From: a virus
Strand: one strand, 5' to 3'
Length of the DNA stretch: 64,000 bases
Virus record (IMG/VR): IMGVR_UViG_3300021963_000080
Span: 22,562-86,561 of that record
Shown here: positions 1 through 64,000 of the stretch, piece by piece
How positions within the stretch are numbered: the first letter of the stretch is position 1
Layout of the letters: each line of letters begins with the position of its first letter
Translations under genes and position numbers: made by a program
Notes under the pieces: generated by a model
The model's database searches: none
What the model was told of the DNA's origin: nothing
The model's input: only the letters and a program-made list of their open reading frames with translations

Positions 1-1
1 T

Positions 2-115
2 CCAAAGCTGAAAGACAGAATTATGGATGTTGCTGAAGCATTCAACTTCGACGTCAAATTCAAAACAACTCCAGGCAATATGTGGGGTGGTCCTGCATTC
101 ATCGTTAAACTGTAA
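2..115 (+). CDS. 3' end of hypothetical protein (truncated by window edge)
   Basis: Open frame PKLKDRIMDVAEAF...FIVKL* ending just before the AAGGA RBS of the next gene. Confidence 0.6.
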   Translation, partial: PKLKDRIMDVAEAFNFDVKFKTTPGNMWGGPAFIVKL

Positions 116-123
116 GGAATAAT

Positions 124-426
124 ATGCTGACTCAAATCGACGAGCAAATCGAAAAGCTGATGTGGGATTTCATCCACAACGATTGCAAAGTAGGCGATCG
201 CGAGAAGACTGGTTTGGATCCACGTGCGTTCATAGGGACGTTCTGGTATAATTATGATGCAATCATTATCGTGAAGGGTAATGAGCGAGTGCTTAATTAT
301 TATGGTGGTTTTGAATATATTGATGCTGATTATATTCGCGAGTATGGAAACTACGTCGTTTATTCAGCAGAAGCTGATCGTGTGCAAGAAGTGTTGGAAA
401 ATTTGATGGAGACGGAAGATGCCTAA
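124..426 (+). CDS. Hypothetical early protein
   Basis: ORF with AAGGA RBS, overlaps next gene. Confidence 0.8.
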   Translation: MLTQIDEQIEKLMWDFIHNDCKVGDREKTGLDPRAFIGTFWYNYDAIIIVKGNERVLNYYGGFEYIDADYIREYGNYVVYSAEADRVQEVLENLMETEDA

Positions 427-916
427 TTGGTGTATGAATTCATTGCAGATCTCGGGGTCTGTAGAGCAGATTAAGGAAATCAACGAAAAGCTGGAAGCCT
501 GCAAGGGTGAAGACTTTTTCGATATCTTCATCAAGAACGCAAAAGAAGCGGGTAGGGATGAAGACTGGTATTCATACAATCACGAGCACTATGGTTGCAA
601 ATGGAACTGTACTGCTGCGAGCTGGGATGTAGACGGAGACGGAACAACAATCACTATCGCATTTGATAGTCCGTGGGCTCCTCCAATGCAAGTATTTGAA
701 ACGATTCAGAATACTCCAGGCCTCTCTGTATGCGCTCAATACTACGAACCAGGAATGGGATTCGTTGGAGAATATAATGATGGCAGTGACGACTACTATG
801 ATTATGGTGGTTGCACATCAGAAGACATCTATGACAACGTCCCTGCAGAGCTAGTCGATAGCTGGGGAATCTATGAGCAGATGGTAGAGTACGAACAAGA
901 AAATAGCGAAGAATAG
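419..916 (+). CDS. DUF1281/Api92-like ferredoxin-fold protein
   Basis: MPNWCxN start, WY..N..HYGCKW and FDSPWAPP, YYEPGMGF motifs typical of this family. Confidence 0.7.
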   Translation: MPNWCMNSLQISGSVEQIKEINEKLEACKGEDFFDIFIKNAKEAGRDEDWYSYNHEHYGCKWNCTAASWDVDGDGTTITIAFDSPWAPPMQVFETIQNTPGLSVCAQYYEPGMGFVGEYNDGSDDYYDYGGCTSEDIYDNVPAELVDSWGIYEQMVEYEQENSEE

Positions 917-921
917 CCTAG

Positions 922-950
922 TTGACCTTTTATTCGAAATAAAGGACAAT
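922..950 (+). promoter_or_regulatory. Early sigma70-type promoter (copy 1)
   Basis: TTGACC-17 nt-GACAAT; repeated near-identically upstream of several early genes. Confidence 0.8.
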
Positions 951-981
951 GGATCCATAAGTTGAGAAAAGAAAGGGAAAT

Positions 982-1848
982 ATGGAAATTCGTTATGAGG
1001 GCGATCAGTTCGTCGCGGTTAATAATGGTGTTGTTGTAGCAAGCTCTAAGAACAAAGACTATCTCAAGCGCAAAGTTGCTGCGATGGTTGAGTCTATGCC
1101 TGCTAAGCCTAAGGCTGTCGAGCAGTTCGCAATCAATGATCGGTTCACATTCACTGATCAGTTGGTTAAGATGGTTGCTAAGGGGCAGACTGCGTCTTGT
1201 GTTATCACGGGCGAAGGCGGCCTTGGCAAATCATTCACTGTGATGAAGGCCTTGCGCGATGCTGGATTGAAAGATGTATCTGAGCTGCCAATTGGCGAAG
1301 TGATTCCTCCTCGTGGCTGCTTCCGTGTGGTTAAGGGGTTCTCTACAGCGAAGGGCCTGTATCGAATCCTATTTGAGAACCAGAATTCTATTATTGTATT
1401 CGATGATTGTGACTCTATTCTCAAAGATCCAGATGCATTGAACTTGCTGAAGGGTGCGTTGGATTCATATGACAAGCGTTACATCACATGGAATACTAGT
1501 ATTAATGATGATGGGCTGCCTCGTAGCTTTGAATTCAAGGGTGGAGTCGTGTTTGTATCGAATATGAGCTCGGATAAGATCAGCCAAGCTATACGTTCAC
1601 GTGCGATGAATGTCGATTTGTCTATGACTACCGACCAGAAGATCGAGCGTATGGAGACGATTATGCGTTCAGATGAGTTTATGTACGATGTTCCAATGCC
1701 TTTCAAGATTGAGAGCTTGGATTTGATTCGTCAAAACAAGGATACTGCATCGGAAATCTCGTTGAGAACGTTGATTAATGTGACGAAGATCCGCAATTCT
1801 GGCAACAGTAACTGGGCTTCCCTCGCAAAATACATGCTGGTTAACTGA
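982..1848 (+). CDS. P-loop AAA-type ATPase
   Basis: Walker A GEGGLGKS, Walker B IIVFDDCD, arginine-finger-like AIRSR. Confidence 0.8.
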   Translation: MEIRYEGDQFVAVNNGVVVASSKNKDYLKRKVAAMVESMPAKPKAVEQFAINDRFTFTDQLVKMVAKGQTASCVITGEGGLGKSFTVMKALRDAGLKDVSELPIGEVIPPRGCFRVVKGFSTAKGLYRILFENQNSIIVFDDCDSILKDPDALNLLKGALDSYDKRYITWNTSINDDGLPRSFEFKGGVVFVSNMSSDKISQAIRSRAMNVDLSMTTDQKIERMETIMRSDEFMYDVPMPFKIESLDLIRQNKDTASEISLRTLINVTKIRNSGNSNWASLAKYMLVN

Positions 1849-1851
1849 TTG

Positions 1852-1880
1852 TTGACCTTTTGTTCGAAATAATGGACAAT
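1852..1880 (+). promoter_or_regulatory. Early promoter (copy 2)
   Basis: TTGACC-17-GACAAT. Confidence 0.8.
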
Positions 1881-1905
1881 GGGTCATAGTGAAAAAGGAA
1901 TTATT

Positions 1906-2358
1906 ATGAAAACATATTCGAAAAGAACGGTTGTAAACGAGCGAGATGCCCGTAACACCGAGCTGACTGACCGTCTCAACCACTATAATGACTGGTTGAT
2001 GGACGAAAAACGTGAATTTCCTTCCGTTTATCCTGGATACCCCGGCGATAAAGGGAAGAAACCAACTACCGTGGTGGTAGAAAAGCCGAAATCGGCTCCT
2101 GTAAAACGTGAAAAAGGACGTAAATCTGTTATGAGTATTCAAACTGTAGGTATCAAAGTCGCTCGTTCGACTGTAAACAAGGCCCCTAAGGCCGGAACTA
2201 AGCAAGCTAAGGCGATTGAGATCGTTCGTAAGCTCGGTGTTGAGCAAAAAGCTCAGGCAATCGATGCTATTATGAGCGAATTGTCGATGTCTAAGGCTGG
2301 TGCGACGACTTATTTCCACAATAGCCGTCACACAATCGCGCGCGAAGCTTCTAAATGA
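1906..2358 (+). CDS. Basic hypothetical protein, possible C-terminal HTH DNA-binding domain
   Basis: ATG 1906 after AAAGGA; Lys-rich linker, helical C-terminus IDAIMSELSMSKAGATTYF. Confidence 0.7.
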   Translation: MKTYSKRTVVNERDARNTELTDRLNHYNDWLMDEKREFPSVYPGYPGDKGKKPTTVVVEKPKSAPVKREKGRKSVMSIQTVGIKVARSTVNKAPKAGTKQAKAIEIVRKLGVEQKAQAIDAIMSELSMSKAGATTYFHNSRHTIAREASK

Positions 2359-2570
2359 AGTACTGGCTGCTGATTGCCCTGTTCGATTATCAGGGGAATT
2401 TCGTCGGGAAGGTCCAGCAAGGACCATTCCCCGACAAGCCAGCGTGCATTGCTGCGTCTAAAATGACGGCTCCCGTGCTAGGCGATCCCCCTGCAAAGTC
2501 TCGCTGCTTCTCTGACGACCATGTCAAAGGGAAATCAATCGACAAAGGCCCCCCATTCTTGCAAGACTAA
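2355..2570 (+). CDS. Small hypothetical protein with hydrophobic N-terminus
   Basis: ATGA overlap with upstream gene; MKYWLLIAL, two Cys. Confidence 0.65.
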   Translation: MKYWLLIALFDYQGNFVGKVQQGPFPDKPACIAASKMTAPVLGDPPAKSRCFSDDHVKGKSIDKGPPFLQD

Positions 2571-2586
2571 CATTAAGGACATTATA

Positions 2587-2859
2587 ATGTATACAGTATA
2601 TAAATTGACAAACCAGAAAAACCGATCACAGACGTATATCGGAACGACTGGCAACGTTGAAAAGCGAATGGAGTTGCACCAATCGCGAGCTCGAGGTGGT
2701 TTCGGATCGAATCTTCCAATCTCCAAAGCAATTAGCCGTGTGGGATTCAACAACTTCAAACTGACTTTGCTCGCCGAATTCCGCTCGCAGCACCAAGCAC
2801 GTGCGCACGAGCGAGAGTTGATTGACACTTTAGAGCCCACACTCAACGTAAACGCTTGA
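2587..2859 (+). CDS. Stand-alone GIY-YIG nuclease domain protein
   Basis: TVYKLTN...YIGTT...R...H...E...LN pattern; RBS AAGGA before ATG 2587. Confidence 0.75.
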   Translation: MYTVYKLTNQKNRSQTYIGTTGNVEKRMELHQSRARGGFGSNLPISKAISRVGFNNFKLTLLAEFRSQHQARAHERELIDTLEPTLNVNA

Positions 2860-2882
2860 TTTCCCAGGGTTTTATAAACCTG

Positions 2883-2911
2883 TTGACCTTTTTACAAAAT
2901 AAAAGGACAAT
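2883..2911 (+). promoter_or_regulatory. Early promoter (copy 3)
   Basis: TTGACC-17-GACAAT. Confidence 0.8.
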
Positions 2912-2941
2912 GGGGGTATGTTAAATGAGAAAGGGAATGAA

Positions 2942-3211
2942 ATGACGGAATTCGAAAGCAAGTGCTACGGTATCTCTGAAGCCACCATCCGCAAGGAATA
3001 CATGAACTCTTTCACTGGTCGGATGACTGGTGTGGAAATGGTTGCAATGGGTGTTTTGTCAGATGCTCAAGAGCTGATGACGTTTGGTCACGATCAAGCG
3101 CTTGATCAAGCTCGTAAGAATATTAACATCGCTAAGTTCATTCTTTCTGAAATGATGGATGATCGCTTGGCTGCTGATAATTCTAAGAAGATTCACAAGG
3201 TGGCCGCATGA
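2942..3211 (+). CDS. Hypothetical early protein
   Basis: ORF after promoter and AAGGG RBS. Confidence 0.75.
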   Translation: MTEFESKCYGISEATIRKEYMNSFTGRMTGVEMVAMGVLSDAQELMTFGHDQALDQARKNINIAKFILSEMMDDRLAADNSKKIHKVAA

Positions 3212-3234
3212 GCGGTTGGAGGAAAAGACAAATT

Positions 3235-3414
3235 ATGAGTAAAATGTCAGAACTAGCAATCGAGATCGAGGAAGGTATCGAGCAAGGCCAATCAATCGAC
3301 GAATTGGTTGATGGTATTGTTGGATTCGGTCTCTCGAGATCGTATGCATTGAAGTTGGTTAATAACGTTGTTGATTTGTACTGCAAAGAAAAGGACGGCT
3401 ATGAAATTCAGTAA
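3235..3414 (+). CDS. Small hypothetical protein
   Basis: MSKMSELAIEIEE start after GGAGG. Confidence 0.7.
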   Translation: MSKMSELAIEIEEGIEQGQSIDELVDGIVGFGLSRSYALKLVNNVVDLYCKEKDGYEIQ

Positions 3415-3697
3415 AGATGCGTTGGTTAATGGAACGAGCTTTAAGGGTGACTTCTATGCTTACTACCACGAGATCGTAGAGGTCTTTGGTGAGCCAGATC
3501 ATGGCCCGAACAATTTTGAACATGATAAGGTCACATGCGAGTGGGATCTTGAATTCGAAGACGGCACGGTTGCTACGATCTATGATTGGAAGGAACCAGA
3601 AACGCCAATGGGTCGCTATTTGTGGCACATAGGTGGTAAGTCGTACGAGGCCGTAGATCGTGTGCTGGAAACAATGGGCCGGTCTATTGCGGTGTAA
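3401..3697 (+). CDS. Hypothetical protein
   Basis: RBS AAGGA; KVTCEW...ATIYDWK...WHIGG pattern. Confidence 0.75.
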   Translation: MKFSKDALVNGTSFKGDFYAYYHEIVEVFGEPDHGPNNFEHDKVTCEWDLEFEDGTVATIYDWKEPETPMGRYLWHIGGKSYEAVDRVLETMGRSIAV

Positions 3698-3702
3698 AGC
3701 AG

Positions 3703-3731
3703 TTGACCTTTTTTCAAATAAACGGGATAAT
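3703..3731 (+). promoter_or_regulatory. Early promoter (copy 4)
   Basis: TTGACC-17-GATAAT. Confidence 0.8.
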
Positions 3732-3761
3732 GGATTCATAATTTGAAAAAGGGGAACGAAG

Positions 3762-3935
3762 ATGGTTTTTGATGAGATAACGATTGAAGAAGATCCACAG
3801 TACGAAGCATATCAGCTTCAGCTGGAATATCAGCAGTACTTGGAGTCAGATGAGTTCATTGATGAGATAAACGCAGAGTTGCAAATTATCTCTCAACAAG
3901 AAAAAGAACTCAACTCTGTTGACTTCATTGTTTAA
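3762..3935 (+). CDS. 57-aa highly acidic protein (not in ORF track)
   Basis: MVFDEITIEEDPQYEAYQ...DFIV*, after promoter and AAGGGG RBS. Confidence 0.75.
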   Translation: MVFDEITIEEDPQYEAYQLQLEYQQYLESDEFIDEINAELQIISQQEKELNSVDFIV

Positions 3936-3947
3936 TTCAGGGATAAT
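3919..3947 (+). promoter_or_regulatory. Early promoter (variant)
   Basis: TTGACT-17-GATAAT. Confidence 0.7.
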
Positions 3948-3970
3948 CAACTTGTTGGAAAGGAAATAGT

Positions 3971-4120
3971 ATGCGATTCGAAGATATCGTTAAAGTGTTG
4001 ATGGGCGAAGCCCAAGCGGTTGTGGATGCAGTGGAAGCTGCGCTGCAGTCTGATGTGACACAGTCACGCGTCTATAATAAGGGCGTGTTGGCTATGCAGG
4101 TTGAGTTCCAACCAAAATGA
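3971..4120 (+). CDS. 49-aa hypothetical protein (not in ORF track)
   Basis: MRFEDIVKVLMGE...FQPK*, AAAGGA RBS. Confidence 0.65.
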   Translation: MRFEDIVKVLMGEAQAVVDAVEAALQSDVTQSRVYNKGVLAMQVEFQPK

Positions 4121-4520
4121 CGTAGAGCGAGCTCGTCAACTCGCAAAGCCTTAGCCTATCGGGAGATACGCGACAGGCACTATATTGAAGTGCTCTTGTA
4201 AAGCTAGATGCGTGCGCGCATATGTGGAGAGTATTTCAATATGGGTTACCAACTCCAGTAGGGAGTATGCTAGGTACAATGTGATCGACGGATCGCGCCT
4301 GAGCGTACTTCATGAAGCCACCCGACGGTGCTGGAACAAGTTGGCGCGTAATGTGGACCAAACCTAATCGCAAGACGATTGCGTGAGAAGCTGGATGGAG
4401 TTCCAGAACGGTTAGGCCACCCCGTATTGATTAATCCGCAAGGAGAGACCGGGATATCCGGCACCAGTGGGCAGACTGGTGAATTTACCACTTTTTCCCC
4501 CGCCTTGATTTGTCAAGGCC
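4118..4520 (+). ncRNA. Candidate large structured non-coding RNA
   Basis: No credible ORF; more than 10 consecutive stem-loops including GNRA loops and G-U pairs; ends at a terminator. Confidence 0.55.
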
Positions 4521-4526
4521 TTCTCA

Positions 4527-4554
4527 GCCCCCGCATTCGCGGGGGTCTTTTTTT
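4527..4554 (+). terminator. Rho-independent terminator
   Basis: GCCCCCGC-ATTC-GCGGGGGT followed by T run. Confidence 0.85.
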
Positions 4555-4557
4555 GTG

Positions 4558-4586
4558 TTGACCTTTTATCGGAAATAAAGGACAAT
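4558..4586 (+). promoter_or_regulatory. Early promoter (copy 5)
   Basis: TTGACC-17-GACAAT. Confidence 0.8.
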
Positions 4587-4617
4587 GGGGTCATAGTTTG
4601 AAAAAAGGGAGAAAATT

Positions 4618-4956
4618 ATGATGTTGGTTATTCGCACACAATTGATGGAAAACTACGGTGCTCACGACTGGGACGGTGAAGGCGAGTGCCCTCAGTACTG
4701 GAAGATGAAGGGTGGTTCAGAATTCAAGATCGCCAATGTTCCATTAAACATCGACCATGCAGTCGTTGTTGAGATGGCTGGTGTGGAGGAGTCCAACGAT
4801 CACTATCGTGTCTCAATCATCGATTGGTCTATCGAATCTAATGACTATCTCTCTTGGTTTGAGCAATCACAGCTTGACTACGAAGGATTCATTCAATGTA
4901 AAGAGCCCCGAATTGAATATTCGGAATTGCAAGCAAAGTACGCGGAGGCAGTATGA
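4618..4956 (+). CDS. Conserved hypothetical phage protein
   Basis: TQLMENYGAHDWDGEGECPQYWKMKGG motif; GGGAG RBS. Confidence 0.8.
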   Translation: MMLVIRTQLMENYGAHDWDGEGECPQYWKMKGGSEFKIANVPLNIDHAVVVEMAGVEESNDHYRVSIIDWSIESNDYLSWFEQSQLDYEGFIQCKEPRIEYSELQAKYAEAV

Positions 4957-5159
4957 GTTATTTTAAGATGGATCACGGCAGTCCATTTGATCGTGGCAAT
5001 GCAGACAGTTACTACGGAAGACCAAAGGATCCTCACAAGGGTGGCGTTGGTGGAGACTCTGGCCCTAGGGTAGTAGATCTCACTGCACAAGAGCTTTGGC
5101 AATACAATGCTGGGTACGATTACAACGAACTGTTTGGAGATAGAAAATCATGGGATTGA
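4953..5159 (+). CDS. Hypothetical protein
   Basis: HGSPFDRGNADSYYGR motif; ATGA overlap. Confidence 0.75.
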   Translation: MSYFKMDHGSPFDRGNADSYYGRPKDPHKGGVGGDSGPRVVDLTAQELWQYNAGYDYNELFGDRKSWD

Positions 5160-5389
5160 ATGACATTCAAATCGAGGGACTTAGTCCCGTGCAAATGGAG
5201 ATCGCGGACGTCCTATGGAAGTTCGATACACTCGATCAGATTGACTCGTGGATTGCCAAGATTCCTACCCGCAGAGGCCGTATTGACGCTCGCGTAGTGC
5301 AAAACATGATGGTCGCAGCGGTCCTAGATCAGCAAGATCCGGACGTAGAAGAAGCCGGCCACTATTTGCGGGCGATCCAAGGCCGTTGA
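5150..5389 (+). CDS. Hypothetical protein
   Basis: Coupled ORF with GGAG RBS. Confidence 0.7.
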   Translation: MGLNDIQIEGLSPVQMEIADVLWKFDTLDQIDSWIAKIPTRRGRIDARVVQNMMVAAVLDQQDPDVEEAGHYLRAIQGR

Positions 5390-5414
5390 CCTTTTTGTCA
5401 GAAAAGGGGATAAT
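5386..5414 (+). promoter_or_regulatory. Early promoter (copy 6)
   Basis: TTGACC-17-GATAAT. Confidence 0.8.
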
Positions 5415-5443
5415 GGGATATATTAATTCGAAAGGGAAAGAAA

Positions 5444-5572
5444 ATGGATTACGTAGATTTCAGCAAAGACCGTAAATTGGACAAGATTCAAGAGTTCGGT
5501 TTTAAGGCAGTTGGTTATGTGTTGGCGTTTGGTGCCGGCTTTGTGTTTTGCATGTTGGCTTTTGGAGTTTAA
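5444..5572 (+). CDS. 42-aa single-pass membrane protein (not in ORF track)
   Basis: MDYVDFSKDRKLDKIQEFGFKAVGYVLAFGAGFVFCMLAFGV*; AAGGG RBS. Confidence 0.65.
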   Translation: MDYVDFSKDRKLDKIQEFGFKAVGYVLAFGAGFVFCMLAFGV

Positions 5573-5574
5573 TT

Positions 5575-5841
5575 ATGAATATCTCAAATTTGGAACAATA
5601 CGTCGAGCGTAAGAATTCATGGGGTCGTATTTTCAACAGCAAGCAGTTGTCTTTGTTGAATGCGAAGGATCGTCAGTCAATCGCAAATTCAATCGATGCG
5701 GACATGAGTCCTGAGAATTTGACATGCGATGGTGAGTTGCCTCGCAACCAAGTTCGTGCACGTGTCAAGTTCCTCTCTCGCTGTGCTGAGGAGTTGCTGT
5801 CAATCGATCCAAACGTCACTTTTTCTGAGATGGGAGTTTAA
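5575..5841 (+). CDS. Hypothetical protein
   Basis: GGAG RBS before ATG 5575; SPENLTCDGEL motif. Confidence 0.75.
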   Translation: MNISNLEQYVERKNSWGRIFNSKQLSLLNAKDRQSIANSIDADMSPENLTCDGELPRNQVRARVKFLSRCAEELLSIDPNVTFSEMGV

Positions 5842-5843
5842 TT

Positions 5844-6041
5844 ATGTACAACGTCGTTGAAAATCCGATTCCCCGCAGTGGTTTGTTTGCAACTCCGACT
5901 CTGGATCAGATCGCAAACCAGATCGAGGGATTCCCTCCCGAGCAAAAAGCTCAGCTGTATTTGGTGATGCAATTGACACTCAATGCATGTCACCAGCTCG
6001 TGGAAGACAAGATCCTGTCGAAGGAAATCTTCGCATGCTGA
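5844..6041 (+). CDS. Hypothetical protein
   Basis: GGGAG RBS, tight packing. Confidence 0.7.
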   Translation: MYNVVENPIPRSGLFATPTLDQIANQIEGFPPEQKAQLYLVMQLTLNACHQLVEDKILSKEIFAC

Positions 6042-6334
6042 TGTTGGCTGAGCAGACTCAGTGGACTGACGGTCTTAAGAACGGCGTCTATTTGACAGAC
6101 GATTCGAAGTCCAAGATGCTGGGGTTTGCAAAGCACGGGAGTTCTGAATTCAAGATGTTCAAACACCCGATTCGGTTTGACATCAGGGGACGCAAGTTCC
6201 TCGAGCTGATGAGAGTGCCTGATGAACAAGAGGGCAGAAAAGTCGAGGGTTCTAAGGGGGCCGTATATTATGTGCTAGACAATAAGTGCACGTGCCCGGG
6301 TTTTAAATACAGAGGAGAATGCAAGCATGTTTAA
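6035..6334 (+). CDS. SWIM zinc-finger protein
   Basis: C-terminal CTCPGFKYRGECKH (CxC-xn-CxH); start uncertain. Confidence 0.7.
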   Translation: MLMLAEQTQWTDGLKNGVYLTDDSKSKMLGFAKHGSSEFKMFKHPIRFDIRGRKFLELMRVPDEQEGRKVEGSKGAVYYVLDNKCTCPGFKYRGECKHV

Positions 6335-6590
6335 TACACAATCAACATCAAAGGCTAGACTGAAGAACGACACTCTCGGAGAAGACGCTCTGACAGGACT
6401 CTATGATGCATTCGTCAAGATGCCCGATGCGGAGTTCGAAGCTCTCTGCGTCTCAGTCGTACAGGCTGGCGGTGGCAAGCAACCACGCAAGGATGAGATC
6501 ATCGCTGCGATCTACGCTACGAACTCTAAGAGCAGTAAGCTGAAGAAGGCACAGGACTTCATCCTAGCAGGGATGGGACTAGGCGTCTGA
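6327..6590 (+). CDS. Hypothetical protein
   Basis: AGGAG RBS. Confidence 0.7.
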   Translation: MFNTQSTSKARLKNDTLGEDALTGLYDAFVKMPDAEFEALCVSVVQAGGGKQPRKDEIIAAIYATNSKSSKLKKAQDFILAGMGLGV

Positions 6591-6709
6591 CGCTGGGGGC
6601 GAAAGCCCCATGGGGGGGTATTTTAGTTTCCGGATTTATATAACGGCCGTACGTATAATCAACGACCCCCCATTTCATTCCAAATCCGGTTTCTAACTAA
6701 ATCGCAGTC

Positions 6710-6784
6710 TGAAATTTTTTTGCGGGGGGGCTGGTTCCAAATTGCGTTTTATATAAAAGCGCCGGTTGAAATTTTTTTGCGGGG
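6710..6784. repeat. 18-bp direct repeat flanking a 12-bp palindrome
   Basis: TGAAATTTTTTTGCGGGG at 6710 and 6767; TTTTATATAAAA at 6747-6758. Confidence 0.8.
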
Positions 6785-6854
6785 AAAACCACGCAAAGTT
6801 GCCTTTTATAATGTTTTGCTGTATTGTGAGTAAATTAACTAAGGAGAGTGTGTT

Positions 6855-7226
6855 ATGGGGATGTATGTCTACAGAGTAACAAAGGACCGTGTTGTGATTG
6901 ATGGTAGGAAATGTCAGATCGCTATATTTGCCTACAAACCTACTTACAGTGGATCTATGATCGGGGACAAGTATTTGTCTGCTGAACAGATTAATACAAA
7001 GTGGGCATTTAGGTCTGGGTGTATGGCTAAGACTAATATTACTACAGATTACATTGCTATTATGTCTAATGATAAAGTACACTGTACTGTATACGGGAAT
7101 CCTAATAGGCTAAGGACATTCTATGATGATGTTACAATGGGAACCGACAAAATGCCGTATATTGCAAGTTATGAGCTAAGGGAAGGCGTGTATCACTGTT
7201 CTGAGCCGGAGTTACAATATGCTTGA
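6855..7226 (+). CDS. Hypothetical protein
   Basis: AAGGAG RBS. Confidence 0.7.
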   Translation: MGMYVYRVTKDRVVIDGRKCQIAIFAYKPTYSGSMIGDKYLSAEQINTKWAFRSGCMAKTNITTDYIAIMSNDKVHCTVYGNPNRLRTFYDDVTMGTDKMPYIASYELREGVYHCSEPELQYA

Positions 7227-7617
7227 TTGCCTAATACTAGGAGATAGTATTGCAGCTGGGACGCTGAAAGCAAGGCCTGAATGTGTAGGATATGTTCAAA
7301 GCGGTATTAATAGCCATAATTGGTTGAATAAGTTTGTATCTGATTCTCCGTATGTTGCTGGAACTGTTATTATTAGCTTAGGGTCTAATGATTATAAAGA
7401 TATTAAGACCGAGAGTGAATTGAGAGCTATCAGACAATTGACAAAGGGAAATAGGGTATACTGGATTGTTCCTGCAAATAAGCAGAACATCAAAGATATT
7501 GTTTTCAAAATTGCAAACGACTACCATGACCGTGTTGTCAAGATTGCAGATCTCTCTACAGACGGTGTCCATCCTACTGCAAAAGGATATAAGATGATTG
7601 CGGAGCAAACGAAATGA
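7219..7617 (+). CDS. SGNH/GDSL hydrolase (esterase)
   Basis: ILGDSI block I, GSND block III, DGVHP block V. Confidence 0.85.
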   Translation: MLDCLILGDSIAAGTLKARPECVGYVQSGINSHNWLNKFVSDSPYVAGTVIISLGSNDYKDIKTESELRAIRQLTKGNRVYWIVPANKQNIKDIVFKIANDYHDRVVKIADLSTDGVHPTAKGYKMIAEQTK

Positions 7618-7829
7618 CATGGGAACAATATAAAGAAAATTGTACTACTGAGAATTTAGTACAAATAGCGAAAGAAGCTGGATTTGTTTGCCACTACGAT
7701 CCGTTGCATAAATTCCACTCGATTATCGGAAACGATGATGACCTTCGTCGGTTCTATCAACTAACAGCAGGACAGATCATCCTTGAGCAAATCGCGCAAG
7801 ACGCACAGCGTTTAGGACTATACGAATGA
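7614..7829 (+). CDS. Hypothetical protein
   Basis: ATGA overlaps at both ends. Confidence 0.65.
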   Translation: MTWEQYKENCTTENLVQIAKEAGFVCHYDPLHKFHSIIGNDDDLRRFYQLTAGQIILEQIAQDAQRLGLYE

Positions 7830-8011
7830 GCAGCCGGATGCGAGACCAATTCATTGCGTCTGTCCATGTACTAAAAAATCGGCCTCCTTTGCTGAAGGAG
7901 TGCTTGAAGGCAGCGGAAGTGTGGAAAAAAATCGGGGATTTAACAGCAGAGGAATACGACCTTATTATTGCCGCTACTAAAACACCCGCGGTTTTACAGG
8001 GCGTGAAATAA
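7826..8011 (+). CDS. Hypothetical protein
   Basis: Coupled ORF, AGGA RBS. Confidence 0.6.
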   Translation: MSSRMRDQFIASVHVLKNRPPLLKECLKAAEVWKKIGDLTAEEYDLIIAATKTPAVLQGVK

Positions 8012-8025
8012 TTATCAGAAAACTG

Positions 8026-8054
8026 TTGCCTTTTTATTAAAATAACGTTATAAT
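8026..8054 (+). promoter_or_regulatory. sigma70-type promoter
   Basis: TTGCCT-17-TATAAT. Confidence 0.75.
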
Positions 8055-8109
8055 AGAGTCATGGTGAGAAAAACACCTAATCTTATTAACTTGATGAAGG
8101 ATATTTAAA

Positions 8110-9060
8110 ATGGCTCATATGATCGAAACTATTGCATACGCTGGCGAAGTTCCTTGGCACGGTCTTGGCACTAAAGTACCGGCTGATTTGTCCCCTGCGC
8201 AGATGCTTGAGAAAGCAGGACTTGATTGGACAGTCGAGAAAACTCCCGCTTTTGCTAATATTGATGGCAAACAAGTATCAGTCGGCTGGTCCGCTCTGAC
8301 ACGTAGTTCTGATAATTCGATTCTCTCTGTTGTATCAAATGACTGGAATCCAGTCCAGAATCACGAAGCATTCGAATTCTTCGACGAGTATTGTCGCGTT
8401 GGTGATATGGAAATGCATACAGCTGGAAGTTTAAAGGACGGACAGATTGTATGGGGGTTGGCTAAAGTGAAAGACTCATTCGATCTGTTCAAAGGTGACC
8501 AAGTAGATTCATACTTGCTGTTTACTAACCCGCATAAGTTCGGACAGTGTATTGACGTTCGTTTCACTCCTATCCGCGTTGTCTGCAACAACACTCTGAC
8601 ACTTTCGCTTTCACAGAAATCTGACCGCGTTGTAAAGAAAAACCACCGGACAGAATTCAATGCGGCTGAAGTAAAACAAACTCTTGGTATCGCTACCGAG
8701 AAGCTCGCTAAGTATAAAGAGATGGCTGCATTCTTGGGTAGCAAGCGCTATACTGAAGAAACTGCTAAACAATACTTCAACGCCGTGTTCCCTGTTATTG
8801 CATACAACAAGGAAAAAGGACCACAACGCAAAGAGTTGTCCAAGTCTGCTACCCGTGCTTTGGAAGTACTCGGCACTCAACCCGGCGCTCGCTTTGCTGA
8901 GGGTTCGTGGTGGCAAGCATTCAACGCTGTGACATATTTGACCGACCACGAAATCGGTCGCTCACAAGATACTCGTCTACAGTCTGCTTGGTTTGGTGCT
9001 AATAAGAACCTAAAACTGAAAGCGCTCGAGACTGCAGTAGAGTTTGCTGAAGCAGCATAA
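8110..9060 (+). CDS. DUF932 / LGT_TIGR03299 family protein
   Basis: PWHGLG, AGLDWTVEK, VQNHEAF, TPIRVVCNNTL, W.AFNAVT motifs. Confidence 0.85.
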   Translation: MAHMIETIAYAGEVPWHGLGTKVPADLSPAQMLEKAGLDWTVEKTPAFANIDGKQVSVGWSALTRSSDNSILSVVSNDWNPVQNHEAFEFFDEYCRVGDMEMHTAGSLKDGQIVWGLAKVKDSFDLFKGDQVDSYLLFTNPHKFGQCIDVRFTPIRVVCNNTLTLSLSQKSDRVVKKNHRTEFNAAEVKQTLGIATEKLAKYKEMAAFLGSKRYTEETAKQYFNAVFPVIAYNKEKGPQRKELSKSATRALEVLGTQPGARFAEGSWWQAFNAVTYLTDHEIGRSQDTRLQSAWFGANKNLKLKALETAVEFAEAA

Positions 9061-9075
9061 CTCAAACAAACGGTC

Positions 9076-9105
9076 AAGAGGGGGCGTTGCCCCCTTTTCG
9101 TTTTT
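9076..9105 (+). terminator. Terminator overlapping a promoter for the tmRNA
   Basis: GGGGGC-GTT-GCCCCC-TTTT; TTGCCC(9087)-17-TATCAT and GATAAATA (9120) follow. Confidence 0.7.
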
Positions 9106-9132
9106 GTGGTATCATACTGGATAAATAAAGAT

Positions 9133-9447
9133 ATTGTTGTAATCCCTTCAAAGCGAAGGAATTCTGGACGTGGGTTCGACTCCCACCAGGTCCACCAGAA
9201 AGAGTATTATAGTGGGTTCGCAAGTATGAGTCGCATTCTAAAGAGTGCCCTTGAACTGGATATAGTATTCTTCCTAATGGGCCTGCCATGGTTTCGACAG
9301 GGTTAGATAGCAGAGACGGCAACACGGTAGGCGATGACCGTAAATCAAGCAAAATTAATAACTGCAAACGATGAGTTATTCCTAGCAGCTGCTTAATTGC
9401 ACTGCATGAGTTTTGCTAGTTGAACTTGGAAACAGAATCAACTAGCC
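9133..9447 (+). ncRNA. ssrA: Circularly permuted (two-piece) tmRNA, tag (A)ANDELFLAAA
   Basis: Acceptor piece with T-arm GTGGG-TTCGACT-CCCAC and CAGGTCC-ACCA (ends 9197) lies upstream of coding piece GGGCCTG (9279); G3-U70 pair; tag frame 9364-9396; outer ends approximate. Confidence 0.92.
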
Positions 9448-9478
9448 ATTATGTTTAATAACAAAAAAGGTATTTTTT

Positions 9479-9931
9479 ATGAAATTGAAATTAGCATTAG
9501 TTATTGCCTTGCTTACTACATCCGGCATTGCATCAGCAATCGAAGTAGGTATCAACGCAGGCCGCTCATTCACTGGTACTGATCGTAACAACACCGGTAT
9601 CACAATTGGCCAAAAGACTGGCGCAGTTGGAATTGAAGCTGGGTTTGATGCATTCCGTAGTGGTGTAGATCAAAACCGTTGGTCATTGATCGGCTCCTAT
9701 GATGTTACTAAAGTTGCTGGCACAACCGTTGCTGTTAAAGCCGGCGGTGCATGGCTAGACAACAAAGGTACGACAAGTGATGGCTACACCGCTCTTGTTG
9801 GTGCTGGTGCATCATACCCACTATCTAAACAATTAGCATTGACTGCTGACTATAAATATCAGATAGGTCAAAAGCGAGTAGATCAATTCAACGGTAGCAA
9901 CGTTACTGCTGGCTTGAAGTATTCGTTCTAA
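9479..9931 (+). CDS. Outer-membrane beta-barrel protein (OmpA/Ail/Lom-like)
   Basis: Signal peptide (..ASA), alternating beta strands, C-terminal GLKYSF signature. Confidence 0.8.
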   Translation: MKLKLALVIALLTTSGIASAIEVGINAGRSFTGTDRNNTGITIGQKTGAVGIEAGFDAFRSGVDQNRWSLIGSYDVTKVAGTTVAVKAGGAWLDNKGTTSDGYTALVGAGASYPLSKQLALTADYKYQIGQKRVDQFNGSNVTAGLKYSF

Positions 9932-10001
9932 ATACATTGAGGAGTTGATGGATCTCAATAAAACCATCATTTTATAAACACACACAAAAAGGAGACACAC
10001 A

Positions 10002-10217
10002 ATGTCTAAAACTCCATACGAGATTCGTCTCGATCTAATTAAGATGGCTCAAGACCAACTTAACCAAAGGTACTACAATCAGTTCGAAGTGGCAAGACAC
10101 AACGCACAGATTGCTAGCGCACCCTTGAACGAAGTGCCTGATTTTCCAAGCACTGAACAATTGTTACTAGAGGCTGAAAAGCTGAAACAATTCGTAGATA
10201 AAGCTGACAAAAGCTAA
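10002..10217 (+). CDS. Conserved hypothetical T4-like phage protein
   Basis: MSKTPYEIRLDLIKMA...P...EAEKLKQFV; strong AAGGAG RBS. Confidence 0.8.
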   Translation: MSKTPYEIRLDLIKMAQDQLNQRYYNQFEVARHNAQIASAPLNEVPDFPSTEQLLLEAEKLKQFVDKADKS

Positions 10218-10220
10218 ATC

Positions 10221-10241
10221 GGGGGGCGTCAAGCCCCTTTT
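10221..10241 (+). terminator. Rho-independent terminator
   Basis: GGGGC-GTCAA-GCCCC-TTTT. Confidence 0.75.
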
Positions 10242-10242
10242 G

Positions 10243-10250
10243 TATAAATA
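10243..10250 (+). promoter_or_regulatory. T4-type late promoter
   Basis: TATAAATA consensus. Confidence 0.75.
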
Positions 10251-10255
10251 ACCTT

Positions 10256-10879
10256 ATGTTTACTGTAAATAAGCAAACAAAGGTATACGAAAATCCAACT
10301 TGTAGTAGGGCAATAGACGAACACAAGGTGTTCACCAAAAGCTCTCACTACTTTGATAAAGACGGATTTGAATTAACACACGTAGAAAGAGAATTCTACT
10401 ACGTTAATGGGTATACAATAACGGACATACTCAACCACACATGCTGTCAACAACCATGGATGACAGTTAAGTCCGATAATTTTTTATTGGACCATTGCAT
10501 CATACTCCATAGATGCAATTTCGAGGGAGCAGCAAAAGAGCAGCTTCTTTTTTACAAACACCAAGTCCCAACACTAAGCCAGTTGCTACAGTGTAAACAA
10601 AAATGGGGTTTGGATCTTGCACTCGACTACTTCGATGGAGAAGATATGTACGAAGTACTACACGTCGAACAAGATTTCAATACTTTACAGGAGTGTACTG
10701 CCTATAAGGAAAACATCGAGAAGTTTGTCTTTGCCATTGATTGGGAAGACGCAGCAAAGCGATTGATTGCAAGGAAGGACGAATGGTCTTCTTTAATCGG
10801 ATTTGCGCAGAACGATTGGAAAGCTAGATTTTTTGGCTTCCCTAAAGCAGAACTAACCCACAAAGCTCTAGTGTACTAA
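10256..10879 (+). CDS. Hypothetical protein
   Basis: 207-aa ORF directly after late promoter. Confidence 0.75.
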   Translation: MFTVNKQTKVYENPTCSRAIDEHKVFTKSSHYFDKDGFELTHVEREFYYVNGYTITDILNHTCCQQPWMTVKSDNFLLDHCIILHRCNFEGAAKEQLLFYKHQVPTLSQLLQCKQKWGLDLALDYFDGEDMYEVLHVEQDFNTLQECTAYKENIEKFVFAIDWEDAAKRLIARKDEWSSLIGFAQNDWKARFFGFPKAELTHKALVY

Positions 10880-10934
10880 CAGTACCAAACAAATTCCAAG
10901 TACATAGACACATACTAGGCAGAACATCTGCCAG

Positions 10935-10963
10935 TAGACTTTTGTGCCGTTTAATGGTACAAT
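10935..10963 (+). promoter_or_regulatory. sigma70-type promoter
   Basis: TAGACT-17-TACAAT with extended -10 TG. Confidence 0.6.
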
Positions 10964-10993
10964 GATTGGAGCTTTTAAAATTAAGGAGGTATT

Positions 10994-11566
10994 ATGAATA
11001 GGACATCTTATGCGCCTATGCTTAAAAACTTCGAACTTATGTTCAAAGGATTTTTCTTCATCGTAGGTCTTTTAGTAGTCGCTATGTTACTTAACACAGC
11101 AGTCAACGTCAGAATGGACAACTACACTAAAATGACAGGCCTACCAGCTCATATGTCCGTCAAGGAGAAAGAGCAACAAATGCAATGCCTGACGCAGAAC
11201 ATTTATTGGGAAGCAGCATCAGAGCCTTTTGAAGGCAAGGTCGCTGTGGCACAAGTCACTATGAATAGAATGAATAGTGGCAAATTTCCAGAAACTGTTT
11301 GCGGTGTGGTACAACAACGAAATATATTCTACGATAAAGTCGTTTGCCAGTTTTCGTGGTTTTGTGAATCGACATATAAGACAAGACCAGTTCATCCTAA
11401 AATGTGGGATGAGAGTGAGGCTGTAGCAAAGAAAGTATTGTTCGAGGGGTTTAGACTCGATGGTTTGAAAGAGGCTCTATACTACCATGCGGATTACGTC
11501 AATCCAAAATGGAACAAAGAGCGAGTTACTAAAATAGGTCAACATATTTTTTATAAGGATAGATAA
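10994..11566 (+). CDS. Cell wall hydrolase, SleB/Hydrolase_2 family, N-terminal TM anchor
   Basis: CL..NIYWEA..EP..GK.AVAQV..NR, CQFSW, ALYYHADYV.PKW, IGQHIFY. Confidence 0.9.
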   Translation: MNRTSYAPMLKNFELMFKGFFFIVGLLVVAMLLNTAVNVRMDNYTKMTGLPAHMSVKEKEQQMQCLTQNIYWEAASEPFEGKVAVAQVTMNRMNSGKFPETVCGVVQQRNIFYDKVVCQFSWFCESTYKTRPVHPKMWDESEAVAKKVLFEGFRLDGLKEALYYHADYVNPKWNKERVTKIGQHIFYKDR

Positions 11567-11878
11567 ATGGAAAAGTTCGATTTAATTCTAATGGCGTGTA
11601 AGAAGTTCGTAGCTGAAAAGTTCTCACATCTGTCATCGGAAGCTGTCGGGTGGCTAGCAATAGTGTTTATTCATTGTGCTACAATTCCATCGATCCTTTC
11701 ACTAATAATTGGTCTATCAGATAAGCTGCCATCTCTTGATGTTGTTATGTTTGCATGGGGTGGCTTGTTGTTGATGTTTATCAAATCTTTGATACAACGC
11801 GACATGCTTAATATTATTACAATTGGCGTTGGATTTTTTATCCAAGCGTTCTTACTAGCACTGGTCGTGTTTAAATGA
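11567..11878 (+). CDS. Small multi-pass membrane protein (holin candidate)
   Basis: Three hydrophobic segments; adjacent to hydrolase. Confidence 0.6.
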   Translation: MEKFDLILMACKKFVAEKFSHLSSEAVGWLAIVFIHCATIPSILSLIIGLSDKLPSLDVVMFAWGGLLLMFIKSLIQRDMLNIITIGVGFFIQAFLLALVVFK

Positions 11879-12117
11879 TTGAAGATCAAATTAATGAAAT
11901 TATAAACGTTCAAGACTTTCTCGTCACGATTGAAAAAATCGCTGAGGAAAAACGAATGGAATATCTTGACGCAGTATTATATTACTGTAGTCAGACTGGA
12001 CTTGAGATTGAAACAGCAGCCGACTTGATAAGACGTAATGCGAAGATGAAAGCGCGGGTACGTCTTGATGCTGAGGGTCTTGGGTATTTTCCTAAAACTG
12101 CAAAACTACCTATATGA
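11875..12117 (+). CDS. gp33: Late-promoter transcription co-activator
   Basis: F...IE.....YLDAVLYYC....EIE..A.LI....K.....A...LPI; synteny with gp59/gp32. Confidence 0.85.
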   Translation: MIEDQINEIINVQDFLVTIEKIAEEKRMEYLDAVLYYCSQTGLEIETAADLIRRNAKMKARVRLDAEGLGYFPKTAKLPI

Positions 12118-12569
12118 AACCTTTTACACCAAAGCCCGTAGTTGGGTTTACGTGTGGAGCTTTTGATCTTTTTCATGCTGGCCATGTGCTAATGCTGGAA
12201 GAAGCAAAGCAACACTGTGATTATTTAATTGTCGGATTGCAATCTGATCCTTCTATTGATAGAGCATCTAAGAATAAACCAGTACAGAGCATTGTCGAGA
12301 GACAAGTTCAGGTTAAAGGATGCCGTCATGTAGACGAAGTTGTAATTTACGATACTGAGAAAGACTTAGAAGACCTATTCAAAACATTGCCGATCGATGT
12401 TCGTGTGATTGGTTCTGATTATAAGGATAGAGAATTCACTGCAAAAGATTATTGCATTGACAATAATATTCAAATAGTGTATAATAAACGAACTCACTCA
12501 TTCTCCACAACGGACTTGAGACAAAGAGTGTTCCTAGCGGAATCCATTAAACAACACTTAGAGCGATAA
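12114..12569 (+). CDS. Cytidylyltransferase (TagD/glycerol-3-phosphate CT-like)
   Basis: GAFDLFHAGH (HxGH), LIVGL, R...STT motifs. Confidence 0.85.
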   Translation: MKPFTPKPVVGFTCGAFDLFHAGHVLMLEEAKQHCDYLIVGLQSDPSIDRASKNKPVQSIVERQVQVKGCRHVDEVVIYDTEKDLEDLFKTLPIDVRVIGSDYKDREFTAKDYCIDNNIQIVYNKRTHSFSTTDLRQRVFLAESIKQHLER

Positions 12570-12570
12570 T

Positions 12571-13158
12571 ATGACTGGTTATGAGGCATACAAACTGTAT
12601 GTCGCTTTGAAGAATCATTTTAATTCAGACACATACGATTACTTTCGTTATGGAGGAAAGACAAGGGCTAATGCCAAGTCTTTTGAAATGCGCCATGACA
12701 AATACTTCTTCAATAAACTAGCAAAGCACAAGGACACCGAAAGGTTTGTCCTTGCTAATATTGTTGAAGATAATCCTAATGTTTGGGTTGGTGATTTAGC
12801 AAACGAACAGCAAGCTGAGAACAATTACAAGACGTGGTTGAAGCGTCAGGAATCGTTGTCCTATGTGTTCACAAATGATCTTGACAATCTCAGCCCGAGT
12901 TACAACGATAACCTTGTAGTGGAAGGATCCAACCATCCTTTACTGCTTAAGTTATTGATGCAGAAAAAAGTGTCATTGGAAACTATTGTTATCCTTAATG
13001 ACCTTTGTGGTTTCTTTAGACATTGGAACAAGAAAATCGAAGAAGATGTTATTTGGCCAATGGTGTACAAGAAGTGCAAGAAGTACAGACCATTCCTTAA
13101 ATTTGATAAGGATAAACTAAAACAAATTGTTGTTGACAAATTCTCAACAATGAAGTAA
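12571..13158 (+). CDS. gp59: Helicase loader
   Basis: Y..Y.ALKNHF....YDYF.Y.GK, R.DKYFF.KL, ISLET. Confidence 0.9.
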   Translation: MTGYEAYKLYVALKNHFNSDTYDYFRYGGKTRANAKSFEMRHDKYFFNKLAKHKDTERFVLANIVEDNPNVWVGDLANEQQAENNYKTWLKRQESLSYVFTNDLDNLSPSYNDNLVVEGSNHPLLLKLLMQKKVSLETIVILNDLCGFFRHWNKKIEEDVIWPMVYKKCKKYRPFLKFDKDKLKQIVVDKFSTMK

Positions 13159-13236
13159 GATAAATACTTCTATATTATGCATAATGTGGATACGACGATT
13201 TAATACATTTTATACAACGCTTATACGGAGAAATAC

Positions 13237-14175
13237 ATGAGCTCATCATTTGCCTCACTCAAGAAAAACAGCAAGTCACAATTCGACAAGCTCGTTACAG
13301 AAGTTCAGAAACTGAACGCCCCCACCCAAGGTTCACAAGAAGATAATCGATTCTGGAAACCAGAAGTAGATAAAGCCGGTAATGGTTATGCCATCATCCG
13401 TTTCTTGCCTGCACCTGATGGTGAAGATAAACCATACGTACGTATTTGGGATCATGGATTCCAAGGTCCTGGTGGCTGGTATATCGAAAAGTCTCTTACC
13501 ACTCTCGGTGAGAAAGATCCAGTATCAGAATACAACTCTCAATTGTGGAACTCTGGTATTGAAGCGAACAAAGAATTGGTTCGCAAATACAAGCGCCGTC
13601 TCTCTTTCATCTCCAACATCTATGTTGTGAAAGATCCTGCCCATCCTGAAAACGAAGGCAAAGTAATGCTTTACAAGTATGGAAAGAAAATCTGGGACAA
13701 GATCGAACTCGCTATGAACCCAGAGTTTGAAGATGAACAGAAAATCAATCCATTTGACTTCTGGGAAGGTGCAAACTTCAAGTTGAAGATTCGTAATGTA
13801 GAAGGCTATCGCAATTACGATAAGTCTGAGTTTGAACCAGCAACAGCTCTATTCAATGACGATGAAGAGTTGGAAGCATTGTGGAAGCAAGAGCATTCGT
13901 TAGAATCTTTTGTTGCTCCTAAAGAGTTTAAGTCTTATGATGAGTTGAAAGCTCGTCTAAACAAAGCTCTTGGATTAGATGGTAATCCAGCTGCTGCTCG
14001 TACAACTGCTGCACAAGCTACTACCCCACCATGGGATGATGAGCCTGCAACAGCTGCTGCCCCTGTCGCTAAGACAATGGCACCAAAGCCTGCTCCTAAA
14101 AAGTCTCTAGATGAGTCGTTCGTAGAGGACGATGATAATATGGACTTCTTCAAGAAGCTCGCTGCTGAAGAGTAA
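13237..14175 (+). CDS. gp32: Single-stranded DNA-binding protein
   Basis: DKAGNGYAIIRFLP, WYIE, PFDFWEGANFKLKI, NYDKSEF, acidic tail. Confidence 0.95.
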   Translation: MSSSFASLKKNSKSQFDKLVTEVQKLNAPTQGSQEDNRFWKPEVDKAGNGYAIIRFLPAPDGEDKPYVRIWDHGFQGPGGWYIEKSLTTLGEKDPVSEYNSQLWNSGIEANKELVRKYKRRLSFISNIYVVKDPAHPENEGKVMLYKYGKKIWDKIELAMNPEFEDEQKINPFDFWEGANFKLKIRNVEGYRNYDKSEFEPATALFNDDEELEALWKQEHSLESFVAPKEFKSYDELKARLNKALGLDGNPAAARTTAAQATTPPWDDEPATAAAPVAKTMAPKPAPKKSLDESFVEDDDNMDFFKKLAAEE

Positions 14176-14202
14176 AAAGAAAGCCCCGAAAGGGGCTTTT
14201 TT
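14174..14202. terminator. Bidirectional terminator between convergent genes
   Basis: A-run-AAAGCCCC-GAAA-GGGGCTTT-T-run. Confidence 0.85.
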
Positions 14203-14235
14203 ATTGGGAGATATGCTGGCTTAATACGACCTAGC

Positions 14236-15312
14236 CTATGAAGGTCCATAGGCAACACAGAAAAAGTTTTGGCTTGGAATATTAGTGGTGCGATTTACCC
14301 AAGCCGTACCGTCAGTTGTAGTTGCTACTTTTATGGTGGCGTTAAATCCTACGCATACGACAGTTCCAGCACCAGCGGCAGACATATACCATGGTCCTCC
14401 GCCTGTTGAAGTTGATGCGCTAGTCCACGATGTCCCATTGGTGCTCCAGTAACCAAGATTTGATCCTGATAATGCTATCCACCGGTTATATGTAGGATTA
14501 TAAACCATGTTAGCAATCACGTGACTGCTGAAAGGAGTCCCACTACCAGTAGTTGTCCAAGAACTTCCGTTACTACTGTAAGTTAACTTACCTTCACCAC
14601 TTGGCGCACCTGAAACATAAAGACCACCATTAGCTGTTCCCCAAGCAACCTGATTCCACGAGCTGTTAGTCGGGGGAGTACTTGATTGTGTCCAAGTAAC
14701 CCCAGTTGGGCTGGTGTAAGCAGCCGCTCTGCCCGAGTCTATCGCGACAAATTGACTTTGAGTGGCACTCCATACGACAGATGAGAAAGACGCACCGCCC
14801 GGAGGGTTATAACTGCTTGCTGTCCAATTGACACCATCGGTACTCGTTAATATGTTGTTGGTCGGACTTCCAGTAGCCAGGATAACCCAATAGCCGCCAC
14901 CATAAGCCGCACATCGCCAGTTGTTAGAAACCGGTAAGGTTGCTGAAGTCCATGTTTGTCCGTCAGAGCTGTATGCAGCCTGAGTGGTATTTTGTTTTGC
15001 TGCAAAAAACTTACCAGTGGAACCCCCACCCCAAGCTACAGCAAACCAGTTACCTGCACCGCCCGGAAGAGTTGTAGTATTCCAGTTAACTCCTGCATCT
15101 GTTGAATAGATGGCAGTGGCAGTACTGCCCAAAGCCACGAATACACTAAGACTACTCTTTCCATAACCATCACTCATTGATATAGCGCCACTACTTCTTC
15201 CGAATAGGGTACGAACGTTCGTATCGTTCATTGAGATTGTTGCTGTAGAAGATTGACCTAACTCAGTATTAACAGCGCTCAGACTTATTGCACCGGAAGA
15301 TGGTAACGCCAT
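14236..15312 (-). CDS. Tail-fibre/receptor-binding protein with beta-propeller (BNR-like S.DG..W) repeats
   Basis: MALPSSGAISLSAVNTELG N-terminus; repeated STDG.NW motifs. Confidence 0.75.
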   Translation of the reverse strand: MALPSSGAISLSAVNTELGQSSTATISMNDTNVRTLFGRSSGAISMSDGYGKSSLSVFVALGSTATAIYSTDAGVNWNTTTLPGGAGNWFAVAWGGGSTGKFFAAKQNTTQAAYSSDGQTWTSATLPVSNNWRCAAYGGGYWVILATGSPTNNILTSTDGVNWTASSYNPPGGASFSSVVWSATQSQFVAIDSGRAAAYTSPTGVTWTQSSTPPTNSSWNQVAWGTANGGLYVSGAPSGEGKLTYSSNGSSWTTTGSGTPFSSHVIANMVYNPTYNRWIALSGSNLGYWSTNGTSWTSASTSTGGGPWYMSAAGAGTVVCVGFNATIKVATTTDGTAWVNRTTNIPSQNFFCVAYGPS

Positions 15313-16352
15313 TAACTGCTCTTATTAGATTCTAGTTGTTCAATACGAGCTAGTAGTTGTTCGATGGCTCCAAAGGATAGTATGGCCAGCTTTCCATAAT
15401 CAACGGCCAGGGATCCATCTGAACGAGTGCGTACCGCTTGTGGAAACACGCGTTTTACGTCTTGAGCAATAACGCCAAAGTCTGCTTTCTGTAGGAAGTA
15501 TTCATCTTCCCCTCCATGCTCATCTATGTAAGCATCTGTCCAGTTAAACGTTTTACTACCGATAGCAGTCACTATACCAAGTGGATCTATTACTGATTGG
15601 ACGTTCTCTTTAAAACGTTTATCGGAACTATAATAAGCAGTAATATTATTAGTAGCTCTAATCTCACCAGCAGTACCGGAAGGACTGGTTCCTACACCGA
15701 AGGATGTCGTTTGAACAGTGTTACTGAATGATGCTACACCAGCGATTGTTAAACCAGCTCCACCTTGGATAGTGGACGTTACATTTGCAAATCCGGTAAT
15801 AGTAGTATTACCAGCAGCCAACGTAGTAATGCCAGAAGCTGCACCAGCAATTGTTAGACTAGAACCCCCCTGGATCGTTGACGTGACATTAGCAAAGCCA
15901 GTAATAGTTGTGTTACCGACTCCTATTGTACGGGAAGATGTACTACCGCTCGCTAATGTTGCATCTAAGGTAATTGTAGGAGAAGCTATTGTCGACCAAT
16001 ATAAATTACCACTTGCTCCTCCTGACATAAGAACTTGGGAAGCTGCTCCAACTGAACCGTTGGCAGTGATTGTATTAGATTGTACATTAGTTGCAGTTAT
16101 TACACTTGCAGCAATAATGTTTCCTGTTAAAGAATTTGATACTGTTATGTTCTGGAAAGATGCAATGCCAGTAAACTCAGGAGACGCAGTAAAGCTCGAT
16201 ACAATGTTGTTTAATATTTCAACATCTGTAGAAGAAGAGCCGGTTGGGGCTATTTCCTGACTTACTTGTATGGGTTCAGCAACTCCTCCTAGCTCACTAA
16301 TACGGTCGCGGAGAGTTTGTCTGAAATTGGTAACGTTTTGTTGAACTGACAT
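15312..16352 (-). CDS. Tail fibre with C-terminal intramolecular chaperone (peptidase S74)
   Basis: SSDKRFKENV, GVIAQDV..VFP.AV, LAVDY motifs. Confidence 0.85.
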   Translation of the reverse strand: MSVQQNVTNFRQTLRDRISELGGVAEPIQVSQEIAPTGSSSTDVEILNNIVSSFTASPEFTGIASFQNITVSNSLTGNIIAASVITATNVQSNTITANGSVGAASQVLMSGGASGNLYWSTIASPTITLDATLASGSTSSRTIGVGNTTITGFANVTSTIQGGSSLTIAGAASGITTLAAGNTTITGFANVTSTIQGGAGLTIAGVASFSNTVQTTSFGVGTSPSGTAGEIRATNNITAYYSSDKRFKENVQSVIDPLGIVTAIGSKTFNWTDAYIDEHGGEDEYFLQKADFGVIAQDVKRVFPQAVRTRSDGSLAVDYGKLAILSFGAIEQLLARIEQLESNKSS

Positions 16353-16364
16353 TATGGATATTGG

Positions 16365-18743
16365 CTAAGCTGCATAGTATGATTGGGGAGTATTGTTATA
16401 GTGCATCCACAAGAAATCTTTTTCTTTGGATTGCGTCTCAGCAGTTTTCTGTATTGGAGCTGGAGGCGCGCTTGGCTGAGTAGGAGCTCTACTTTGTTGA
16501 GCTTGATTCACCTTACCTATTGCATCAGCAATCATAGCTGATCCTCCACCCATTTCCTTCTGTAATGCGTTGAGCTTTGCAATCTGGTCCCCTGTCATAG
16601 TCTTCGATAGGTCAACGCCCATCCTTGAAGGATCGAATCCAAAAGCAGACGCAAACGTACTTCCTAAATCTCCTGATCCAGGGGCAGCGTTTTGAGTCCC
16701 ACTAACATTGACCGCTCCTTTTCCTGGAATAGTTTTTAAACTACCCTCCGGATTAGCTCCATTGTCGGTACCGCTGTAGGCTGGCAATCCCTGTATATAA
16801 TCTCTTGGATTAACAAAGTCGCCAGCTTGGTTCTTCATTTCTATATGAAGATGGGGGCCTTCAGAAGCTCCTGTACTACCAACTTTTCCAATATTCTGAC
16901 CTTTTTTAAGTTTGTCTCCTTGCTTAACATCAATTGACGACATATGACCATATGTGCTGGTCATTCCGTTGGGATGTCTTATTGTAACAAACTTTCCTAG
17001 GCCACCCTTACCTTGATCTCCTGTAGCAATTACTTCGCCTTCCCCAGCCGTCAATATAGGAGCTCCCAGCTCTGCAGATAAATCAACTCCGCTATGCAAA
17101 TGATCACTACGTTGCTCGCCAAATCTACCTTTCGATCTAGTGGCGCTTGGAAGAGGATTAGTAAAATCACTGCCAGCTGCTTGATTACCATTTGATTGAT
17201 CTGCTGTTGCTCCTCCCTGATTGCCGCGGCCAGCTCCAGCTCCTGTTGCAGGGAGAGATCCGGCTGGCGTTTGAGCTGGTGTGGTTGTTGATGAAGATGG
17301 TGATGCATCGGCGGCTGGATTTTCTTCCAACTCTTTATCGAGATCGCTTAATAAACTATACAATTCGTATATTGTCAACCCGACAGTTAATGCTGTTGTA
17401 ATAAACCCAACTGGTCCTGCAGCAAATCCTGCTGCTCCTATTGCAGCCGCTGCAGCAAACCTTGCAGCAATGTATGCGGCGACGCGTTGCATGCCTATTT
17501 TTGCAACTAGCTTACGGAGTAATTGTAATGTCTTGGAGAAACTAGCCTTGGATTTTTCAAGTAATGTCTTATTCTTAGCCATCTCTCTGTTTTCCCCAAC
17601 AGATCCAAATTGGGTTAGAGGTTTGCCCTCCATTACTTTGGGACTTGGGGGAGCAGAAGAAGGGGTGCCTGTAACCCCAGGAGCAGCTGTGGGAGTTACT
17701 GCAGCTGCCTTAGTATTTTTAATAACTTTAGAGATGCCATATGCTGAAGCAGCTACTCCAGCTCCGACGCCAAGCTTTTGTAGAGTATCAATTGCCTCTT
17801 TATCGCCCGCTGCAGCTTTTCTTTGTAAGTCAGCTAGTTCTTCTCCTCCTAGCTCAACTCCTGTATATCCTGCAATTCCGCCAAGCGTTCCTCCAACTAC
17901 CTTACCAAGAAGACCTCCCGGAGTATATCTAAGACCCGCATACATTCCAGCGAGAGCGCCGACTGGTTTAGCAGCTTTGGTTACATTTGTCGTTACGCCA
18001 GCTGCGTTTCCTGCTTTTAAGTCCTCCCAGGCCATCTGGAGGTCTTTTTTCATGCTGTTGTATAAATTAGGTAACCCAGTAAGGATTGCATTTTTGATCG
18101 TATCACTAATCAACGTCGCTATACCTGATACAGCAGCTTTCGTTCCTTCTTTTAGAGCTTTAGTAAGCCCCGAGTCGTCCATGAAACGTTTTATGTCTTT
18201 TGCATTTGCAAGAGCTAGTAACCCCATCAAGCTACCTGCAATTAACGGATTGTTTCCAAGAAACCCTAACGCGCTACCAATCAATCCTTCTTTTTTATTA
18301 GGATCTTGTGTGCCGGATATGGACGCTCTTGATCCTTTTTGTTCTAAAGCACTTTCCGTACTAAGATAATCGGAACGATCCCCAAACTTCTTATTAAGGG
18401 TTGCGCGCTGCAAGTTTAGTTGAGCTAAAGATATTTTTCTAATATCGCTCATAATGGAAGTCAAAGCACTCAACTGACTAGCCATGTTCTTTTGGTTGAC
18501 TACGTTTTCTTTTGCAAACCCAAGACTGGCTTTAGCACTTTTTGCATCCCCAGTACTGCCACCAGTATCTTGTCCATAAGACTGTACTGTATTACGAATA
18601 AACGGCCCGATACCCATTCCGAGGTTGTAGAATGATTTAGCGGAAGGAACATCACGTGTAGCACGTCGAGCTGTTCCTTTGGCTGCGTCAGCGGTAGTTT
18701 TACCCAGACCCTTGCCGATTGCGTTTATTAGTCGTTTTGCCAT
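16365..18743 (-). CDS. Tape-measure/hub-like protein with M23 peptidase domain
   Basis: Ala/Gly-rich helical body; HSGVD, YGHM, GPHLHIE M23 motifs; follows gp26/gp51. Confidence 0.75.
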   Translation of the reverse strand: MAKRLINAIGKGLGKTTADAAKGTARRATRDVPSAKSFYNLGMGIGPFIRNTVQSYGQDTGGSTGDAKSAKASLGFAKENVVNQKNMASQLSALTSIMSDIRKISLAQLNLQRATLNKKFGDRSDYLSTESALEQKGSRASISGTQDPNKKEGLIGSALGFLGNNPLIAGSLMGLLALANAKDIKRFMDDSGLTKALKEGTKAAVSGIATLISDTIKNAILTGLPNLYNSMKKDLQMAWEDLKAGNAAGVTTNVTKAAKPVGALAGMYAGLRYTPGGLLGKVVGGTLGGIAGYTGVELGGEELADLQRKAAAGDKEAIDTLQKLGVGAGVAASAYGISKVIKNTKAAAVTPTAAPGVTGTPSSAPPSPKVMEGKPLTQFGSVGENREMAKNKTLLEKSKASFSKTLQLLRKLVAKIGMQRVAAYIAARFAAAAAIGAAGFAAGPVGFITTALTVGLTIYELYSLLSDLDKELEENPAADASPSSSTTTPAQTPAGSLPATGAGAGRGNQGGATADQSNGNQAAGSDFTNPLPSATRSKGRFGEQRSDHLHSGVDLSAELGAPILTAGEGEVIATGDQGKGGLGKFVTIRHPNGMTSTYGHMSSIDVKQGDKLKKGQNIGKVGSTGASEGPHLHIEMKNQAGDFVNPRDYIQGLPAYSGTDNGANPEGSLKTIPGKGAVNVSGTQNAAPGSGDLGSTFASAFGFDPSRMGVDLSKTMTGDQIAKLNALQKEMGGGSAMIADAIGKVNQAQQSRAPTQPSAPPAPIQKTAETQSKEKDFLWMHYNNTPQSYYAA

Positions 18744-18878
18744 TTATCGTTGCTGTTGTTTTTCTGATTCTTGTTCTAAGTAATTCTTTAGTAAGTCGAT
18801 ATAGATGTCTCTTTCGAAAGGTAACATATCTTCTATTTCACTTATTGAGTAGTGGTGGTGCTGAGCCATACTGAACAT
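18744..18878 (-). CDS. gp51: Baseplate hub assembly protein (not in ORF track); frame open upstream to the gp26 slippery site
   Basis: (LSHNSISNYYQT)MFSMAQHHHYSISEIEDMLPFERDIYIDLL, typical of T4-like gp51. Confidence 0.85.
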   Translation of the reverse strand: MFSMAQHHHYSISEIEDMLPFERDIYIDLLKNYLEQESEKQQQR

Positions 18879-18910
18879 TGTCTGGTAATAGTTTGATATA
18901 CTATTATGAC

Positions 18911-19618
18911 TCAGCCCAACATAAAAAAATCGTTAAGATTTTGTAACACCACCTTCTTCTCGTTTCCTAAACTGTTTGTATAAGTTGTCTCATACTTTAG
19001 TTTTGGCATAGTTTCTAAAAACTTTTGTACCTCTTTAAACGATGATACGTCTAATGTAGCAAGGAATTCATCCAACTCTTCTTCTGTATAATCCCTTACA
19101 TTGTATATGTTGTCAGCATCATATATTTTTTCAATGGAGTACTTAACAACTTCAAAATACAAATCTACCTCAGACTTAGCTTCGGCCAACTTATTCATCA
19201 TATCCGTTCTTGGATAGCACAGAATCAATCCTAAGTTCTCATTAATCTTGACGTTGTTGTTGTGATCTGGATTTTTAGAGATCTCAATCAAATCTAGATC
19301 TACTTCTAACTTATACTGTTGTCCATCTTCATCATCTTTGTAGAACACATCAATTTTATTATTAACTGATTTTGCTCTTAGTTTAATAAACAAATACTCT
19401 AGATCAAACGTTGTTAATGTATTGACATCAACATTATCAATAATACAATTATTAACCACTTGTGTAATTGATAATACAATATCTTGAGAATTGCCAGTTG
19501 TCTGAGCCATTAGAAGAATCTTTTCTTCTTTGACCAAGAACGGGCGCATCTTAATTTTTTGACCCGTCGATGGGATCACTACATCAAATAGTGGATAATT
19601 AATTTTAGGAAGACTCAT
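18911..19618 (-). CDS. gp26: Baseplate hub subunit/assembly chaperone
   Basis: MSLPKI, RPFLVKEEKILLMA, FDLEYLFIKLRAKSV, L.DFF end. Confidence 0.9.
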   Translation of the reverse strand: MSLPKINYPLFDVVIPSTGQKIKMRPFLVKEEKILLMAQTTGNSQDIVLSITQVVNNCIIDNVDVNTLTTFDLEYLFIKLRAKSVNNKIDVFYKDDEDGQQYKLEVDLDLIEISKNPDHNNNVKINENLGLILCYPRTDMMNKLAEAKSEVDLYFEVVKYSIEKIYDADNIYNVRDYTEEELDEFLATLDVSSFKEVQKFLETMPKLKYETTYTNSLGNEKKVVLQNLNDFFMLG

Positions 19619-19654
19619 TTCATTTCACCTTTCAGGATATAAATTCAAATATAA

Positions 19655-20605
19655 TTATTCGCCGCTACCATAATACCAATTATTATAGTAATCGCTGTAA
19701 CTATCCTCCACTTTCGGAGGAAATAATGTTTTCAACAATGTTGTACCGCTATTGACAACGTTTAGAATATCATTGACATTTTGTGGTCTCTTTGTTGAAG
19801 AGATTGTTTGCAATACAGATGCATACTTCAATATAGATTGTCCTAATTGTAAGTTTTTGCTTGCTGTATTGTTGTTGTATGCTTTAGGATCTAGTGTACT
19901 TGGTATATCTTCATATTGCCAATTGCTGTAAGTAAATGTTACTGGAAATCTTACTAACTGGTTTGTATCATTCCAACCACGCTGCACGTCCCCTAGAAAA
20001 ATTGGATAAGCATTGTGCAACTTTAATACGCCGACTTTACTTTGCGCTTCATTGTACACGTATATGTCAATTGTTGTTTTGTACTGATCTTTATACTCAA
20101 CCTCGAAAGGGAGCTTACCAAAAAGATCGTTAGAAGAGTTACCACGCGGCAACTCATCAAATCCAACAATGCCATTCATCCACAGATAAAAAAACTTATG
20201 GATCAAACCATCGCTATCATTAATGAAGGAAAATTGTTGATCGGTGAATATAGGGAGATATGGCTTGCGCTCAATGGGCCCGATGCCGTATCTTTTTATT
20301 TCCGTTGTAGCCATACTCACGCCAGGCTGGGTAAATGTGTCAGCTCTATATGTTGCAAGAGATGCTATTTTTGCAGCTCCCGCCACCTTAAAAGAAGTAC
20401 CAAAGATCTTTGGGGGCGTGAATACGATATGAGCCATCGAGGTTTTTTGTATTCCGTGCTTACGAATGTTTGCTCGAACGGAATCGGAAAAACTCTTATA
20501 TTCTTGCTGACTGTAATTTAGTTCCTTCGGAGTACTTCTATTAAGCACGCCAAGAAGGCTGGTGTATCCAATTACTTGTTGTAGGGTTTTATTGAAATCT
20601 GCCAT
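19655..20605 (-). CDS. Tail-tube-like baseplate subunit (gp54-like)
   Basis: FFYLWMN, EYKDQY.TTI.I, AYPI, VTFTY tube-fold motifs; synteny. Confidence 0.7.
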   Translation of the reverse strand: MADFNKTLQQVIGYTSLLGVLNRSTPKELNYSQQEYKSFSDSVRANIRKHGIQKTSMAHIVFTPPKIFGTSFKVAGAAKIASLATYRADTFTQPGVSMATTEIKRYGIGPIERKPYLPIFTDQQFSFINDSDGLIHKFFYLWMNGIVGFDELPRGNSSNDLFGKLPFEVEYKDQYKTTIDIYVYNEAQSKVGVLKLHNAYPIFLGDVQRGWNDTNQLVRFPVTFTYSNWQYEDIPSTLDPKAYNNNTASKNLQLGQSILKYASVLQTISSTKRPQNVNDILNVVNSGTTLLKTLFPPKVEDSYSDYYNNWYYGSGE

Positions 20606-20607
20606 TT

Positions 20608-21201
20608 TTATCTTTGAATAATCGCCATTCGACTATCAGCATGAACTCGAGTTTTCGAGGCTTTAGTAAAACGCTCAAGCGGTAGGAATAATGCTATATC
20701 CCATAAACTCGCTGGCACCTGTGCCATATCTGTCTGTACTTGACTATTTAGGTAGTGTTTAACGCATGGCTTGAAGAATCTTAGTTTCGATGCACTACTA
20801 AGCGTTTGATATGTCATTTTCAATCTAACGTTTTTGTCGTATTTGTTTTCTATCACATAATCATACAACCCGTCCATCAAAGCCGCTCTCATAGGCAAAG
20901 GCAAGTAATGCATGTTGATTCCATAAAAACCATCTGGGGTTTTGGCAAACGGAAATACTAAAGGGAATCTATCGTAGTATGGCAGTTTGTTGGCGTGCTT
21001 TGGTAAATAACCAAACAAAAACATTTTACCAATAGCAGAGTTGGAAGATGTAGATGGAGAATCTTGGATAATCGTTGCGGGATTGGCTCGTTTGACTGAA
21101 GAGGCTTCATTCCGAAACCATTGTTTCGCTTCTTCTGTCTTTGTGGATGTAATCCCTTGTTTAGCTGCTTTGTCTAACAAAGTAGCAAATATATTAGCCA
21201 T
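20608..21201 (-). CDS. gp2: DNA end protector protein
   Basis: LPYYDRFPLV, G.N.HYLP, PCVKHYL, LP.ERF. Confidence 0.9.
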   Translation of the reverse strand: MANIFATLLDKAAKQGITSTKTEEAKQWFRNEASSVKRANPATIIQDSPSTSSNSAIGKMFLFGYLPKHANKLPYYDRFPLVFPFAKTPDGFYGINMHYLPLPMRAALMDGLYDYVIENKYDKNVRLKMTYQTLSSASKLRFFKPCVKHYLNSQVQTDMAQVPASLWDIALFLPLERFTKASKTRVHADSRMAIIQR

Positions 21202-21640
21202 TGAGTGATATTCCTAAATGATTTTCGGTAAATATGGCAAATTTCCAGTTCTTGCTTTCGCAGAACTTTTTAGCTGCTTGCCACTTAGCATTATTTACAC
21301 CCCAAGTCATAACCTCATTGATATATTTTTTGGTTTTTCTTTTCTGAGGTTCTGGTGGCATTGTTTGCTTTTTGGGCTTTATTTCAACGACTACTGTTTC
21401 AATGGTACCGTCAGGTTTACGTTGTTTTAACCAAAAATCCGGAAAATAGCGATGCACCGCTCCGTCAACGGGAGAGCGGTATGGAATACAAAATTCCTCG
21501 CTGGACCAAGTAATGACGTCTTGGTGGGCGTCTAAATAGTTCATAAACTTCAATTCCCATGAAGACCTGAACACAATGTTTGACGCGTCACCTTTATACT
21601 TGTTCGGATGCTTGGGCTTAAAAAAACCTTTATAACTCAT
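21194..21640 (-). CDS. gp4: Head completion nuclease
   Basis: YKG.FKPK.P.KYKGD, RSSWE, WSSEE, HRYFPDF, EIKP, N.AKW.AA. Confidence 0.92.
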   Translation of the reverse strand: MSYKGFFKPKHPNKYKGDASNIVFRSSWELKFMNYLDAHQDVITWSSEEFCIPYRSPVDGAVHRYFPDFWLKQRKPDGTIETVVVEIKPKKQTMPPEPQKRKTKKYINEVMTWGVNNAKWQAAKKFCESKNWKFAIFTENHLGISLNG

Positions 21641-21652
21641 ATCAATATTTAG

Positions 21653-22963
21653 ATGGCAAACAAATACGTTCAATATGGAGCAGTCGTTGCAACCGGTGTC
21701 GGTGTAGCTGCTGTGACAAAAGGCATTTCTACGGCTCTCTCAACGGGAGGAACGGTAGCTGGCGGTATTGATGCAGCTACATCTACAGCAACCGGAGCTG
21801 TCTCCAATCCAGCTTTCTTAACCGGAGTTGGCTTGGGATTGGCTGCTGTGGCATTAGGTTCTGGATCCAAGCGACCATCGCTAAGTTTTCCTAACTTAGC
21901 AGCAACAGCGGCCGTAGCGTTAAATGTTTCCAATCTTATCCAACAAGGTAAGGCTGCTGCTGCATCTCTTGCGCAAGGTAAGGCAGGTCAAGATATATCA
22001 AGTAAAATTGGACCTCCTGTAGCACTACGTTCTCCGTATGTTGAAGATCCTAGTGTTATGACGTCTACTAAACGACAAGCAAGGCAAACGCATAGGCTTG
22101 TATATCCAGACGACCTTACTACAAATTATTATATTAGGTTTGGTCTCTATCGCTACGAGCGTCTGGATAAAGCTAACAAAACTCTTAGCCAATCATCTCC
22201 TCATACAACGATTCGGCTACCGCTCCCTGCAAATTTAATTGATGCTATTAGTCTAGCATATCAAGATGTTGGGTTAGGCATGTTCGGGGGAGCAGCGTTT
22301 GAAAATTTGATGACTAGAATGGGTCCAGGGGGACAGCAAGCTTCTGGAAATGGCCAAGGAGAGATTATGAGACACGCAACTGCTGCGGTCGGAAGTCTCA
22401 TTGACTTGACAAACGATCCTAATTTTATGACTGCTGTAGCAAGGCGTCTTGCAGCAAACGTAGATCCGGGTTTGGGAGCTGCTTTTGATTTAGCGACTGG
22501 TACTGCTCCTAATCCTCATATGACGGTATCTTTCCAAGGTGTGGCGTTGAAAAAATACCAATTCAATTGGAGACTATCGCCAAACAACGAAAAAGAAAGT
22601 AAAATCCTTGAACAAGTTGTCCGTAATTTACAAGCAAGCGCTTTACCAGAAAAAAATGGTAAGTTTTTGCTAACGTTCCCTGATGTTGTAAAAATTGAAA
22701 TGATGCCTAGCAACTTGTTTATATTTAAACCAATGATGATAGATAACGTATCTGTTAATTATGCTCCGTCCGGTTCTCCTTCTTTCTTTAGAGGAGGAGA
22801 TGATTCATTTGATAGGTATCCAACTGAAATTGAGTTGAGCATATCATTACGAGAAATTGATATCCACACAGCATCAGATTCTGACTATCAGACTATTCGT
22901 AATCTTCAAAACTTTTCTGATCCTGCTAATCTACCTTCAACTCAAGGCACAACAAACCGCTAA
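21653..22963 (+). CDS. gp48: Baseplate tail-tube cap
   Basis: LPLPANL.D, NP....FQGV..K.YQF.W.L.P, VNYAP, L.LREI. Confidence 0.8.
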   Translation: MANKYVQYGAVVATGVGVAAVTKGISTALSTGGTVAGGIDAATSTATGAVSNPAFLTGVGLGLAAVALGSGSKRPSLSFPNLAATAAVALNVSNLIQQGKAAAASLAQGKAGQDISSKIGPPVALRSPYVEDPSVMTSTKRQARQTHRLVYPDDLTTNYYIRFGLYRYERLDKANKTLSQSSPHTTIRLPLPANLIDAISLAYQDVGLGMFGGAAFENLMTRMGPGGQQASGNGQGEIMRHATAAVGSLIDLTNDPNFMTAVARRLAANVDPGLGAAFDLATGTAPNPHMTVSFQGVALKKYQFNWRLSPNNEKESKILEQVVRNLQASALPEKNGKFLLTFPDVVKIEMMPSNLFIFKPMMIDNVSVNYAPSGSPSFFRGGDDSFDRYPTEIELSISLREIDIHTASDSDYQTIRNLQNFSDPANLPSTQGTTNR

Positions 22964-22966
22964 TAT

Positions 22967-23842
22967 ATGGCAAACTATTTTGAAACCTTTGCTCTTCAAC
23001 AATATGGAGAGAATAAAGAAGTCAGTCGTACGTTGACTACTCGCGCAAATATTGCGCAAAGTGTTTTAAAGCAATCAACTGCTTTCTATCCCTACACTCT
23101 GAAAGAAGGGGAAAGACCTGATACGCTATCGTTCTTGTATTATTCGAAGCCGGAATTGGAGTGGCTTGTATTTTTTGCTAACGATATTATTGATCCTTAT
23201 TATGATTGGTATCTGAGTAGCGAACAATTTAATAACTACATTACCAGCAAGTATGGTTCAATTGCTATAGCTCAAACTCGCACTCACCATTACGAAACCC
23301 TTTGGCTTGGAGACGATACACGAATCAGTCCTGATACGTATAGTTTACTAACTGCTAATACTACTGTGAATTTAAAGAAGTATTGGGAGCCAATTGTTGA
23401 TGAGTATGATAGAGCTATTTCGTATGGTCGTAAAAATTTATCCTTAACCACAACAACAAACCAAGTAATTAGTTTAAAGATAAACAATACTAATGGTACG
23501 TTTACTGAAGGAGAAGACATATATCAACAAGACAATGGTATTATAACATCTTCTGCTTCTTTGATAACGGCTAACTCTACTTACATGACGGCACAGCACG
23601 TTAGTGGCTCGTTTGTTACTACACGAAGCATTCTAGGCGCTGATTCAATTGCTAATACAACTCTTACTGATACCCCAATTGTATTAAAACAGAACATTCC
23701 AACAGAAGAGTTAATATACTGGCAGGCTGTGTCTTATTATGATTATGAAAATCAAATAAACGAGAGCAAGAAACACGTTAAGTTGGTTGGGGCTGAGTAT
23801 GCGCCGCTAGCAGAAAATAACCTAGCTGAGTTAATGGGATAA
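22967..23842 (+). CDS. gp53: Baseplate wedge subunit
   Basis: GERPD.L...YY...WLV...N.I.DPYYDW, YE...NE.K. Confidence 0.88.
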   Translation: MANYFETFALQQYGENKEVSRTLTTRANIAQSVLKQSTAFYPYTLKEGERPDTLSFLYYSKPELEWLVFFANDIIDPYYDWYLSSEQFNNYITSKYGSIAIAQTRTHHYETLWLGDDTRISPDTYSLLTANTTVNLKKYWEPIVDEYDRAISYGRKNLSLTTTTNQVISLKINNTNGTFTEGEDIYQQDNGIITSSASLITANSTYMTAQHVSGSFVTTRSILGADSIANTTLTDTPIVLKQNIPTEELIYWQAVSYYDYENQINESKKHVKLVGAEYAPLAENNLAELMG

Positions 23843-23843
23843 T

Positions 23844-25145
23844 ATGGCGCTTAATGATTTTCCAGGCAAGGTTGTAATACAGCGCGCTGAAGTATACAAC
23901 AGTCTTGGTACGAATTCAATTGTTAACAATCTATTATCAATTGATATATTTGAAGACATATACACACCTTATGTGTACTGTGAGTTGTTAATTATCGATT
24001 ACAATAAACTGGCCTCTTCTTTGCCACTTGTAGGAGAAGAGTTTTTGTTAATAGATTTTAAAACTGAAGACGGTCAGATTATTAGTTATCAGTTTTATTT
24101 GTACCAGCAAGATAATGGCGCAATTATAACTAATAATAAGTCGCAAGGATACTCGTTGCACGGAGTAACGCTCGAGCGAGCTTTTGATACAGCTAAAACT
24201 GTTTCGAGGTCCTACAAAGGAACATATGCTAGCATTGCTGGCCAAATTTACGACGACTTTATTAAAAAAGATACAGGAAAAGAATTCAACTACGAAGGGT
24301 CAAAGAGTGTAGCTCGATATATTGTACCTCAGATATCTCCTTTAAAAGCTATAGAGTATTGCAAGAAAAGAGCTGTGCCAGCCGGTAACGTTTTTAGCCC
24401 GTATACGTTCTTTAGAAATTCTCGTGGATATAATTTTATATCATTTAACAGTTTATTTCAGCTAGCAGGCAACTCAAGCGAAAATGTTATCCACACGTTT
24501 GGTTCTCCTTCACCCAATCCCACTGCTGATGATAATGATACTGTTGGGGGTAGAAATATTCGCAATGATATAATATCATTCGAGCCTCAAAATAAGTACA
24601 ACTCTGTTAATAAAATTGATAGAGGAACGTACAGCACAACGAGTTATAGTTTTGATTTGACTACAAAACAATTCACATTAAGAAAACAATTCAACCTGAG
24701 TGAAAATAAATCAAAATTTCAATTAGGAAGTGTTGGGGAGTTTAACACAGATGGGTTTTTGCAAGACTTCAATAATAGTCGTTGTTATGTAGAATACAGG
24801 CCAACTGATTTCAGTGTAGAATTAGAAGGTACTCAAACAGATTTCTTACCGGATGCTGTTGGAGAGATGAATGCTTACTTGGGATTATTTGGACAACAAG
24901 AAGTGCGGATGTTGTTGTATGGGGATTCTAATTTAACGTCCGGTCAAACATTAACCGTGACAATATATAAGCCTACGGATGAGATGAAGATACCTGAGGT
25001 AGACAATACACTTTCAGGAACATATTTAATATCGCGTATAAGACATAATATTATATTCGGAACGCAGAATACGTACCAATGCCATATTACAGGCATTAAA
25101 GGTGCTATGAATGATACATTGAGAGGGTTGCAAAAAAATGGCTGA
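23844..25145 (+). CDS. Baseplate hub protein (gp27-like)
   Basis: I.IFEDI, LP.VGEE, G.YLI..IRH; located before gp5. Confidence 0.75.
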   Translation: MALNDFPGKVVIQRAEVYNSLGTNSIVNNLLSIDIFEDIYTPYVYCELLIIDYNKLASSLPLVGEEFLLIDFKTEDGQIISYQFYLYQQDNGAIITNNKSQGYSLHGVTLERAFDTAKTVSRSYKGTYASIAGQIYDDFIKKDTGKEFNYEGSKSVARYIVPQISPLKAIEYCKKRAVPAGNVFSPYTFFRNSRGYNFISFNSLFQLAGNSSENVIHTFGSPSPNPTADDNDTVGGRNIRNDIISFEPQNKYNSVNKIDRGTYSTTSYSFDLTTKQFTLRKQFNLSENKSKFQLGSVGEFNTDGFLQDFNNSRCYVEYRPTDFSVELEGTQTDFLPDAVGEMNAYLGLFGQQEVRMLLYGDSNLTSGQTLTVTIYKPTDEMKIPEVDNTLSGTYLISRIRHNIIFGTQNTYQCHITGIKGAMNDTLRGLQKNG

Positions 25146-26049
25146 AATGGGTAAACAAGGTTTTGTTTGGTTTTTTGGTATTGTAGAGGATGTTATGGAC
25201 CCCCTACAAGTAGGACGTGTCCGAGTTAGATGTCATAACTTTCACAATATAAGCGATACGGTTTTGCCTACAAATGAACTGCCGTGGGCCCATGTTGTTC
25301 TTCCTACAACATCTGCTAGTTATCAGGGAAAAGGAATATCTCCTACATTCATGCGAGAAGGAACGACTGTTGTGGGTTTCTTTGCTGATGGGGAAAGTGC
25401 TCAAATGCCAGTTGTGTTTGGTACGCTGCCAGGAATTCCACAACCTAGTCCTGATTTTGTGGATTCGGAAAATATATCTCTTGAAAGTCACGATGTTAAT
25501 AAATTGGCTCGAGGAATAAACAAGCTATCCCAAGCTAAATTAGAAGTAGGGATTGACGAGAACGTAGAGGCTCCTCCAGGGGCTTTCTTTGGAGCTCAAT
25601 ATCCATTCAATAAAGTATTTGAGTCGGAGCGCGGCCATGTAATTGAAGTTGATGATACGCCAGGAGCGGAGAGAATACACATTTACCATAATGCTGGTCA
25701 TTATACGGAAATGGTTCCAGGATTAAGAACAGATAAAGTTAATGGAGATCATATTGAGATTTCTATGCAAGCTCGATACATTAAGGTTCGAGGAGATATG
25801 GCAATTATCGTTGACGGCACCACTAGTATTTTATCCGATGGGGCTATTACGATGGAGTCTAAAAAGCAAATAACAATGTCTGCCCCCTTGATAAATATAT
25901 CAGGAACATTGGGAACAACAATAAACGGGGGATTGGTTACTATTTCTGGAACTACTACCACCACAATCTCTGGTTTGTTGGGATTATATCTCAATCCTGG
26001 ATCTTCGAGTAGTTCTGTTGACGTGGCCACAGCTGGTGGTAATCTCTAA
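25138..26049 (+). CDS. gp5: Baseplate central spike without lysozyme domain
   Basis: DPLQVGRVRVR, LPWA, VVGFF.DG, YP.NKV.ESE.GHVIE.DDTPG.ERI. Confidence 0.9.
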   Translation: MAEMGKQGFVWFFGIVEDVMDPLQVGRVRVRCHNFHNISDTVLPTNELPWAHVVLPTTSASYQGKGISPTFMREGTTVVGFFADGESAQMPVVFGTLPGIPQPSPDFVDSENISLESHDVNKLARGINKLSQAKLEVGIDENVEAPPGAFFGAQYPFNKVFESERGHVIEVDDTPGAERIHIYHNAGHYTEMVPGLRTDKVNGDHIEISMQARYIKVRGDMAIIVDGTTSILSDGAITMESKKQITMSAPLINISGTLGTTINGGLVTISGTTTTTISGLLGLYLNPGSSSSSVDVATAGGNL

Positions 26050-26058
26050 GGACAATAT

Positions 26059-26325
26059 ATGCCAAAAAGTGTAGGCCGTGTAGGATTAGATACAGCAGGG
26101 GGGTTATTGAATACTCCTTTAGTTCCTAATGTATTTGTGAATGGATTACCCATTGCTGTGGTTGGAACAATTGTAGCTTATCATGGCAAAACTCCTCACG
26201 ATGCTGTCAAGATGGCTATAGGTAGTGGTAATGTATTTGCAGGAGGATTGCCTGTATGTGGAGCTGGAGATGCTGCTACGTGCGGCCACCTACTTGTTTC
26301 AACTTCTAACGTATTTGTAAATTAA
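26059..26325 (+). CDS. PAAR spike-tip protein (gp5.4-like)
   Basis: VFVNG.P, GS..VF..G.P...GD...CGH. Confidence 0.85.
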   Translation: MPKSVGRVGLDTAGGLLNTPLVPNVFVNGLPIAVVGTIVAYHGKTPHDAVKMAIGSGNVFAGGLPVCGAGDAATCGHLLVSTSNVFVN

Positions 26326-26754
26326 ATGACCACAATAACCACAGCTGAAAAATACACTACTACCTCTTTAAAAGCAGAGCTGTATAGTGACTTTTTTGTT
26401 GGATTGGATATCCATCCTGGTAAGAAAGATTTGGCGCGGGCCACAAACGAAGTTGCTATTAAAAGAGCTATAACTAACTTACTTCTCACTGATTTTGACG
26501 AGCGCTTATATCAACCAAACTTAGGGGCTAATTTAAAATACTTGCTGTTTGAACCAGCTGACGGGGAAACGTTGTCTATCATGCGTGAGCATATAGAGAA
26601 TTGTCTTACAAAGTTCGAACCAAGGATCAGAATATTATCTTTGAATATAGGAGCCTCAGCTGATGAGCAGCGTATTAATGTTACGTTGATTTTCTCAACT
26701 GTTAACATACCCAAACCAATAACAATTAACCTAATTCTTAATAGAGTTCGATAA
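26326..26754 (+). CDS. gp25: Baseplate wedge subunit
   Basis: YSD, AIK....NLLLT...ER...P..G, FEPR. Confidence 0.9.
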   Translation: MTTITTAEKYTTTSLKAELYSDFFVGLDIHPGKKDLARATNEVAIKRAITNLLLTDFDERLYQPNLGANLKYLLFEPADGETLSIMREHIENCLTKFEPRIRILSLNIGASADEQRINVTLIFSTVNIPKPITINLILNRVR

Positions 26755-28550
26755 TGGCAAACGAATCAATCAACTTAGTAAATTTAGACTTTAATGCATT
26801 AAAGTCATCTCTTAAAACTCATCTCTCAGGCCAAGCTGCTTTTCAAGATTATGATTTTGATGGTTCGAACATGGCCGTGTTGTTGGATCTATTGGCTTAC
26901 AACACATACATCAATTCTTTCTATCTCAATATGGTAGCAAGTGAGATGTTTTTAGATTCAGCTCAGTTAAGAGATAGCGTTATATCCCATGCCAAGACAT
27001 TAAACTATACTCCTCGCTCTTTCAGATCAGCTACAGCTAGAATTAACATTGCGGTCACGCCTTCTGTTTCTTCCAACACAACGACGGTGACAATTCCACG
27101 TGGCACATCGTTCACGTCTAAGGTTGGTTCAAACACATATACATTCACATTACCAGACAACCACGTTATAACTGGATCGAGTAATGGTGTGTTTAGCGTA
27201 TCAAACGTTGAAATAAAAGAAGGCGTATTGATGACTGATACGTTCATATACAACCAAACAAGCAGCGATCAGCGTTTTATTATTTCTAATCCAACTGTTG
27301 ATACAACCACGCTGAGAGTATATGTTACAGAAAATAATGGCTCTAACGTTTTATCTTATACACAAGCCAATTCATATTTAAACATTGATTCAACTTCTCA
27401 AGTATTCTTCTTACAATCAGCAGAGAACGATTTGTATGAAGTTGTTTTTGGTAACGGTACACAAGGACGTCCTCCTTCTCATGGCGCCGCAGTTTCTGTT
27501 GTATATGGAGTAGGTAACGGAGAGCTTCCAAACGGATGTGCTCTGTTTAGTTCCGATGATGCAATTGATGGCCACAATAATGTTGCTATTACAACTGTCT
27601 CCGTGGCTACTGGCGGTCTCGTACATGAAACAACACAATCGATTCGTAAGAACGCGCCTCGCTATTTTCAAACCCAAGAGCGTGCAGTTAATGCAGCTGA
27701 TTACAAAACGTTATTACAATTAGCTTACCCAGAAATTAATGCCATTCACGTTTATGGGGGTGAGGAAGAAGATCCACCTCGCTACGGCAAAGTCGTTGTC
27801 TCTTTAGATATTGTAGACTCAGATGGAGTTTCAGAAAGCAATAAAACTGTATATCAGAAATTTCTAAAAGAGCGTTGCCCGCTTACCATCGATCCGGTAT
27901 TCATCGATCCGGAATACTTAAACTTAGAAGTGTATAGTGTTGTAACTTATAACATTAACACAATAACTGTTTCCGAAAACGATCTATTATCCACGGTTAA
28001 ATCTAAAGTACGTGTTTTCAACGAACAAAATTTAAACGACTTCAATACTACATTCAGATATTCCAAATTAGTGGAAAGCATTGATAGTGTTAGTACTAGT
28101 GTTTTAAGTAATGGCACAGAGGTAGTACCATATAAAGCTCTCAATCCTGTATTGAATAGCCCTTCACCATTTACCGTACGGTTCAATAATAAACTAAAGA
28201 TCTTGAACTCTGCTTACATTCATCCGTACGTGTCTAACCACGCCGTGACCTCTACATACTTTACATATAATGGGGTTTTATGTAGAATGGAAGATGATGG
28301 TAATGGAGTAATGCGTCTTGTTTCATTAGAAACCCAAGACGGTCAGCATGTCACTGTAATTAATATCGGTACTGTAGATTATGATACCGGTACAGTATTC
28401 ATTAACGGTTTAAATATATCTTCCTATGAGGGACCATATATTAAAATGAGAGCCGTAACTGATTTGCATGATATTGATGCTATGTTAAATAACATTATCC
28501 GAATAAAAGATGAGGATATTTTTGTAACGGCTAATGGTATAAGACGATGA
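26754..28550 (+). CDS. gp6: Baseplate wedge subunit
   Basis: LDF..LK, DYDFDGS, LLAYNT, FLDSAQLR.SV.SHAK.L.Y.P.S, RAV...DY. Confidence 0.92.
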   Translation: MANESINLVNLDFNALKSSLKTHLSGQAAFQDYDFDGSNMAVLLDLLAYNTYINSFYLNMVASEMFLDSAQLRDSVISHAKTLNYTPRSFRSATARINIAVTPSVSSNTTTVTIPRGTSFTSKVGSNTYTFTLPDNHVITGSSNGVFSVSNVEIKEGVLMTDTFIYNQTSSDQRFIISNPTVDTTTLRVYVTENNGSNVLSYTQANSYLNIDSTSQVFFLQSAENDLYEVVFGNGTQGRPPSHGAAVSVVYGVGNGELPNGCALFSSDDAIDGHNNVAITTVSVATGGLVHETTQSIRKNAPRYFQTQERAVNAADYKTLLQLAYPEINAIHVYGGEEEDPPRYGKVVVSLDIVDSDGVSESNKTVYQKFLKERCPLTIDPVFIDPEYLNLEVYSVVTYNINTITVSENDLLSTVKSKVRVFNEQNLNDFNTTFRYSKLVESIDSVSTSVLSNGTEVVPYKALNPVLNSPSPFTVRFNNKLKILNSAYIHPYVSNHAVTSTYFTYNGVLCRMEDDGNGVMRLVSLETQDGQHVTVINIGTVDYDTGTVFINGLNISSYEGPYIKMRAVTDLHDIDAMLNNIIRIKDEDIFVTANGIRR

Positions 28551-31500
28551 AGTACACGTATGGAAAAATTTCTCCTTTAGTAGAAACACAGTTTCCTGCT
28601 TTCTATAGAGAAGAAGGTCCTCTATTTGTATCGTTTGTAAAAGCCTACTATGAATGGCTAGAATCAAGCGGGAACCCTCTTTATTACTCAAGAAACCTTT
28701 TATCGTTTAAGGATATAGACACAACCCTTGATCAATTTCTTCCTCATTTCCAAACAATGTATTTGGATGGAGTGTCTCTTACTGGTGTAGAACAAAAACG
28801 CGATGTTATAAAACACGCATTAGATATTCACAGAACAAAAGGAACGATTCAAGCTCTACGTCTTGTATTTCGTTTGCTTTTTGATGAAGCGGTAAACGTT
28901 TATTATCCTGGTAATGATATTCTGAGAACATCAGACGGCAAATGGACTGTACCAATTTATTTGGAATTGTCTATCAGCAGTAAGACAGTTGGGTTTGTAG
29001 GAAAAGATATAACCGGTACTGTATCGGGAGCAAGAGCTTTTGTAGAAAGTGTGGTACGACGCAATCACAACGGTAACGTCATTGATGTTGCATATCTATC
29101 TAATGTTCGCGGTCAATTTATTACCGATGAATTAGTGAGTAGCGATAATGTCGTTGAAGGCAGTCCTAGAATCGTAGGATCATTAACGTCAATAGAAGTA
29201 ACAACAGCTGGTAGCGATTTTGAAATCGGTCAAATATTGAATGTTACGTCAGATCGAACAGGCCGTTTAGGAAAAGTCCGCGTTACAGACGTTGGTGTTA
29301 GAACTGGTGAAGTTAACTACAGACTTCAAGATGGTGGATTTGGATATACTCTGAATGCTAATGTGTTCGGCGACACTCAGAAAGTATATGTGTCAGCAAA
29401 CGTTCTTTCAATAACCTCGTTCACAACCAGTAACACTTCTATAACAAACTACAGTGAATTTAGTACCGTAAGACAGCCCCTCGTAAACGTAGCTTTCTCA
29501 AGTGCTAACGTTACTTTTGCCAATGGTAGTTTAGTGTATGGAGTCAATTCCACAGGGGGCTACGTTGCTGGGGGATTCATTCTTGGGGCAAACCAAGTAA
29601 CGACAACAGGCTGGTTGCTGATATCTCCACATAGTGTTGCTAATGTCGGTTTAGATACAATAACGAGCGCAAACACTTTATCTGGATCATTCGTTGTAGG
29701 CGAGATGGTATATCAAGCAAATGCTTCAGGTAATGCTGCTGTCGGTGTTGTGGTATATGCTAACAGCTCTGCTGCAACACTAGACCAACGCTTTGGTCCT
29801 TTTACTACCAATACTTTGCTAGTTGGCAAAACGTCACATTGTACTGCTAACGTCACTACTGTTAGTACTCTAGCATTTGATAATACAAACTTCAGTAATG
29901 CGTCTATCACAAAAATATATGCAAACGCCACAACAAACGGAGCTGTCAAATCTACAGCTACGGATATAACAGCAGTTGGTACTGTTGTTGGAAGTAATTC
30001 CCAAGCAGTAGGCGTTTACAGCATCACAAATGCGTTTGTTGCTGATGCTTCAAACCGCAATTACATCTACGATACATCGACAGGAGCACAAGCAGTTGTT
30101 ACCATCATAAGTTCTGGTAGCCCTGGCGGATTTAAAATTGGTGGTATTTCAAATACAGAAATTGTTTTCATAGGAGCAGATAGGCTTAACGGAAATAATA
30201 GCGGTAACGTATCTTTTATGTCCATTAATTTGAATGCTAATAATTCTAATGCTGCGTCAAATACTGGCTATGGGTTTGCCCGCCTTCCTGCTGCAAATAG
30301 TTCTTCCGTAATAGGAACAGCTCTTACTAAAATACCATTAACAATCGGTTCTATTATTTCATTGACAGAACGTAATCCTGGTAACGATAATACAGCTCAG
30401 CCTTTTGTTGTGGAAATAGAGAAAGCGATTGCTGCTTATGGCAAGCGAGAAATAATTAATTTAAACATTACCAATCAAACGGCTGGATTTAGAGACGGAG
30501 AACTCGCAACTCAATCAATCATAAGTCCAGGAATTTCTGCAAACGTTGGTAGTGTTTCTGGTACGTTCGATACTGCTGGTAGAGAAGTTGTCACTCAAGT
30601 TCGCTCCGATGGTAATACAGTCTATGGTGAGATTTACTCCGCTGCTGTAATTGGAGCGAATGGATCTTTACGTATCCTCGTATCAAATACAGCAAATACG
30701 TTCGATGTATCCAATACCATTGTGGGAACATATTCGGGAGCAGTTGCTACGCCAAATGCAATTGTGGCAAACAATCTTACTATTAGTGCTAAAGGTATAA
30801 TTGAATCTTCAAACAGCAGTTTAGTTACACTACGAAGAATATCGTTTGTTAATTTCATTACAGGAACAGTTCTTGTTGGAGCGGAATCTGGCTCGACGGC
30901 CAATGTTGTTTATATTACGGAAGATGCGTCAGCAAATGTTCTTGGCAATAATGCTGTCGTAGAAGCCGCGGCCGGTATTACAAACGGAACACTCCGATCT
31001 GTAGAAGTAGTCGATTCGGGATTCTCTTATCAGAGCGGCGAATACATCACACTATATGCCGACAATAATCCAATCGAGGGTGCTGGATTGGTTACTCTTG
31101 GTACGCAAGGTTCAAGCGAAGGGTATTGGAAGGGTCAGGACGGCTTCTTGGACAGCAATAAGTATATCCAGGACAATCATTACTACCAAGAATACTCATA
31201 TGAGATTCAATCTGGTATCGATCAGAATAAATATAATGATTTTGTTAAAAACACTGTGCACGTTGCTGGCACAAGGATGTTTGGATCATTCTATAAAGAT
31301 TTAGTAGGACAAAACGCTCCGGTACGTGTAGAGGCCACATACCCAAAAATCACTACGCTAAGTTTAGGTAGTATTGTGGGAGACTTTACTGCAGGAGAAT
31401 TGGTCAATCAATCCAACGGTACATCAAATACAGCAAACGGTTATGTATTATCGTTTAGTAACACCCTAAATACCTTACAACTTATAAACACTGTAGGGAC

Positions 31501-31582
31501 ATTTGTAACGTCCAACGTTGTTACAGGAGCAAACTCTTCTGCTCAAGGTAACACAACAACCATAGAGATTACTATTTCTTAA
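28547..31582 (+). CDS. gp7: Baseplate wedge initiator
   Basis: QFP.F.RE..P.FV.F.KAYYE, KGT, SDGKW, IQDN.YYQEYSY, H.AG. Confidence 0.85.
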   Translation: MKYTYGKISPLVETQFPAFYREEGPLFVSFVKAYYEWLESSGNPLYYSRNLLSFKDIDTTLDQFLPHFQTMYLDGVSLTGVEQKRDVIKHALDIHRTKGTIQALRLVFRLLFDEAVNVYYPGNDILRTSDGKWTVPIYLELSISSKTVGFVGKDITGTVSGARAFVESVVRRNHNGNVIDVAYLSNVRGQFITDELVSSDNVVEGSPRIVGSLTSIEVTTAGSDFEIGQILNVTSDRTGRLGKVRVTDVGVRTGEVNYRLQDGGFGYTLNANVFGDTQKVYVSANVLSITSFTTSNTSITNYSEFSTVRQPLVNVAFSSANVTFANGSLVYGVNSTGGYVAGGFILGANQVTTTGWLLISPHSVANVGLDTITSANTLSGSFVVGEMVYQANASGNAAVGVVVYANSSAATLDQRFGPFTTNTLLVGKTSHCTANVTTVSTLAFDNTNFSNASITKIYANATTNGAVKSTATDITAVGTVVGSNSQAVGVYSITNAFVADASNRNYIYDTSTGAQAVVTIISSGSPGGFKIGGISNTEIVFIGADRLNGNNSGNVSFMSINLNANNSNAASNTGYGFARLPAANSSSVIGTALTKIPLTIGSIISLTERNPGNDNTAQPFVVEIEKAIAAYGKREIINLNITNQTAGFRDGELATQSIISPGISANVGSVSGTFDTAGREVVTQVRSDGNTVYGEIYSAAVIGANGSLRILVSNTANTFDVSNTIVGTYSGAVATPNAIVANNLTISAKGIIESSNSSLVTLRRISFVNFITGTVLVGAESGSTANVVYITEDASANVLGNNAVVEAAAGITNGTLRSVEVVDSGFSYQSGEYITLYADNNPIEGAGLVTLGTQGSSEGYWKGQDGFLDSNKYIQDNHYYQEYSYEIQSGIDQNKYNDFVKNTVHVAGTRMFGSFYKDLVGQNAPVRVEATYPKITTLSLGSIVGDFTAGELVNQSNGTSNTANGYVLSFSNTLNTLQLINTVGTFVTSNVVTGANSSAQGNTTTIEITIS

Positions 31583-31583
31583 T

Positions 31584-33353
31584 ATGTCAAAGATTTTCAC
31601 GAATCGTTTTAAAATTAATGCAATTAATGCATTAGTTGCATCTCAGCCTGCGTATTTTATTTTTGTTGGCCGTCATACGCCTTATGATAACGAATCTATA
31701 CCTCCTACCCTCGTCGATAACATTCAGACAACATACGTTGACGTCTACGACCAAATGCTCTTTGCTAAAGCCGTCGAACAAACGGATGTATCATTCATGG
31801 TACCGAGAGTAGATTGGACATACGGTACCGTTTATAACCAATATGACCACCAATCGACTGCTCTATATGATACATCGTTTTATGTAAGCGTTGACTCTGG
31901 TAGTGGATATGATGTATTCAAATGTTTGAGTAATGCAGGAGGGATTCCTTCTACTATTGCTCCTGATTTGGCCCAAACGTCTGCTAGCGATGACATATAC
32001 GAAACATCGGACGGGTACCAATGGAAGTATATGTACTCTATTACTAATGCCCAGTTTGATAAATTTGCCACAGCAGATTTTATTCCTGTTATAACTAATG
32101 CAAACGTTGTAGCAAATGCTGTACATGGTTCTATAGATTATATTGATGTGTCATATGAGGGATCTAACTATGATTCGTACACTAATGGAGCTTTCCAGTC
32201 TGTCACAGTAGCTGGTAATACTCAAGTTTTTTATATTCAATCAACCGCTTCTGCTAATTCTAATTTTTATAACGGATGTGCAATCAAAGTAACGTCGGGA
32301 ACAGGGACCGGTCAGCAGCGTACTGTAGAAAGCTACACAGTAAGTGGTTCGACAAGACAGATTGTTATCAATACAGCTTTTGATGTCAATCCTACTACTT
32401 CCTCAACGTATGAAATAACTCCAAATGCAGTCGTTGTAGGAGATGGTTCTGGCTTTATTGGAAGAGCAATAGTAAACTCTACATCTAACTCAATATATAA
32501 AGTTGAGATTACTGATCGGGGTACAGACTATACATTTGGATCGCTAACATTTACAGGAAATACAGGTGGCATTTCCAACACAGCAGTTGGTAGAGTTATT
32601 ATCAGTCCTCCCGGAGGACATGGTAGCGATGCTACAGAAGAGCTTGGGGCTCATTATATGGGGCTAAGCGTTAAGTTCGATACATCTGAAGCAATCGCAA
32701 ATGGTAAAGTATTTGATGTTAATGATTTTAGAGTGATAGGGGTTCTAAGTAGTCCTCTACTCGCAAACTTAGAGCTTACATACACTGGGTCAATTGGAAC
32801 GTTTGAAGTTGGTGAGCAAATAACTCAATCAAACACAGGCGCGAGTGGATATGTTACATTTGCAAACACTACAGTATTGAGAATGGCAAATGTTAGCTCT
32901 AGCAATAACTGGTTTGTACCGGGAAATTCAATATACGGAGTAATAACTGGGGGAAACACCGCCACGACTGCTCAGGTAGTTTCGGTTAGAAACAACGGTA
33001 GTGCCAATCTATCAGCAAACCTTGCTTACATCAACCAAACAACAACTTTAAATGTATCCGCTGTGACGGGGACATTTACTGAAGATGAAATTGTTACTGG
33101 AACAGGAAATACAGCAACATCGAATGCTGTATTATATAAAGCCAATAGTTCCGTAATACACATTACAAACGTTAAGGGTACTTTCGGGGGTACATTAACA
33201 GGCGCCGATAGCGGTGCAACTGCAACAATAACAACAACTCGTCCCGGAGACTTTGTTGTTGGTAGCGGAGATGTTGTCTATATAGAGAATATTACCGCGA
33301 TAAATAAAAATGCAGGCCAAACAGAAAAAATTAAAGCAGTTATCGAGTTCTAA
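31584..33353 (+). CDS. gp8: Baseplate wedge subunit
   Basis: R.DW..G..Y..Y, VFKCLSN, DGYQWKYMY, PPGGHG, SGDV.YIEN. Confidence 0.85.
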   Translation: MSKIFTNRFKINAINALVASQPAYFIFVGRHTPYDNESIPPTLVDNIQTTYVDVYDQMLFAKAVEQTDVSFMVPRVDWTYGTVYNQYDHQSTALYDTSFYVSVDSGSGYDVFKCLSNAGGIPSTIAPDLAQTSASDDIYETSDGYQWKYMYSITNAQFDKFATADFIPVITNANVVANAVHGSIDYIDVSYEGSNYDSYTNGAFQSVTVAGNTQVFYIQSTASANSNFYNGCAIKVTSGTGTGQQRTVESYTVSGSTRQIVINTAFDVNPTTSSTYEITPNAVVVGDGSGFIGRAIVNSTSNSIYKVEITDRGTDYTFGSLTFTGNTGGISNTAVGRVIISPPGGHGSDATEELGAHYMGLSVKFDTSEAIANGKVFDVNDFRVIGVLSSPLLANLELTYTGSIGTFEVGEQITQSNTGASGYVTFANTTVLRMANVSSSNNWFVPGNSIYGVITGGNTATTAQVVSVRNNGSANLSANLAYINQTTTLNVSAVTGTFTEDEIVTGTGNTATSNAVLYKANSSVIHITNVKGTFGGTLTGADSGATATITTTRPGDFVVGSGDVVYIENITAINKNAGQTEKIKAVIEF

Positions 33354-33362
33354 GAGGAAGTC

Positions 33363-36300
33363 ATGCCACTTGACAAGCAAACAACAACATTAGCCCAGAC
33401 ACCATACTTTGACGATTATGATGAGACGAAGAACTATCACAGAGTTCTTTTCAAACCTTCCGTCGCCGTACAAGCACGTGAGCTAACTCAACTTCAAACA
33501 ATATTACAAAACCAGATTGAAAGATTTGGGGATAATATTTTTAGAACTGGTACCATTATTAAAGGTTGTTCTTTAACGACTGATGATCAATATTACTATG
33601 TTAAATTGTTTGATACTCAAATCAACGGCAATTCATATACTCTATCTGCACTTACTAATACCTACGTAACAGAATCGTCTTCTAACCTAACCGCTGTATC
33701 AGTAAATTATAAAACTGGCGGACAGCAAACGGATCCTGATTTAAATACACTGTATATTAAGTATTTGAATACCGGTACTGGTGGCCAGAAAGCTTTCAGT
33801 AATGGTGCAACATTAACAATATACAATCGTAATTACCGCGTCGAGACTATTGCTATCAATAGTGGCGGTACCCTATACTCAAACAGTGACACTATTGCAT
33901 TCAGTGGTGGCGGTGGTGCTGGCGCAGTTGCTGGTGTTACTACTTACGCTAACGGTACGCTTAAGTCAATTGAGATTACAGATAATGGTAGTGGATATAC
34001 TACTTCTCCAACAGTCACAGTAACAACAAGCACAGGCTCTGGGGCTAATTTAACATCGTTCAACTATCTCGCTCAGATCGCTGTTGCTAATAGCCTGTAC
34101 ACAGCACCAACAGGACGTGGTTATGCAGTTAAAACGTCCGAGGGGGTTATCTATCAAAAGGGCCACTTTATTCGTGTTGGCTCGCATGAGGAAGTTGTAT
34201 CCAAGTATAACACATCACCAAATAACGTCGTAATTGGCTTCCATACAACAGAGGCAGTTGTTAACAGCAACTCCGATCAGACATTGCTGGATAATGCTAA
34301 TAACTCTACTAACTACACAGCTCCTGGTGCTGATCGTCTAAAACTTACTGCTAACCTAGTTGTTCTTTCGACTGCTAACGCTGCATCTAATAATGACTTC
34401 CTTGCATTGTATGAGTTTGAAAACGGAAGAATTATTAAGGACAGAACCACTACACAATTTAATTCGATCAACAAAGAACTCTCTAAGAGAACATTTGAAG
34501 AGTCAGGTAATTATGTTGTGGATCCGATTCCGATGTACACTGAATCGATTAGCGGAAACACAACCCATTTGAATTTGGTGATTGGTGCTGGTTTAGCATA
34601 CGTGGAAGGCAATCGCGTTCAAATTTACAATAATACTAAGATTCCTCTACGTAAGTCAACTAATACGATTACTAACGATGCGCAAACAATATCTACCAAC
34701 TATGGTGGCTACGTTTATGTTAAAGAATTGCTTGGTAACTTTGATATTAAGTTAGGAACGACTGTCACGCTACGTAGTACAGCAGGAACAGACTTATCAG
34801 ATAATGCCGGAGGCTCTCCTACGACTCCTGGTACCCAGATTGGTACAGCTCAAGTACGTTCATTGGTATTTGATGCCGGCACTCCAGGTACTCCTGATTG
34901 CCAATATAGACTTTACATTTATGATGTGAAGATGAGCTCAGGGTTCTCGTTCAAAGATGTAAGATCTATTGCAGTTGCTGGCGTCGGTGTCGCGGACGTT
35001 GTATTGAACGCTGATAATTTAGCTGTAATAAACGACATCCAGTATGATTCGTTGATTTTTAATACTGGTACGTTTGGTGTTCAAACTCTTACAAACGAAA
35101 CGTTCATTAGTAGATCACAGACTAACGCTGCATTTGCGGTTGGGGGAACCTTAAGCACATCATTCTCTGGTGGTAATACTCTTCCATATTCTGCTGGATC
35201 GACATTGAATAGCGTACAAGAACGCGACTTCATTGTTATCCCTCAGACAACTCTTGTTTCTTCAACAAACAAGACTGGAACTGTTGCTACAACAAGCGGT
35301 GCAAATACTGTAACTGGTACAAGTACATTATTCACTTCCGAATATTCTGTTGGTCAGTTTATTAAAGTTGGTACACAAGATCCATTACGTATTGTTAAGA
35401 TTTCAAGCAATACATCTATTCAAGTGGCTAACAACTTTGCTGCTTCTTTGTCTGCAAACGTTCATACTATTGCTTATCCAGCAAACGTTCCAATCGATTT
35501 CCAGAACCAAGCAGGAAAATCAATTGCTATTGATGGAACACAAACAACACTGACGTTGAATCTTGGCCACGGTCTAACAGGAACTGGTACAGTTTCTATC
35601 TACCATGATATTCAAAATGAAAGCCCAGCTGTTAAAGTTAAGACAGTTAAAAGCCCAGTGTTTGTTAAGCTGTCCACAGCTGCTACAACAACATCTACAA
35701 CCGGACCATGGTGCTTAGGTATTCCTGATGCATATGAAGTAACTGGAGTATACGTCGGCTCTGCTAACACATATAGCAACACAACAACAAACTACGTAAA
35801 CGAATTCTTCTTAGATAGCGGTCAGAACGACAACTATTATGGTTTGTCATATTTGAAGAAGCGTCCAGGCTCAACGCTAGCAATTGCTAATACAAACTGC
35901 TTGTTAGTATCGTTGAAAGCATTCACACATGGTGTTGGCAAATACATCTCTACAGAATCATACGCTTCAGCGATCGATGATGCTACAGAGCCATTACCAT
36001 CTAATAAGATTCGTACGCAAGACGTTCCTGTTTACACATCTCCAAAAACTGGTAAAGCATATGACTTGCGTGATGTAATTGACTTTAGACCTATTTGCTC
36101 TAATACGGCAAACGTAAATGCAACTGCAGTTGCAGGAGCTACAATCGATCCATCTACGACAATTACATTTGCTTCCGCAGAGAAATATTTTCCTTCTCCT
36201 ACAAGAGAATTTACCGCTAGCGTAAACTCATATCTGGCAAGACAAGATAGAGTAGTAATTGACACATACGGTGGTATTACTGTAACAGAAGGCATTCCTG

Positions 36301-39300
36301 CAAACAACCCTTCTGGTCCTTCAGAGCCTAAAGGCACAATGACAATTGGTATGGTCAATGTAGCACCGTATCCTAGCTTATCTGCTAAAGATGCAGCTGA
36401 TTCGAGCCGTACTGATCTCGGTGTTTATATTAACCCGATGCAAAACAAACGCTATACGATGAAGGATATTTCCGACATCGAGCGTCGTATTAATAGACTA
36501 GAGTATTATGCTCTACTGAATACTCTAGAGCAAAATACTAAGCAACTTGTGTTGCCTGGAGAAGCAAATAGCTCAATCGAAAGATTTAAAAACGGCTTCT
36601 TTGTTGATCCATTGACAGATTACAACGTATCCAATCTTAACGATGCTGAGTATAGTGTTATTATTGACACAAACAAAGGAGTTGCTAGACCAAACTTCAG
36701 CGATGTAAAAATTGATTTAGTTTACGATTCGGCTAATAGCACAAATACTACCAAGACGGGAGATATTGTAACGCTAAGTTTTACAGAGAAAAATCTCGTA
36801 CAACAACCGATAGCAAATAAGATTCGTACTCTTGTTGATCAGTTCTGGAAGTATAAAGCAAACGTTAGTTTGTATCCTCCTTATGACAACTACTATGATA
36901 TTACACGCAAGGGTGTATCTATTACTGTTGATATTGCCACTCCGTTGAATGCATTGGCTAGAGCAACAAGTAGTGCGCTTTCCCAACTTAACGTGTCTAC
37001 CAACTTAGACAGCGTGGCTAACGTTGGTAATGCAATATTTGTTGGTATGAATGGTACGAACCGTGTATTTGAGCAAGACGTTCTTAAAACGTTTACAGAT
37101 ACAAAAGTCAAAATCAATCCTGGTCAAGAGTTAATTACTCAACAGAACCTCGGGGATTATGTTACTGACTTTACGTTGAGACCTTACATACGGGAACAAA
37201 GAATATACTTCTTTACAGCTGGATTACGTCCAGGAGCAACCCACTACGTGTTCTTCGATAACGTCAACGTATCGAGCTACGTCACACCAGCCAGCATAAC
37301 TGTCTTTACAAATGTTACGGAAAATTCATTTACTGTAACTGGAGCGAAGGGGGCTGCATTAGTAGCGGGCGATAATGGTCAGTTAGCTGGTTATATCGAC
37401 CTTCCTGGCGGTACATTCTTTGTTGGTGAGCGTAATGTTGTTATTATGGACGTCGATGCTACAGCTTCGGAGACATCAGCTACATCTAAAGCCGTTGGTT
37501 CATTTGTAGCGTACGCTTATGGTGTTAACAAAACAAACCTATCACTCTCTACGAAGACTATTGATGTAACGTATGATAATTCGTTTGGAGTAGCTAACTA
37601 TACAAACACCTATGTTGTTTCTGATAAAGTAAGATTTGAACGTCCGGACCCTCTATCACAAACGTTTAGAGTGCAACGTCAATTGGCTGATACTGATGGC
37701 GTATTCATTACTGGCATTGATGTATTCTTTAGGGCGAAGGATGCAACGCAAGGCGTTACCTTAGAATTACGCGAAACAAATAATGGTGTACCTTCACATA
37801 TTATTGTTCCTTTCTCTCGTACACGACTGTCCCCTGCAAACGTTAGCGTAAGCGAGACAGCTTCAAATGCAACTTCATTTACGTTTGCTTCTCCTGTATA
37901 TCTGAAAACAGAAACGGACTATGCAATCGTCATTTACCCTGATGCTAACTCTCCTGAATATACGATTTGGACGGCTGAGACAGGCGTTAAAGACGTAGCC
38001 AACACTTCGTTGATCAGTAACCAGAACTGGGGACTGGGAACGATGTTCTATTCAACTTCTGGTACAGCTTGGACGCCAGTACAAGACGAGGACTTGAAGT
38101 TTACAGTCAAGCGCGCTCTGTTTAATAATCTAAGTGGTACAGCAAAAGTACACAACGGAGATTATGAGTTCCTAACACTAGCAAATACAGAAGGATACTT
38201 TACTGGGGGCGAAACTGTTGCGCAATTAAGTAACACATATTTGAGTGGTACTTTTACGACTAATGTAGCGAACGTTGTTGTAGGTACAAGCTCAAGTCAA
38301 GCGGCTGCTCTATCAGTTGGCGATAATGTATTGTTTGTGTATTCTAATAATGCTGCTATAGGTACTGGTAATGTTAATGTAACGACTGTTACTGTTTCTA
38401 ATGGCGGCGGTCAAACAACAGACTTCGTTACAGAATATTCCGCTGGGGATTTCATCCGCATTGGTAGCGATATCAGACAAGTTGTTGCTGTCACTAACTC
38501 AACATCGATAACAATTGACTCTGCGTTGAGCACTAGTGCTTCTAACTCAACTCATTACCGTATGGATCCTGTGTTTGATGTTAGCCGCGTAACTGCAGCC
38601 AACTCTTCCACAATTACTATTAATAAGGTACCTAAGTTAACAAGCAATGCTTCTATTATTGTTAATGGTCAAAAAGTAGTTCGTGGTGTTGTGAGTGCTT
38701 ACGATTATGGTAATACAAAGATCTATATCAGTTCTTCAACGTCTGCTAATGATACGTTCAAGATTCAAACATCTAACTCTGCTTATAGAGGTACGATCGT
38801 TGGAGATACAAGTCAAGCGCTTGGTGTTGTAAGTACAGTCGATAACATAAAAGCTAATATCTTTAGACCATTAATTAATACATTACAAATACCTGGTACA
38901 ACTGTTTCGTTGGTTGGAACACTAACAACCAATGCTGGTTCTACAGACACTAAATCTTACTTCTTAACTGCTTCAAGCAGATTGGATCTGGGAGATGATG
39001 CTATCATTAAGAGTAAGTCTAATGAGATTGTAGGATCTACAATTACAAAATCATTCACTGCTGACTTGCAAATGTCAGGAGCAACTACTGACATATCTCC
39101 ATTAGTGGATATGAACCCATCAAGTGTTGTTCTGACAAGAAACTTAGTCAATAACGATTATACTAATGAGACCGGTCGTTTTGGTAGTGCTACATCTAAG
39201 TATGTCTCCAAGCGTATTGCGCTAGCTGACGGTTTAGATGCGGAGGATGCTAAAATATTCATTACAGCATATAAGCCAAGCGGTACTACAATTCAAGTGT

Positions 39301-39860
39301 ATGCTAAGATCCTTAACTTCACGGATGGAGAGGCATTTGAGGATAAAGACTGGACATTGATGGATCAAGTGACATCTGGTGCCATATACAGTGATTCATT
39401 GAATGAGGAAGACTATAGAGAATATGAGTACACATTCCCTAAAACTCCTCCATCAACATTATTGTCTGGGGTCGTTACAACATACTCGAACACTACTATT
39501 ACAGGCGTAGATACTACATTCTCTACAACAGTTGTTGCTGGGGATTTGGTCAAGATTGTTAAATCCAACACATTAACAGACTATGATTTGTTCCCTGTTG
39601 TATCTGTAGCGAATAATACGTCACTACAAGTAACATCTAACACATCGTTTACTGGGACTGGTAACACGATTGAGCTTGTAACCCAGAAGAAGGCTGCGTT
39701 CAAATATACACGTAACAATTATATTACTCGCTACCACGATTCAAACAATGCTGCATTTGATACATACAAATACATGGCAGTAAAGATTGTATTGTTATCT
39801 CCATACAATTACTTGGTGCCAACATTGAATGATGTTCGAGTGTTAGCGGTATCAGTATAA
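33363..39860 (+). CDS. Giant virion structural protein (DUF4815/VrlC-like)
   Basis: PYFDDY..KNYHRVLFKP..AVQARELTQLQ, APGADR, RTFEESGNY, RFKNGFFVD, DPLSQTF. Confidence 0.85.
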   Translation: MPLDKQTTTLAQTPYFDDYDETKNYHRVLFKPSVAVQARELTQLQTILQNQIERFGDNIFRTGTIIKGCSLTTDDQYYYVKLFDTQINGNSYTLSALTNTYVTESSSNLTAVSVNYKTGGQQTDPDLNTLYIKYLNTGTGGQKAFSNGATLTIYNRNYRVETIAINSGGTLYSNSDTIAFSGGGGAGAVAGVTTYANGTLKSIEITDNGSGYTTSPTVTVTTSTGSGANLTSFNYLAQIAVANSLYTAPTGRGYAVKTSEGVIYQKGHFIRVGSHEEVVSKYNTSPNNVVIGFHTTEAVVNSNSDQTLLDNANNSTNYTAPGADRLKLTANLVVLSTANAASNNDFLALYEFENGRIIKDRTTTQFNSINKELSKRTFEESGNYVVDPIPMYTESISGNTTHLNLVIGAGLAYVEGNRVQIYNNTKIPLRKSTNTITNDAQTISTNYGGYVYVKELLGNFDIKLGTTVTLRSTAGTDLSDNAGGSPTTPGTQIGTAQVRSLVFDAGTPGTPDCQYRLYIYDVKMSSGFSFKDVRSIAVAGVGVADVVLNADNLAVINDIQYDSLIFNTGTFGVQTLTNETFISRSQTNAAFAVGGTLSTSFSGGNTLPYSAGSTLNSVQERDFIVIPQTTLVSSTNKTGTVATTSGANTVTGTSTLFTSEYSVGQFIKVGTQDPLRIVKISSNTSIQVANNFAASLSANVHTIAYPANVPIDFQNQAGKSIAIDGTQTTLTLNLGHGLTGTGTVSIYHDIQNESPAVKVKTVKSPVFVKLSTAATTTSTTGPWCLGIPDAYEVTGVYVGSANTYSNTTTNYVNEFFLDSGQNDNYYGLSYLKKRPGSTLAIANTNCLLVSLKAFTHGVGKYISTESYASAIDDATEPLPSNKIRTQDVPVYTSPKTGKAYDLRDVIDFRPICSNTANVNATAVAGATIDPSTTITFASAEKYFPSPTREFTASVNSYLARQDRVVIDTYGGITVTEGIPANNPSGPSEPKGTMTIGMVNVAPYPSLSAKDAADSSRTDLGVYINPMQNKRYTMKDISDIERRINRLEYYALLNTLEQNTKQLVLPGEANSSIERFKNGFFVDPLTDYNVSNLNDAEYSVIIDTNKGVARPNFSDVKIDLVYDSANSTNTTKTGDIVTLSFTEKNLVQQPIANKIRTLVDQFWKYKANVSLYPPYDNYYDITRKGVSITVDIATPLNALARATSSALSQLNVSTNLDSVANVGNAIFVGMNGTNRVFEQDVLKTFTDTKVKINPGQELITQQNLGDYVTDFTLRPYIREQRIYFFTAGLRPGATHYVFFDNVNVSSYVTPASITVFTNVTENSFTVTGAKGAALVAGDNGQLAGYIDLPGGTFFVGERNVVIMDVDATASETSATSKAVGSFVAYAYGVNKTNLSLSTKTIDVTYDNSFGVANYTNTYVVSDKVRFERPDPLSQTFRVQRQLADTDGVFITGIDVFFRAKDATQGVTLELRETNNGVPSHIIVPFSRTRLSPANVSVSETASNATSFTFASPVYLKTETDYAIVIYPDANSPEYTIWTAETGVKDVANTSLISNQNWGLGTMFYSTSGTAWTPVQDEDLKFTVKRALFNNLSGTAKVHNGDYEFLTLANTEGYFTGGETVAQLSNTYLSGTFTTNVANVVVGTSSSQAAALSVGDNVLFVYSNNAAIGTGNVNVTTVTVSNGGGQTTDFVTEYSAGDFIRIGSDIRQVVAVTNSTSITIDSALSTSASNSTHYRMDPVFDVSRVTAANSSTITINKVPKLTSNASIIVNGQKVVRGVVSAYDYGNTKIYISSSTSANDTFKIQTSNSAYRGTIVGDTSQALGVVSTVDNIKANIFRPLINTLQIPGTTVSLVGTLTTNAGSTDTKSYFLTASSRLDLGDDAIIKSKSNEIVGSTITKSFTADLQMSGATTDISPLVDMNPSSVVLTRNLVNNDYTNETGRFGSATSKYVSKRIALADGLDAEDAKIFITAYKPSGTTIQVYAKILNFTDGEAFEDKDWTLMDQVTSGAIYSDSLNEEDYREYEYTFPKTPPSTLLSGVVTTYSNTTITGVDTTFSTTVVAGDLVKIVKSNTLTDYDLFPVVSVANNTSLQVTSNTSFTGTGNTIELVTQKKAAFKYTRNNYITRYHDSNNAAFDTYKYMAVKIVLLSPYNYLVPTLNDVRVLAVSV

Positions 39861-39868
39861 GGTGAGGG

Positions 39869-40087
39869 ATGCTTATCAAAACAAACGACGCCAGTTTTAT
39901 GCGCGATGAGGATACTACCGCGCTGATAAATACAAATAAGACAGCATATGATTTGTATAAACAGCAACGCAACACCATTGTAAGCAACCAAACATTAAAG
40001 GCTGAAGTTGATATGTTAAAACAAGACCTCAGCGATATTAAACAACTTTTAGGACAGATAGCACAAAATGTCGGTATCAATCGCTAA
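39869..40087 (+). CDS. Small coiled-coil protein
   Basis: RD..T.ALIN, EV..LK.DL.DIK.LL. Confidence 0.8.
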   Translation: MLIKTNDASFMRDEDTTALINTNKTAYDLYKQQRNTIVSNQTLKAEVDMLKQDLSDIKQLLGQIAQNVGINR

Positions 40088-41543
40088 CGTAAATTTATCT
40101 ACAGATACATTCCAAAACTGGTTGGATAAAACCAATCAAGTATTGGATAAGGTATCTACCGTCGTTGTCACTACCGCTGCTAATACTGCTGGCGGGTTGA
40201 CGGCTGGTAACGCAAGTGTTAATGGAATATTTTCTGCTAACGTAATTGCTGTGGGGGAAAGTCTACGTGGCGGTACTGTAACAACCGCAGCCAACCTTGC
40301 AATTACATCTAACGTTGTATTCTCAGGAGCAAACGTTGGTGGATCTGTTACAAACTTCAACTTATCGTCTTCTAACGTTGTTATTGATTCTGCTGTTACA
40401 ACAATTAGCGGTGGTACTCTTACTGTTACCTCAAATGCTAACTTCAAGAGCAATACAATCTTTATTAATACGGCAGGTCGTTTAGGGGTTAATACTGGAT
40501 CGCCTGACGCAACATTGTCTGTAGTTGGTACTGCAAACGTTTCTGGTAATGCTAAGTTTTCTGGTGTTGTTACTCTTGGCGCTAACGTCAACATCCAAGC
40601 AAATACAACTCTAACTCTATCGAGTGTTCCCAATAGCGGTTATTTGTTCTTTGGTAATACAAACTTACGCTACCTCGGATACGATGCTTCCCAATATGTG
40701 TTTGCTGTTGCAAACGTTGCTGTACAAGGCACGTTAATAGCAAACGCAATTACTGCAGCTGCAAACGTTACACTAGGAGCCGGGGTGGGCAGTGGGGTTT
40801 ATATTGTAGGGGACGTCACTGGCAATGCTAATACTTTATCAAGATCAGTAACTGCTGGTTCGTATATGTCTGGTGGTGGAACATTATCGACAAACATCAC
40901 ATTGAATGCTAATGCTTCAGCAGCTGCCACAGCAAGCGTTCTTGTAGCACGAGATGCTAATGGTAGTTTCTCTGCTAACGTTGTAACTGTCAACAACATT
41001 ACAATATCTTCTGGCACTCTAACATCAAACGTTAGTGGTACAATTACTCAATCTAATAATATCTTATTTGGCGGAACTGCATATCCTGGAGCCCTAACTT
41101 CTATTGGAAGTACGGTAGCATTAAGAGATAGTAGTGGAAATATTACTACCAACTTGTTTGTTGGTACAGCAACCGCAGCTCGATATGCTGACTTGGCTGA
41201 GATGTATTTGGCTGATCAAGATTATCCAGTAGGAACAGTTGTTAAAGTTGGCGGCTCAAAAGAAGTTACTGCATATACGGCTATTGACTACATTCGCGCT
41301 TTAGGTACAATATCTGATAAACCGGCTTATCTAATGAATAAAGACTTAGAAGGTGGCGTTCCAGTTGCATTAAAAGGTCGTGTGCCTGTTCGTGTGCTTG
41401 GATTAGTTAAAAAAGGCCAAGGATTAGCTGCAAGTGCTATTCCGGGCGTCGCAGCAATGAGTGCAATTAACTACTTTGCTATTGCACTAGAAGATTATGA
41501 AGACTTTACAAAAGAAGGGCTGATTGAGGCTGTAATTTTATGA
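40068..41543 (+). CDS. Tail-fibre-like structural protein
   Basis: TDTF..W..KTN N-terminus; C-terminal YADLAE.Y, VALKGRVPVRV domain. Confidence 0.8.
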   Translation: MSVSIANVNLSTDTFQNWLDKTNQVLDKVSTVVVTTAANTAGGLTAGNASVNGIFSANVIAVGESLRGGTVTTAANLAITSNVVFSGANVGGSVTNFNLSSSNVVIDSAVTTISGGTLTVTSNANFKSNTIFINTAGRLGVNTGSPDATLSVVGTANVSGNAKFSGVVTLGANVNIQANTTLTLSSVPNSGYLFFGNTNLRYLGYDASQYVFAVANVAVQGTLIANAITAAANVTLGAGVGSGVYIVGDVTGNANTLSRSVTAGSYMSGGGTLSTNITLNANASAAATASVLVARDANGSFSANVVTVNNITISSGTLTSNVSGTITQSNNILFGGTAYPGALTSIGSTVALRDSSGNITTNLFVGTATAARYADLAEMYLADQDYPVGTVVKVGGSKEVTAYTAIDYIRALGTISDKPAYLMNKDLEGGVPVALKGRVPVRVLGLVKKGQGLAASAIPGVAAMSAINYFAIALEDYEDFTKEGLIEAVIL

Positions 41544-41544
41544 T

Positions 41545-43596
41545 ATGAAAATACAATTTGTGAATTATTCCATGGCCGCAGAGGTTCTTGGAATTGATTA
41601 TGCTTGGTTAACTCTCAAATCGTACTTCGAAGAAAACAATAAACACAAGACTCAGTGGGAATGGTTAGATCCAATCACTGAGTCTTATGCTTTTCACGTA
41701 GACGATCTCGTTAATGAAATTATAGAACGTAAACCTGATGTTCTAGGATTCTCTCTTTACGTTTGGAACGTTGGACTATCTCTACAGATAGCAAAACAAG
41801 TAAAGAACAAACTCCCTAATTGCAAGATTATTGTAGGGGGTCCTCACATAACATACAAAGAAGATATTAATTACTTTAAAGTAAATAATTTTATCGATGC
41901 TGTATGTAAAGAAGATGGTTATGGTGAGGTATTCCTTACGGAGTACTTGTACCAACTCGAACAACCGACTCCTGATCTTACCCAAGTCCCATACTGCATA
42001 TATCCGCACAACGGAATGTGGAAAGAATCATTTGCAAGTTTCTACAAACGAGATTTTAAATGGCCTGTTCGAATTTACAAACACAACAAGGCCTACATCG
42101 ATCGTCGTATAGAAAAATCAATTAAAGAAAATAAAAAACTCTACGTAGCTTATGAGACGTCGCGAGGATGTCCATTTGGTTGCACTTATTGTGAGTGGGG
42201 TGGGGGGATCAATTCTAAGGTCACTTTCAAACCAACTGAGTTAATTATAGAAGATATAGATTTTATACTTGGTTATGTAAAGCCATTTTTCTTTTCATTT
42301 ACAGACGCCAATTTCGGAATTATTGACCGAGATGTTGACATTATTAAACATATATGTGCATGGAGAAAACGTGCTTCGGTTCCTAGTATTATGTACTTCT
42401 TTGGCCCGTCAAAAGTCAACAAACACAACGTATATGAGATTGAATCTCTGACAGCAGAATATGGAATGCTTTCCGACTACAAAGTCCCTGTACAAGATCT
42501 AAACAGAGATGTGTTGAAGAATATTGACAGAACAGATGAAGATTGGAAATTGCAATTAGAAAACTATATTAAGATTAGAGAAAAGCATGGTGGCAAAATC
42601 CGACTCGAGATGATTCTTGGCTTGCCAGGTGCTACTTTAGATAGTTACTACGAAGCCTTAGATTACTCGTGTACAATGGATACGTTTGGCAAGAGGTATG
42701 TTTGGCACTTGCTACCTACAACGCCAGCATCAAAAGCAGAGTATCGAGAAAAATTTAAAATACAAACTCTGAAAACAAGCTTTGGTATGAGAAGTACGAA
42801 CGATGGTACCTTTACAATTTTAAAAAAGCATTTTGTTGAAAATTTAAATGTTGCTCGAGATCTTGTAGTTGATCCGGAATGGATGTGTCCTACAGAAATT
42901 GTAATTGAGACGATGTCTTATTCTAAAGAAGAATGGCTGACAATGTTTTTAATGGACTATGTTGTTCACCAAGCAGAAGTTGGAGAGTTACTTTCTTCTA
43001 TTACAAAATACATGGCTAGTACCGGTATTCCTCATAGCGTATTTTATAGAAAGTTGTGGGATTCTTTTCTTTTTGCAGAAGGAAATGGCCTTACACCTAC
43101 TCAGAATATCTTGCTTCAATCTATGTGGCAGCAGGGTTTAGAAAAAATACAAAAAGACGAAGCTGTTGATTTTGAATACTTCGATGTTCCGGAAAACTTC
43201 CCATTCCAAGTTCGCTGCTTGGCTGGCCCATTGTTTAACATTATGCTGTATAGTAATATTAAAGCGTTTTATATTGCACTTGCTAGATGGTGTAACATGC
43301 AGTTTGGTGAAGATCCGATTCGGGATGATTTAATTGTATATACTTCTTCTATGATTAAAAATATAAACTACACCCCTAATCAATATACTTTTTCTACTGA
43401 ATATGATTGGTCAAAATACAGGACCAATGGCGTTTTTGTTAAACGACCAACAACATACCAACCAAACGACTTAGTGCTTTGGGGTGAAATGACAGATATA
43501 AATACACGAATAAAACAACATTTTTTATCTATTTGTTCGAATATGAATGGGACAAAACTTTTTGAAAAAATAAAAGTGTCATATCCAAAAAAATAG
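41545..43596 (+). CDS. B12-binding radical SAM protein (class B methyltransferase-like)
   Basis: N-terminal PDVLGFSLYVWN...IIVGGP cobalamin domain; ETSRGCPFGCTYC; DANFG; ILGLPG. Confidence 0.88.
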   Translation: MKIQFVNYSMAAEVLGIDYAWLTLKSYFEENNKHKTQWEWLDPITESYAFHVDDLVNEIIERKPDVLGFSLYVWNVGLSLQIAKQVKNKLPNCKIIVGGPHITYKEDINYFKVNNFIDAVCKEDGYGEVFLTEYLYQLEQPTPDLTQVPYCIYPHNGMWKESFASFYKRDFKWPVRIYKHNKAYIDRRIEKSIKENKKLYVAYETSRGCPFGCTYCEWGGGINSKVTFKPTELIIEDIDFILGYVKPFFFSFTDANFGIIDRDVDIIKHICAWRKRASVPSIMYFFGPSKVNKHNVYEIESLTAEYGMLSDYKVPVQDLNRDVLKNIDRTDEDWKLQLENYIKIREKHGGKIRLEMILGLPGATLDSYYEALDYSCTMDTFGKRYVWHLLPTTPASKAEYREKFKIQTLKTSFGMRSTNDGTFTILKKHFVENLNVARDLVVDPEWMCPTEIVIETMSYSKEEWLTMFLMDYVVHQAEVGELLSSITKYMASTGIPHSVFYRKLWDSFLFAEGNGLTPTQNILLQSMWQQGLEKIQKDEAVDFEYFDVPENFPFQVRCLAGPLFNIMLYSNIKAFYIALARWCNMQFGEDPIRDDLIVYTSSMIKNINYTPNQYTFSTEYDWSKYRTNGVFVKRPTTYQPNDLVLWGEMTDINTRIKQHFLSICSNMNGTKLFEKIKVSYPKK

Positions 43597-43619
43597 ATAA
43601 AATAATAAAAGGTAAAAAC

Positions 43620-44216
43620 ATGGTTATTTTATTATCTCATACATTAGAATCCCAAACAGCTTTCAATGTACAGCAAGTCGTTAATACTTCTGAGCAGAAT
43701 TCTTTTATCGAATCGCTTCATCAGCGCAGAGCTCTTTTTCAAGGCGATACTTCTCGTGAGATAAAAGATCGTTTAATAGACGTCGCCAGACAACATCCAG
43801 AAATATACGGACAAGGTGCAGGAGACCAATGGCAGCAAGGAAATTTTGCTACGACCATATTACAAGCAGCTGAAGATGGAACATTGCAATCAAAATTTAT
43901 CTTTTGTTTTGAAAAAATATTCGATCAATTATTTCCATATGTTATTCAACAACTTCCTGCAGATCAAAAGACGTTATTGGTATATCCTGCCGTGAGTTAC
44001 AAGCCCAAAGGCGTTGATCATTTTATTGGTTGGGCTGTCAATCCCCAAGATTTTGGAATAGAGCATATGGAAGAGCACGAGCGAATTGCAAAAGAAGCAG
44101 CGCTGCATTTATCTGAAGCTCATAATAGCTGGATGAGAGAAAATCAACAACAATATGATAAATTTTTTGATGGAGCTACTTCTCAAGAAGTAATTCAATA
44201 TATTAAGGGATTATGA
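43620..44216 (+). CDS. Hypothetical protein
   Basis: AAGG RBS; TATAAATA at 43497-43504 upstream. Confidence 0.75.
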   Translation: MVILLSHTLESQTAFNVQQVVNTSEQNSFIESLHQRRALFQGDTSREIKDRLIDVARQHPEIYGQGAGDQWQQGNFATTILQAAEDGTLQSKFIFCFEKIFDQLFPYVIQQLPADQKTLLVYPAVSYKPKGVDHFIGWAVNPQDFGIEHMEEHERIAKEAALHLSEAHNSWMRENQQQYDKFFDGATSQEVIQYIKGL

Positions 44217-45181
44217 AGCATTGGCTTTTTACACGTGCCCAAAGTAGACCTCCTGATTGGGAACGTATAGCGGATAGTGTGAATCTTACTCCGATTGTGG
44301 TAAAATCAGAAACGGAGGAAAGATATTATACCGTTCCTGTTAATAAAACACTTGTTCCTGAATCAAAACATCATTATATAAAACAATGGCATCACGGTCA
44401 AACGCTAATGCAGTTTGATAAAGATGTAACGTCTCTTGCTGTTGTAAAACATAAAGATGGTGCAACAATTACGCAATCATATATTCCGGAAGTATTGCGA
44501 GATGAGTATAATAGTAGAATAATAGATTTAGATTTTCTCGAGCGCACTTTAGATAAAAAAGGATGGTGTGCTTTGGGAATGTTAGTTGAAGGAGATGAAC
44601 CAGTCACCCAAACTGCTCTCTTACGAGACTCACGTTATATTGTTAGAGACGATCAATATAGATTGTTGTTTGCTGATACAAATGAACTGTGTGGATTGGA
44701 TAGTCCTGTTAAGTCCCTGTTGTTATTTGTCGCTTTTAAATTGGGAAGAACAAACGCTTACATCCTTGTTGTGAATCCTAATATTGTTAGTTTACATGGA
44801 GAACTTGGAAGCGTTAATGAGCAACGAAGTGTAGCAGCTTGTGCTAGTTTTTCTAATATTGTACCGTGGTTTGCTTTTGCTCCCAGACTAAACTGCAATC
44901 TTATTAATAATAATACTATTGTTGTAAATAGGGGAGAACTGGAGCTTGCTATTGGAGGGGCGTCCATAATACAATATACAACTCTCCGTGGTGTTGAGAA
45001 TTTAGATTTTACAGTAGAATGTTCATGGGAATATAATGTGGTTGATAACGTTATTAGAGTTAAAAGACAGCCCGGTGTTGGTTATATAAAAATTATAACC
45101 CCTTGTATTGATATGACAAAACAATATGTAACAGCAGAAGATAGAAAAATAACATTAGAATATATTCTTTTAGGAGTATGA
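44213..45181 (+). CDS. Hypothetical protein
   Basis: ATGA overlap; 322 aa. Confidence 0.75.
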   Translation: MKHWLFTRAQSRPPDWERIADSVNLTPIVVKSETEERYYTVPVNKTLVPESKHHYIKQWHHGQTLMQFDKDVTSLAVVKHKDGATITQSYIPEVLRDEYNSRIIDLDFLERTLDKKGWCALGMLVEGDEPVTQTALLRDSRYIVRDDQYRLLFADTNELCGLDSPVKSLLLFVAFKLGRTNAYILVVNPNIVSLHGELGSVNEQRSVAACASFSNIVPWFAFAPRLNCNLINNNTIVVNRGELELAIGGASIIQYTTLRGVENLDFTVECSWEYNVVDNVIRVKRQPGVGYIKIITPCIDMTKQYVTAEDRKITLEYILLGV

Positions 45182-45182
45182 A

Positions 45183-45377
45183 ATGACAGCAGATACAACA
45201 TCGACATTTACGTCAGGGACCGGCGCCCAAGGTACCAAGACAACCGTAGATACGATCACGGCTGCCCACTTCACCCAAATGTTGGATATTGTAGATTCGT
45301 TGGTCAGTCATGGCCATACATTCTATGATGATTATTCAACTAATTGTGAGTGTCAGTGTGGACGCGGTTCGCTATAG
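45183..45377 (+). CDS. 64-aa putative precursor/substrate peptide (HxH motif, C-terminal CxCxC)
   Basis: AGGAG RBS; ...SHGHTFYDDYSTNCECQCGRGSL*. Confidence 0.75.
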   Translation: MTADTTSTFTSGTGAQGTKTTVDTITAAHFTQMLDIVDSLVSHGHTFYDDYSTNCECQCGRGSL

Positions 45378-45393
45378 ATGAATCGATTATAAC

Positions 45394-47040
45394 ATGAGTC
45401 AAGTGAACGTAGTAAAAATATACAGAACATTAAATGATGCTCAAAAAGAACGTATTGCCAATCATGCTGCAACAGTAGTTCAGCTGGAAGATGGTACGTT
45501 GAAGACAACCGTCGATACAATTATTACCCCTGCCGGTTTAGAAAAACAAAATAAACTAATAACTATTGTTCCGTCGGAAGAGGAACAAGTAAAGAGTTTT
45601 GATCAAGCAAAGCATCTATTCAGTAATTTAATTCATATGAATTTGTTGCTGACAAATGCTTGTAACTTGAGCTGTAGCTATTGTTACGAACAGCATAAAA
45701 AAGATTATGGTAGATTCACGGTTGAATCTGTAAAGCAATCATACGACTGGCTCAGCAATATTAACAAACAGCCGTTAAAGATTCTCCAGTTCTTCGGAGG
45801 CGAGCCACTAATACACAAACCACTAATTCAAGACTTCATTAAGACGTATGATGAAGAGTTGAACGCTAATTGGAATAATTATATTGGTACAGGGATCTCT
45901 ATTTGTACGAATGGGTTGTTACTAGATGATGATTTTATTGATATGTACTTTAACAAAAAGTACACGTATATGTTGATTAGCCTCGATACAATGGATCTCA
46001 AAAAAGACTACAGAGAGATCACACAAAAGCAATTAGATACAATCCTTCACAATGTTGAACGTATCACTAAGATACCGAACGTCGGAGCAAGACTGACAAT
46101 CCGCTGTACATTATCTGAAGAGACTGCTGATAGTCTACACGAATTTATAGAATCAATTTACTCAAAGGGAGTTAAGCGTTTAATTATTCACCCTTTAGTT
46201 CTCGACTCAAAACGCGGGTATATTAAATGGAGTAAGGATAATTGGAGTATGATGCGCGAGGCAATACTCGGATGTTTAGACAAGTATCAAGACTTGACCG
46301 TGTTGTTTAGTGAGGGAGTAGGAGAGAAGCAAGATAACAACTGTATGGTTGGTTCTGATATGATTGCTATTGATGGTAGTGGAGACTTCTCAGGTTGTTA
46401 TTTCTTTACAAACCAAAAAGCTGCTGCTCACGAAACTATCCTCGGTAACATATTACAAGATAGAGTGTATGTAGACCGTTACATAAAGTTTCAGAAAATC
46501 TACAACGAGATGTTTGAAGTAGAAGAGCAATGCAAGGCTTGTGATTATCAAAGTATGTGTTACCAATGTCCGGCTGGTAATATTGATACTGGTCCACGTA
46601 TGTTCAGACCAGATGATATGTGTCAAGAGATTGTAAAGTTATATCTTGATCTACAAGCAGATGTCGCAAAGAAACAATTTCGTCGTTTGTTTGAAATTAG
46701 ACTCCAACAACTACAACTTGAAGGTGAGCAGCAAACAATAGCAGCTGGAGCTGACTATATGTTGGAGTACTTGAAGACTGGCCATAGAGTAATGTTCGAT
46801 CCTTCTAAAGATAAACAATATAAACCATATAAGCAAATTTTATTAGATATTTGGTCGCACATAAGTGGAGAATCGAACGATAGTGGTGAGATGGAAGCAG
46901 TTGAGTTGTATAGATCGTTAGCCAAAAGAACTGGTATGTTACCAAAAGTTGTTGATGGAGATACGCCTGAGATAAGAGTATTTTATTTGCAATTGATTTC
47001 CACTATGATATTTAATGAGAAGAACCATGGATTTAACTAA
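45394..47040 (+). CDS. Radical SAM/SPASM protein
   Basis: CNLSCSYC, FFGGEPL, TNG; SPASM C..G...IDGSG....C, CKAC.....C..C. Confidence 0.92.
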   Translation: MSQVNVVKIYRTLNDAQKERIANHAATVVQLEDGTLKTTVDTIITPAGLEKQNKLITIVPSEEEQVKSFDQAKHLFSNLIHMNLLLTNACNLSCSYCYEQHKKDYGRFTVESVKQSYDWLSNINKQPLKILQFFGGEPLIHKPLIQDFIKTYDEELNANWNNYIGTGISICTNGLLLDDDFIDMYFNKKYTYMLISLDTMDLKKDYREITQKQLDTILHNVERITKIPNVGARLTIRCTLSEETADSLHEFIESIYSKGVKRLIIHPLVLDSKRGYIKWSKDNWSMMREAILGCLDKYQDLTVLFSEGVGEKQDNNCMVGSDMIAIDGSGDFSGCYFFTNQKAAAHETILGNILQDRVYVDRYIKFQKIYNEMFEVEEQCKACDYQSMCYQCPAGNIDTGPRMFRPDDMCQEIVKLYLDLQADVAKKQFRRLFEIRLQQLQLEGEQQTIAAGADYMLEYLKTGHRVMFDPSKDKQYKPYKQILLDIWSHISGESNDSGEMEAVELYRSLAKRTGMLPKVVDGDTPEIRVFYLQLISTMIFNEKNHGFN

Positions 47041-48091
47041 CATTAAAAGTGTAGTAATCTATCTTGGCGATACGTGTAACTTTGATTGCGTGTATTGTGA
47101 TAGAGCATTCATAAGAGAAGATGTTGGTTCTCAGAATATGAAGAGTACAGCTGTTAATGATATTGTTGCTTTTATGGATGCAGTTGTTGAGAGCGAGCAT
47201 CCGCTTCAATATGTGAGCTTCCATGGCGGCGAGCCAATGCTATATGTTAAGAAGATGGATCACATACTTGACAAGATAGCTCCCCACTTGGAAAAGATTG
47301 GTTGTAAGTTCGCAATGACTACCAACGGTTCGTTGATTGCAGAGAATGCTTGGTTTTTTGAAAAGTGGGCCGGTAAATGTCAGATTACTTTCAGCTACGA
47401 TTTCAACTATCAAGATATTAATAGAGCCCCGGTTGATTTAGAAGCTGTTGCTAAGGTATTGCATGGCACTCGAACAAACTGCTTGTTCCAATTTGTTGTT
47501 CCCATCTCTACGCCCGGAGCATTAGACTTAGAAACTTCTACAGCAATAGTTAATGCTTGTAAACTCCTTCGTTGTAATGTTGTTAACTTGATTCCTCTTA
47601 GACATTATCGCGGTAAACAGAAGTTCAAAGTTCTACTAGATGATTTAAATCTCGATAGATTCATGTATGACTTTTCTAAGATGTTACATACTTTATATGT
47701 AAACGGTGTTGTATGTTATATTGACGGAAACTATACGGATATTGACAAACAATATTTGGACAACCATGGAAAGCTAATACTTGGACCGGACGGATATCTA
47801 TATCCTGAATTTGATTTCCTCGAATATAAGCGAGATGAATTTAGAGTCGGTAAATGGAGAAACGGAATTGAATTGTATAGACAAGGAAATGAAGAGTCTC
47901 TAATTAGACCGGGTTGCACTAATTGCATCTCTCGTCAGTATTGCGGTTTGAAGTATCTCTATAAAATGTTTGACGAAGAGCCAAAAGGAAACTGCGTTAA
48001 GTTTTATCAAACCATCAACGTGCTTGTTAAGCATATGAACAAATTAAACCAGAAACCTTCATTATTACATTGGGTAGGAATAGATGAGTGA
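47027..48091 (+). CDS. Radical SAM protein with partial SPASM
   Basis: CNFDCVYC, FHGGEP, TTNG; CTNC.....C near C-terminus. Confidence 0.9.
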   Translation: MDLTNIKSVVIYLGDTCNFDCVYCDRAFIREDVGSQNMKSTAVNDIVAFMDAVVESEHPLQYVSFHGGEPMLYVKKMDHILDKIAPHLEKIGCKFAMTTNGSLIAENAWFFEKWAGKCQITFSYDFNYQDINRAPVDLEAVAKVLHGTRTNCLFQFVVPISTPGALDLETSTAIVNACKLLRCNVVNLIPLRHYRGKQKFKVLLDDLNLDRFMYDFSKMLHTLYVNGVVCYIDGNYTDIDKQYLDNHGKLILGPDGYLYPEFDFLEYKRDEFRVGKWRNGIELYRQGNEESLIRPGCTNCISRQYCGLKYLYKMFDEEPKGNCVKFYQTINVLVKHMNKLNQKPSLLHWVGIDE

Positions 48092-49205
48092 ATATGTCGG
48101 AGAAGACTTTGAGCAATACCAAGATCATACTACGTACTTTCTCAGAGAAGACTCTTTAAGTCCTCTAACGTTTGATCTTTACTTTACTCCAACATACAAA
48201 TATACTTGTCATGCTGGATGTCAGATTTGTTATATTAAGGATAAGTTAAAACAAGGGTTCTCTACGTTTCCTCAGAACGTTCCTTCTATCATATCAACAA
48301 AAGATGAGCAGCGCTGGTATGATGTGTTCGATCACTTCTACGTAATTCGTACAAACGATGATCTAACGTACCTCCGTCTCAATTATCCATACATATTTGA
48401 GTGGTACAAATCACACGGAGAGATATTTGAATATGGTATGACTGATAATGCTGTATTAACTCATCGTAAGACGCTGATGGATAATATTACAATGAAGGGT
48501 ATGGCGGATATCAGTCTCAGCGACCACTTCCTTGTAAAGACAAATAAAAACAAACAGATTATAGAAGTGTTGAATGATTATGCTTCCAAATACAACATTG
48601 CTAAAATAAAGATTATACGAACAACAGACGGACCTGCTCCTCCTCAAGTAGAGGAGATTGTCAATTGGATGAATGAGCGGGGATTGTATAACTGCTTACA
48701 ACACGATCTTAGAGATGATGCCAACGCAAGATATGATTTAGAAGGTAAGTATGATTACCAAAATACATACGTTCTAAGTCACAATAATAAAACATACCAA
48801 ATATACAGAGAAGCAATCCACTTGTACAACGATCGCTTCTTTTATAGTATTGATGATGCTACCGATATTGATTGGGATCCGTTTTTCATATTTGATAAAG
48901 ATCAAGACTTCAATCCTACTGAACTAATGTATGAGATGTTGAGCGGCAAGAAAAAGCTATACGGTAAATTTGCTAATGAAATCAAACCAACAAATAAAGT
49001 TGAGCAAAAGTTTGTCGATTACTTCAACGAAGTTCAGAAGTTTAAATTTAATCCTGATTTTAACTTTGTCCCTGAGTTTATGTTAAAATCTAATTGTAAG
49101 TTCTACCACAAATTAATACAGAGTGGGTTTAAAAGCTTCCAATACGGGTTAATTAAACCAAATTCCGGCGCTAAGACGATCCCGATTATTCAGTGGGATA
49201 AATAG
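48084..49205 (+). CDS. Divergent radical SAM-like protein
   Basis: CHAGCQIC CxxxCxxC near N-terminus; no GGEP. Confidence 0.7.
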   Translation: MSEYVGEDFEQYQDHTTYFLREDSLSPLTFDLYFTPTYKYTCHAGCQICYIKDKLKQGFSTFPQNVPSIISTKDEQRWYDVFDHFYVIRTNDDLTYLRLNYPYIFEWYKSHGEIFEYGMTDNAVLTHRKTLMDNITMKGMADISLSDHFLVKTNKNKQIIEVLNDYASKYNIAKIKIIRTTDGPAPPQVEEIVNWMNERGLYNCLQHDLRDDANARYDLEGKYDYQNTYVLSHNNKTYQIYREAIHLYNDRFFYSIDDATDIDWDPFFIFDKDQDFNPTELMYEMLSGKKKLYGKFANEIKPTNKVEQKFVDYFNEVQKFKFNPDFNFVPEFMLKSNCKFYHKLIQSGFKSFQYGLIKPNSGAKTIPIIQWDK

Positions 49206-49220
49206 CTTTAGGAGGGGAAT

Positions 49221-49613
49221 ATGGCTCAATCAGAAAGAAGTCAACAAGCTGGATATCCAAAAAATAACGACACAGGTAACGAACTTAGCACGGAACAATC
49301 GAGCATAAGAAGCAACCTGAGGTCTCGCTTCGTCACAAACAACACTGTTTTAGCAAGCGATGTGAATAACTTGCGCACGTTGATGAATGCTTTTCAGAGA
49401 CATTATCACAGATACACTGATTACGATAGAATTCAAACATACGGTAATAATGGTAGCACCGGATCAAGAGATGTAGACACTTCTATACTAGGAGGATATT
49501 CTGATCCAGGTACTGTTTCTGCGGGAGATGTGATTACAACATCTTATATCAATGGTCACGTTAATGCAGCAAATGTATTACGAAGCCACAACCACGCTAT
49601 CGACGACGCATAA
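49221..49613 (+). CDS. 130-aa protein with two helix-HxHxxxD repeats (putative substrate)
   Basis: AGGAGG RBS, GATAAATA late-type promoter at 49197; repeat shared with 45183 peptide. Confidence 0.8.
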   Translation: MAQSERSQQAGYPKNNDTGNELSTEQSSIRSNLRSRFVTNNTVLASDVNNLRTLMNAFQRHYHRYTDYDRIQTYGNNGSTGSRDVDTSILGGYSDPGTVSAGDVITTSYINGHVNAANVLRSHNHAIDDA

Positions 49614-49630
49614 CCCAATACACTTATATT

Positions 49631-50941
49631 ATGTCTTTTGCTAAATTTGAGATTAAACAAACCGGTCAAACATTCTATTATAACAACGATAGAAACTCCA
49701 TTGTAAACGCGGAAGGACAGTCGTTATCCGCTTCACCGATCCACTCCGAAGAATGGTATGCTGAGCAAGCAGCTCAAAACGGTGTTATAACAAAAACTAA
49801 TAAGCCTGTTGGGCTTCGCATTCTATTAGGACACGCTTGCAATTATTCTTGTTCCTACTGTATGCAGAAGGATATTGGAGATCCGAGTGAGCGACCAGAG
49901 AATTTCTGGACTCCTGATTTCCTTGAATCGGTAGAAAAGTATCTTGATACGTCTCTGCTAACTCGTATTGAATTGTGGGGTGGAGAACCATTTTTGTATT
50001 GGAATGATATGGTCAAAATAATGACCCATTTTGATAGTGAGAAAATATCGTGGTATATTTCCACTAACGGAAGTGCTCTACGACAGAAGCATGTTGATTT
50101 CTTCAAGCAATTGAAGTCGCCAGTTGCAATGGGAATAAGTCACGATGGACCAGGTCAGGAATCATTGCGGGGCGAGGATATATTCCAACGTCCGCAAGTT
50201 GTAGATGTATTAAAGCAACTAGATTTATTGTACCCAAAATTTCAATATAGTTTTAATCCTGTAGTAAGTAATACAAACTTTAATCTATTTGATATAAATG
50301 ATTATTTTTATAAGCTGGCTGTTGATAACCAGTTGAAGAATTGTAAGATTAGTTTTACGCTCGGTAGAACATATGATGATACAGACTCCAAGAATAGTTT
50401 TGAGCATGTAATACATGGTGAAAATTTGAAAGCATTTAAAATAATAACAGAAGATTACATGAATGCCGCAATAGAGCAGTTGAAGAAGCACGGAAGATCT
50501 AAAACTTTACCTATATTACAATCTAATATTTTTGATGGGGATACTGGTGCAATTAAGTTTGCGCAATCTGTGAAGAATGAGCTTCCAATAACAATTACAA
50601 CTAATTGCGGAGCTGATGCAAAAGATATATTGAGTGTGGATTTGAGGGGAAACGCTAGATTATGTCCTCACACACACGAAAAATACAATGGTGGCCATAT
50701 ATCTAATATCAAAGGGATAAAGATAGTATCGCTTGCTTTGGATAGAAAAAAGACACACTGTTCTGATTGTCAAGTTCGCCGGTTATGTAAGAGTTCATGT
50801 CCGATTGATTTTCCGACTGATGTATTTCTGAAGAATTGCCGTGTTGAAAAAATATGGTATGGAAGCGTACAGAATGCAGGATTCAAGATGTTATTTGGTT
50901 CAGATGTAGAATTGAAGGAAACGGGAATTGCAAGTGTATGA
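49631..50941 (+). CDS. Radical SAM/SPASM protein
   Basis: CNYSCSYC, LWGGEP, STNG, ISHDG; CG...VD..G....C, CSDC.....C...C. Confidence 0.92.
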   Translation: MSFAKFEIKQTGQTFYYNNDRNSIVNAEGQSLSASPIHSEEWYAEQAAQNGVITKTNKPVGLRILLGHACNYSCSYCMQKDIGDPSERPENFWTPDFLESVEKYLDTSLLTRIELWGGEPFLYWNDMVKIMTHFDSEKISWYISTNGSALRQKHVDFFKQLKSPVAMGISHDGPGQESLRGEDIFQRPQVVDVLKQLDLLYPKFQYSFNPVVSNTNFNLFDINDYFYKLAVDNQLKNCKISFTLGRTYDDTDSKNSFEHVIHGENLKAFKIITEDYMNAAIEQLKKHGRSKTLPILQSNIFDGDTGAIKFAQSVKNELPITITTNCGADAKDILSVDLRGNARLCPHTHEKYNGGHISNIKGIKIVSLALDRKKTHCSDCQVRRLCKSSCPIDFPTDVFLKNCRVEKIWYGSVQNAGFKMLFGSDVELKETGIASV

Positions 50942-51669
50942 TCGACACATCCCGTATTATTGCTAAACAGCAATCTTTATCTAATCACTCATTATTAGTC
51001 ACAAACTCAATCCAAACAATCGACGATTTGCGGATATTCATGGAACACCATGTATTTGCAGTTTGGGATTTTATGAGTTTGATCAAGTCGTTACAGCATA
51101 GTGCGTGTCCGTCTACTAATTTTTGGGTACCAACAACTGGTACTCGTAGCTCAATAGCAAGAACGATTAACGAGATTGTATTATGCGAAGAGTCTGATTT
51201 GACTCCTGATGGTAAATCTTCAATAAGCCATTTTGATTTATATCTCCAAGCAATGGAAGAAGTTGGAGCAAATACAGAAGCAATTGTTCGGTTTTTGGAA
51301 GCAAAAGACTTTGCAGTTATTCCGGAACCGTCCCGTGCATTTGTTGAAACAACATTCCATACAATAGATCAAGGACCCCATTGCGTTGCAGCTTCGTTTT
51401 GCTATGGGAGAGAAACAATAATCCCAGCAATGTTTAAGCGAATCCTTAGACAGCTCAATATTTCTAGCCTCGATGCTCCTAAGTTTTACTATTACTTGGA
51501 ACGTCATATCGAGGTCGATGGTGATGATCACGGCCCAAAAGCTCAGATGCTAGTTGAATATTTTTGCAAGAATGATCCGTTCAAGGCTCTTTGGGCAGAA
51601 AAAGCAGCGATTGAGGCTATAAATGCCAGGATAAAACTATTTGATCATATTGAATCTCTGGTCTTATAA
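50938..51669 (+). CDS. DUF3050 heme-oxygenase-like (di-iron) protein
   Basis: FMEHHVFAVWDFMSL.KSLQ, INEIVL.EESD, SHFDLYL.AM, YYLERHIEVDGDDHGP. Confidence 0.88.
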   Translation: MIDTSRIIAKQQSLSNHSLLVTNSIQTIDDLRIFMEHHVFAVWDFMSLIKSLQHSACPSTNFWVPTTGTRSSIARTINEIVLCEESDLTPDGKSSISHFDLYLQAMEEVGANTEAIVRFLEAKDFAVIPEPSRAFVETTFHTIDQGPHCVAASFCYGRETIIPAMFKRILRQLNISSLDAPKFYYYLERHIEVDGDDHGPKAQMLVEYFCKNDPFKALWAEKAAIEAINARIKLFDHIESLVL

Positions 51670-51672
51670 ATA
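51665..51672 (+). promoter_or_regulatory. T4-type late promoter
   Basis: TATAAATA upstream of structural genes. Confidence 0.75.
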
Positions 51673-51702
51673 CACTTAGAATCCTATTTACACGGTTAAA
51701 CC

Positions 51703-52032
51703 ATGGCTATCAAAGCAAATCTAATAATTGATCAAGGCGCGACCTACGCAACCAAGCTAAACATTACAGATGCAAATGGAAGTGCTGTGGATTTGACGGG
51801 GTATTCAGCTGCCGCTCAAATAAGAAAGCATTACACTTCATCCAATTCAACCTCGTTCTCAGTCAGTCTTACACCGGCGACTGGGGCTGTTGTCCTGTCT
51901 CTTTCGTCTAATGCCACTGCTAATTTGATTGCTGGACGTTATGTTTATGATGTTGAGTTGATAGATGGTGCTGGTAGAATTTCCAGAATCATCGAGGGTA
52001 CAGTTACAATAACACCAAATGTAACGAGATAA
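51703..52032 (+). CDS. Conserved small virion protein
   Basis: NL.IDQGAT, DLTGY...AQIRK.Y.S, GRYVYDVE, EG.V...P.VTR. Confidence 0.85.
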   Translation: MAIKANLIIDQGATYATKLNITDANGSAVDLTGYSAAAQIRKHYTSSNSTSFSVSLTPATGAVVLSLSSNATANLIAGRYVYDVELIDGAGRISRIIEGTVTITPNVTR

Positions 52033-52036
52033 AGCA

Positions 52037-52267
52037 ATGGCAATTGATACAACGAATCAAATAACTGTTGAATTTACACCAGTTGATACGTTCCAATCTA
52101 CTGATATTTTAACAATATCAGGAACTACTGCAGTTCTTAATAGATTGGATGGTCTTGACGATGTTGTGGAAGGCGTATCGGTCGCTAATAACATGACTTT
52201 AGTGTACAATTCAGCAACAGATAAATACGTAGTACAAGAACTAAATTTGGACGGGGGAACGTTCTAG
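52037..52267 (+). CDS. Small virion protein
   Basis: L..L.DV, LVYNS, ends LDGGTF. Confidence 0.8.
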   Translation: MAIDTTNQITVEFTPVDTFQSTDILTISGTTAVLNRLDGLDDVVEGVSVANNMTLVYNSATDKYVVQELNLDGGTF

Positions 52268-52268
52268 A

Positions 52269-54092
52269 ATGTCAAACTTAATACAGATTAAACGCAGTAG
52301 CTCAACTACTGCGCCAGCGTCGCTAGCGAACGGCGAATTCGCCTACTCGTTTGCGACATCATCCAACACATTGTGGATCGGCGATCCACGCAATGTAGTA
52401 CCAGGTACTCCGTTACGAATTGCTGGTGGTAAATACGCTTTCCTACATCAGGCGGGTCTTCAGGCCGGCACCGATGAAGGTGGTAAACTAACTGCCAACG
52501 CCGTTGTAATCACTAACGCTAATAACTTCCTAGATCAGTTTAAAACCAATACTATTGTAATTGGTCCTGATGGCACCACAAATGCAGCTGCGACGTTAGT
52601 TGTTTCAGGCACAGCAAATATTTCCGGTAATACAACCATTGGTGGAAATCTTTCAATCGTTGGCGGAACTACAATTGGTGGAAACGTAGCATTTGATACA
52701 GATACGCTGTTTATTGATTCGGTCAATAATCGTGTTGGTATTCTAACTACGACTCCTGATGCTCCATTACAAGTAAACGGAGCTGCTAACGTTGCTGGGG
52801 CTGTTAAGCTAGGTAGCACGCTAACTGTTACTGGTCTAACAACTCTAAACGGCGATCTTAATACCACAACAGCAAATGCTACAACCGGTATTAACGTTGG
52901 TGCAAACGTTAACGTTTCTACATCAAAGATCACTGTTGGTAATTCGTCTGTTAATACAACGATTACTTCAACAGCAATCAACACTCAAGGAACATTGGAT
53001 GTTCTAAGAGCAACAACTTTATCAAACACGATTGCCGTTACTGGCAATGCTACTTTCAGCAATACTATTGCTGTTACTGGCCAGGCAACATTTACAGCAA
53101 ACGTTGTTGTTGATACGAGCACATTCTATGTTGATACAACAAACCATCGCGTTGGTGTTCTAACAACTACCCCTGACTCAGGATTCCAAGTAAACGGAAC
53201 TGCAAATGTTGTTGGTAATACTACAATCGTTGGTAAGTTATTACAAGTTGCAAATGCTTCATTCAGTAATACAATAGCTGTTACTGGCAATGCAACATTC
53301 TCAAATACAATTGCTGTTACTGGTGCTGCTACATTCAGCAATACAATTACTATCGCAGCTAACGTTGCTGTTGATACAAACGTATTGTTTGTTGATACTC
53401 TCAACAACCGGGTTGGTATTAACGATGCAACTCCAGCGGTAGCTTTAGCAATCACTGGTAGTTCTACAGTATCTGCCAACTTAACAGCAAACAACTTATT
53501 GATCAATGCTGATGCAACGATCAACGGTAACTTATCTGTTAATGGTACACTTACAACAATTGATACAGTTAACTTAGTTGTTGAAGATCCATTATTCAAG
53601 TTAGCTAAAAACAATAACGTAGCAAACAGCGCTGGTGATACAGTAGACTCTGGTTTCTATGGCATGTATGCAAATACTACCACAGATATGTTTAGCGGTA
53701 TGTTCCGCGATGCGTCTGATGGTAAGTATAAGTTATTTACTGGATTAACTGCTGAGCCAACAACTACTGTTGATACATCAGCTCCTTCATTCAGTTATGC
53801 AACTCTGAATGCATTCTTGGAGATGAGTGGCTTTAATGCTAATACTACTCAATTCAACGTCACTGCAAACTCAACATATCAAGTTGCTTTAGTTGCAAAT
53901 ACATTAACGTTAGCGACTCAGCTTGCAGTTGGTAGTGGTGGTACAGGAGCAACCTCGTTTACATTGAACGGTGTTCTGTATGGAAACTCAACAAGTGCTG
54001 TTCAAGCAACAGCAGCTGGTGCAAACGGCGATGTGTTACAAGTCGTGAGCAACGTTCCAGCGTTCGGAACTCTTGATGGAGGCACGTTCTAA
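52269..54092 (+). CDS. Tail fibre protein
   Basis: IQIKRS...L..GE.AY N-terminus; VD..N.RVG repeats; SNTIAVTG repeats; ends LDGGTF. Confidence 0.85.
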   Translation: MSNLIQIKRSSSTTAPASLANGEFAYSFATSSNTLWIGDPRNVVPGTPLRIAGGKYAFLHQAGLQAGTDEGGKLTANAVVITNANNFLDQFKTNTIVIGPDGTTNAAATLVVSGTANISGNTTIGGNLSIVGGTTIGGNVAFDTDTLFIDSVNNRVGILTTTPDAPLQVNGAANVAGAVKLGSTLTVTGLTTLNGDLNTTTANATTGINVGANVNVSTSKITVGNSSVNTTITSTAINTQGTLDVLRATTLSNTIAVTGNATFSNTIAVTGQATFTANVVVDTSTFYVDTTNHRVGVLTTTPDSGFQVNGTANVVGNTTIVGKLLQVANASFSNTIAVTGNATFSNTIAVTGAATFSNTITIAANVAVDTNVLFVDTLNNRVGINDATPAVALAITGSSTVSANLTANNLLINADATINGNLSVNGTLTTIDTVNLVVEDPLFKLAKNNNVANSAGDTVDSGFYGMYANTTTDMFSGMFRDASDGKYKLFTGLTAEPTTTVDTSAPSFSYATLNAFLEMSGFNANTTQFNVTANSTYQVALVANTLTLATQLAVGSGGTGATSFTLNGVLYGNSTSAVQATAAGANGDVLQVVSNVPAFGTLDGGTF

Positions 54093-54129
54093 ATAGTACG
54101 GGCTTTTTAACTTTATTATAGGATAAGTG

Positions 54130-54366
54130 ATGGATCAACAAGAATTTCTTAATGCATATATTCAACGTATGTTGGCACTCAATAGTGAACTAACAAACAA
54201 GAATGTAATGATTGAAACACGGTTTATGTTGCTAGAAAAAAAGTATACAGAACTAGTGGAGAAGTATAATGCGATGGTGTTAAAGTACGAGCCTCCTATC
54301 AATACAGAGGGCGACCGTGCAGTACCACTAGAGCAACCGAAGTCCTCTAAAGACGAACAATTTTGA
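54130..54366 (+). CDS. Small coiled-coil protein
   Basis: AGGA RBS; helical heptads. Confidence 0.7.
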   Translation: MDQQEFLNAYIQRMLALNSELTNKNVMIETRFMLLEKKYTELVEKYNAMVLKYEPPINTEGDRAVPLEQPKSSKDEQF

Positions 54367-54409
54367 ACTTCAGGCTGCTCTATAGCAGCTTTTAACTCTA
54401 GATAGAGAC

Positions 54410-57400
54410 ATGGCTGGGAATAAAATTCAATTAAAACGCACTAGTGTAACTAGTCGCGTACCTTCGAATACTGACATCGACGTCGGCGAGTTAGCAATTA
54501 ACTTAGCTGACAATCGGCTATTCACAAAGAACGGCTCTAATGCCGTTATCGACGTCCACGGTCAAAGTCTCAACACAACAGCAGCAGTTCAGTTTGCAAA
54601 CGTTACAGCAAATAACGTTCTCGCTACTACGATCACTGGTAATTTAGCATGGACGTATATTACAAACGTTCCGTATGCAAATTCAACAGCAAATGGCGTT
54701 GTTACTCTCATTGATAGCGTTAGCAATACATCTGCTACAATTGCAGCTGCAGCAAACTCTGTAAAGACAGCATATGATGCCGCTACTGCTGCATATGCAA
54801 ACGCAATTGCTTATAGTAGCTCAATTAACATTCCAGACGGCATTACTCAACTCGCGGTAACTAATAGCGGATCGTCGGGATATCTTTTAGATCAATATAC
54901 TGGCAGCAATCCAACAATATATGTTGGTGGTGGCGAGACGATATCATTTAGTCTAGCAGTACCTGGTCACCCATTTTTAATCCGCGTATCAAGCGGAGGC
55001 GCTAATACTACTGATGGTTTAACTCATGTATCTAATACTGGCGTAGTAACAACCGGATCAAGCGCGCAAGGGCAAGTTGATGGTACTTTATATTGGAAGG
55101 TGCCGTTTTCCCTTGTTGGTAGCACATATGTTTATCAATGCAGCATTCATGGAGGAATGGTTGGAAACATCGTTATTACTCCTCCATCAAGCTATTTTGC
55201 CAATGCGAGCAATATAACATCTGGTACACTTGATACAGCACGGCTACCGGCTACTGCCAATATATCCACTGCGGTAAACGTTGGAGCCAACGTTAATTTA
55301 ACTACATCTGGTATCAGTGTAGGAAACTCGTCAGCCAACGTTCAGATTACCGGTAGTGGTATTAACACAAATGGTACAGTAGCTGTAACAAACACACTAG
55401 CAGCCGGCAACACGACAATCACTGGTTTTGCCAATGTAAGCTCTACTCTTTCCGTTACAGGAGTTGCAACATTCGGTAATAATGTTGTTGTTTCTGGTAA
55501 CTTAGTCGTTACAGGATCAACGACATATGTCAACACTAACATATTCCAAGTTAGTGATAATATTATTACGCTTAATGCTGATGCAGCTGGCTCTCCTACG
55601 GATAACGTAGGGTTTGAGGTCAACAGAGGATCAAGCGCATACACATATTTGTTATGGGATGAGGGAATTGATAAGTGGACGTTTACTAATGATGGCACCA
55701 CTTATTTTAACATTGCTTCTAATACAGATGTAAGTACAGCATACTCTAATGCTACTTCTTATGCAGATACCAAAGCTGCAACTGCTTATTCAAATGCTAC
55801 TTCTTATGCGGATACCAAAGCTGCAACTGCATACTCTAATGCCGTTGCTTATGCAGCAGCAAACACATATGTAAACACAACATTTGCTCCACTAGCCGGG
55901 GCCACATTCACTGGACCTGTTTCTGGCATTACTACATTAGCAGCCGGCAATACTACAATTACTGGTTTTGCTAATGTATCTTCTACTCTACAAGTAGGAG
56001 CAAATGTTATATTAGGTACAACTACAATCTCCGCAAATGGAGGGGTAGGATCCGCAGGCCAGGTTTTAACATCTGGTGCTGGTGGAAACGTTTATTGGTC
56101 TACTATTGCGACTGGTGGATTTACTAATGGCCAGTCTATATCTGTTGCTAATCTTGTTGTAACAAACATAGCAACACTCAATGCGGTATCTGCTAACGGT
56201 GGATTAGGCTCTGCAGGGCAAGTACTAACAACAAATGGATCTAATGTATATTGGTCTACTGTTAGTGGTGGTGGCGGATCATCTAATACGTTTGCTACAA
56301 TCTCTGTATCTGGTCAAACGGATGTTGTTGCCGATAGTACAACAGATACTCTAACGCTTGTTGCTGGTAACAACGTAACGATTACAACTGATGTTAGTAC
56401 AGATACAATTACATTTGTTGCAAACAATACATTATTCACACTAACAACAGTTTCCAATACTTCTTCTGCTAACATTTCGTTAACAGGAACCGGACTAACG
56501 GCAAACACAGTTAAAGTTATTGGAGCTGGAGGCGTCAATGTCAATTCTAATGGTTCAGTTATTACCATTGATGGTACTGGAGTATCAGGTGGCGGTGGTG
56601 GATCAAGCAATTCGTTTGGCACTATTACCGTTTCAGGTCAGTCAGATGTTATTGCAGACCAAGCCAACGATGTCTTAACGCTTGTTGCCGGCAGTGGTAT
56701 GACAATTACCACAAGCCCAGCTGGCGATACAATTACATTCTCATCTTCTGGGGGCGGATCTGGTACTGGCACAGGAACAGCATTCATTGCTGCTCGTGAT
56801 AACTTTACTGCAAACGGTACACAGACAGTATTCTCATTATCAGTAAACGCAACTGCCAATAGCATCTTGGTTGCTGTTGATGGTCTAATTCAATTCCACC
56901 CAGAAGATTATAGTGTAAGCGGAACTACTCTCACTTTCGTTACCGCTCCGGCCAATAACGAAGTATTGGAAGTGTTGCATATTAGTGGAGCAACAAACTA
57001 TTTGTTCCAGCAGTATGCTGCTATTGATTCGTTTAGTGGTAATGGATCAAACACCGCATTTACACTTACTCGTTCTGCTAATACAAATACAGCTCAAGTT
57101 TATTTGGACGGTTTGTTACAAGATCCAAATAACGATTATACATTCAGCGGTTCAACGCTAACATTTACTACAGCTCCGTTATCTGCTGAAGCAATCCTCG
57201 TTTACCATACAGAGTCTTCTTCTGGTAATCCACATTTAACATCGATCTCTGGCGTTGATACGTTTGCTGGTGATGGAACAACAACAGGATTCACGTTAAC
57301 CGGAACAGCAAACAGCTCGACATCTTTTGTTACTGTTAACGGCTTAGTCCAGCGTTATACCACGGACTACTCGCTGTCCGGAACGACGTTAACATTTGTT

Positions 57401-57802
57401 GATGCACCTCCAAATGGATCAGCTGTCCAAGCATGGCGCTTGACTGGTTCATTGGGCGTAACGTATAAGACAATCCAAGTTTCGGGACAATCTGATATTG
57501 TTGCTGACCAAGCAGATGATATTTTGACATTTGCAAATGGCGCTGGTATTACAATCACAACAAATGCATCAACAGATACGTTGACCATTGCTCAATCAGC
57601 AATTACAAAACAAAGCTTGACTGGTAATGGATCAAACACAATCTTTACGCTAAGCACAAGCACAACGGAAGATGATATTCTTGTTTTTGTTGATGGTACT
57701 TACTTCCATCCAACAGATGATTATACTGTGTCCGGAACAACAATTACATTTGCGTCTGCTCCGATAAATAGTGCAGAGATCAGAATTAGGTACATGAGAT
57801 AA
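54410..57802 (+). CDS. Long tail fibre/structural protein with cupredoxin-like insert and F.G.G..T.F.L repeats
   Basis: IQLKRTS..GELAIN; GHPF...YQCSIHGGM; four DG..Q...DY..SGTTLTF..AP repeats. Confidence 0.85.
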   Translation: MAGNKIQLKRTSVTSRVPSNTDIDVGELAINLADNRLFTKNGSNAVIDVHGQSLNTTAAVQFANVTANNVLATTITGNLAWTYITNVPYANSTANGVVTLIDSVSNTSATIAAAANSVKTAYDAATAAYANAIAYSSSINIPDGITQLAVTNSGSSGYLLDQYTGSNPTIYVGGGETISFSLAVPGHPFLIRVSSGGANTTDGLTHVSNTGVVTTGSSAQGQVDGTLYWKVPFSLVGSTYVYQCSIHGGMVGNIVITPPSSYFANASNITSGTLDTARLPATANISTAVNVGANVNLTTSGISVGNSSANVQITGSGINTNGTVAVTNTLAAGNTTITGFANVSSTLSVTGVATFGNNVVVSGNLVVTGSTTYVNTNIFQVSDNIITLNADAAGSPTDNVGFEVNRGSSAYTYLLWDEGIDKWTFTNDGTTYFNIASNTDVSTAYSNATSYADTKAATAYSNATSYADTKAATAYSNAVAYAAANTYVNTTFAPLAGATFTGPVSGITTLAAGNTTITGFANVSSTLQVGANVILGTTTISANGGVGSAGQVLTSGAGGNVYWSTIATGGFTNGQSISVANLVVTNIATLNAVSANGGLGSAGQVLTTNGSNVYWSTVSGGGGSSNTFATISVSGQTDVVADSTTDTLTLVAGNNVTITTDVSTDTITFVANNTLFTLTTVSNTSSANISLTGTGLTANTVKVIGAGGVNVNSNGSVITIDGTGVSGGGGGSSNSFGTITVSGQSDVIADQANDVLTLVAGSGMTITTSPAGDTITFSSSGGGSGTGTGTAFIAARDNFTANGTQTVFSLSVNATANSILVAVDGLIQFHPEDYSVSGTTLTFVTAPANNEVLEVLHISGATNYLFQQYAAIDSFSGNGSNTAFTLTRSANTNTAQVYLDGLLQDPNNDYTFSGSTLTFTTAPLSAEAILVYHTESSSGNPHLTSISGVDTFAGDGTTTGFTLTGTANSSTSFVTVNGLVQRYTTDYSLSGTTLTFVDAPPNGSAVQAWRLTGSLGVTYKTIQVSGQSDIVADQADDILTFANGAGITITTNASTDTLTIAQSAITKQSLTGNGSNTIFTLSTSTTEDDILVFVDGTYFHPTDDYTVSGTTITFASAPINSAEIRIRYMR
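55738..55841 (+). repeat. 45-bp in-frame tandem repeat (AYSNATSYADTKAAT)
   Basis: AATGCTACTTCTTATGC.GATACCAAAGCTGCAACTGC occurs twice, 45 nt apart. Confidence 0.85.
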
Positions 57803-58647
57803 TGGGAATAAGAACTAGAACAATTGCTGCCCAAGTTGCAAATTCGTTTTCGAATGCAACTAATACTCAGACGTTGACACCAACAGCTAACGTTACATTT
57901 GAGAAGTTAACATCAAACACTTCTATTATCACGACCGCCAACGCAACGACAATTAATGCTGGAAGCATTGGGGTGAGCGGTAACTTAGCTGTCAATAGTG
58001 CTGTAACAACTAATACGATGGAGGTTGGTGGTGTTGGTGGATATGGTACTGTAACTACAACACAATTTTCTAGTGTGTTTGCTAAAGCCAATGGATTCAA
58101 TGCCACTTCGCTAATGCAGGTCAAGGGCAACGACGGCACGGTTGGTATGGGTATGCGAGCCGTCACGGGTGGCACCAGCCTAATTTATTCGAACGGGCAG
58201 ATAGACTTTAGAGTTGGTTCAACTATTAGAGATTTGGATACCCCAACAGGTGGCACCACCTACATGACACTAGGTACCACTGGAGTATTAACATTATCAG
58301 CAAACGTCGTACTAGGCACAACAACAATTACAGCAAATGGTGGCGTTGGTACTGCAGGCCAAGTATTGACTTCAGGTGCAACCGGTAACGTATATTGGTC
58401 TACTGTTGCTACGACATTAGATGCTGTATTAGGAATTGGTAACACAACAACAAAAGCATTAACTACTGGTACGTTAACTGTTAATGGTGCAATCAGAACA
58501 ACAACAGCATTTATTGAAAATGCAACGGCAGTAACAGCAGATTATACAATAACTGCAAATACCAATGCAATGACTGCTGGTCCAATATCAATTGCAAATA
58601 CAGCAACAGTAACAATACCTTCTGATTCTAATTGGATTATTCTATGA
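57802..58647 (+). CDS. Tail fibre protein
   Basis: Thr/Gly-rich; C-terminal F.EN...V..DYTI...NAM.AGPI. Confidence 0.8.
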   Translation: MGIRTRTIAAQVANSFSNATNTQTLTPTANVTFEKLTSNTSIITTANATTINAGSIGVSGNLAVNSAVTTNTMEVGGVGGYGTVTTTQFSSVFAKANGFNATSLMQVKGNDGTVGMGMRAVTGGTSLIYSNGQIDFRVGSTIRDLDTPTGGTTYMTLGTTGVLTLSANVVLGTTTITANGGVGTAGQVLTSGATGNVYWSTVATTLDAVLGIGNTTTKALTTGTLTVNGAIRTTTAFIENATAVTADYTITANTNAMTAGPISIANTATVTIPSDSNWIIL

Positions 58648-59201
58648 CAGTTACTATTAGCGGAAACGGAGCATTTAGCGGTGCTAGTTTTGTATCAAAC
58701 AATATTTCTGATTACGCTATAACAACAGCTCATTTAGCCAATAGTTCTGTTACTATTCCTAAGATAGGATATGCTGGAGCTTTATTACAAGTAGTTAGTG
58801 GTGGGGGAGGTAGTGTAACGGTAACGACAGCATATAATAACGCATCTTTGTCGCCAATACATCAGCTATCCATTACAGCAGTATCATCGACTTCTAAATT
58901 CTTAGTAACATGGACTGCTCAATGCGGTCAGCTTGGACCATATAGAAGTCAATTGTTGTTATCAAAGAACTGGGTTAACGGTACAGCTGCCATTGATGGT
59001 AATTACATATGGTATGATCACTATGGCATGTATATCGATACCTCTATGACATCAAGACATCCAGGAGGGTTTACGTATCTAGATACAGGATCCTTGACTG
59101 CTGGAACATCTAGAACGTACTATGTATTTGGAGGAACTATTGGTGGGGGAAGTCAGACGTTCACTACCCAAAATTTAACTATTATGGAAATTGCTGGATA
59201 A
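58644..59201 (+). CDS. Tail fibre tip/receptor-binding module
   Basis: G.LLQVV...S.FLV...ends IMEIAG. Confidence 0.75.
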   Translation: MTVTISGNGAFSGASFVSNNISDYAITTAHLANSSVTIPKIGYAGALLQVVSGGGGSVTVTTAYNNASLSPIHQLSITAVSSTSKFLVTWTAQCGQLGPYRSQLLLSKNWVNGTAAIDGNYIWYDHYGMYIDTSMTSRHPGGFTYLDTGSLTAGTSRTYYVFGGTIGGGSQTFTTQNLTIMEIAG

Positions 59202-59208
59202 TATTAAA

Positions 59209-59520
59209 ATGGATCTTACAAAAGCTATTTTATCTTTAAGACCTGGAGCTCAGTGGATGCTACGGGATGAACATTATGCTGGTCTTGAGTGGACAGATAC
59301 TGAACAAACAAAGCCAACTGAAGCTGAGGTTACTGCTGAGGTGGCTCGCCTTCAAGCTGAATATGATGCTAACGAATATCAACGTCTTCGTAAACCAGAA
59401 TATCCACCATTAGCAGATCTTGCTGATGCAATATATTGGGCAGCCAAAGGCGACAATACTAAGCTAGATAATTATTATGCTGCTTGTGAAGCAGTGAAAT
59501 TAAAATACCCAAAGAGTTGA
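59209..59520 (+). CDS. Tail fibre assembly chaperone (XkdW-like)
   Basis: AI.SLRPGA.W, KPTEAE, YQR.R..EYP, VK.KYPK. Confidence 0.8.
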   Translation: MDLTKAILSLRPGAQWMLRDEHYAGLEWTDTEQTKPTEAEVTAEVARLQAEYDANEYQRLRKPEYPPLADLADAIYWAAKGDNTKLDNYYAACEAVKLKYPKS

Positions 59521-59523
59521 TAA

Positions 59524-60093
59524 ATGCCAGTTAAATTAAATTCAAGCGGAGGCGGTTCAGTAACGATAGATGTGCCAAGCACAGCTAGTGCATATACTTT
59601 GACTGCTCCTGCTGCTACAGCAACATTGATTACAACAGGGTCAAGTGGTCAGATTATACCTAAGGCTGCCTTACCGACAGGCTCTATTTTGCAAATTACG
59701 CAAGGAACGTATCAGGGGGCAACGTCAACTACGTCTGCTAGTTTCCAAACAACAAACCTAACTGGAAGCATTACTCCTCTTTATTCAACAAGCAGAATAT
59801 ATGTTATAGCTACTGGAGCTGCCAAAGTTCAATCAGGCACAACCAATTGTATTACTCTTTACAGAAATGGCTCAAACGTCGTACCTCAGCACCTTTTACA
59901 ACATTCAGCTGCAGGGGATTATATTCCAATAACACTACAATATTTGGACAGTCCAGGAAGTACGTCTGCTGTAACATACACTGTTTATTTTAGATCTGCA
60001 GCAGGCAGTGCTTCTTACACATCAGCATTTGGGGGAGATAGTTACAGCGCTTACCCTCTTATGATAATTACTATGATGGAGATTGCGGGATGA
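59524..60093 (+). CDS. Tail fibre tip module, paralog of 58644
   Basis: LPTGSILQ, ITP..STS, LDSP.STSAVTY, ends MEIAG. Confidence 0.8.
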   Translation: MPVKLNSSGGGSVTIDVPSTASAYTLTAPAATATLITTGSSGQIIPKAALPTGSILQITQGTYQGATSTTSASFQTTNLTGSITPLYSTSRIYVIATGAAKVQSGTTNCITLYRNGSNVVPQHLLQHSAAGDYIPITLQYLDSPGSTSAVTYTVYFRSAAGSASYTSAFGGDSYSAYPLMIITMMEIAG

Positions 60094-60350
60094 ACAAACA
60101 CGAAGCAATTTATAAAACTAATCCTACTGTTGTCACTATCCGTGGCGATGAAGCATTTGACGTTAATGACAACGCAGTCGTTTATGACAAGGCGACAGTC
60201 CAAGCATACATGGATTCGCATGCTTACAAACAACAACGAGCAGCTGAGTATCCTTCCTATGCTGATCAGTTCGATACAATATTTCACCAAGGGCTTGACG
60301 TATGGAAAGCTCAAATTCAAGCAATCAAAGACAAGTATCCTAAAAATTAA
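60090..60350 (+). CDS. Tail fibre chaperone, paralog of 59209
   Basis: Y...R..EYPS..DQ.D, IKDKYPK. Confidence 0.8.
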   Translation: MNKHEAIYKTNPTVVTIRGDEAFDVNDNAVVYDKATVQAYMDSHAYKQQRAAEYPSYADQFDTIFHQGLDVWKAQIQAIKDKYPKN

Positions 60351-60352
60351 TT

Positions 60353-61495
60353 ATGCCAATATCAGTTAACGGTGCAAACGGCATCACATTCGCAGACGGT
60401 AGTATCCAGAACACTGGAGCATCGGGCTTTGGGTTTAAGAATCGTATTATTAATGGTGCAATGGTAATTGACCAGCGTAATGCTGGTGCTAGTACAAACA
60501 ATGCTGGCAGTGCTACAACATATTCATTAGATAGATGGGCTTATTATGGTCCTAGTTCTTCTAAATTTTCTATTCAACAATCTTCTACTGCTCCTGTTGA
60601 TTTTGTTAATTCTTTGCTAATAACTTCTTTAGCTGCTACAAGCATGTCAGCAAGCACTCAATATCTTTTGAGGCAAGCTATTGAAGGTTATAACATAGCT
60701 GATCTGAACTGGGGTTCAGCTAACGCTAAGAATGTAACATTGTCTTTCTGGGTTCGCTCAAGTTTAACAGGGGCATTTGGCGGTTCTATTACTAATGGCG
60801 ATGTAAATCGCTCTTACCCTTTTAGTTACACCATTTCTTCAGCAAATACATGGGAGCAAAAATCAGTAACTATTACTGGTCCTACTAGTGGAACTTGGAA
60901 TACAGCGAACGGGACAGGGTTACGGTTGTATTTTGCTTTAGGTGCAGGCTCAGATTATAACGGAACTGCTGGCGCATGGGCTACTGTTAGCGATGTTACA
61001 TACCCAACTGGCTCGACAAATATTCTTGGAACAAACGGGGCCACATTCTACATTACTGGCGTCCAGTTAGAAAAAGGTTCTACAGCAACAGCTTTCGATT
61101 ATAGAGATTTTGGTCGTGAGTTCATAATGTGTCAAAGGTACTATCAAAGATGTTGGGACTATGGGACTGCAACGGGGACAGTTGTTGCAGGACCTGTCGG
61201 AGGGACTTGGCAATATAACCAATATTCTTTTTTCTTAGGAACTGGAAATTATGGAATAAACTGCGGTACGCCGTTTCCAACAGTTATGAGGGCAACTCCA
61301 ACTATAACAATATATTCTGCTGCGAACGGAACAGCAGGAAGTGTTACTCCTTGGAATAGTAGTGATTATTCTATTACTAGCAATGGTGGGTTTGTAAACG
61401 CAAGCACGACTAGAATCACTGGGGCATCATATAACAACGGAACTACAGCAGGACTGGTATATGCTTTCTATTGGACTGCTGCAGCGGAGCTATAA
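60353..61495 (+). CDS. Tail fibre protein with carbohydrate-binding-like domain
   Basis: KNRIINGAM.IDQR, DRW, TLSFWV, TGVQLEKGS.AT.F, CQRYY, MR.TP. Confidence 0.85.
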   Translation: MPISVNGANGITFADGSIQNTGASGFGFKNRIINGAMVIDQRNAGASTNNAGSATTYSLDRWAYYGPSSSKFSIQQSSTAPVDFVNSLLITSLAATSMSASTQYLLRQAIEGYNIADLNWGSANAKNVTLSFWVRSSLTGAFGGSITNGDVNRSYPFSYTISSANTWEQKSVTITGPTSGTWNTANGTGLRLYFALGAGSDYNGTAGAWATVSDVTYPTGSTNILGTNGATFYITGVQLEKGSTATAFDYRDFGREFIMCQRYYQRCWDYGTATGTVVAGPVGGTWQYNQYSFFLGTGNYGINCGTPFPTVMRATPTITIYSAANGTAGSVTPWNSSDYSITSNGGFVNASTTRITGASYNNGTTAGLVYAFYWTAAAEL

Positions 61496-61657
61496 ATGTA
61501 TAAATTAACTTACGATAAAGAATTAAATAAAGTAGCCAATGTAGTTATTCGTATTGAAGATCAAGCATTTATTCCGTTTGACCCCGACAACACAGACTAC
61601 CAACAATACCTAAAATGGCTTGCTGAAGGCAACGAGCCATTACCAGCGGACGAATAA
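61496..61657 (+). CDS. Small tail fibre chaperone (not in ORF track)
   Basis: FIPFDPDNTDYQQYLKWLAEGNEP. Confidence 0.85.
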   Translation: MYKLTYDKELNKVANVVIRIEDQAFIPFDPDNTDYQQYLKWLAEGNEPLPADE

Positions 61658-61667
61658 ATAAAAAGAC

Positions 61668-62453
61668 ATGACACTCCAAGTAAATCTTAAACAATTAAAA
61701 GCTGATGGAGCTTCTAATAACTACGTTTTAACGTGGAGTAATACGTCCAACTCTTGGGTTACATCAAACGTATCTTCTGTTATTGTTTCTGGTAACTCTT
61801 CAGTTGCTGGTACGTTACAAATTGTTGATACAACATCGAACACATCAGCAACAATTGCTGCATCAGCAAATTCAGTTAAGTCTGCATACGATACGGCAGT
61901 CACAGCTCAGAACATGGCTGCAAATGCATATACAAATGCTGCTTCTGTTGCTGCAACTGCATATTCAAACGCTGTAACATATGCTGGTACAATTGCTGCG
62001 ACTGCTTACACGAATGCTGTTGCTTATGCGGCTGCAAACACATATGTAAACACGCAACTTGGTTTGAAGGCTGATTTAGCATCACCAACATTTACCGGAA
62101 CAATATCGGGGGTAAACCTATCGTTAACAGGAAACTTAACAGTATCCGGAACAACAACGTATCTTAACACAACTACGTTAAATATTGGCGATAATATTAT
62201 CACTTTAAATGCAGATCTAGGAGCAGTAGCACCTTCTGAGAATGCTGGTTTAGAAGTGATGCGTGGCACATCTGCAAATGTATCGTTTGTGTGGAATGAG
62301 ACAACAGATTATTGGAACATAGGTAATACAGCGATTACAGGACAATTACAAGCCAACACTGGTTTATTGTCAGCAAACACAATTCAATTTAATGATGGAT
62401 CTCAACAATCAACTTACATAGATCCCATTGCGATGTCTATAGCCTTGGGGTGA
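61668..62453 (+). CDS. Tail fibre-like protein
   Basis: GNLTVSGTTT, DNIITLN, ends AMSIALG. Confidence 0.8.
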   Translation: MTLQVNLKQLKADGASNNYVLTWSNTSNSWVTSNVSSVIVSGNSSVAGTLQIVDTTSNTSATIAASANSVKSAYDTAVTAQNMAANAYTNAASVAATAYSNAVTYAGTIAATAYTNAVAYAAANTYVNTQLGLKADLASPTFTGTISGVNLSLTGNLTVSGTTTYLNTTTLNIGDNIITLNADLGAVAPSENAGLEVMRGTSANVSFVWNETTDYWNIGNTAITGQLQANTGLLSANTIQFNDGSQQSTYIDPIAMSIALG

Positions 62454-62455
62454 TT

Positions 62456-63121
62456 ATGAAACGCAGCGGAATATATTCAATCACCAACAAGCTAACTGGT
62501 AAAACTTATATCGGTCAGTCTAACGATATCGATTATCGATTTAAGCGTCATAAAGATGTTGTTTTAAAGAATAAAAAACAATATTGTTATCATGTGCATA
62601 ATGCAATGCGCAAGCATGGAATAGATAATTTTGAATTTAAAGTTTTAGTGTTGGTTGAAGGCAAGGAAATGCTTAATTTATTAGAGACGCGTATTATTGC
62701 TGGATTTGGCACGCTAGCTCCAAAAGGTTATAATTTGGATACAGGTGGTTCAGTTAATCGCAAATACTCAGAATATAAAAGAAAAAAAATGGGTAAGTGG
62801 GTCAACCCTAATAAAGGTCAGAAGGTAGAAATTACTGAAGAAGAGCGTATTCGACGTCGTGAAAATATGATCAAGCAAAACAAATTGCGCGCTGGCGAAA
62901 AACGTACCGAAGAGCAAAAGCGTGCTCATTCGGAAAAAATGAAAGGTCGTGCTGCTTGGAATAAGGGAATGCCTTTATCAGAAGAGCAAAAAGCTAAGTT
63001 ACGGGCTACCGACAAATCATATAAACAAACAGAAGAATTTCAAACTAAACATAAAGCCGGCGTTGCTAAGTATTGGGAAAATTACCACAAGCAAAAACAG
63101 GCTGCTATAGCATTAGGATAA
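62456..63121 (+). mobile_element. Free-standing GIY-YIG (Seg-like) homing endonuclease with NUMOD3-like repeats
   Basis: SGIYSITN...YIGQS..R...H, GYNL, and .SEE.K.K repeats, WNKG. Confidence 0.88.
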
Positions 63122-63128
63122 ATAACAC

Positions 63129-63455
63129 ATGGCTTCTACATTCAAATCCTCAGTTGCAAAATCAGTCGGAACAAGTGCTAACTCAATCTACACTGTCCCG
63201 TCAGTTACTACGACTACCGTAATTGGTTGGAACCTTTGCAACACAACAACTAACCCAGTAACAGTTGATCTATACTTTACTCGTAGCTCTGTTGATTATT
63301 ATATCCTAAAAGGTTCTACTGTTCCTGTCGGCGGTGCGTTAGTTCCAGTTGGCGGAGAACAAAAATTAGTATTGCAAGCAGCTGATGTATTGAAAGTATT
63401 ATCAAGTGCTGCTACTTCAATCGATGCTACTGTATCTTATCTTGAGACGACGTAA
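63129..63455 (+). CDS. Conserved small virion protein
   Basis: MASTFK, YTVP...TT.IG..L.N, K.VL...D.LKV, S.LE. Confidence 0.85.
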   Translation: MASTFKSSVAKSVGTSANSIYTVPSVTTTTVIGWNLCNTTTNPVTVDLYFTRSSVDYYILKGSTVPVGGALVPVGGEQKLVLQAADVLKVLSSAATSIDATVSYLETT

Positions 63456-64000
63456 TGGCATACGTAGGCAATAGTCCAACCCAACAAAGTTTTACTGGAG
63501 GTGTTGACCAATATAATGGCAACAACTCTAATACTGTCTTTGGGTTAACAAGAACAATTAACACAGTATACGATATTGATGCTTATGTAGAGAACGTTTG
63601 GCAAAGACCAACGACTGGTTATACAGTATCTGCTAATACAATCACGTTTACTTCTGCTCCTCCTGCTGGATCAAATAACGTTGTAGTTGTTTATAGAAAC
63701 TTCTCTGCAACATCTATTATTCCTCAGCAAGGATCTGTTACTCATACAGCATTTGCTGCTAATGCAATTCCAGCTGCTCTAGGATACACTCCAGCAAACA
63801 AAGCCGGAGACACGTTTAGTGGAGCAGTGTCTGGTATTACTACATTAGCATCTGGTAACACTACAATAACTGGCTTCGCCAATGTATCTTCTACACTACA
63901 AGTTACAGGTAACACCACATTCTCGGATACTGTAACTGTTACCTCTTCCGGAACAACAAACGTTGCTATTACATCCACCAATGGTACTGGCAAGAAGTGG
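63455..64000 (+). CDS. Tail fibre protein (5' part, truncated)
   Basis: MAYVGNSP..., F.SAPP.G..N, GITTLASGNTTITGFANVSSTLQ; open to window end. Confidence 0.8.
   Translation, partial: MAYVGNSPTQQSFTGGVDQYNGNNSNTVFGLTRTINTVYDIDAYVENVWQRPTTGYTVSANTITFTSAPPAGSNNVVVVYRNFSATSIIPQQGSVTHTAFAANAIPAALGYTPANKAGDTFSGAVSGITTLASGNTTITGFANVSSTLQVTGNTTFSDTVTVTSSGTTNVAITSTNGTGKKW

What the first reader, a model, noticed from the sequence alone, without database searches (positions are those of the whole stretch)
4118..4554. Unannotated ~430-nt highly structured non-coding RNA in the early region
Seen: the longest gap without a credible gene in a densely coding region, packed with helices. Examples: TGACG/CGTCA (4118-4138), TATC-GGGA-GATA, GCAC/GTGC, ATGCG/CGCAT, TGGAG/CTCCA, GGAGTATGCT-AGG/CCT-G-AGCGTACTTC (4262-4311) enclosing GTGATC-GACG-GATCGC, AATCG/CGATT, CTGGA/TCCAG, TCC-GCAA-GGA, CCGG/CCGG, CACCAGT/ACTGGTG, GCCTTGA/TCAAGGC, then a terminator. 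G-U pairs and GNRA loops favour a plus-strand RNA. I see no group I or II intron, RNase P or tRNA signature. Inference: a large phage ncRNA, possibly a new class.
Basis: partly seen in the sequence, partly recalled or inferred. Interest (0 to 1): 0.75.

Follow-up and report, generated by a model that had tools for sequence, protein, structure and literature searches.

The report
Structured early RNA of T4-like phage
A 434-base stretch after a tiny early gene of an uncultured T4-like phage is a real, folded non-coding RNA that matches no known RNA family, occurs only in a narrow group of related phages, and has no known function.

Summary
Window 4121-4554 (+) has no credible gene.

Folding energy alone is not exceptional: 5 of 27 control tiles reach z <= -3.5. 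Natural variants give the real support. There are three compensatory pairs, seven one-sided changes that keep + strand pairing, and frameshifting indels in the internal ORFs. Across five homologues of the 5' domain, 94% of cells pair, against 30-46% in slid controls.

Rfam 15 has no match. Contigs from three RNA libraries (two studies) cover parts of the stretch.

The RNA is modular. A 5' core (P1-P3) carries an invariant GGGA hairpin and recurs in three lineages. The 3' pyrimidine tract, hairpin and terminator recur in two. The middle ~240 nt is specific to this lineage. It is absent from 40 of 42 related viral records.

Best reading: a new, lineage-restricted early ncRNA carried in a promoter/terminator cassette, probably a trans-acting protein-binding RNA. 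The mechanism is inferred, not shown.

The scan noted the same stretch once more in an overlapping window, not on other DNA.

The parts
3919..3947 (+). Early sigma-70-type promoter (TTGACT-17-GATAAT) of the repeated early-promoter family. It is the presumed start of the transcript that carries the RNA.
   Evidence: 10 of 12 hexamer matches; family repeats; a homologous promoter sits before the type B unit
3971..4120 (+). 49-aa ORF of unknown function. Its stop codon TGA (4118-4120) lies 6 nt before P1.
   Evidence: 12 homologous protein clusters of 49-67 aa; no Pfam family; window vs L106 differences fall 6 of 9 at third codon positions
4121..4554 (+). The non-coding structured RNA as a whole (434 nt, G+C 0.52)
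4127..4144 (+). P1 hairpin GCGAG/CTCGC. It is conserved in type B as GCGG/CCGC, with no covariation.
   Evidence: helix 1: 100% of cells paired, none of its pairs varies
4148..4178 (+). P2: an outer GCCT/AGGC helix, a GC/GC step, a conserved C.C mismatch, an inner 4-bp stem and an invariant GGGA loop. Motif TAGCC-NNTC-GGGA-GANN-CGC, present in lineages A, B and C.
   Evidence: (compensatory changes at 4151/4175, 4157/4168, 4158/4167)
4180..4244 (+). P3: an 18-bp G.U-rich hairpin with a hypervariable apex (4198-4226; apical ATGCG/CGCAT)
   Evidence: helix 4: 5 of 18 pairs changed on both sides, 93.3% of cells paired
4249..4344 (+). P4-P6 three-way domain: P4 4249-4258/4331-4344, P5 4261-4274/4298-4311 with P5a 4281-4296, and P6 4318-4330. 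It is specific to lineage A.
   Evidence: variants at 4295, 4305 and 4321 keep pairing, while 4277, 4337 and 4338 lie in loops
4353..4420 (+). P7-P9 three-way domain (P7 4353-4364/4410-4420, P8 4369-4383, P9 4391-4406). It is specific to lineage A.
   Evidence: predicted only, with one variant (4367) at an unpaired site
4435..4481 (+). Three short hairpins: P10 (TCC-GCAA-GGA), P11 (CCGG-GATAT-CCGG) and P12 (CACCAGT-GGGCAG-ACTGGTG)
   Evidence: predicted only, no variation seen
4482..4501 (+). Single-stranded pyrimidine-rich tract (CACT..TTTCCC), conserved between lineages A and B. It is a candidate seed or a pairing partner of the P2 loop.
   Evidence: unpaired in the fold; one variant at 4488
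4502..4519 (+). P13 hairpin GCCTTGA/TCAAGGC, conserved in lineage B with a shorter stem
   Evidence: 4515 A>G turns U-A into U.G, tolerated only on the + strand
4527..4554 (+). Intrinsic terminator: an 8-bp stem (7 G-C), a 4-nt loop and a run of 7 T
   Evidence: top-ranked terminator-like site; conserved in lineage B
4558..4586 (+). Next early promoter (TTGACC-17-GACAAT). Together with the terminator it forms a PeSL-like terminator/promoter composite that bounds the cassette.
   Evidence: PeSL concept from the abstract of PMC4122927

Best explanation
Window 4121-4554 (+) is a non-coding, structured RNA.

How it is made: it is the untranslated 3' two-thirds of a roughly 620-nt early transcript. 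The order is early promoter 3919-3947, 49-aa ORF 3971-4120, 434 nt of RNA, then the intrinsic terminator 4527-4554. The unit is one cassette of the phage's hyperplastic early region and is bounded by a terminator/promoter (PeSL-like) composite.

Architecture:
- A conserved 5' core (P1-P3). Its P2 hairpin has an invariant GGGA loop, closing pairs and a C.C mismatch.
- A lineage-specific middle (P4-P12).
- A conserved 3' module: a pyrimidine-rich single strand, P13 and the terminator.

Most likely mechanism: the RNA accumulates early in infection and acts in trans as a protein-binding (decoy or scaffold) RNA. P2 would be the sequence-specific recognition hairpin. The 5' and 3' conserved parts may be held together by pairing of the P2 loop GGGA(GA) with the tail UUUCCC.

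Shown:
- It is non-coding.
- + strand pairings are under selection.
- It matches no known family.
- It is modular and has a narrow distribution.
- Contigs from RNA libraries cover parts of it.

Inferred: the transcript ends, its stability, trans action, a protein partner and the loop-tail contact.

My odds: about 0.85 that it is a selected structured RNA element, and about 0.3 for the protein-binding trans-acting mechanism specifically. The confidence field (0.4) is for the statement as a whole.
For: 1. No gene.
- The six internal ORFs of 42-73 aa show no coding pattern. For example, the 73-aa minus-strand ORF has 7 non-synonymous of 8 variants, with only 1 at a third codon position.
- A 1-nt insertion in L106 and five indels in the X20 contig (1 to 3 nt; the four inside ORF 4185-4367 sum to +5 nt) shift the frames of ORFs 4185-4367 and 4151-4279.
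- blastx against all ORFs of 80 related loci gave no hit.
- The 73-aa ORF has no homologue among 5.8 billion proteins.

2. Structure under selection, lineage A variants (L106 and RNA-library contigs).
- Outside the P3 apex there are 24 variant sites.
- 6 form 3 compensatory pairs (4151/4175, 4157/4168, 4158/4167).
- 7 are one-sided changes that keep a pair on the + strand (4181, 4232, 4234, 4295, 4305, 4321, 4515).
- 9 are unpaired and 2 break one terminal pair.

3. 5' domain in 5 sequences of lineages A and B.
- 94.2% of cells pair and 7 of 38 pairs changed on both sides.
- The covariation score of 0.247 was reached by 0 of 500 shuffles. Slid controls pair at 30-46%.

4. Conservation.
- The RNA is 96.3% identical between the window and L106.
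- The ORF before it is 94.0% identical and the gene after it 76.7%.

5. P2 is the same 31-nt hairpin in a third lineage, behind an unrelated 89-aa gene.

6. No Rfam family.

7. Contigs of three RNA libraries from two studies cover 4170-4395, 4203-4356 and 4106-4408.

8. The promoter and terminator frame the unit, and lineage B has the same layout.
Against: - No partner protein, no target and no phenotype is known. The trans-acting, protein-binding step is pure inference from an invariant hairpin.
- Only three lineages with few, closely related sequences exist, so covariation power is low. The A7 alignment was also fitted to the model structure, which leans towards that structure.
- The middle 240 nt has structural support only from 7 variant sites within one lineage.
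- The folding z-score is matched by 5 of 27 control tiles.
- RNA-library contigs do not prove transcription. DNA can be present in such libraries, and contigs give no strand, ends or level.
- No separate promoter for the RNA was found, so it may simply be a 3'UTR.
- The element is missing from 40 of 42 related viral records, including 7 of 7 that are at least 90% complete. It is therefore dispensable for this phage group.
Confidence: 0.4

Rival explanations
1. Cis-acting structured 3'UTR. The RNA is never a separate molecule. It would stabilise the short early mRNA (and in lineage C another mRNA) against 3' exonucleases and RNase E. Alternatively it would shield an untranslated tail from Rho, or control translation or termination of the tiny ORF, whose stop codon lies 6 nt before P1.
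For: - No own promoter was found between 3971 and 4121.
- The core always directly follows a stop codon, in lineages A and B and in C.
- In C the core follows an unrelated gene, as a portable 3' module would.
- A strong terminator ends the unit.
Against: - 434 nt with about 13 helices is far more than a protective 3' hairpin needs.
- The loop sequence and the C.C mismatch of P2 are invariant across lineages. That points to specific recognition rather than bulk stability.
- The RNA is at least as conserved as the ORF it would serve: 96.3% against 94.0%.
Confidence: 0.25
2. A 3'UTR-derived base-pairing sRNA. Processing would release the 3' module, and the pyrimidine-rich tract (4482-4501) would pair with purine-rich ribosome-binding sites of host or phage mRNAs, with Hfq bound at the U-tailed terminator.
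For: - The 3' module (single-stranded tract, small hairpin, terminator with 7 U) is conserved between lineages A and B.
- Its only Rfam resemblances, all below threshold, are to the 3' ends of Hfq-type sRNAs: anti-hemB at 27 bits against 49.5 needed, plus Hrs1, mmgR and MicL.
Against: - No target was found. The longest perfect complement in the 86.5-kb record is 13 nt, lies elsewhere in the RNA, and matches my chance estimate of about one.
- The host is unknown, so host targets were not testable.
- This reading leaves the conserved 5' core unexplained.
Confidence: 0.13
3. A catalytic RNA or intron-like mobile RNA (a group I-like or other ribozyme) that processes itself or its transcript.
For: - Its size, multi-junction fold and GNRA loops (GGGA, GCAA).
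- It lies in a region that holds a GIY-YIG endonuclease gene 1.3 kb upstream.
Against: - No match to any ribozyme or intron model at E <= 10.
- The ORF before it ends at the same place in both lineages, and the frame beyond the stop is not shared, so no split gene is evident.
- No reverse transcriptase is encoded in the record.
Confidence: 0.05
4. Not a functional RNA. It would be a decaying gene or neutral spacer whose hairpins are chance, or it would serve only at DNA level (for example as an origin or R-loop primer region).
For: - Other tiles of the early region fold as far below their shuffles: 5 of 27.
- The element is missing from most relatives.
Against: - Compensatory changes and wobble-preserving changes specific to the + strand.
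- Identity is higher than in the flanking genes.
- There is no blastx or protein trace of a former gene.
- Neither a DNA-level reading nor a spacer reading predicts the G.U-dependent pattern.
Confidence: 0.07
5. Unrecognised small protein gene or genes in the stretch, for example the minus-strand 73-aa ORF 4270-4491, which has a GGGGG-AAAAA-GTG start region.
For: - ORFs of 42-73 aa exist on both strands.
- The minus-strand ORF has a Shine-Dalgarno-like run before its GTG (read).
Against: - 7 of 8 variants in that ORF are non-synonymous, and only 1 lies at a third codon position.
- It has no homologue in the protein database.
- Read by eye from the L034 sequence, lineage B shows a stop after six codons at the matching place.
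- No minus-strand promoter was found from 4554 up to about 7390.
- Other ORFs are frameshifted in variants.
Confidence: 0.03

Closest known systems
3'UTR-embedded or 3'UTR-derived bacterial and phage regulatory RNAs, such as Hfq-type sRNAs cut from mRNA 3' ends (recalled knowledge; weak Rfam echo anti-hemB RF02837)
   Same: - It lies after a stop codon and shares the mRNA's intrinsic terminator.
- It has a conserved single-stranded tract and a small hairpin just before the terminator.
   Different: - It is four to five times longer and has a conserved multi-helix 5' core.
- No target or Hfq link is known.
- It scores 27 bits against a gathering score of 49.5, so it is not a member.
Large orphan structured RNAs often carried by phages, such as GOLLD, ROOL and HEARO (abstract of bioRxiv 10.1101/2024.12.08.627333 seen in the listing; otherwise recalled)
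   Same: It is a phage-borne, multi-junction, non-coding RNA of hundreds of nucleotides with unknown function, recognised from sequence alone.
   Different: - No match to their Rfam models.
- It is smaller and far narrower in distribution.
- Its middle part is variable.
- It is co-transcribed with a tiny ORF in an early cassette rather than sitting beside tRNA arrays.
PeSL cassettes of T4-like phages (Comeau, Arbiol and Krisch 2014, PMC4122927, abstract read; Arbiol et al. 2010, PMC2839356, listing only)
   Same: - A terminator stem-loop is directly followed by a repeated early promoter (4527-4586).
- It lies in a hyperplastic early region of a T4-like phage.
- Neighbouring modules are mosaic: 96% against 77% identity.
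   Different: As described in that abstract, PeSLs are the shuffling joints between swapped divergent genes. Here the cargo of the cassette is mostly a structured RNA.
Protein-recognition RNA hairpins of phages, such as lambda boxB / N (recalled, not tested)
   Same: It is a short stem with a GNRA-type loop whose loop and closing pairs are invariant while the stem covaries.
   Different: - No boxA-like partner and no N-like protein were identified.
- The hairpin lies at the 3' side of genes and before a terminator, not in a leader.

Membership tests
Any Rfam 15 family (4227 models, including group I/II introns, RNase P, tmRNA, SRP, 6S, Y RNA, riboswitches and small ribozymes) | Covariance-model score at or above the family's gathering score | tested here: not met
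   - The whole window at gathering thresholds gave only the tmRNA at 9090-9461.
- Permissive searches at E <= 10 on 3900-4700 and 4110-4500 gave nothing in 4121-4490 except two minus-strand chance hits (13-22 bits against 50-70 needed).
- Homologues in L034 and L086 gave the same result.
Group I intron | Interrupts a gene whose exons join into one reading frame | tested here: not met
   - The upstream ORF ends at the same residue region in 14 aligned homologues.
- Read by eye from the DNA alignment, the reading frame past the stop differs by one base between lineages A and B.
- No downstream exon candidate was found by blastx.
anti-hemB sRNA (RF02837) | Score of at least 49.5 bits over the full model | tested here: not met
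   27.0 bits in the window and 20.1 bits in L034. Only the two 3' hairpins and the U-tail align.
Hfq-type 3'UTR-derived sRNA (working likeness, not a sequence family) | Intrinsic terminator with a U-tail preceded by a conserved single-stranded seed | tested here: met
   The terminator has 7 T. The tract at 4482-4501 is conserved between lineages A and B and is unpaired in the fold.
Hfq-type 3'UTR-derived sRNA (working likeness, not a sequence family) | A conserved complementary target site | tested here: inconclusive
   Nothing beyond chance was found in the phage record: one 13-mer, against about one expected by my estimate. The host genome is unknown.
CsrB/RsmZ-type protein sponge | Many GGA motifs, enriched and placed in hairpin loops | tested here: not met
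   10 GGA against 8.05 expected (505 of 2000 shuffles reach this). GGAG: 5 against 2.27 expected (144 of 2000).
Retron msr-msd RNA | An adjacent reverse transcriptase gene | tested here: not met
   PF00078 was not found in the 86.5-kb record, while the control genomes rang. The record is about 51% complete.
Y RNA / YrlA | A Ro60 (TROVE) gene nearby and a Y RNA model match | tested here: not met
   PF05731 was not found, while the controls rang. There is no Rfam match.
RegB (T4) cleavage substrate | The phage encodes the RegB endoribonuclease, and GGAG sites are exposed | tested here: inconclusive
   PF10715 was not found, but the control search rang nowhere, so the test is blind. GGAG occurs 5 times, which is not significant. 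The GGAG specificity of RegB is recalled, not looked up.
PeSL terminator/promoter composite (context of the cassette) | A stem-loop terminator immediately followed by a repeated early promoter in a T4-like hyperplastic region | tested here: met
   - The terminator at 4527-4554 is followed by the promoter at 4558-4586.
- The promoter segment recurs 5 more times in the record.
- T4-like kinship: the gp6-like baseplate wedge is 38.7% identical to that of Caulobacter phage Cr30.
- The definition comes from the abstract of PMC4122927.

The most novel reading that the evidence does not exclude
A new class of large, tertiary-folded phage RNA. The conserved 5' core and 3' module would be clasped by pairing of the P2 loop GGGA with the tail UCCC, around an exchangeable middle domain. 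Made in the first minutes of infection, it would capture or mimic the substrate of a host RNA-binding protein or nuclease, giving an RNA-only host-takeover or anti-defence factor carried as a mobile PeSL cassette.
Probability: 0.2. Interest if true: 0.8.

Novelty: new variant of a known kind. Interest (0 to 1): 0.52.

Why it matters
Phage early regions are read almost entirely as collections of small proteins. Here a whole early cassette of a T4-like phage is devoted mainly to a folded RNA.

That would add RNA cargo to the known shuffling of early modules. If a partner is found, it would give a new example of RNA-based host manipulation.

The invariant P2 hairpin is a ready handle for pull-downs. 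The narrow distribution and the unknown host limit the immediate reach.

Tried and rejected
**Homologue hunting**
- blastn against 50,697 GenBank phage records found no match.
- nhmmer against 80 loci that carry the downstream gene hit only L034.
- Five IMG/VR pattern scans added only the L034 contig and the lineage C contigs. All other matches were chance hits in G+C-rich coding DNA or ribosome-binding-site hairpins (with 23, 45, 56).
- The single metagenome scan gave 4 true matches and 1 chance match.
- The single genome scan gave 15 chance matches.
- A protein-guided IMG/VR scan with the small-ORF alignment confirmed none of 90 pattern matches.
- Models R1 and R2 found nothing new in about 0.6 Mb of loci, in the own record, or in 42 whole related records.

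**Alignment of the middle part**
- The middle of lineage A against that of lineage B is not significant: 79 of 300 shuffles score as high.
- A MAFFT alignment of the 5' domain misplaced the 3' arm of P3. It was replaced by the model-guided alignment.

**Readings rejected**
- Stop-codon read-through or frameshift extension of the 49-aa ORF. Read by eye, extensions are short, and the frame differs by one base between lineages in the alignment.
- Internal ORFs.
- CsrA sponge.
- Retron.
- Y RNA.
- RegB substrate: the test was blind.
- Antisense target within the phage.

**RNA libraries**
- The flanks of the stretch have no cover from near-identical contigs in X15 and X19.
- Contigs of X15 and X19 end at 4356-4358, one of them in adapter sequence.
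The DNA run X13 does not cover that place either.

**Literature**
- One full-text search found 85 papers holding at least 4 of 5 terms. None of the 15 listed titles concerns this RNA. That does not show it is unpublished.

As a result the contigs behind the 12 small-protein clusters, which are the best source of more RNA homologues, could not be fetched.
Full report
**Setting**

The window is the right-hand 64 kb of an 86.5-kb IMG/VR virus record judged about 51% complete. Its structural genes are T4-like: the 598-aa baseplate wedge protein is 38.7% identical to that of Caulobacter phage Cr30.

The first 9 kb are a dense run of small + strand genes. A repeated sigma-70-type promoter, GTTGAC(C/T)-17-GA(C/T)AAT, drives many of them.

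The finding lies in one such unit:
- promoter 3919-3947
- a 49-aa ORF at 3971-4120
- 434 nt without a credible gene
- a small hairpin at 4502-4519
- the best terminator-like site of the region at 4527-4554
- the next promoter three bases later, at 4558-4586

A terminator directly followed by a repeated early promoter is what Comeau, Arbiol and Krisch call a PeSL, the joint at which T4-like phages shuffle early modules (abstract of PMC4122927).

Yes. Four of them compete with better supported helices.

The + strand folds to -162.9 kcal/mol with z = -3.64. The - strand gives z = -2.36.

Energy alone does not set the stretch apart. In a tiling of window 1-11799 with 25 shuffles per tile, 5 of 27 tiles reach z <= -3.5, against -4.38 for the target. 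The target does have the lowest energy and the highest G+C (0.52).

**Is it coding?**

No sign of it.
- ORFs of 42-73 aa exist on both strands.
- blastx of the stretch against every ORF of 80 related loci gave nothing.
- The longest ORF, 73 aa on the minus strand, has no homologue among 5.8 billion proteins.
- Natural variants hit that ORF with 7 non-synonymous changes of 8, only one at a third codon position.
- ORFs 4185-4367 and 4151-4279 are frameshifted by a 1-nt insertion in L106 and by indels of 1 to 3 nt in an RNA-library contig; the four inside ORF 4185-4367 sum to +5 nt.
- For contrast, the real flanking genes show third-position excess: 6 of 9 and 34 of 57 differences.
- Read-through of the 49-aa ORF is excluded. 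Read by eye from the alignment, the frame past the stop differs by one base between the two lineages that share the RNA.

**Homologues**

GenBank phages hold nothing similar.

Of 80 IMG/VR loci that carry the downstream 112-aa gene, only L034 has a related stretch.

Pattern scans of IMG/VR, JGI metagenomes and GTDB genomes added:
- a near-identical variant of the window's RNA (L106)
- three variants of the L034 form (L102 partial, L103, L104)
- otherwise only chance matches

A covariance model of the 5' domain (R1) then found a third, more distant form in L086. It lies at the syntenic place, about 190 nt upstream of the homologue of the 112-aa gene.

Searching 42 whole related viral records with R1 found the element only in those same two records. 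It was absent from 7 of 7 records that are at least 90% complete. It is single-copy in its own record.

This gives three lineages:
- A: this phage, 434 nt.
- B: about 280 nt.
- C: only an 80-115-nt core, followed directly by a promoter.

**Anatomy**

A and B share the first ~125 nt (P1, P2, P3) and the last ~70 nt. The last part is a pyrimidine-rich single strand CACU..UUUCCC, hairpin P13 and the terminator.

The middle differs. A has ~240 nt, predicted to form two three-way junctions (P4-P6, P7-P9) and three short hairpins (P10-P12). B has ~110 nt, and its alignment to A is not significant: 79 of 300 shuffles score as high.

P2 is the most striking part. The string UAGCC-NNUC-GGGA-GANN-CGC recurs in A, B and C with an invariant GGGA loop, invariant closing pairs and a conserved C.C mismatch. 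Its inner stem reads UAUC/GAUA, AUUC/GAAU or ACUC/GAGU. A model of P2 alone finds no further copy in 0.65 Mb of related DNA.

**Selection on pairing**

Window against L106 shows 16 substitutions and one indel:
- four make two compensatory pairs in P2
- two turn Watson-Crick pairs into G.U (4321, 4515)
- one breaks a pair in the variable apex of P3
- nine are unpaired

A divergent contig from RNA library X20 (4106-4408) adds:
- a U-A to G-C exchange at 4151/4175
- U.G to C-G at 4181, 4232 and 4234
- G.U to A-U at 4305

A contig of X15 adds G.U to A-U at 4295.

Outside the hypervariable P3 apex (4198-4226) there are 24 variant sites in all:
- 6 in 3 compensatory pairs
- 7 one-sided and pair-preserving
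- 9 unpaired
- 2 that break one terminal pair

All seven one-sided changes keep a pair only if the + strand is the RNA.

On the model-guided alignment of five A and B sequences:
- 94.2% of cells pair (shuffled mean 87.3%; slid controls 30-46%)
- 7 of 38 pairs changed on both sides
- the covariation score of 0.247 was reached by 0 of 500 shuffles

Caveats:
- the five sequences are two clusters of close relatives
- the alignment was fitted to the structure
- P1 never varies
- the helices of the middle domain rest on only seven variant sites within lineage A

Lineage B variants behave the same way. G.U to A-U and A-U to G.U changes keep pairs, and one change breaks a doubtful pair.

The RNA is also at least as conserved as its neighbours. 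It is 96.3% identical between the window and L106, and 98.3% in the middle. The ORF before it is 94.0% identical and the gene after it 76.7%.

**Known families**

- Rfam 15 at gathering thresholds finds only the phage's two-piece tmRNA at 9090-9461.
- Permissive searches (E <= 10) of the window stretch and of the B and C homologues return only sub-threshold, terminator-type resemblances. The best is anti-hemB at 27 bits against 49.5 needed.
- GGA and GGAG motifs are not enriched.
- No reverse transcriptase or Ro60 gene is in the record.
- A RegB search was blind, because its control rang nowhere.

**Expression**

Logan contigs of three metatranscriptomic libraries from two studies lie on the stretch:
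- X15 at 4170-4336 and 4307-4395
- X19 at 4203-4356
- X20 at 4106-4408, a divergent variant

These show that the sequence is in RNA libraries. They do not show the strand, the ends or the level, and DNA carry-over cannot be excluded. No promoter was detected on the minus strand from 4554 up to about 7390, and none inside the ORF.

**Interpretation**

I take as well supported (about 0.85) that this is a selected, + strand, non-coding structured RNA element with no known family. It is carried in a PeSL-bounded early cassette of a narrow clade of uncultured freshwater or estuarine T4-like phages.

How it works is inference.

*Best reading, about 0.3 for the mechanism.* The invariant loop, closing pairs and mismatch of P2, kept across lineages whose flanking proteins are only 44% identical, look like a sequence-specific recognition site. 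The co-conservation of the 5' core and 3' module around an exchangeable middle suggests one folded particle. The P2 loop GGGA(GA) can pair with the conserved tail UUUCCC, but both are invariant, so this cannot be tested by covariation. I therefore favour a stable, trans-acting protein-binding RNA.

*Main rival, 0.25.* A purely cis-acting 3'UTR. The core always follows a stop codon and has no promoter of its own.

*Second rival, 0.13.* A 3'UTR-derived base-pairing sRNA that uses the pyrimidine tract. No target above chance exists in the phage record, and the host is unknown.

*Minor rivals.* Ribozyme or intron, neutral spacer, and hidden gene readings are each at or below 0.07.

**Novelty and interest**

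No family match was found, and one literature search gave no trace of this RNA (which is not proof). At family level it is new. As a kind of thing, a phage-encoded structured RNA sharing an mRNA's terminator, it has precedents.

Its narrow spread, unknown host and unknown function keep the interest moderate. The modular architecture, the invariant hairpin and the cassette context make it a tractable candidate.

The most useful missing computation was fetching the contigs behind the 12 small-protein clusters.

Noticed in passing
window 9090-9461 (+): Phage-encoded circularly permuted (two-piece) tmRNA with tag peptide ANDELFLAAA. It matches Rfam beta_tmRNA (141.8 bits) and tmRNA_permuted (145.2 bits). 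A DUF932 gene (8110-9060) precedes it.
   Followed up: partly
window 4527-4586 and promoter copies at 922, 1852, 2883, 3703, 5386: The terminator stem-loop followed at once by a repeated early promoter looks like the PeSL shuffling joints of T4-like phages. The roughly 45-nt promoter segment recurs 5 more times in the record.
   Followed up: partly
window 3497-3933, 10052-10925, 1749-2185, 9615-10051: These tiles fold as far below their dinucleotide shuffles as the target does (z from -3.5 to -5.1 with 25 shuffles). They were not examined for conserved structure.
   Followed up: no
L086:3808-3969: In lineage C the RNA core is followed by two consensus promoters (TTGACA-17-TATAAT). They lie about 130 nt apart, with a roughly 100-nt ORF-less, hairpin-rich stretch between them. 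This may be a short RNA of its own.
   Followed up: no
L117, L120, L127-L129 (Photobacterium genomes); L109, L115 (viral contigs): A P2-like string (TAGCC-NNTC-GGGA-GANN-CGC) occurs 3-4 nt upstream of an ATG. It looks like a hairpin that hides a GGGAGA ribosome-binding site. It is probably unrelated to the phage RNA, but it shows the same hairpin used as a translation element.
   Followed up: no
window 3840-4862 vs L106: Sharp mosaicism. The small ORF and the RNA are 94-96% identical, and the promoter regions 100%. The 112-aa gene just downstream is only 76.7% identical, consistent with exchange at the terminator/promoter joint.
   Followed up: partly
window 2521-2859 (+): A free-standing GIY-YIG endonuclease gene (Pfam E = 3.2e-11) lies in the early region, 1.3 kb upstream of the RNA.
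   Followed up: no
window 4356-4368 vs 22133-22145: A 13-nt perfect complementarity links the RNA (the junction before P8) and the + strand of the 436-aa gene at 21653-22963. By my estimate about one such match is expected by chance.
   Followed up: no

What the first reader, a model, noticed from the sequence alone, without database searches (positions are those of the whole stretch)
41545..51669. RiPP-like radical SAM cluster embedded in the tail-fibre module: candidate phage system for post-translational modification of virion proteins
Seen: ten co-oriented, tightly packed genes lie between two tail-structural genes. They comprise a cobalamin-binding rSAM, three GGEP-type rSAMs with SPASM-type cysteines, a divergent CxxxCxxC protein, a DUF3050 protein, two unknowns and two small proteins. 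Late-type promoters occur at 43497 (TATAAATA) and 49197 (GATAAATA). Established: rSAM/SPASM enzymes crosslink peptides (ranthipeptides, sactipeptides, cyclophanes), B12-rSAMs methylate unactivated carbons, and heme-oxygenase-like di-iron enzymes tailor peptides and amino acids. Inference: a late-expressed maturation pathway acting on phage-encoded small proteins or fibre tips, or making a phage RiPP. This is not part of the canonical T4 gene set.
Basis: partly seen in the sequence, partly recalled or inferred. Interest (0 to 1): 0.9.

Follow-up and report, generated by a model that had tools for sequence, protein, structure and literature searches.

The report
Phage radical-SAM cassette for cysteine-ladder fibre proteins
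Inside its tail-fibre genes this T4-like water phage carries five radical-SAM enzymes and an oxygenase next to two tiny proteins, one ending in alternating cysteines, and the same enzyme-plus-cysteine-ladder pairing at fibre genes of many unrelated phages suggests that phages chemically cross-link part of their host-binding apparatus.

Summary
The ten genes are real and as described. They are a B12-radical SAM (rSAM), three rSAM enzymes with SPASM-type cysteines, a fourth divergent rSAM, a DUF3050 (HamA-like) oxygenase, two unknowns and two small proteins.

The core is conserved in order in 18 related IMG/VR loci and in Ralstonia jumbo phage RP12. It consists of the 130-aa protein, the 322-aa protein, the 64-aa protein, four rSAMs and DUF3050.

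The 436-aa rSAM family has at least 589 viral relatives. A protein with an alternating-cysteine run lies in 52 of 80 viral loci and 56 of 80 bacterial loci, against 1 hit each in shuffled DNA. The window's only such run is the 64-aa protein (NCECQC). In phages JWF, RSP15 and other loci the run ends true tail-fibre proteins, sometimes capped by a Hint domain. No protease or exporter was found.

Best reading (about 0.6): enzymatic cross-linking, probably by thioethers, of fibre-associated small proteins. The chemistry is untested.

None of 9 literature searches returned a description of this in phages. CrpC/CrpA and QhpD/QhpC are the nearest precedents.

This scan reached the same reading earlier on other phage DNA. 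Those notes are not independent evidence.

New here are the B12-rSAM plus 198-aa module, a three-cysteine ladder, and three helix-HxH units split 2+1 between the small proteins.

The parts
40068..41543 (+). 491-aa tail-fibre-like protein. Its C-terminal ~140 residues are conserved and travel with the cassette.
   Evidence: PHROG phrog_22593 (8e-19) and phrog_19602 tail fibre (2e-7). The C-terminal domain was found in 14 of the 18 related loci. It is also present on the opposite strand when the order is rearranged.
41545..43596 (+). 683-aa B12-binding radical SAM enzyme, a putative C-methyltransferase. It is an accessory, not core, part.
   Evidence: Pfam PF02310 and PF04055. PDB TokK 7kdx (1e-34) and CysS (4e-34). 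Cluster of 11 members among the 80 viral loci, usually next to the fibre gene.
43620..44216 (+). 198-aa protein of unknown function, the partner of the B12 enzyme.
   Evidence: No Pfam, NCBIfam or PHROG hit. Relatives occur only directly after the B12-rSAM, in L024, L042, L046, L052 and L102.
44213..45181 (+). 322-aa conserved core protein. It has an N-terminal alpha/beta domain without a recognised fold and a C-terminal Ig-like sandwich.
   Evidence: Cluster of 36 members, always just upstream or downstream of the 64-aa gene. AF2 model pLDDT 87.4, pTM 0.87. Only residues 215-322 match Ig-like domains, Z 5.4-7.8. Foldseek gave no global match.
45183..45377 (+). 64-aa small protein. It has a variable Thr/Ser/Gly N-terminus, one helix-HxHxFYDDY unit, a cysteine ladder and a C-terminal RGSL. 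It is the candidate substrate.
   Evidence: Alignment of 15 sequences has invariant Q32, M33, L40, H43, H45, F47, D49, Y51, C57, C59, R61 and G62. AGGAG lies 7 nt upstream of the ATG, which follows the upstream stop directly. There are 7 close clusters in the 5.8-billion-protein set.
45345..45359 (+). Cysteine ladder CECQC (Cys55, Cys57, Cys59).
   Evidence: It is the only match to C[NDEQA]C[NDEQA]C in all six frames of the 64-kb window.
45394..47040 (+). 548-aa radical SAM/SPASM enzyme. The nearest model is the PapB ranthipeptide maturase.
   Evidence: Pfam Radical_SAM 6e-17. NF047865 PapB 118.6 bits over the full profile length, below the cut-off of 340. phrog_1802 5e-41.
47015..48091 (+). 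358-aa radical SAM enzyme with a partial (twitch-like) auxiliary-cluster motif.
   Evidence: Pfam Radical_SAM 8e-9. phrog_1802 6e-29. CX2CX5C only.
48084..49205 (+). 373-aa divergent radical SAM-like protein (CHAGCQIC, no GGEP, no auxiliary cysteines).
   Evidence: phrog_36229 2e-35. ESM Atlas nearest clusters carry PF04055, score 0.96. Cluster of 44 members, seen only in full cassettes.
49198..49204 (+). ATAAATA late-promoter-like core, ending 17 nt upstream of the 130-aa gene.
   Evidence: It is one of 7 of 11 + strand ATAAATA sites that lie within 60 nt upstream of a gene start. AGGAGG follows it.
49221..49613 (+). 130-aa small protein with two helix-HxHxxxD units and no cysteine. It is a candidate second substrate or partner of the 64-aa protein.
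   Evidence: Alignment of 28 sequences has invariant H61, H63, G75, H123, H125 and D129. phrog_31780. AF2 model pLDDT 80.9. No PDB fold or sequence match.
49631..50941 (+). 436-aa radical SAM/SPASM enzyme with all seven SPASM cysteines. This is the family that accompanies cysteine ladders across phages.
   Evidence: Alignment A3 has invariant CNYSCxYC, GGE and C326...C345...C377xxC380x5C386x3C390. At least 589 viral and 91 bacterial-genome relatives.
50938..51669 (+). DUF3050 haem-oxygenase-like oxygenase, related to HamA. The ORF is open from 50854 and the likely start is 50938.
   Evidence: Pfam PF11251 243 bits. PDB 9vwb HamA 2.5e-49, with Glu84, His96 and His199 equivalents conserved. ATGA overlap with the upstream stop.
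51703..52032 (+). 109-aa fibre-module protein that follows the cassette in the T4-like relatives.
   Evidence: phrog_1084 1e-29 and phrog_3304 'L-shaped tail fiber protein assembly' 3e-24. Found after DUF3050 in 12 loci. An ATAAATA site ends 31 nt upstream.

Best explanation
The cluster is a protein-maturation cassette of the phage's host-recognition (tail-fibre) module. Its substrates are the two small phage proteins.

The 64-aa protein carries one helix-HxH unit followed by a cysteine ladder (NCECQC) near its C-terminus. The 130-aa protein carries two helix-HxH units.

The 436-aa rSAM/SPASM enzyme belongs to the family that travels with cysteine ladders in hundreds of phages. I infer that it, and probably the PapB-like 548-aa enzyme, convert ladder cysteines into thioether (ranthionine-type) cross-links. 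The acceptors would be neighbouring Glu/Gln/Asn/Asp or Tyr/Asp residues. Such links would give a covalent staple that can form in the reducing cytoplasm.

The 358-aa and 373-aa rSAMs, the DUF3050 oxygenase and, in this sub-lineage, the B12-rSAM add further cross-links, hydroxylation and C-methylation.

The 322-aa protein, with its Ig-like C-terminal domain, is a non-catalytic partner, either a scaffold or a chaperone.

The finished small proteins are parts of, or assembly factors for, the adjacent fibre.

Shown here: the gene content, the conservation, the enzyme-ladder association and the fibre context. Inferred: the chemistry, which enzyme does what, and virion incorporation.
For: 1. Conserved cassette. 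In the 18 related IMG/VR loci, 64-aa, 548-aa and 358-aa relatives were each found in 15, and 130-aa relatives in 14. Most of the remaining loci are cut contigs.
2. Jumbo phage RP12 has the same set, including an unannotated 65-aa homologue ending NCNCNCACTRGSL, beside virion structural genes.
3. Enzyme-ladder link. 51 of 1504 called genes in 80 viral loci carry C.C.C, against a mean of 3.5 and a maximum of 10 in 200 shuffles.
4. With the strict pattern C[NDEQA]C[NDEQA]C read in six frames, 52 of 80 viral loci and 56 of 80 bacterial loci have a hit, against 1 hit each in shuffled DNA. The window has exactly one hit, the 64-aa gene.
5. A further 10 of the 28 ladder-less viral loci have a Gly-rich ORF starting with a CGAC(AC) motif followed by a poly-Gly run.
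6. Ladders on true fibres. JWF gp028 is a T4 gp36-like fibre with NCNCDCNCNCSC directly before a Hint domain. RSP15 ORF048, annotated as a side tail fibre, ends NCQCGN. Each lies two or three genes upstream of the rSAM.
7. Ladder proteins L094 and L099 hit tail-fibre PHROGs (2.6e-5 and 8.6e-17), and L087 hits a virion structural PHROG. L092 has a Hint domain after its ladder.
8. A tail-fibre assembly chaperone (PF16778) and S74-ended fibres are neighbours of the enzyme.
9. Enzyme type. PapB is the best NCBIfam model for the 548-aa enzyme, followed by nif11, CXXX-repeat, QhpD and SCIFF maturases.
10. No protease or exporter domain was found in any of the ten proteins.
11. Precedent. CrpC installs ranthionine links on the 29-kDa protein CrpA (PMC13692751; abstract, Discussion and passages read).
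12. HamA (DUF3050) oxygenates a protein-tethered valine (PMC12522199; abstract, introduction, methods and passages read).
Against: No biochemical or proteomic datum exists for any member of the system.
- All NCBIfam maturase hits lie far below their cut-offs, so the chemistry cannot be read from family membership.
- The nearest solved relative of the 436-aa enzyme is a cyclopropylglycine synthase (8vpo, 1e-12), not a thioether synthase.
- The 64-aa and 130-aa proteins hit no tail PHROG and no PDB entry. Their link to fibres rests on gene position only.
- The 130-aa protein has no cysteine, so thioethers cannot explain its role.
- Five of 8 ladder proteins scanned had no PHROG hit.
- A few distant bacterial relatives of the enzyme sit in ordinary RiPP-like clusters, with an ATP-grasp protein and a small peptide (L138, L139, L164, L167, L168).
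- L038 keeps both small proteins with only one core rSAM on the DNA held.
Confidence: 0.6

Rival explanations
1. A free phage RiPP. The 64-aa protein is a leader-core precursor whose modified C-terminal peptide is released at lysis and acts as a bacteriocin, signal or anti-defence peptide. The fibre neighbourhood only reflects late co-expression.
For: The leader-like helix plus Cys-rich C-terminus resembles ranthipeptide or SCIFF precursors, and the best enzyme model is PapB. Distant bacterial relatives of the enzyme lie in RiPP-like clusters with small peptides. Variable tailoring genes occur in the cassette, as in natural-product clusters.
Against: There is no protease, no exporter and no immunity gene. 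The whole 64-aa protein is conserved, including its last four residues, and there is no hypervariable core. The same ladder ends 200-680-aa fibre proteins. The system lies in fibre modules in at least four unrelated phage types.
Confidence: 0.12
2. A metal- or cofactor-bearing small subunit. The HxH units and the cysteine ladder bind metal or carry a built-in cofactor, as in the gamma subunit of quinohemoprotein amine dehydrogenase. The enzymes would build that centre for a redox or metal-handling function of the phage or the infected cell.
For: Invariant His and Asp residues, and three helix-HxH units per cassette. QhpD is among the better NCBIfam hits (74 bits). The authors suggest that CrpA may bind metals (PMC13692751, Discussion read).
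Against: There are no partner redox subunits in the cassette. The ladder also occurs without HxH units on fibre ends. Metal binding and cross-linking are not exclusive, so this partly overlaps the best explanation.
Confidence: 0.12
3. An auxiliary metabolic pathway for a small molecule (lipid, cofactor or nucleoside modification) that merely sits in the variable host-recognition island. The small ORFs would be unrelated.
For: The nearest solved relatives of the B12-rSAM (TokK, CysS) and the characterised DUF3050 (HamA) act in small-molecule pathways. Ketoacyl synthase, desaturases and an aminotransferase occur in the variable slot of some relatives. The pelagimyophage paper lists rSAM cassettes among variable genes of the host recognition cluster (PMC7029224, passages read).
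Against: The small proteins co-occur with the enzymes across very distant lineages and rearrangements. Three of the rSAMs are of the SPASM peptide-maturase type. The ladder association is far above chance.
Confidence: 0.06

Closest known systems
CrpC/CrpA/CrpB of Methanococcus voltae (Dieter et al. 2026, PMC13692751; abstract, Discussion and passages read)
   Same: An rSAM/SPASM enzyme is encoded next to a cysteine-rich protein, with the cysteines concentrated at the C-terminus. A second protein shares the recognition region. The product is a modified protein rather than a cleaved peptide, and ranthionine links were shown experimentally.
   Different: The CrpC family model TIGR04463 scores 53 bits for the 548-aa enzyme against a cut-off of 525. 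It is archaeal and has no virus context ('phage' occurs 0 times in that paper). It has one enzyme rather than five, and no HxH units, DUF3050 or B12 enzyme.
PapB/PapA (freyrasin) and other ranthipeptide or SCIFF systems (NCBIfam NF047865, TIGR03974)
   Same: PapB is the best-scoring curated model for the 548-aa enzyme and aligns over its full length. The substrate is Cys-rich with acidic or amide residues beside the cysteines.
   Different: The score is 118.6 against a cut-off of 340. PapA's Cys-X3-Asp repeats (recalled) are replaced here by strictly alternating C-x-C-x-C. There is no leader protease or exporter. The context is a fibre module.
QhpD/QhpC maturation of the gamma subunit of quinohemoprotein amine dehydrogenase (TIGR03906; biology recalled)
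   Same: An rSAM/SPASM enzyme staples a small structural subunit with Cys-to-Asp/Glu thioethers. Further oxidative tailoring is done by a separate enzyme.
   Different: The model scores 74 and 42 bits against a cut-off of 453. There are no dehydrogenase subunits, no protease and no exporter here.
HamA (DUF3050) of fragin biosynthesis, PDB 9vwb (PMC12522199)
   Same: The match to the 271-aa protein is 2.5e-49 over nearly the full length. Three named iron ligands are conserved. HamA acts on an amino acid bound to a protein (a T domain).
   Different: HamA works in an NRPS pathway together with an N-oxygenase. There is no NRPS here. The position aligned to the reported Glu184 is not conserved by my count.
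Radical SAM gene cassettes in the host recognition cluster of pelagimyophages (Zaragoza-Solas et al. 2020, PMC7029224; passages read)
   Same: The genomic place is the same: a variable island after the VrlC-like giant protein, which here is the 2165-aa DUF4815 protein, among tail-fibre genes of T4-like aquatic phages.
   Different: That paper only records the cassettes as a difference between two genomes. It names no substrate, ladder or function. I did not test whether its cassettes are homologous to this one.

Membership tests
Radical SAM superfamily (PF04055) | CX3CX2C cluster motif and a Pfam score above the gathering cut-off | tested here: met
   Four proteins (683, 548, 358 and 436 aa) score 32-63 bits against a cut-off of 29.5, and all carry the motif. 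The 373-aa protein has the motif only, with no Pfam hit, plus ESM Atlas similarity of 0.96. For that protein the result is inconclusive.
SPASM domain (PF13186) | A seven-cysteine motif including CX2CX5CX3C, and an HMM score above the cut-off | tested here: inconclusive
   The 436-aa enzyme has the canonical cysteine pattern, invariant in 7 aligned relatives, but no Pfam SPASM hit. The 548-aa enzyme scores 19.2 bits against 21.5 and has CX2CX5CX2C. The 358-aa enzyme has CX2CX5C only.
PapB ranthipeptide maturase (NF047865) | Equivalog score of at least 340 bits | tested here: not met
   Scores are 118.6, 54.0 and 44.4 bits for the 548-, 358- and 436-aa proteins.
CrpC family (TIGR04463) | Score of at least 525 bits | tested here: not met
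   The 548-aa protein scores 53 bits.
QhpD (TIGR03906) and anaerobic sulfatase maturase (TIGR03942) | Scores of at least 453 and at least 349 bits | tested here: not met
   QhpD scores 74.1 and 42 bits. anSME scores 45.7 and 44.8 bits.
Class B (cobalamin-dependent) radical SAM methyltransferases | An N-terminal B12-binding domain followed by an rSAM core, with similarity to characterised members | tested here: met
   PF02310 scores 44.2 bits against 32.1, together with PF04055. TokK matches at 1e-34 and CysS at 4e-34. The KedN5 subfamily model scores 115.6 against 700, so that subfamily is not met.
DUF3050 / HamA-like haem-oxygenase-like oxygenases (PF11251) | Pfam score above the cut-off and conserved iron ligands | tested here: met
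   The score is 243 bits against 22.2. Equivalents of Glu84, His96 and His199 are conserved. The position aligned to the reported Glu184 is not clearly conserved.
Canonical RiPP gene cluster | A precursor with a cleavable leader, plus a leader protease and/or an exporter | tested here: not met
   None of the ten proteins has a protease or transporter domain. The 198-aa and 322-aa proteins have no hits, and the 322-aa model shows no protease fold. A host protease cannot be excluded.
Tail-fibre protein (for the 64-aa and 130-aa proteins) | Sequence or fold similarity to known fibre proteins, or detection in virions | tested here: inconclusive
   There is no tail PHROG hit, no PDB sequence match (best E 0.12 and 0.18), and no fold match for the 130-aa model. 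Virion proteomics of RP31 is in a supplement that I could not open.

The most novel reading that the evidence does not exclude
The 130-aa and 64-aa proteins together supply three helix-HxH units, split 2+1 here and 1+2 in the Ewingella element. These units would assemble into a pseudo-trimeric bundle. Its six histidines would bind a metal as in trimeric phage fibres (T4 gp37, recalled). The single cysteine ladder would then be locked by radical-SAM thioethers and further methylated by a B12 enzyme. Phages would thus use radical chemistry to build a covalently stapled, metal-loaded tip or adaptor of the host-binding fibre. That would be a class of virion post-translational modification not found in the papers searched here.
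Probability: 0.25. Interest if true: 0.9.

Novelty: new variant of a known kind. Interest (0 to 1): 0.8.

Why it matters
Phage tail fibres are thought to mature by folding, chaperones and self-cleavage. Enzymatic radical cross-linking, hydroxylation or methylation of fibre-associated proteins would add a new layer to how phages build and diversify their host-recognition apparatus.

The system is widespread. At least 589 viral contigs encode a relative of the enzyme, and cultured carriers exist (RP12/RP31, JWF, RSP15, and an Ewingella prophage-like element). It is therefore directly testable.

It would also extend RiPP-type enzymology to structural proteins of viruses. It would provide compact enzyme-tag pairs (a C-terminal Cys ladder plus one rSAM) that could interest protein engineers.

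Tried and rejected
1. A megablast of the whole cluster against 50,697 phage records found no match. Protein-level searches were needed.

2. I tested whether the 322-aa partner is homologous to the ~270-330-aa Ig-ended partners (c27/c84) of the single-rSAM systems. hhalign of A4 against A5 gave probability 0.2 and E 0.28, so no relation was detected. Only the Ig-like C-terminal end is analogous.

3. Fold searches for the 322-aa model gave only generic Ig-like matches for residues 215-322. The N-terminal domain was not searched alone. The 130-aa model gave no match (best Foldseek E 1.8).

4. PDB profile searches with the two small-protein alignments found nothing meaningful.

5. The six-frame search with the loose pattern C.C.C was too noisy, at 0.127 against 0.07 hits per kb near and far from the enzyme. 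I replaced it with the strict pattern.

6. My greedy gene calling missed ladder ORFs in high-GC loci and in L056. The counts are therefore lower bounds.

7. The idea that the three extra rSAMs map one-to-one to the three HxH units is not supported. L038 keeps both small proteins with a single core rSAM on the DNA held.

8. TATAAATA as such is not enriched.

9. Nine literature searches were run. None returned a paper describing rSAM modification of phage fibres.
   - Of the 32 papers holding both 'tail fiber' and 'radical SAM' I saw the listing of 30. I read passages of PMC7029224, PMC5468394 and PMC12801897.
   - Papers of subscription journals are not in the library.
   - Supplements are closed. 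Supplementary Tables S2 and S3 of PMC5468394 (RP31 virion proteomics) could show whether the homologues of ORF074 or of the small ORF are in virions.

10. The expression tools (look-up of sequencing runs, read laying) and the search of protein representatives were not used.

Full report
**What is there**

The window is part of an 86.6-kb IMG/VR virus record, estimated about 51% complete. It is a T4-like phage only distantly related to cultured ones. Its gp6-like wedge protein is 32-34% identical to those of Caulobacter phage Cr30, the Sinorhizobium phiM12 group and cyanomyophages.

The cluster lies after a 2165-aa DUF4815/VrlC-like protein, among fibre genes. This is the region that the pelagimyophage literature calls the host recognition cluster (PMC7029224, passages read).

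All ten ORFs of the finding exist, are co-oriented and are tightly packed.
- a B12-binding rSAM of 683 aa
- three rSAMs of 548, 358 and 436 aa with GGEP and C-terminal cysteine motifs
- a 373-aa protein with CHAGCQIC that the ESM Atlas places among viral rSAM clusters (0.96)
- a DUF3050 protein
- two proteins without any hit (198 and 322 aa)
- two small proteins of 64 and 130 aa

These assignments rest.

**The conserved core**

A scan of IMG/VR with the 436-aa enzyme returned 18 loci. Those not cut by a contig end share one order:

1. a fibre gene with the C-terminal domain of the 491-aa protein
2. a ~125-aa gene
3. the 130-aa homologue
4. a variable slot
5. the 322-aa homologue
6. the 64-aa homologue
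7. the 548-, 358-, 373- and 436-aa enzymes
8. DUF3050
9. the 109-aa fibre-module gene

Ralstonia jumbo phage RP12, a phiKZ relative, has the same set as ORF074-ORF080, next to virion structural genes. It includes an unannotated 65-aa homologue of the small protein. Its authors listed the enzymes only under 'other genes' (PMC5468394, passages read).

In the present window and its nearest relatives the 130-aa gene has moved to between the 373-aa and 436-aa genes. A B12-rSAM plus 198-aa pair follows the fibre gene.

**The small proteins**

The 64-aa family is conserved along its whole structured part. It comprises a helix (..QML..L..L), then HxHxFYDDY, then alternating cysteines, then RG[ST]x at the very end. 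H43, H45, F47, D49, Y51, C57, C59, R61 and G62 are invariant in 15 sequences.

The 130-aa family has two helix-HxHxxxD units and no cysteine. H61, H63, G75, H123, H125 and D129 are invariant in 28 sequences.

Both genes have strong ribosome-binding sites.

A crude motif count shows the 2+1 split of units in most full cassettes. The counts are noisy. In an Ewingella element the split is 1+2 by eye.

Neither family matches any PDB sequence. The confident model of the 130-aa protein (pLDDT 81) has no fold match.

**The decisive comparison**

Relatives of the 436-aa enzyme at about 27% identity occur as single rSAMs inside the tail modules of Achromobacter siphophage JWF and Ralstonia phage RSP15. 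There the nearby fibre proteins carry the same cysteine ladder:
- JWF gp028 reads ..NCNCDCNCNCSC immediately before a Hint self-cleaving domain.
- RSP15 ORF048 ends ..NCQCGN.

The association with ladders in the best 80 loci is as follows:
- 51 of 1504 called genes have C.C.C, against 3.5 expected by shuffling.
- With a strict pattern read in six frames, 52 of 80 loci have a ladder, against one hit in shuffled DNA.
- The 64-kb window has a single hit, the 64-aa gene.

Among the 28 viral loci without a strict ladder:
- 10 have a Gly-rich ORF that begins with a CGAC(AC) motif followed by a poly-Gly run
- about ten are cut where the small gene would lie
- the rest are degenerate or unexplained (L057, L058, L062, L086, L091, L097)

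In bacterial genomes 91 relatives were found. Of the 80 loci kept, 56 have a ladder, usually two residues before the stop and within 1 kb upstream of the enzyme.

Ladder proteins hit tail-fibre or virion PHROGs in 3 of 8 cases scanned, and two carry Hint domains. Neighbours include a tail-fibre assembly chaperone and fibres with S74 chaperone ends.

A few distant bacterial relatives lie in ordinary RiPP-like clusters. This fits an origin of the phage enzymes from peptide maturases.

**Other parts**

- *The 322-aa protein.* It gives a confident model (pLDDT 87). The model has an Ig-like C-terminal domain and an N-terminal domain that matched nothing in the runs made. I found no relation to the Ig-ended partners of the single-rSAM systems.
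- *The DUF3050 protein.* It is a close relative of HamA (2.5e-49) and has three of the reported iron ligands. HamA is described as a mono-iron, 2OG-dependent oxygenase acting on carrier-bound valine (PMC12522199; abstract, introduction, methods and passages read).
- *The B12-rSAM.* It resembles the C-methyltransferases TokK and CysS.
- *The variable slot.* In relatives it holds a rubrerythrin-like di-iron protein, desaturases, a ketoacyl synthase or an aminotransferase.
- *Proteases and exporters.* No such domain is present in the window's cassette.

**Promoters**

The core ATAAATA, however, lies within 60 nt upstream of gene starts in 7 of 11 cases. These include the 130-aa gene (49198) and the 109-aa gene (51666), but not the site at 43498.

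**Reading**

The evidence shows a conserved, widespread pairing of one rSAM/SPASM family with alternating-cysteine runs that sit on, or next to, tail fibres.

I infer that the enzymes cross-link the ladder, most likely through thioethers. Three points support this:
- the enzyme type (PapB is the best model)
- the Asn, Asp, Glu or Gln residues between the cysteines
- the recent demonstration that a SPASM enzyme installs ranthionines on a whole protein (PMC13692751)

The family scores are far below the cut-offs, so this is 'works like', not 'is a member of'. Which enzyme acts on the HxH units, what the B12 enzyme methylates, and whether the small proteins end up in the virion all remain open.

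**Earlier notes of this scan**

After I had reached this reading I looked up earlier notes. More than a dozen follow-ups on other phage DNA describe the same ladder-plus-rSAM system with the same interpretation. They are AI notes, not independent evidence.

They gave me the lead to the CrpC paper, which I then read. They also gave me the idea that the two small proteins pair, which I tested only by counting units.

Specific to this window are:
- the B12-rSAM plus 198-aa module
- the short three-cysteine ladder, shared by the sub-lineage with that module
- the relocated 130-aa gene with a promoter-like site of its own

Noticed in passing
L023:592-2530, L030:8-1234, L028:1732-2958 (- strand), L031:2206-2994: The slot between the 130-aa and 322-aa homologues holds different genes in different relatives. 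They include a fatty-acid desaturase (PF00487), a beta-ketoacyl synthase, a class-III aminotransferase and a rubrerythrin-like di-iron protein. They may be further tailoring enzymes (lipidation?) or unrelated auxiliary genes of the variable island.
   Followed up: partly
L103:11974-15787 (Bdellovibrio MAG contig): The full cassette lies in a bacterial contig a few kb from three proteins. Two of them have pilin-like N-termini. All three have C-terminal domains that hit tail-fibre PHROGs (phrog_5668, 1e-15 to 4e-18). They resemble the fibre-like adhesins reported for Bdellovibrio (recalled). The fibre link may therefore extend beyond phages.
   Followed up: partly
L137 (Ewingella americana E4 scaffold), 51-9272: An isolate genome carries the cassette after a fibre ending ..WRQVWPSTYS, the same ending as RP12 ORF073 and the fibres in L056 and L076. 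Three minus-strand genes are inserted between two rSAMs, there is no DUF3050, and an endolysin lies downstream. It is a culturable system for experiments.
   Followed up: partly
L091:8001-... (543-kb IMG/VR contig): Five rSAM genes of this family lie in tandem in a giant-phage contig. No strict cysteine ladder lies within the 17.6 kb held.
   Followed up: no
window 33300, 49198, 51666, 52221, 57764, 61654, 63118: ATAAATA sites lie 5-57 nt upstream of structural gene starts. Of 11 + strand sites in 21653-64000, 7 are so placed. This is probably the phage's late-promoter core, as in T4-like phages.
   Followed up: partly
L039-L045, L048, L051, L060, L068 (class with a single rSAM): A fibre-like protein ending in a poly-Gly run is followed by a 120-160-aa Gly-rich protein. 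That protein starts with a CGAC(AC) motif and a poly-Gly run and ends ..WVATGTR.G.I.. A tail-fibre assembly chaperone, a cupin-like protein and a desaturase lie nearby. This is a different substrate type for the same enzyme family.
   Followed up: partly
window 33363-39860: The 2165-aa protein with DUF4815 (9e-55) and phrog_358 matches the VrlC-type giant baseplate protein that marks the start of the host recognition cluster in pelagi- and cyanomyophages.
   Followed up: no

Follow-up and report, generated by a model that had tools for sequence, protein, structure and literature searches.

HxH motifs form metal sites in trimeric phage spikes and fibres such as P2 gpV and phi92 gp138, enzymes of the PapB and QhpD types link Cys to Asp or Glu, and leader peptides of the NHLP and Nif11 types are derived from folded proteins. 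T4 gp37 has 8 HxH motifs, 7 of them within residues 883–998, and these sites are reported to bind iron (PMC11705849); a SPASM enzyme, CrpC, is reported to put thioethers on a protein substrate, CrpA (PMC13692751). Our literature search found no paper describing a fibre cassette that combines a Cys tail with radical SAM enzymes. The stretch of viral DNA analysed here (the window, 64,000 nucleotides) encodes two small proteins of 130 and 64 amino acids among such enzymes (Table 1), and sequence comparison suggests that the two proteins and the radical SAM cassette specify an undescribed metal-binding fibre part that is modified by enzymes.

Table 1. Features of the cassette and its surroundings, in window coordinates.
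Feature	Position	Strand	Remarks
491-aa protein (p491), tail-fibre-like C-terminal part	40068..41543	+	phrog_22593, phrog_6427, phrog_19602
B12-binding radical SAM enzyme, 683 aa	41545..43596	+	Pfam B12-binding 2e-11, Radical_SAM 1.5e-7
198-aa protein	43620..44216	+	no Pfam, PHROG or NCBIfam match; homologs in window-like loci
322-aa protein	44213..45181	+	no Pfam, PHROG or NCBIfam match
64-aa protein, one helix-HxHxxxD unit and CxCxC tail ending GRGSL	45183..45377	+	TAGGAG Shine-Dalgarno upstream
Unit 3 (T24-D49 of 64-aa protein)	45252..45329	+	HGHTFYD at 45309-45329
Cys tail CECQCGRGSL, candidate maturase substrate	45345..45374	+	
Radical SAM/SPASM enzyme, 548 aa (rSAM548), peptide-maturase kind	45394..47040	+	Pfam Radical_SAM 5.7e-17
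Radical SAM enzyme, 358 aa, partial C-terminal Cys motif	47015..48091	+	
Divergent radical-SAM-like protein, 373 aa (CHAGCQIC)	48084..49205	+	phrog_36229 1.9e-35
Two-unit 130-aa protein, predicted folded alpha/beta domain	49221..49613	+	phrog_31780 member; TAGGAGG Shine-Dalgarno upstream
Unit 1 (T42-D67 of 130-aa protein)	49344..49421	+	HYHRYTD at 49401-49421
Unit 2 (V104-D129 of 130-aa protein)	49530..49607	+	HNHAIDD at 49587-49607
Radical SAM enzyme, 436 aa, canonical CX2CX5CX3C SPASM-type motif	49631..50941	+	Radical_SAM 5.7e-11
DUF3050 protein, haem-oxygenase-like kind	50854..51669	+	Pfam DUF3050 4.1e-72
109-aa protein	51703..52032	+	phrog_1084 1.4e-29; phrog_3304 ('L-shaped tail fiber protein assembly') 2.7e-24

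The first-pass annotation had pointed to a unit common to both proteins, a helix followed by HxHxxxD, and the three 26-residue stretches it quoted are exact to the letter; within each unit, residues 20 and 22 are His and residue 26 is Asp. The six-frame translation of the window (127,996 codons) contains 7 matches to H.H...D, and these units make up 3 of them. When alignments of the small-protein family (A6) and the 130-aa family (A4) were compared with hhalign, residues 13–53 of the small protein paired with unit 2 of the 130-aa protein (probability 97%, E = 1e-10, 41 columns). A search of the window's own record with the A4 profile gave two matches and no more: the 130-aa gene (E = 1.7e-34) and, at profile positions 88–141, the small gene (E = 5.9e-8). 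The profile matched the small protein in records G000, G001, G004 and G005 as well, with exactly two genes per record and thus three units per genome. The small-protein HMM in turn matched both units throughout the two-unit family (best i-E values 3e-10 to 4.5e-6). The claimed module is thus real: its copies are homologous and strongly conserved, and the conservation of its motif, which had been proposed as a check, held in each relative examined.

The phage family of the 130-aa protein comprises 219 representative clusters, and two H.H...[DEN] motifs are present in 144 of the best 150 of these representatives. In an alignment of 122 two-unit sequences H61, H63, H123, H125 and D129 are invariant, and D67 and G75 are at least 90% conserved; all invariant and near-invariant residues are His, Asp or one Gly, and the only strictly invariant ones are putative metal ligands. 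AF2 predicts three helices and a hairpin for the 130-aa protein (pLDDT 92.3, pTM 0.79), with motif 1 within a strand; a PDB structure search with this predicted fold gave no significant match, so the structure lends no support to a structural role. The protein contains no Cys and terminates right after unit 2, and in most of the family the chain ends 1 to 5 residues past that unit. Some two-unit relatives carry whole beta-propeller or Gly-rich domains between the units and others have ILEI-like or Hint domains appended; propeller and Hint domains also occur in fibre-module proteins of other phages, and the relatives with domain insertions may not be linked to the cassette. A natural fusion, P0156, has three units in one chain; of the 150 sequences scored against the small-protein profile, none matches better than P0156 does with its third unit (33.5 bits, 3e-10).

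In 41 aligned small-protein sequences M33, H43, H45, D49, C55, C57, C59 and G62 are invariant, and across 43 distinct orthologs the tail consists of 3 to 6 Cys-x repeats and terminates in RG[ST][LIV]. AF2 gives the 64-aa protein a single helix (residues 27–41, pLDDT 60), as would be expected for a piece that needs a partner. A mean-field coupling analysis of 200 sequences (Meff 157, hence noisy, and with no signal from invariant columns) ranked Y65-I127, which couples the i+4 residue of one motif with its counterpart in the other, as the third strongest pair; this pair and the further coupled pairs V85-I127, D67-I127, R52-Y109 and M55-A117 suggest that the two units of the 130-aa protein pack side by side.

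At least one radical-SAM-type gene was found at 52 of 70 real metagenome loci, and the remaining 18 end no more than 1.3 kb downstream; the cassette is present at every two-unit locus with enough DNA, at all 6 loci of a distant DLxGxDT subfamily and in the Ralstonia jumbo phages RP12 and RP31, so that the proposed linkage of homologs to radical SAM genes is borne out. (Genomic context was sampled with DNA patterns that reach only a fraction of the family, namely 27 and 17 of 150 representatives when counted at the protein level.) The accompanying claim that each small gene lies directly upstream of a radical SAM gene is right for the window, where 16–17 nt separate either gene from the next radical SAM gene, but this arrangement belongs to one of three gene orders and to 10 of the 70 loci. 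The small and two-unit genes abut in 38 of the 57 metagenome loci that hold both; RP12, RP31 and the distant subfamily show the same adjacency. Shine-Dalgarno sites are strong at both small genes and not at the radical SAM genes, and the B12-radical SAM gene is found in gene orders A and C only.

Among the cassette enzymes, rSAM548 is closest to the thioether-forming maturases PapB, SCIFF maturase, QhpD and SkfB, with scores far below the family cut-offs (its best NCBIfam match is PapB, 3.4e-34, at 118.6 bits against a 340-bit cut-off, and its best PDB match is SkfB 6efn, 5.2e-6). A motif scan found CX3CX2C and a SPASM-type Cys pattern in both rSAM548 and the 436-aa enzyme; the Pfam SPASM score of the former (0.0015) is below Pfam's cut-off, and the latter has no SPASM match in Pfam. 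CX3CX2C lies at residue 209 of the 683-aa enzyme (NCBIfam KedN5-type, 1.9e-33, below cut-off) and at residue 42 of the 373-aa protein, which has no Pfam match. The DUF3050 homolog in RP12 was named MgoB-like by its authors (PMC5468394).

In four phage lineages the cluster lies within the fibre module. Residues 345–464 of p491 gave PHROG matches that include phrog_19602 (tail fiber protein, 2.2e-7), and in the commoner gene order a p491 homolog lies directly upstream of the two-unit gene (the series p2165, p491, two-unit gene was seen). A tail- or fibre-like gene precedes the two-unit gene in the T4-like loci (p491) and in RP12, whose upstream genes ORF072/073 match phrog_2163 (at 1e-145) and phrog_13857, and more weakly in loci L097, L098 and L102. 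The 322-aa protein has weak BLAST relatives in L002, L004, L013, L098 and L102, and in most loci a gene for ~300 aa occupies its place next to the small gene; the 109-aa protein with the fibre-assembly PHROG comes after the cassette in many loci.

The explanation that we tentatively favour is that the 130-aa and 64-aa proteins are subunits of one small, fibre-associated, pseudo-trimeric metal assembly whose Cys tail is a maturase substrate. This assembly would be part of the tail-fibre (host-recognition) gear of the phage. Each unit would form an amphipathic helix and then a strand, with the His residues at i and i+2, a hydrophobic side chain at i+4 and the Asp at i+6 all on one face of the strand; the large protein would contribute two such strands and the small protein one, packed around a pseudo-threefold axis, and their three HxH pairs would create a six-His metal site like that in fibres that are true trimers, T4 gp37 among them, with a hydrophobic layer and an Asp layer beneath it. 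The radical SAM/SPASM maturases of the cassette would act on the (Cys-x)n tail behind unit 3, thioether-type cross-links being the most likely chemistry, and would yield a fibre-associated part that is loaded with metal and covalently stapled. The hetero-assembly, metal binding, virion location and chemistry are our inference. Several observations count against this explanation: AF2 models the 130-aa protein by itself as a complete three-helix bundle in which helix 22–36, without HxH, occupies the third place, so a third unit is not obviously needed; P0156 has no Cys tail; and both small genes of RP12 and RP31 are annotated as hypothetical, not as virion proteins. The "metal-binding mini-fibre" offered by the first-pass annotation is compatible with the data, and would be better described as a hetero-assembly of 2 + 1 units (a pseudo-trimer) than as a homotrimer. 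Our results bear out the homologous, conserved module linked to radical SAM genes; they do not bear out the general "directly upstream" order or, for the 130-aa protein, the shared leader (below).

It is unlikely that the 130-aa protein is instead a peptide chaperone or scaffold, functionally similar to a RiPP-recognition element (e.g. PqqD) and not a structural part. It would dock the small protein's unit by pseudo-symmetric complementation and present the Cys tail to the maturases, and the end product would be either the whole small protein in modified form or a piece derived from it. The homology of the units, the abutting genes, the three units per genome and a small protein predicted to be disordered except for one helix all agree with such a role, and no PqqD/RRE Pfam domain was matched in the radical SAM proteins of the cassette, so that a separate recognition protein would make sense; left unexplained are the propeller, Gly-rich, ILEI-like and Hint domains inserted in or appended to relatives, the regularity with which the two-unit gene follows a fibre-type gene, and the invariance of His and Asp in place of a hydrophobic groove.

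A classical RiPP system, in which both small proteins would be precursors with a common leader or recognition unit and the cassette would produce a released bioactive peptide or peptide-derived cofactor, seems to us quite improbable. The small protein does look like a leader-like helix with a repetitive Cys core of variable repeat number, maturase-type radical SAM/SPASM enzymes are present, and the haem-oxygenase-like DUF3050 partner resembles PqqC of PQQ synthesis. Nonetheless, Pfam, PHROG and NCBIfam searches revealed no protease or exporter in the cluster, the cluster is found in fibre modules of four lineages, and the two-unit family is essentially absent from bacterial genomes (a pattern search of 185,579 species genomes gave 1 real match, on a phage-like contig). 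Since the 130-aa protein terminates directly after unit 2 there is no core peptide there, and its confidently predicted, compact fold without a PDB match argues that it is not a leader peptide; given also its lack of Cys and the domains inserted in its relatives, we abandon the "shared leader" reading for this protein.

We consider it more improbable still that the HxHxxxD residues are themselves targets of the radical chemistry, for example in Cys-to-Asp beta-carbon thioethers that join the three invariant Cys to the three invariant Asp, or in His modification or cross-linking, with three units paired with three to four radical SAM enzymes. The narrow range of invariant residues in the two-unit family, the three invariant Cys against three invariant Asp overall and the closeness of rSAM548 to PapB- and QhpD-type enzymes would fit; the Cys number, however, varies from 3 to 6 while the units stay constant at three, and P0156 has its three units without the tail. 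Least probable of all is that both proteins are fibre-assembly chaperones (the placement of T4 gp38 and lambda Tfa) that assist the folding of an adjacent fibre and are absent from the particle, with the cassette as an unrelated neighbour in a variable region: a gene immediately behind a fibre-type gene occupies the classical chaperone/adhesin slot (T4 gene 38 follows gene 37), but the cassette stays linked across three gene orders and four or more phage lineages, which is hard to explain by neighbourhood alone.

How does the proposed assembly compare with known systems? Like T4 gp37 and gp12, it would have His-x-His on one strand face, three copies for an octahedral six-His site and a setting in host-recognition gear; unlike them, its units have a helix before HxH and xxxD after it, the metal site is a predicted one, and the three copies are split 2 + 1 over two small proteins and do not come from a homotrimer. 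The HxH repeats of gp37 are preceded by Gly-rich strands, not helices, and have no sequence similarity to the two-unit family (<2 bits). The proteins resemble T4 gp38, the T2/S16 gp38 adhesin and lambda Tfa in lying immediately downstream of a fibre-type gene and in having relatives with inserted Gly-rich or carbohydrate-binding-type domains, but none of those known proteins is known to be tied to radical SAM enzymes, and the family has no sequence relation to gp38 (<1 bit). As in PapB/PapA (ranthipeptides), SCIFF/CteB, QhpD/QhpC, SkfB and CrpC/CrpA, rSAM548 has CX3CX2C and SPASM-type Cys motifs, and the repetitive Cys tail of the small protein adjoins acidic residues as thioether-maturase substrates do; unlike these systems, the cassette brings together three to four radical-SAM-type enzymes, DUF3050 and sometimes a B12-radical SAM enzyme, is phage-borne, has no recognised protease or exporter, and has a partner protein that contains the substrate's "leader" too. 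Finally, the parallel with the NHLP and Nif11-type leaders is that a Cys-rich maturase substrate begins with a region homologous to all or part of a stand-alone folded protein, but in the present case one cluster encodes both, and the folded homolog is conserved as much as the substrate, which points to a physical partnership rather than mere descent.

Three 26-residue stretches quoted in the first-pass annotation, each a helix followed by HxHxxxD, were confirmed in the sequence: units 1 and 2 are in a 130-aa protein (the two-unit protein) and unit 3 is in a 64-aa protein (the small protein), and each has His as its 20th and 22nd residue and Asp as its 26th. Six-frame translation of the window (127,996 codons) contains seven copies of the motif H.H...D, of which these units account for three. 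Comparison of the small-protein alignment with that of the 130-aa family by hhalign places small-protein residues 13-53 on unit 2 with 97% probability and E 1e-10. A small-protein HMM run against 150 family proteins gave 275 domain matches at a permissive domain E <= 10; in proteins with two motifs, 133 of these cover motif 1 and another 133 cover motif 2, and the best 25 have i-E values of 3e-10 to 4.5e-6. On these sequence comparisons the likeness of the three units is homology. When run against the window's own record, the family profile matches exactly two genes, those of the 130-aa and small proteins, and in records G001, G004 and G005 it again matches exactly two, giving three units per genome. 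The source IMG/VR record, 86.5 kb long and rated 51% complete, belongs to a T4-like phage, and the features of the cluster and its surroundings are listed in the table.

Features of the gene cluster (41545-51669, every gene on the + strand) and of its surroundings in the window
Feature	Position	Strand	Assignment or observation
2165-aa protein	33363-39860		upstream of cluster; carries DUF4815 (9.3e-55)
Baseplate-wedge genes			upstream of cluster
p491, 491-aa protein			upstream of cluster; fibre-like C-terminus
B12-binding radical SAM enzyme, 683 aa	1st gene	+	Pfam/NCBIfam
TATAAATA site	43497-43504		precedes the 198-aa gene
p198 and p322, 198 and 322 aa	2nd and 3rd genes	+	no Pfam, PHROG or NCBIfam assignment
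RBS context, small gene	45153-45182		Shine-Dalgarno TAGGAG
Small ORF, 64 aa	45183-45377, 4th gene	+
rSAM548, radical SAM/SPASM enzyme, 548 aa	start 45394, 5th gene	+	Pfam, Cys motifs
rSAM358, radical SAM enzyme, 358 aa	6th gene	+
p373, divergent CX3CX2C protein, 373 aa	7th gene	+	phrog_36229
RBS context, two-unit gene	49191-49220		Shine-Dalgarno TAGGAGG
Two-unit ORF, 130 aa	49221-49613, 8th gene	+	phrog_31780
rSAM436, radical SAM enzyme, 436 aa	start 49631, 9th gene	+	SPASM-type Cys motif
DUF3050 protein	longest ORF starts 50854, 10th and last gene	+
Overlap of DUF3050 longest ORF with rSAM436 gene end	50854-50941		88 nt
TATAAATA site	51665-51672		ends 31 nt 5' of the start of the 109-aa gene
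109-aa protein			downstream of cluster; fibre-assembly PHROG matches
76-aa ORF	52037-52267		ends LDGGTF
607-aa fibre-like protein	52269-54092		downstream of cluster; ends LDGGTF

The true start of the DUF3050 gene is probably a later ATG than that of its longest ORF, because the Pfam match begins at residue 43. The identical ending of the 76-aa and 607-aa proteins may be a C-terminal element common to neighbouring fibre genes. Atlas look-ups gave only viral clusters without names.

Close relatives were all that a word-indexed search returned (11 of the 130-aa protein, 7 of the small protein). At E <= 0.001, 219 of 1.84 billion representatives match the family profile (79 of them at E <= 1e-10), and among the best 150 of the 219 the motif H.H...[DEN] is present twice in 144, once in five and three times in one. 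In a 122-member alignment of the 130-aa family with a mean column identity of 18%, H61, H63, H123, H125 and D129 are invariant and D67 and G75 are conserved in at least 90%. Residues 19-129 match positions 13-122 of the 125 in phrog_31780 (function unknown; E 2.3e-8), whose members include ORF074 of phage RP12. The 67 loci found to encode the small protein give 43 distinct sequences; across the 41 that were aligned, M33, H43, H45, D49, C55, C57, C59 and G62 are invariant, and the tail consists of 3 to 6 Cys-x repeats with the terminus RG[ST][LIV]. No Pfam, NCBIfam or PHROG family, SCIFF and other Cys-rich radical SAM targets included, matched the 64-aa protein at E <= 0.01. A search for longer, fused small proteins found one, P0168 (154 aa), an apparent read-through after CQCNC, and this sole longer form hints weakly that the small protein stands alone. 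New here are the shared helix-HxHxxxD unit and its 2+1 split over two proteins, together with the size of the two-unit family, its restriction to phages, its unmatched fold and its three-unit fusion.

The AlphaFold2 model of the 130-aa protein, built from the 122-sequence alignment, has a mean pLDDT of 92.3 and a pTM of 0.79, with three helices (22-36, 45-59 and 107-121) and a hairpin formed by 64-70 and 81-86; motif 1, in strand 61-70, opens the hairpin, and motif 2 comes after the final helix. Foldseek found no PDB chain at E <= 0.001, BFVD returned only the RP12 ortholog (E 5.8e-7, TM 0.73), and the best scores of a wide VIA-align search, which is independent of Foldseek, were at that tool's own noise level (Z 5.4 for 8ub3, Z 5.2 for TssK 6n38). 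Cupin motif 1 has the form G-X5-H-X-H-X3,4-E-X6-G; a cupin identity was considered and is out, the model having three helices and one hairpin and no beta-barrel, and the protein having no cupin Pfam match. Mean-field coupling analysis of 200 distinct family sequences (Meff 157) gave R52-Y109 and M55-A117, which join the helix of unit 1 to that of unit 2, among the top pairs, as well as Y65-I127 (rank 3), V85-I127 and D67-I127. Y65 and I127 occupy equivalent positions in motifs 1 and 2 (first His plus 4), where the small protein has F47. Since residues i, i+2, i+4 and i+6 of a strand lie on one face, each unit would turn its two His, one hydrophobic residue and its Asp to the same side, and from the couplings and this geometry we infer that the faces of units 1 and 2 meet. 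AlphaFold2 predicts one helix only (27-41; mean pLDDT 60) in the small protein, which is what one would expect if it folds upon binding a partner.

Our preferred reading, held tentatively and at somewhat less than even probability, is that the two proteins form one three-unit assembly within the fibre gear, in which three HxH strands would build a six-His metal core as in trimeric fibres and the Cys tail of the third unit would be the candidate substrate of a maturase. Counterpoints are that the predicted monomer of the 130-aa protein is already a closed three-helix bundle and that the family shows no homology to the T4 gp37 repeats. This protein could instead be a chaperone or scaffold; we regard that as unlikely.

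rSAM548 has CX3CX2C at C90, CX17C with GX4C, and CX2CX5CX2C, and rSAM436 has CX3CX2C at C70, GX4C and CX2CX5CX3C; Pfam Radical_SAM matches both and Pfam SPASM matches only rSAM548, below its cut-off. By these features rSAM548 and rSAM436 are assigned to the Radical SAM/SPASM superfamily. The nearest families of rSAM548 are PapB, the SCIFF maturase, QhpD and SkfB, all far below their cut-offs; with the PapB ranthipeptide maturase model NF047865 (cut-off 340 bits), rSAM548 scores 118.6, rSAM358 54 and rSAM436 44.4. It is family resemblance that suggests a maturase role. Matches to HxsB and HxsC of the His-Xaa-Ser system are weak and stand among dozens of others, and that system was rejected. In a classical RiPP arrangement with two precursors, which we consider distinctly unlikely, the small protein would fit well, as it is mostly unstructured, has a repetitive (Cys-x)3-6 tail and adjoins a radical SAM gene or lies one gene off; the 130-aa protein lacks these traits (it is confidently modelled, has no Cys and ends just after unit 2), and no leader protease or exporter was recognised in the cluster by Pfam, PHROGs or NCBIfam, p198 and p322 having no assignment. 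Very unlikely, too, is radical chemistry directly on the His or Asp residues.

Only the Ralstonia jumbo phages RP12 and RP31 were matched among cultured phages. Their gene order is ORF074 (two units), a 65-aa ORF (a single unit, with a tail of the CNCNCACTRGSL type) and a 295-aa protein, followed by homologs of all four rSAM-type genes and then DUF3050. The 65-aa ortholog of the small protein (in RP12, L001:12426-12623, record 82888-83085) has no annotation in the GenBank record of either phage, where tblastn shows no feature under the match. Megablast of the cluster against cultured phages gave no match, nor did the distant members P0096 and P0069 in tblastn against phages or in a search of IMG/VR.

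IMG/VR loci found by alignment or pattern hold the same genes, one of them in a complete 222.8-kb genome with terminal repeats. A first DNA pattern, which spans both motifs and covers 27 of the 150 representatives at the protein level, had four matches in 185,579 species genomes; three are chance matches, and the one genuine match is on a phage-like contig that had been binned with an Alteromonadales MAG. In metagenomes it gave 76 loci, 70 real and six by chance in repeat DNA. At least one rSAM-type cluster gene is present in 52 of the 70; the sequence of the other 18 stops no more than 1.3 kb past the small genes, and therefore none counts against linkage. All six IMG/VR matches of a second pattern, for the distant 'DLxGxDT' subfamily (17/150 representatives), are real. 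Five have the order two-unit, small, a protein of about 300 aa, rSAM548, rSAM358 (one on a 378.9-kb contig), and for the sixth the full record has the radical SAM cassette 2.1 kb downstream. These counts are not all independent, because in some cases one contig has probably been counted both as an IMG/VR and as a metagenome locus (L007 and L052, each 13,382 bases, are a probable duplicate pair).

The first-pass annotation had each small gene directly upstream of its own radical SAM gene, and this does not hold generally. Three orders were scored over the 70 metagenome loci: that of the window (small, rSAM548, rSAM358, p373, two-unit, rSAM436) at 10, two-unit, small, rSAM548 at 22, and B12-rSAM, two-unit, small, rSAM436, p373, rSAM358, rSAM548 at 14; a further 13 end after the two-unit and small genes and 11 are partial. 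The two small frames abut (9-nt overlap to 40-nt gap) in 38 of the 57 loci holding both, so the arrangement of each before its own enzyme is not the general one. The feature that does recur generally is the co-occurrence of the cassette with both small genes. Least probable of all the readings is that the proteins are fibre-assembly chaperones and the cassette an unrelated neighbour.

At one IMG/VR locus of the distant subfamily, L098:5100-6392 encodes one more rSAM548-like protein (431 aa, 31% identity), its gene lying between p373-like and rSAM436-like genes. In an unrelated IMG/VR phage, L095:9449-11907 has a 358-aa Hint-domain open frame, also containing CX3CX2C, directly 5' of an rSAM436 relative (26% identity, E 9e-29).

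Several observations point to joint action of the two proteins in the vicinity of fibres. Fibre-like p491 is directly upstream of the two-unit gene in T4-like loci, and in most of these it forms a conserved pair with the 2165-aa protein. The upstream pair in RP12 are tail or virion structural proteins (phrog_2163, 1e-145; phrog_13857, 1e-99), and a weakly fibre-like protein is encoded upstream in L097, L098 and L102. P0156 (221 aa) is a natural fusion with three units in one chain and no Cys tail, and its third unit scores highest of all 150 representatives against the small-protein profile (33.5 bits). In other relatives a roughly 260-aa beta-propeller (P0099; Lactonase, 1.8e-6) or a Gly-rich domain (P0115) lies between the units, or an ILEI-like domain (P0145) or Hint domain (P0095, P0144, P0157) is C-terminal. 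Propeller and Hint-domain relatives occur in fibre modules of other phages. The IMG/VR relatives of P0144 and P0099 match their Hint and propeller parts only, with no two-unit scaffold, and when the additional domains of 10 fused relatives were compared by BLAST with every ORF of the studied loci, only Hint matches resulted.

The small and two-unit genes have a near-identical RBS context, TTTAGGAG(G), 6-8 nt 5' of the ATG, with strong Shine-Dalgarno sites, whereas none was recognisable at the two radical SAM genes that follow them (45394 and 49631); the difference fits plentiful products served by scarce enzymes. The T4-type late promoter motif TATAAATA is not enriched (4 in the window, 5.7 expected), and therefore nothing is concluded about timing.

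A fuller form of the three-unit reading, which we consider doubtful, would hold for phages of several lineages: T4-like ones from water, phiKZ-like jumbo phages and one of 379 kb. In it, one two-unit and one one-unit chain would make a hetero-pseudotrimer with a two-chain six-His site, and its Cys tail would be cross-linked or otherwise modified by a dedicated cassette, made up of the DUF3050 oxidase and three to five radical SAM enzymes. If true, this would be an enzyme-matured, metal-loaded part of the viral host-recognition apparatus, a kind of virion maturation absent from print, and a compact example in which two unequal chains re-create a metal site of the trimer type. The family offers these phage radical SAM enzymes testable partners, a 130-aa protein of unmatched fold and a 64-aa Cys-tailed protein with the same His motif, and the cultured phages RP12 and RP31 are systems in which to test the idea. 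Peptide modification by radical SAM enzymes has been described for bacterial natural products and for a few protein substrates, and to our knowledge not for virus particles.

A literature search found no description of either protein family or of the cassette as a unit. Nishimura et al. note, without explaining them, as many as 12 radical SAM genes in marine T4-like genomes, in an Fe-S context (PMC5332604). The RP12 paper places rSAM and MgoB-like genes under 'other genes' (PMC5468394, section 14), and its text has no mention of ORF74 or the small ORF. In a 2025 cyanophage paper the term 'antibiotic synthesis gene' is used for a lone rSAM maturase (PMC12801897), and a 2026 report describes a protein onto which a SPASM enzyme places thioethers (PMC13692751). 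The precedent for a metal-binding HxH motif in a trimeric fibre (the T4 gp37/gp12 type) is T4 gp37 (PMC11705849), and the same paper carries the proposal that phage fibres are an iron pool in the sea, on which our units would bear if their His residues bind iron. Profiles of the 130-aa family and the small protein scored below 2 bits against T4 gp34-38 with all filters off, giving no homology to the gp37 repeats. The eight HxH motifs that we counted in gp37 are without xxxD and without a preceding helix, whereas the phage units described here have both.
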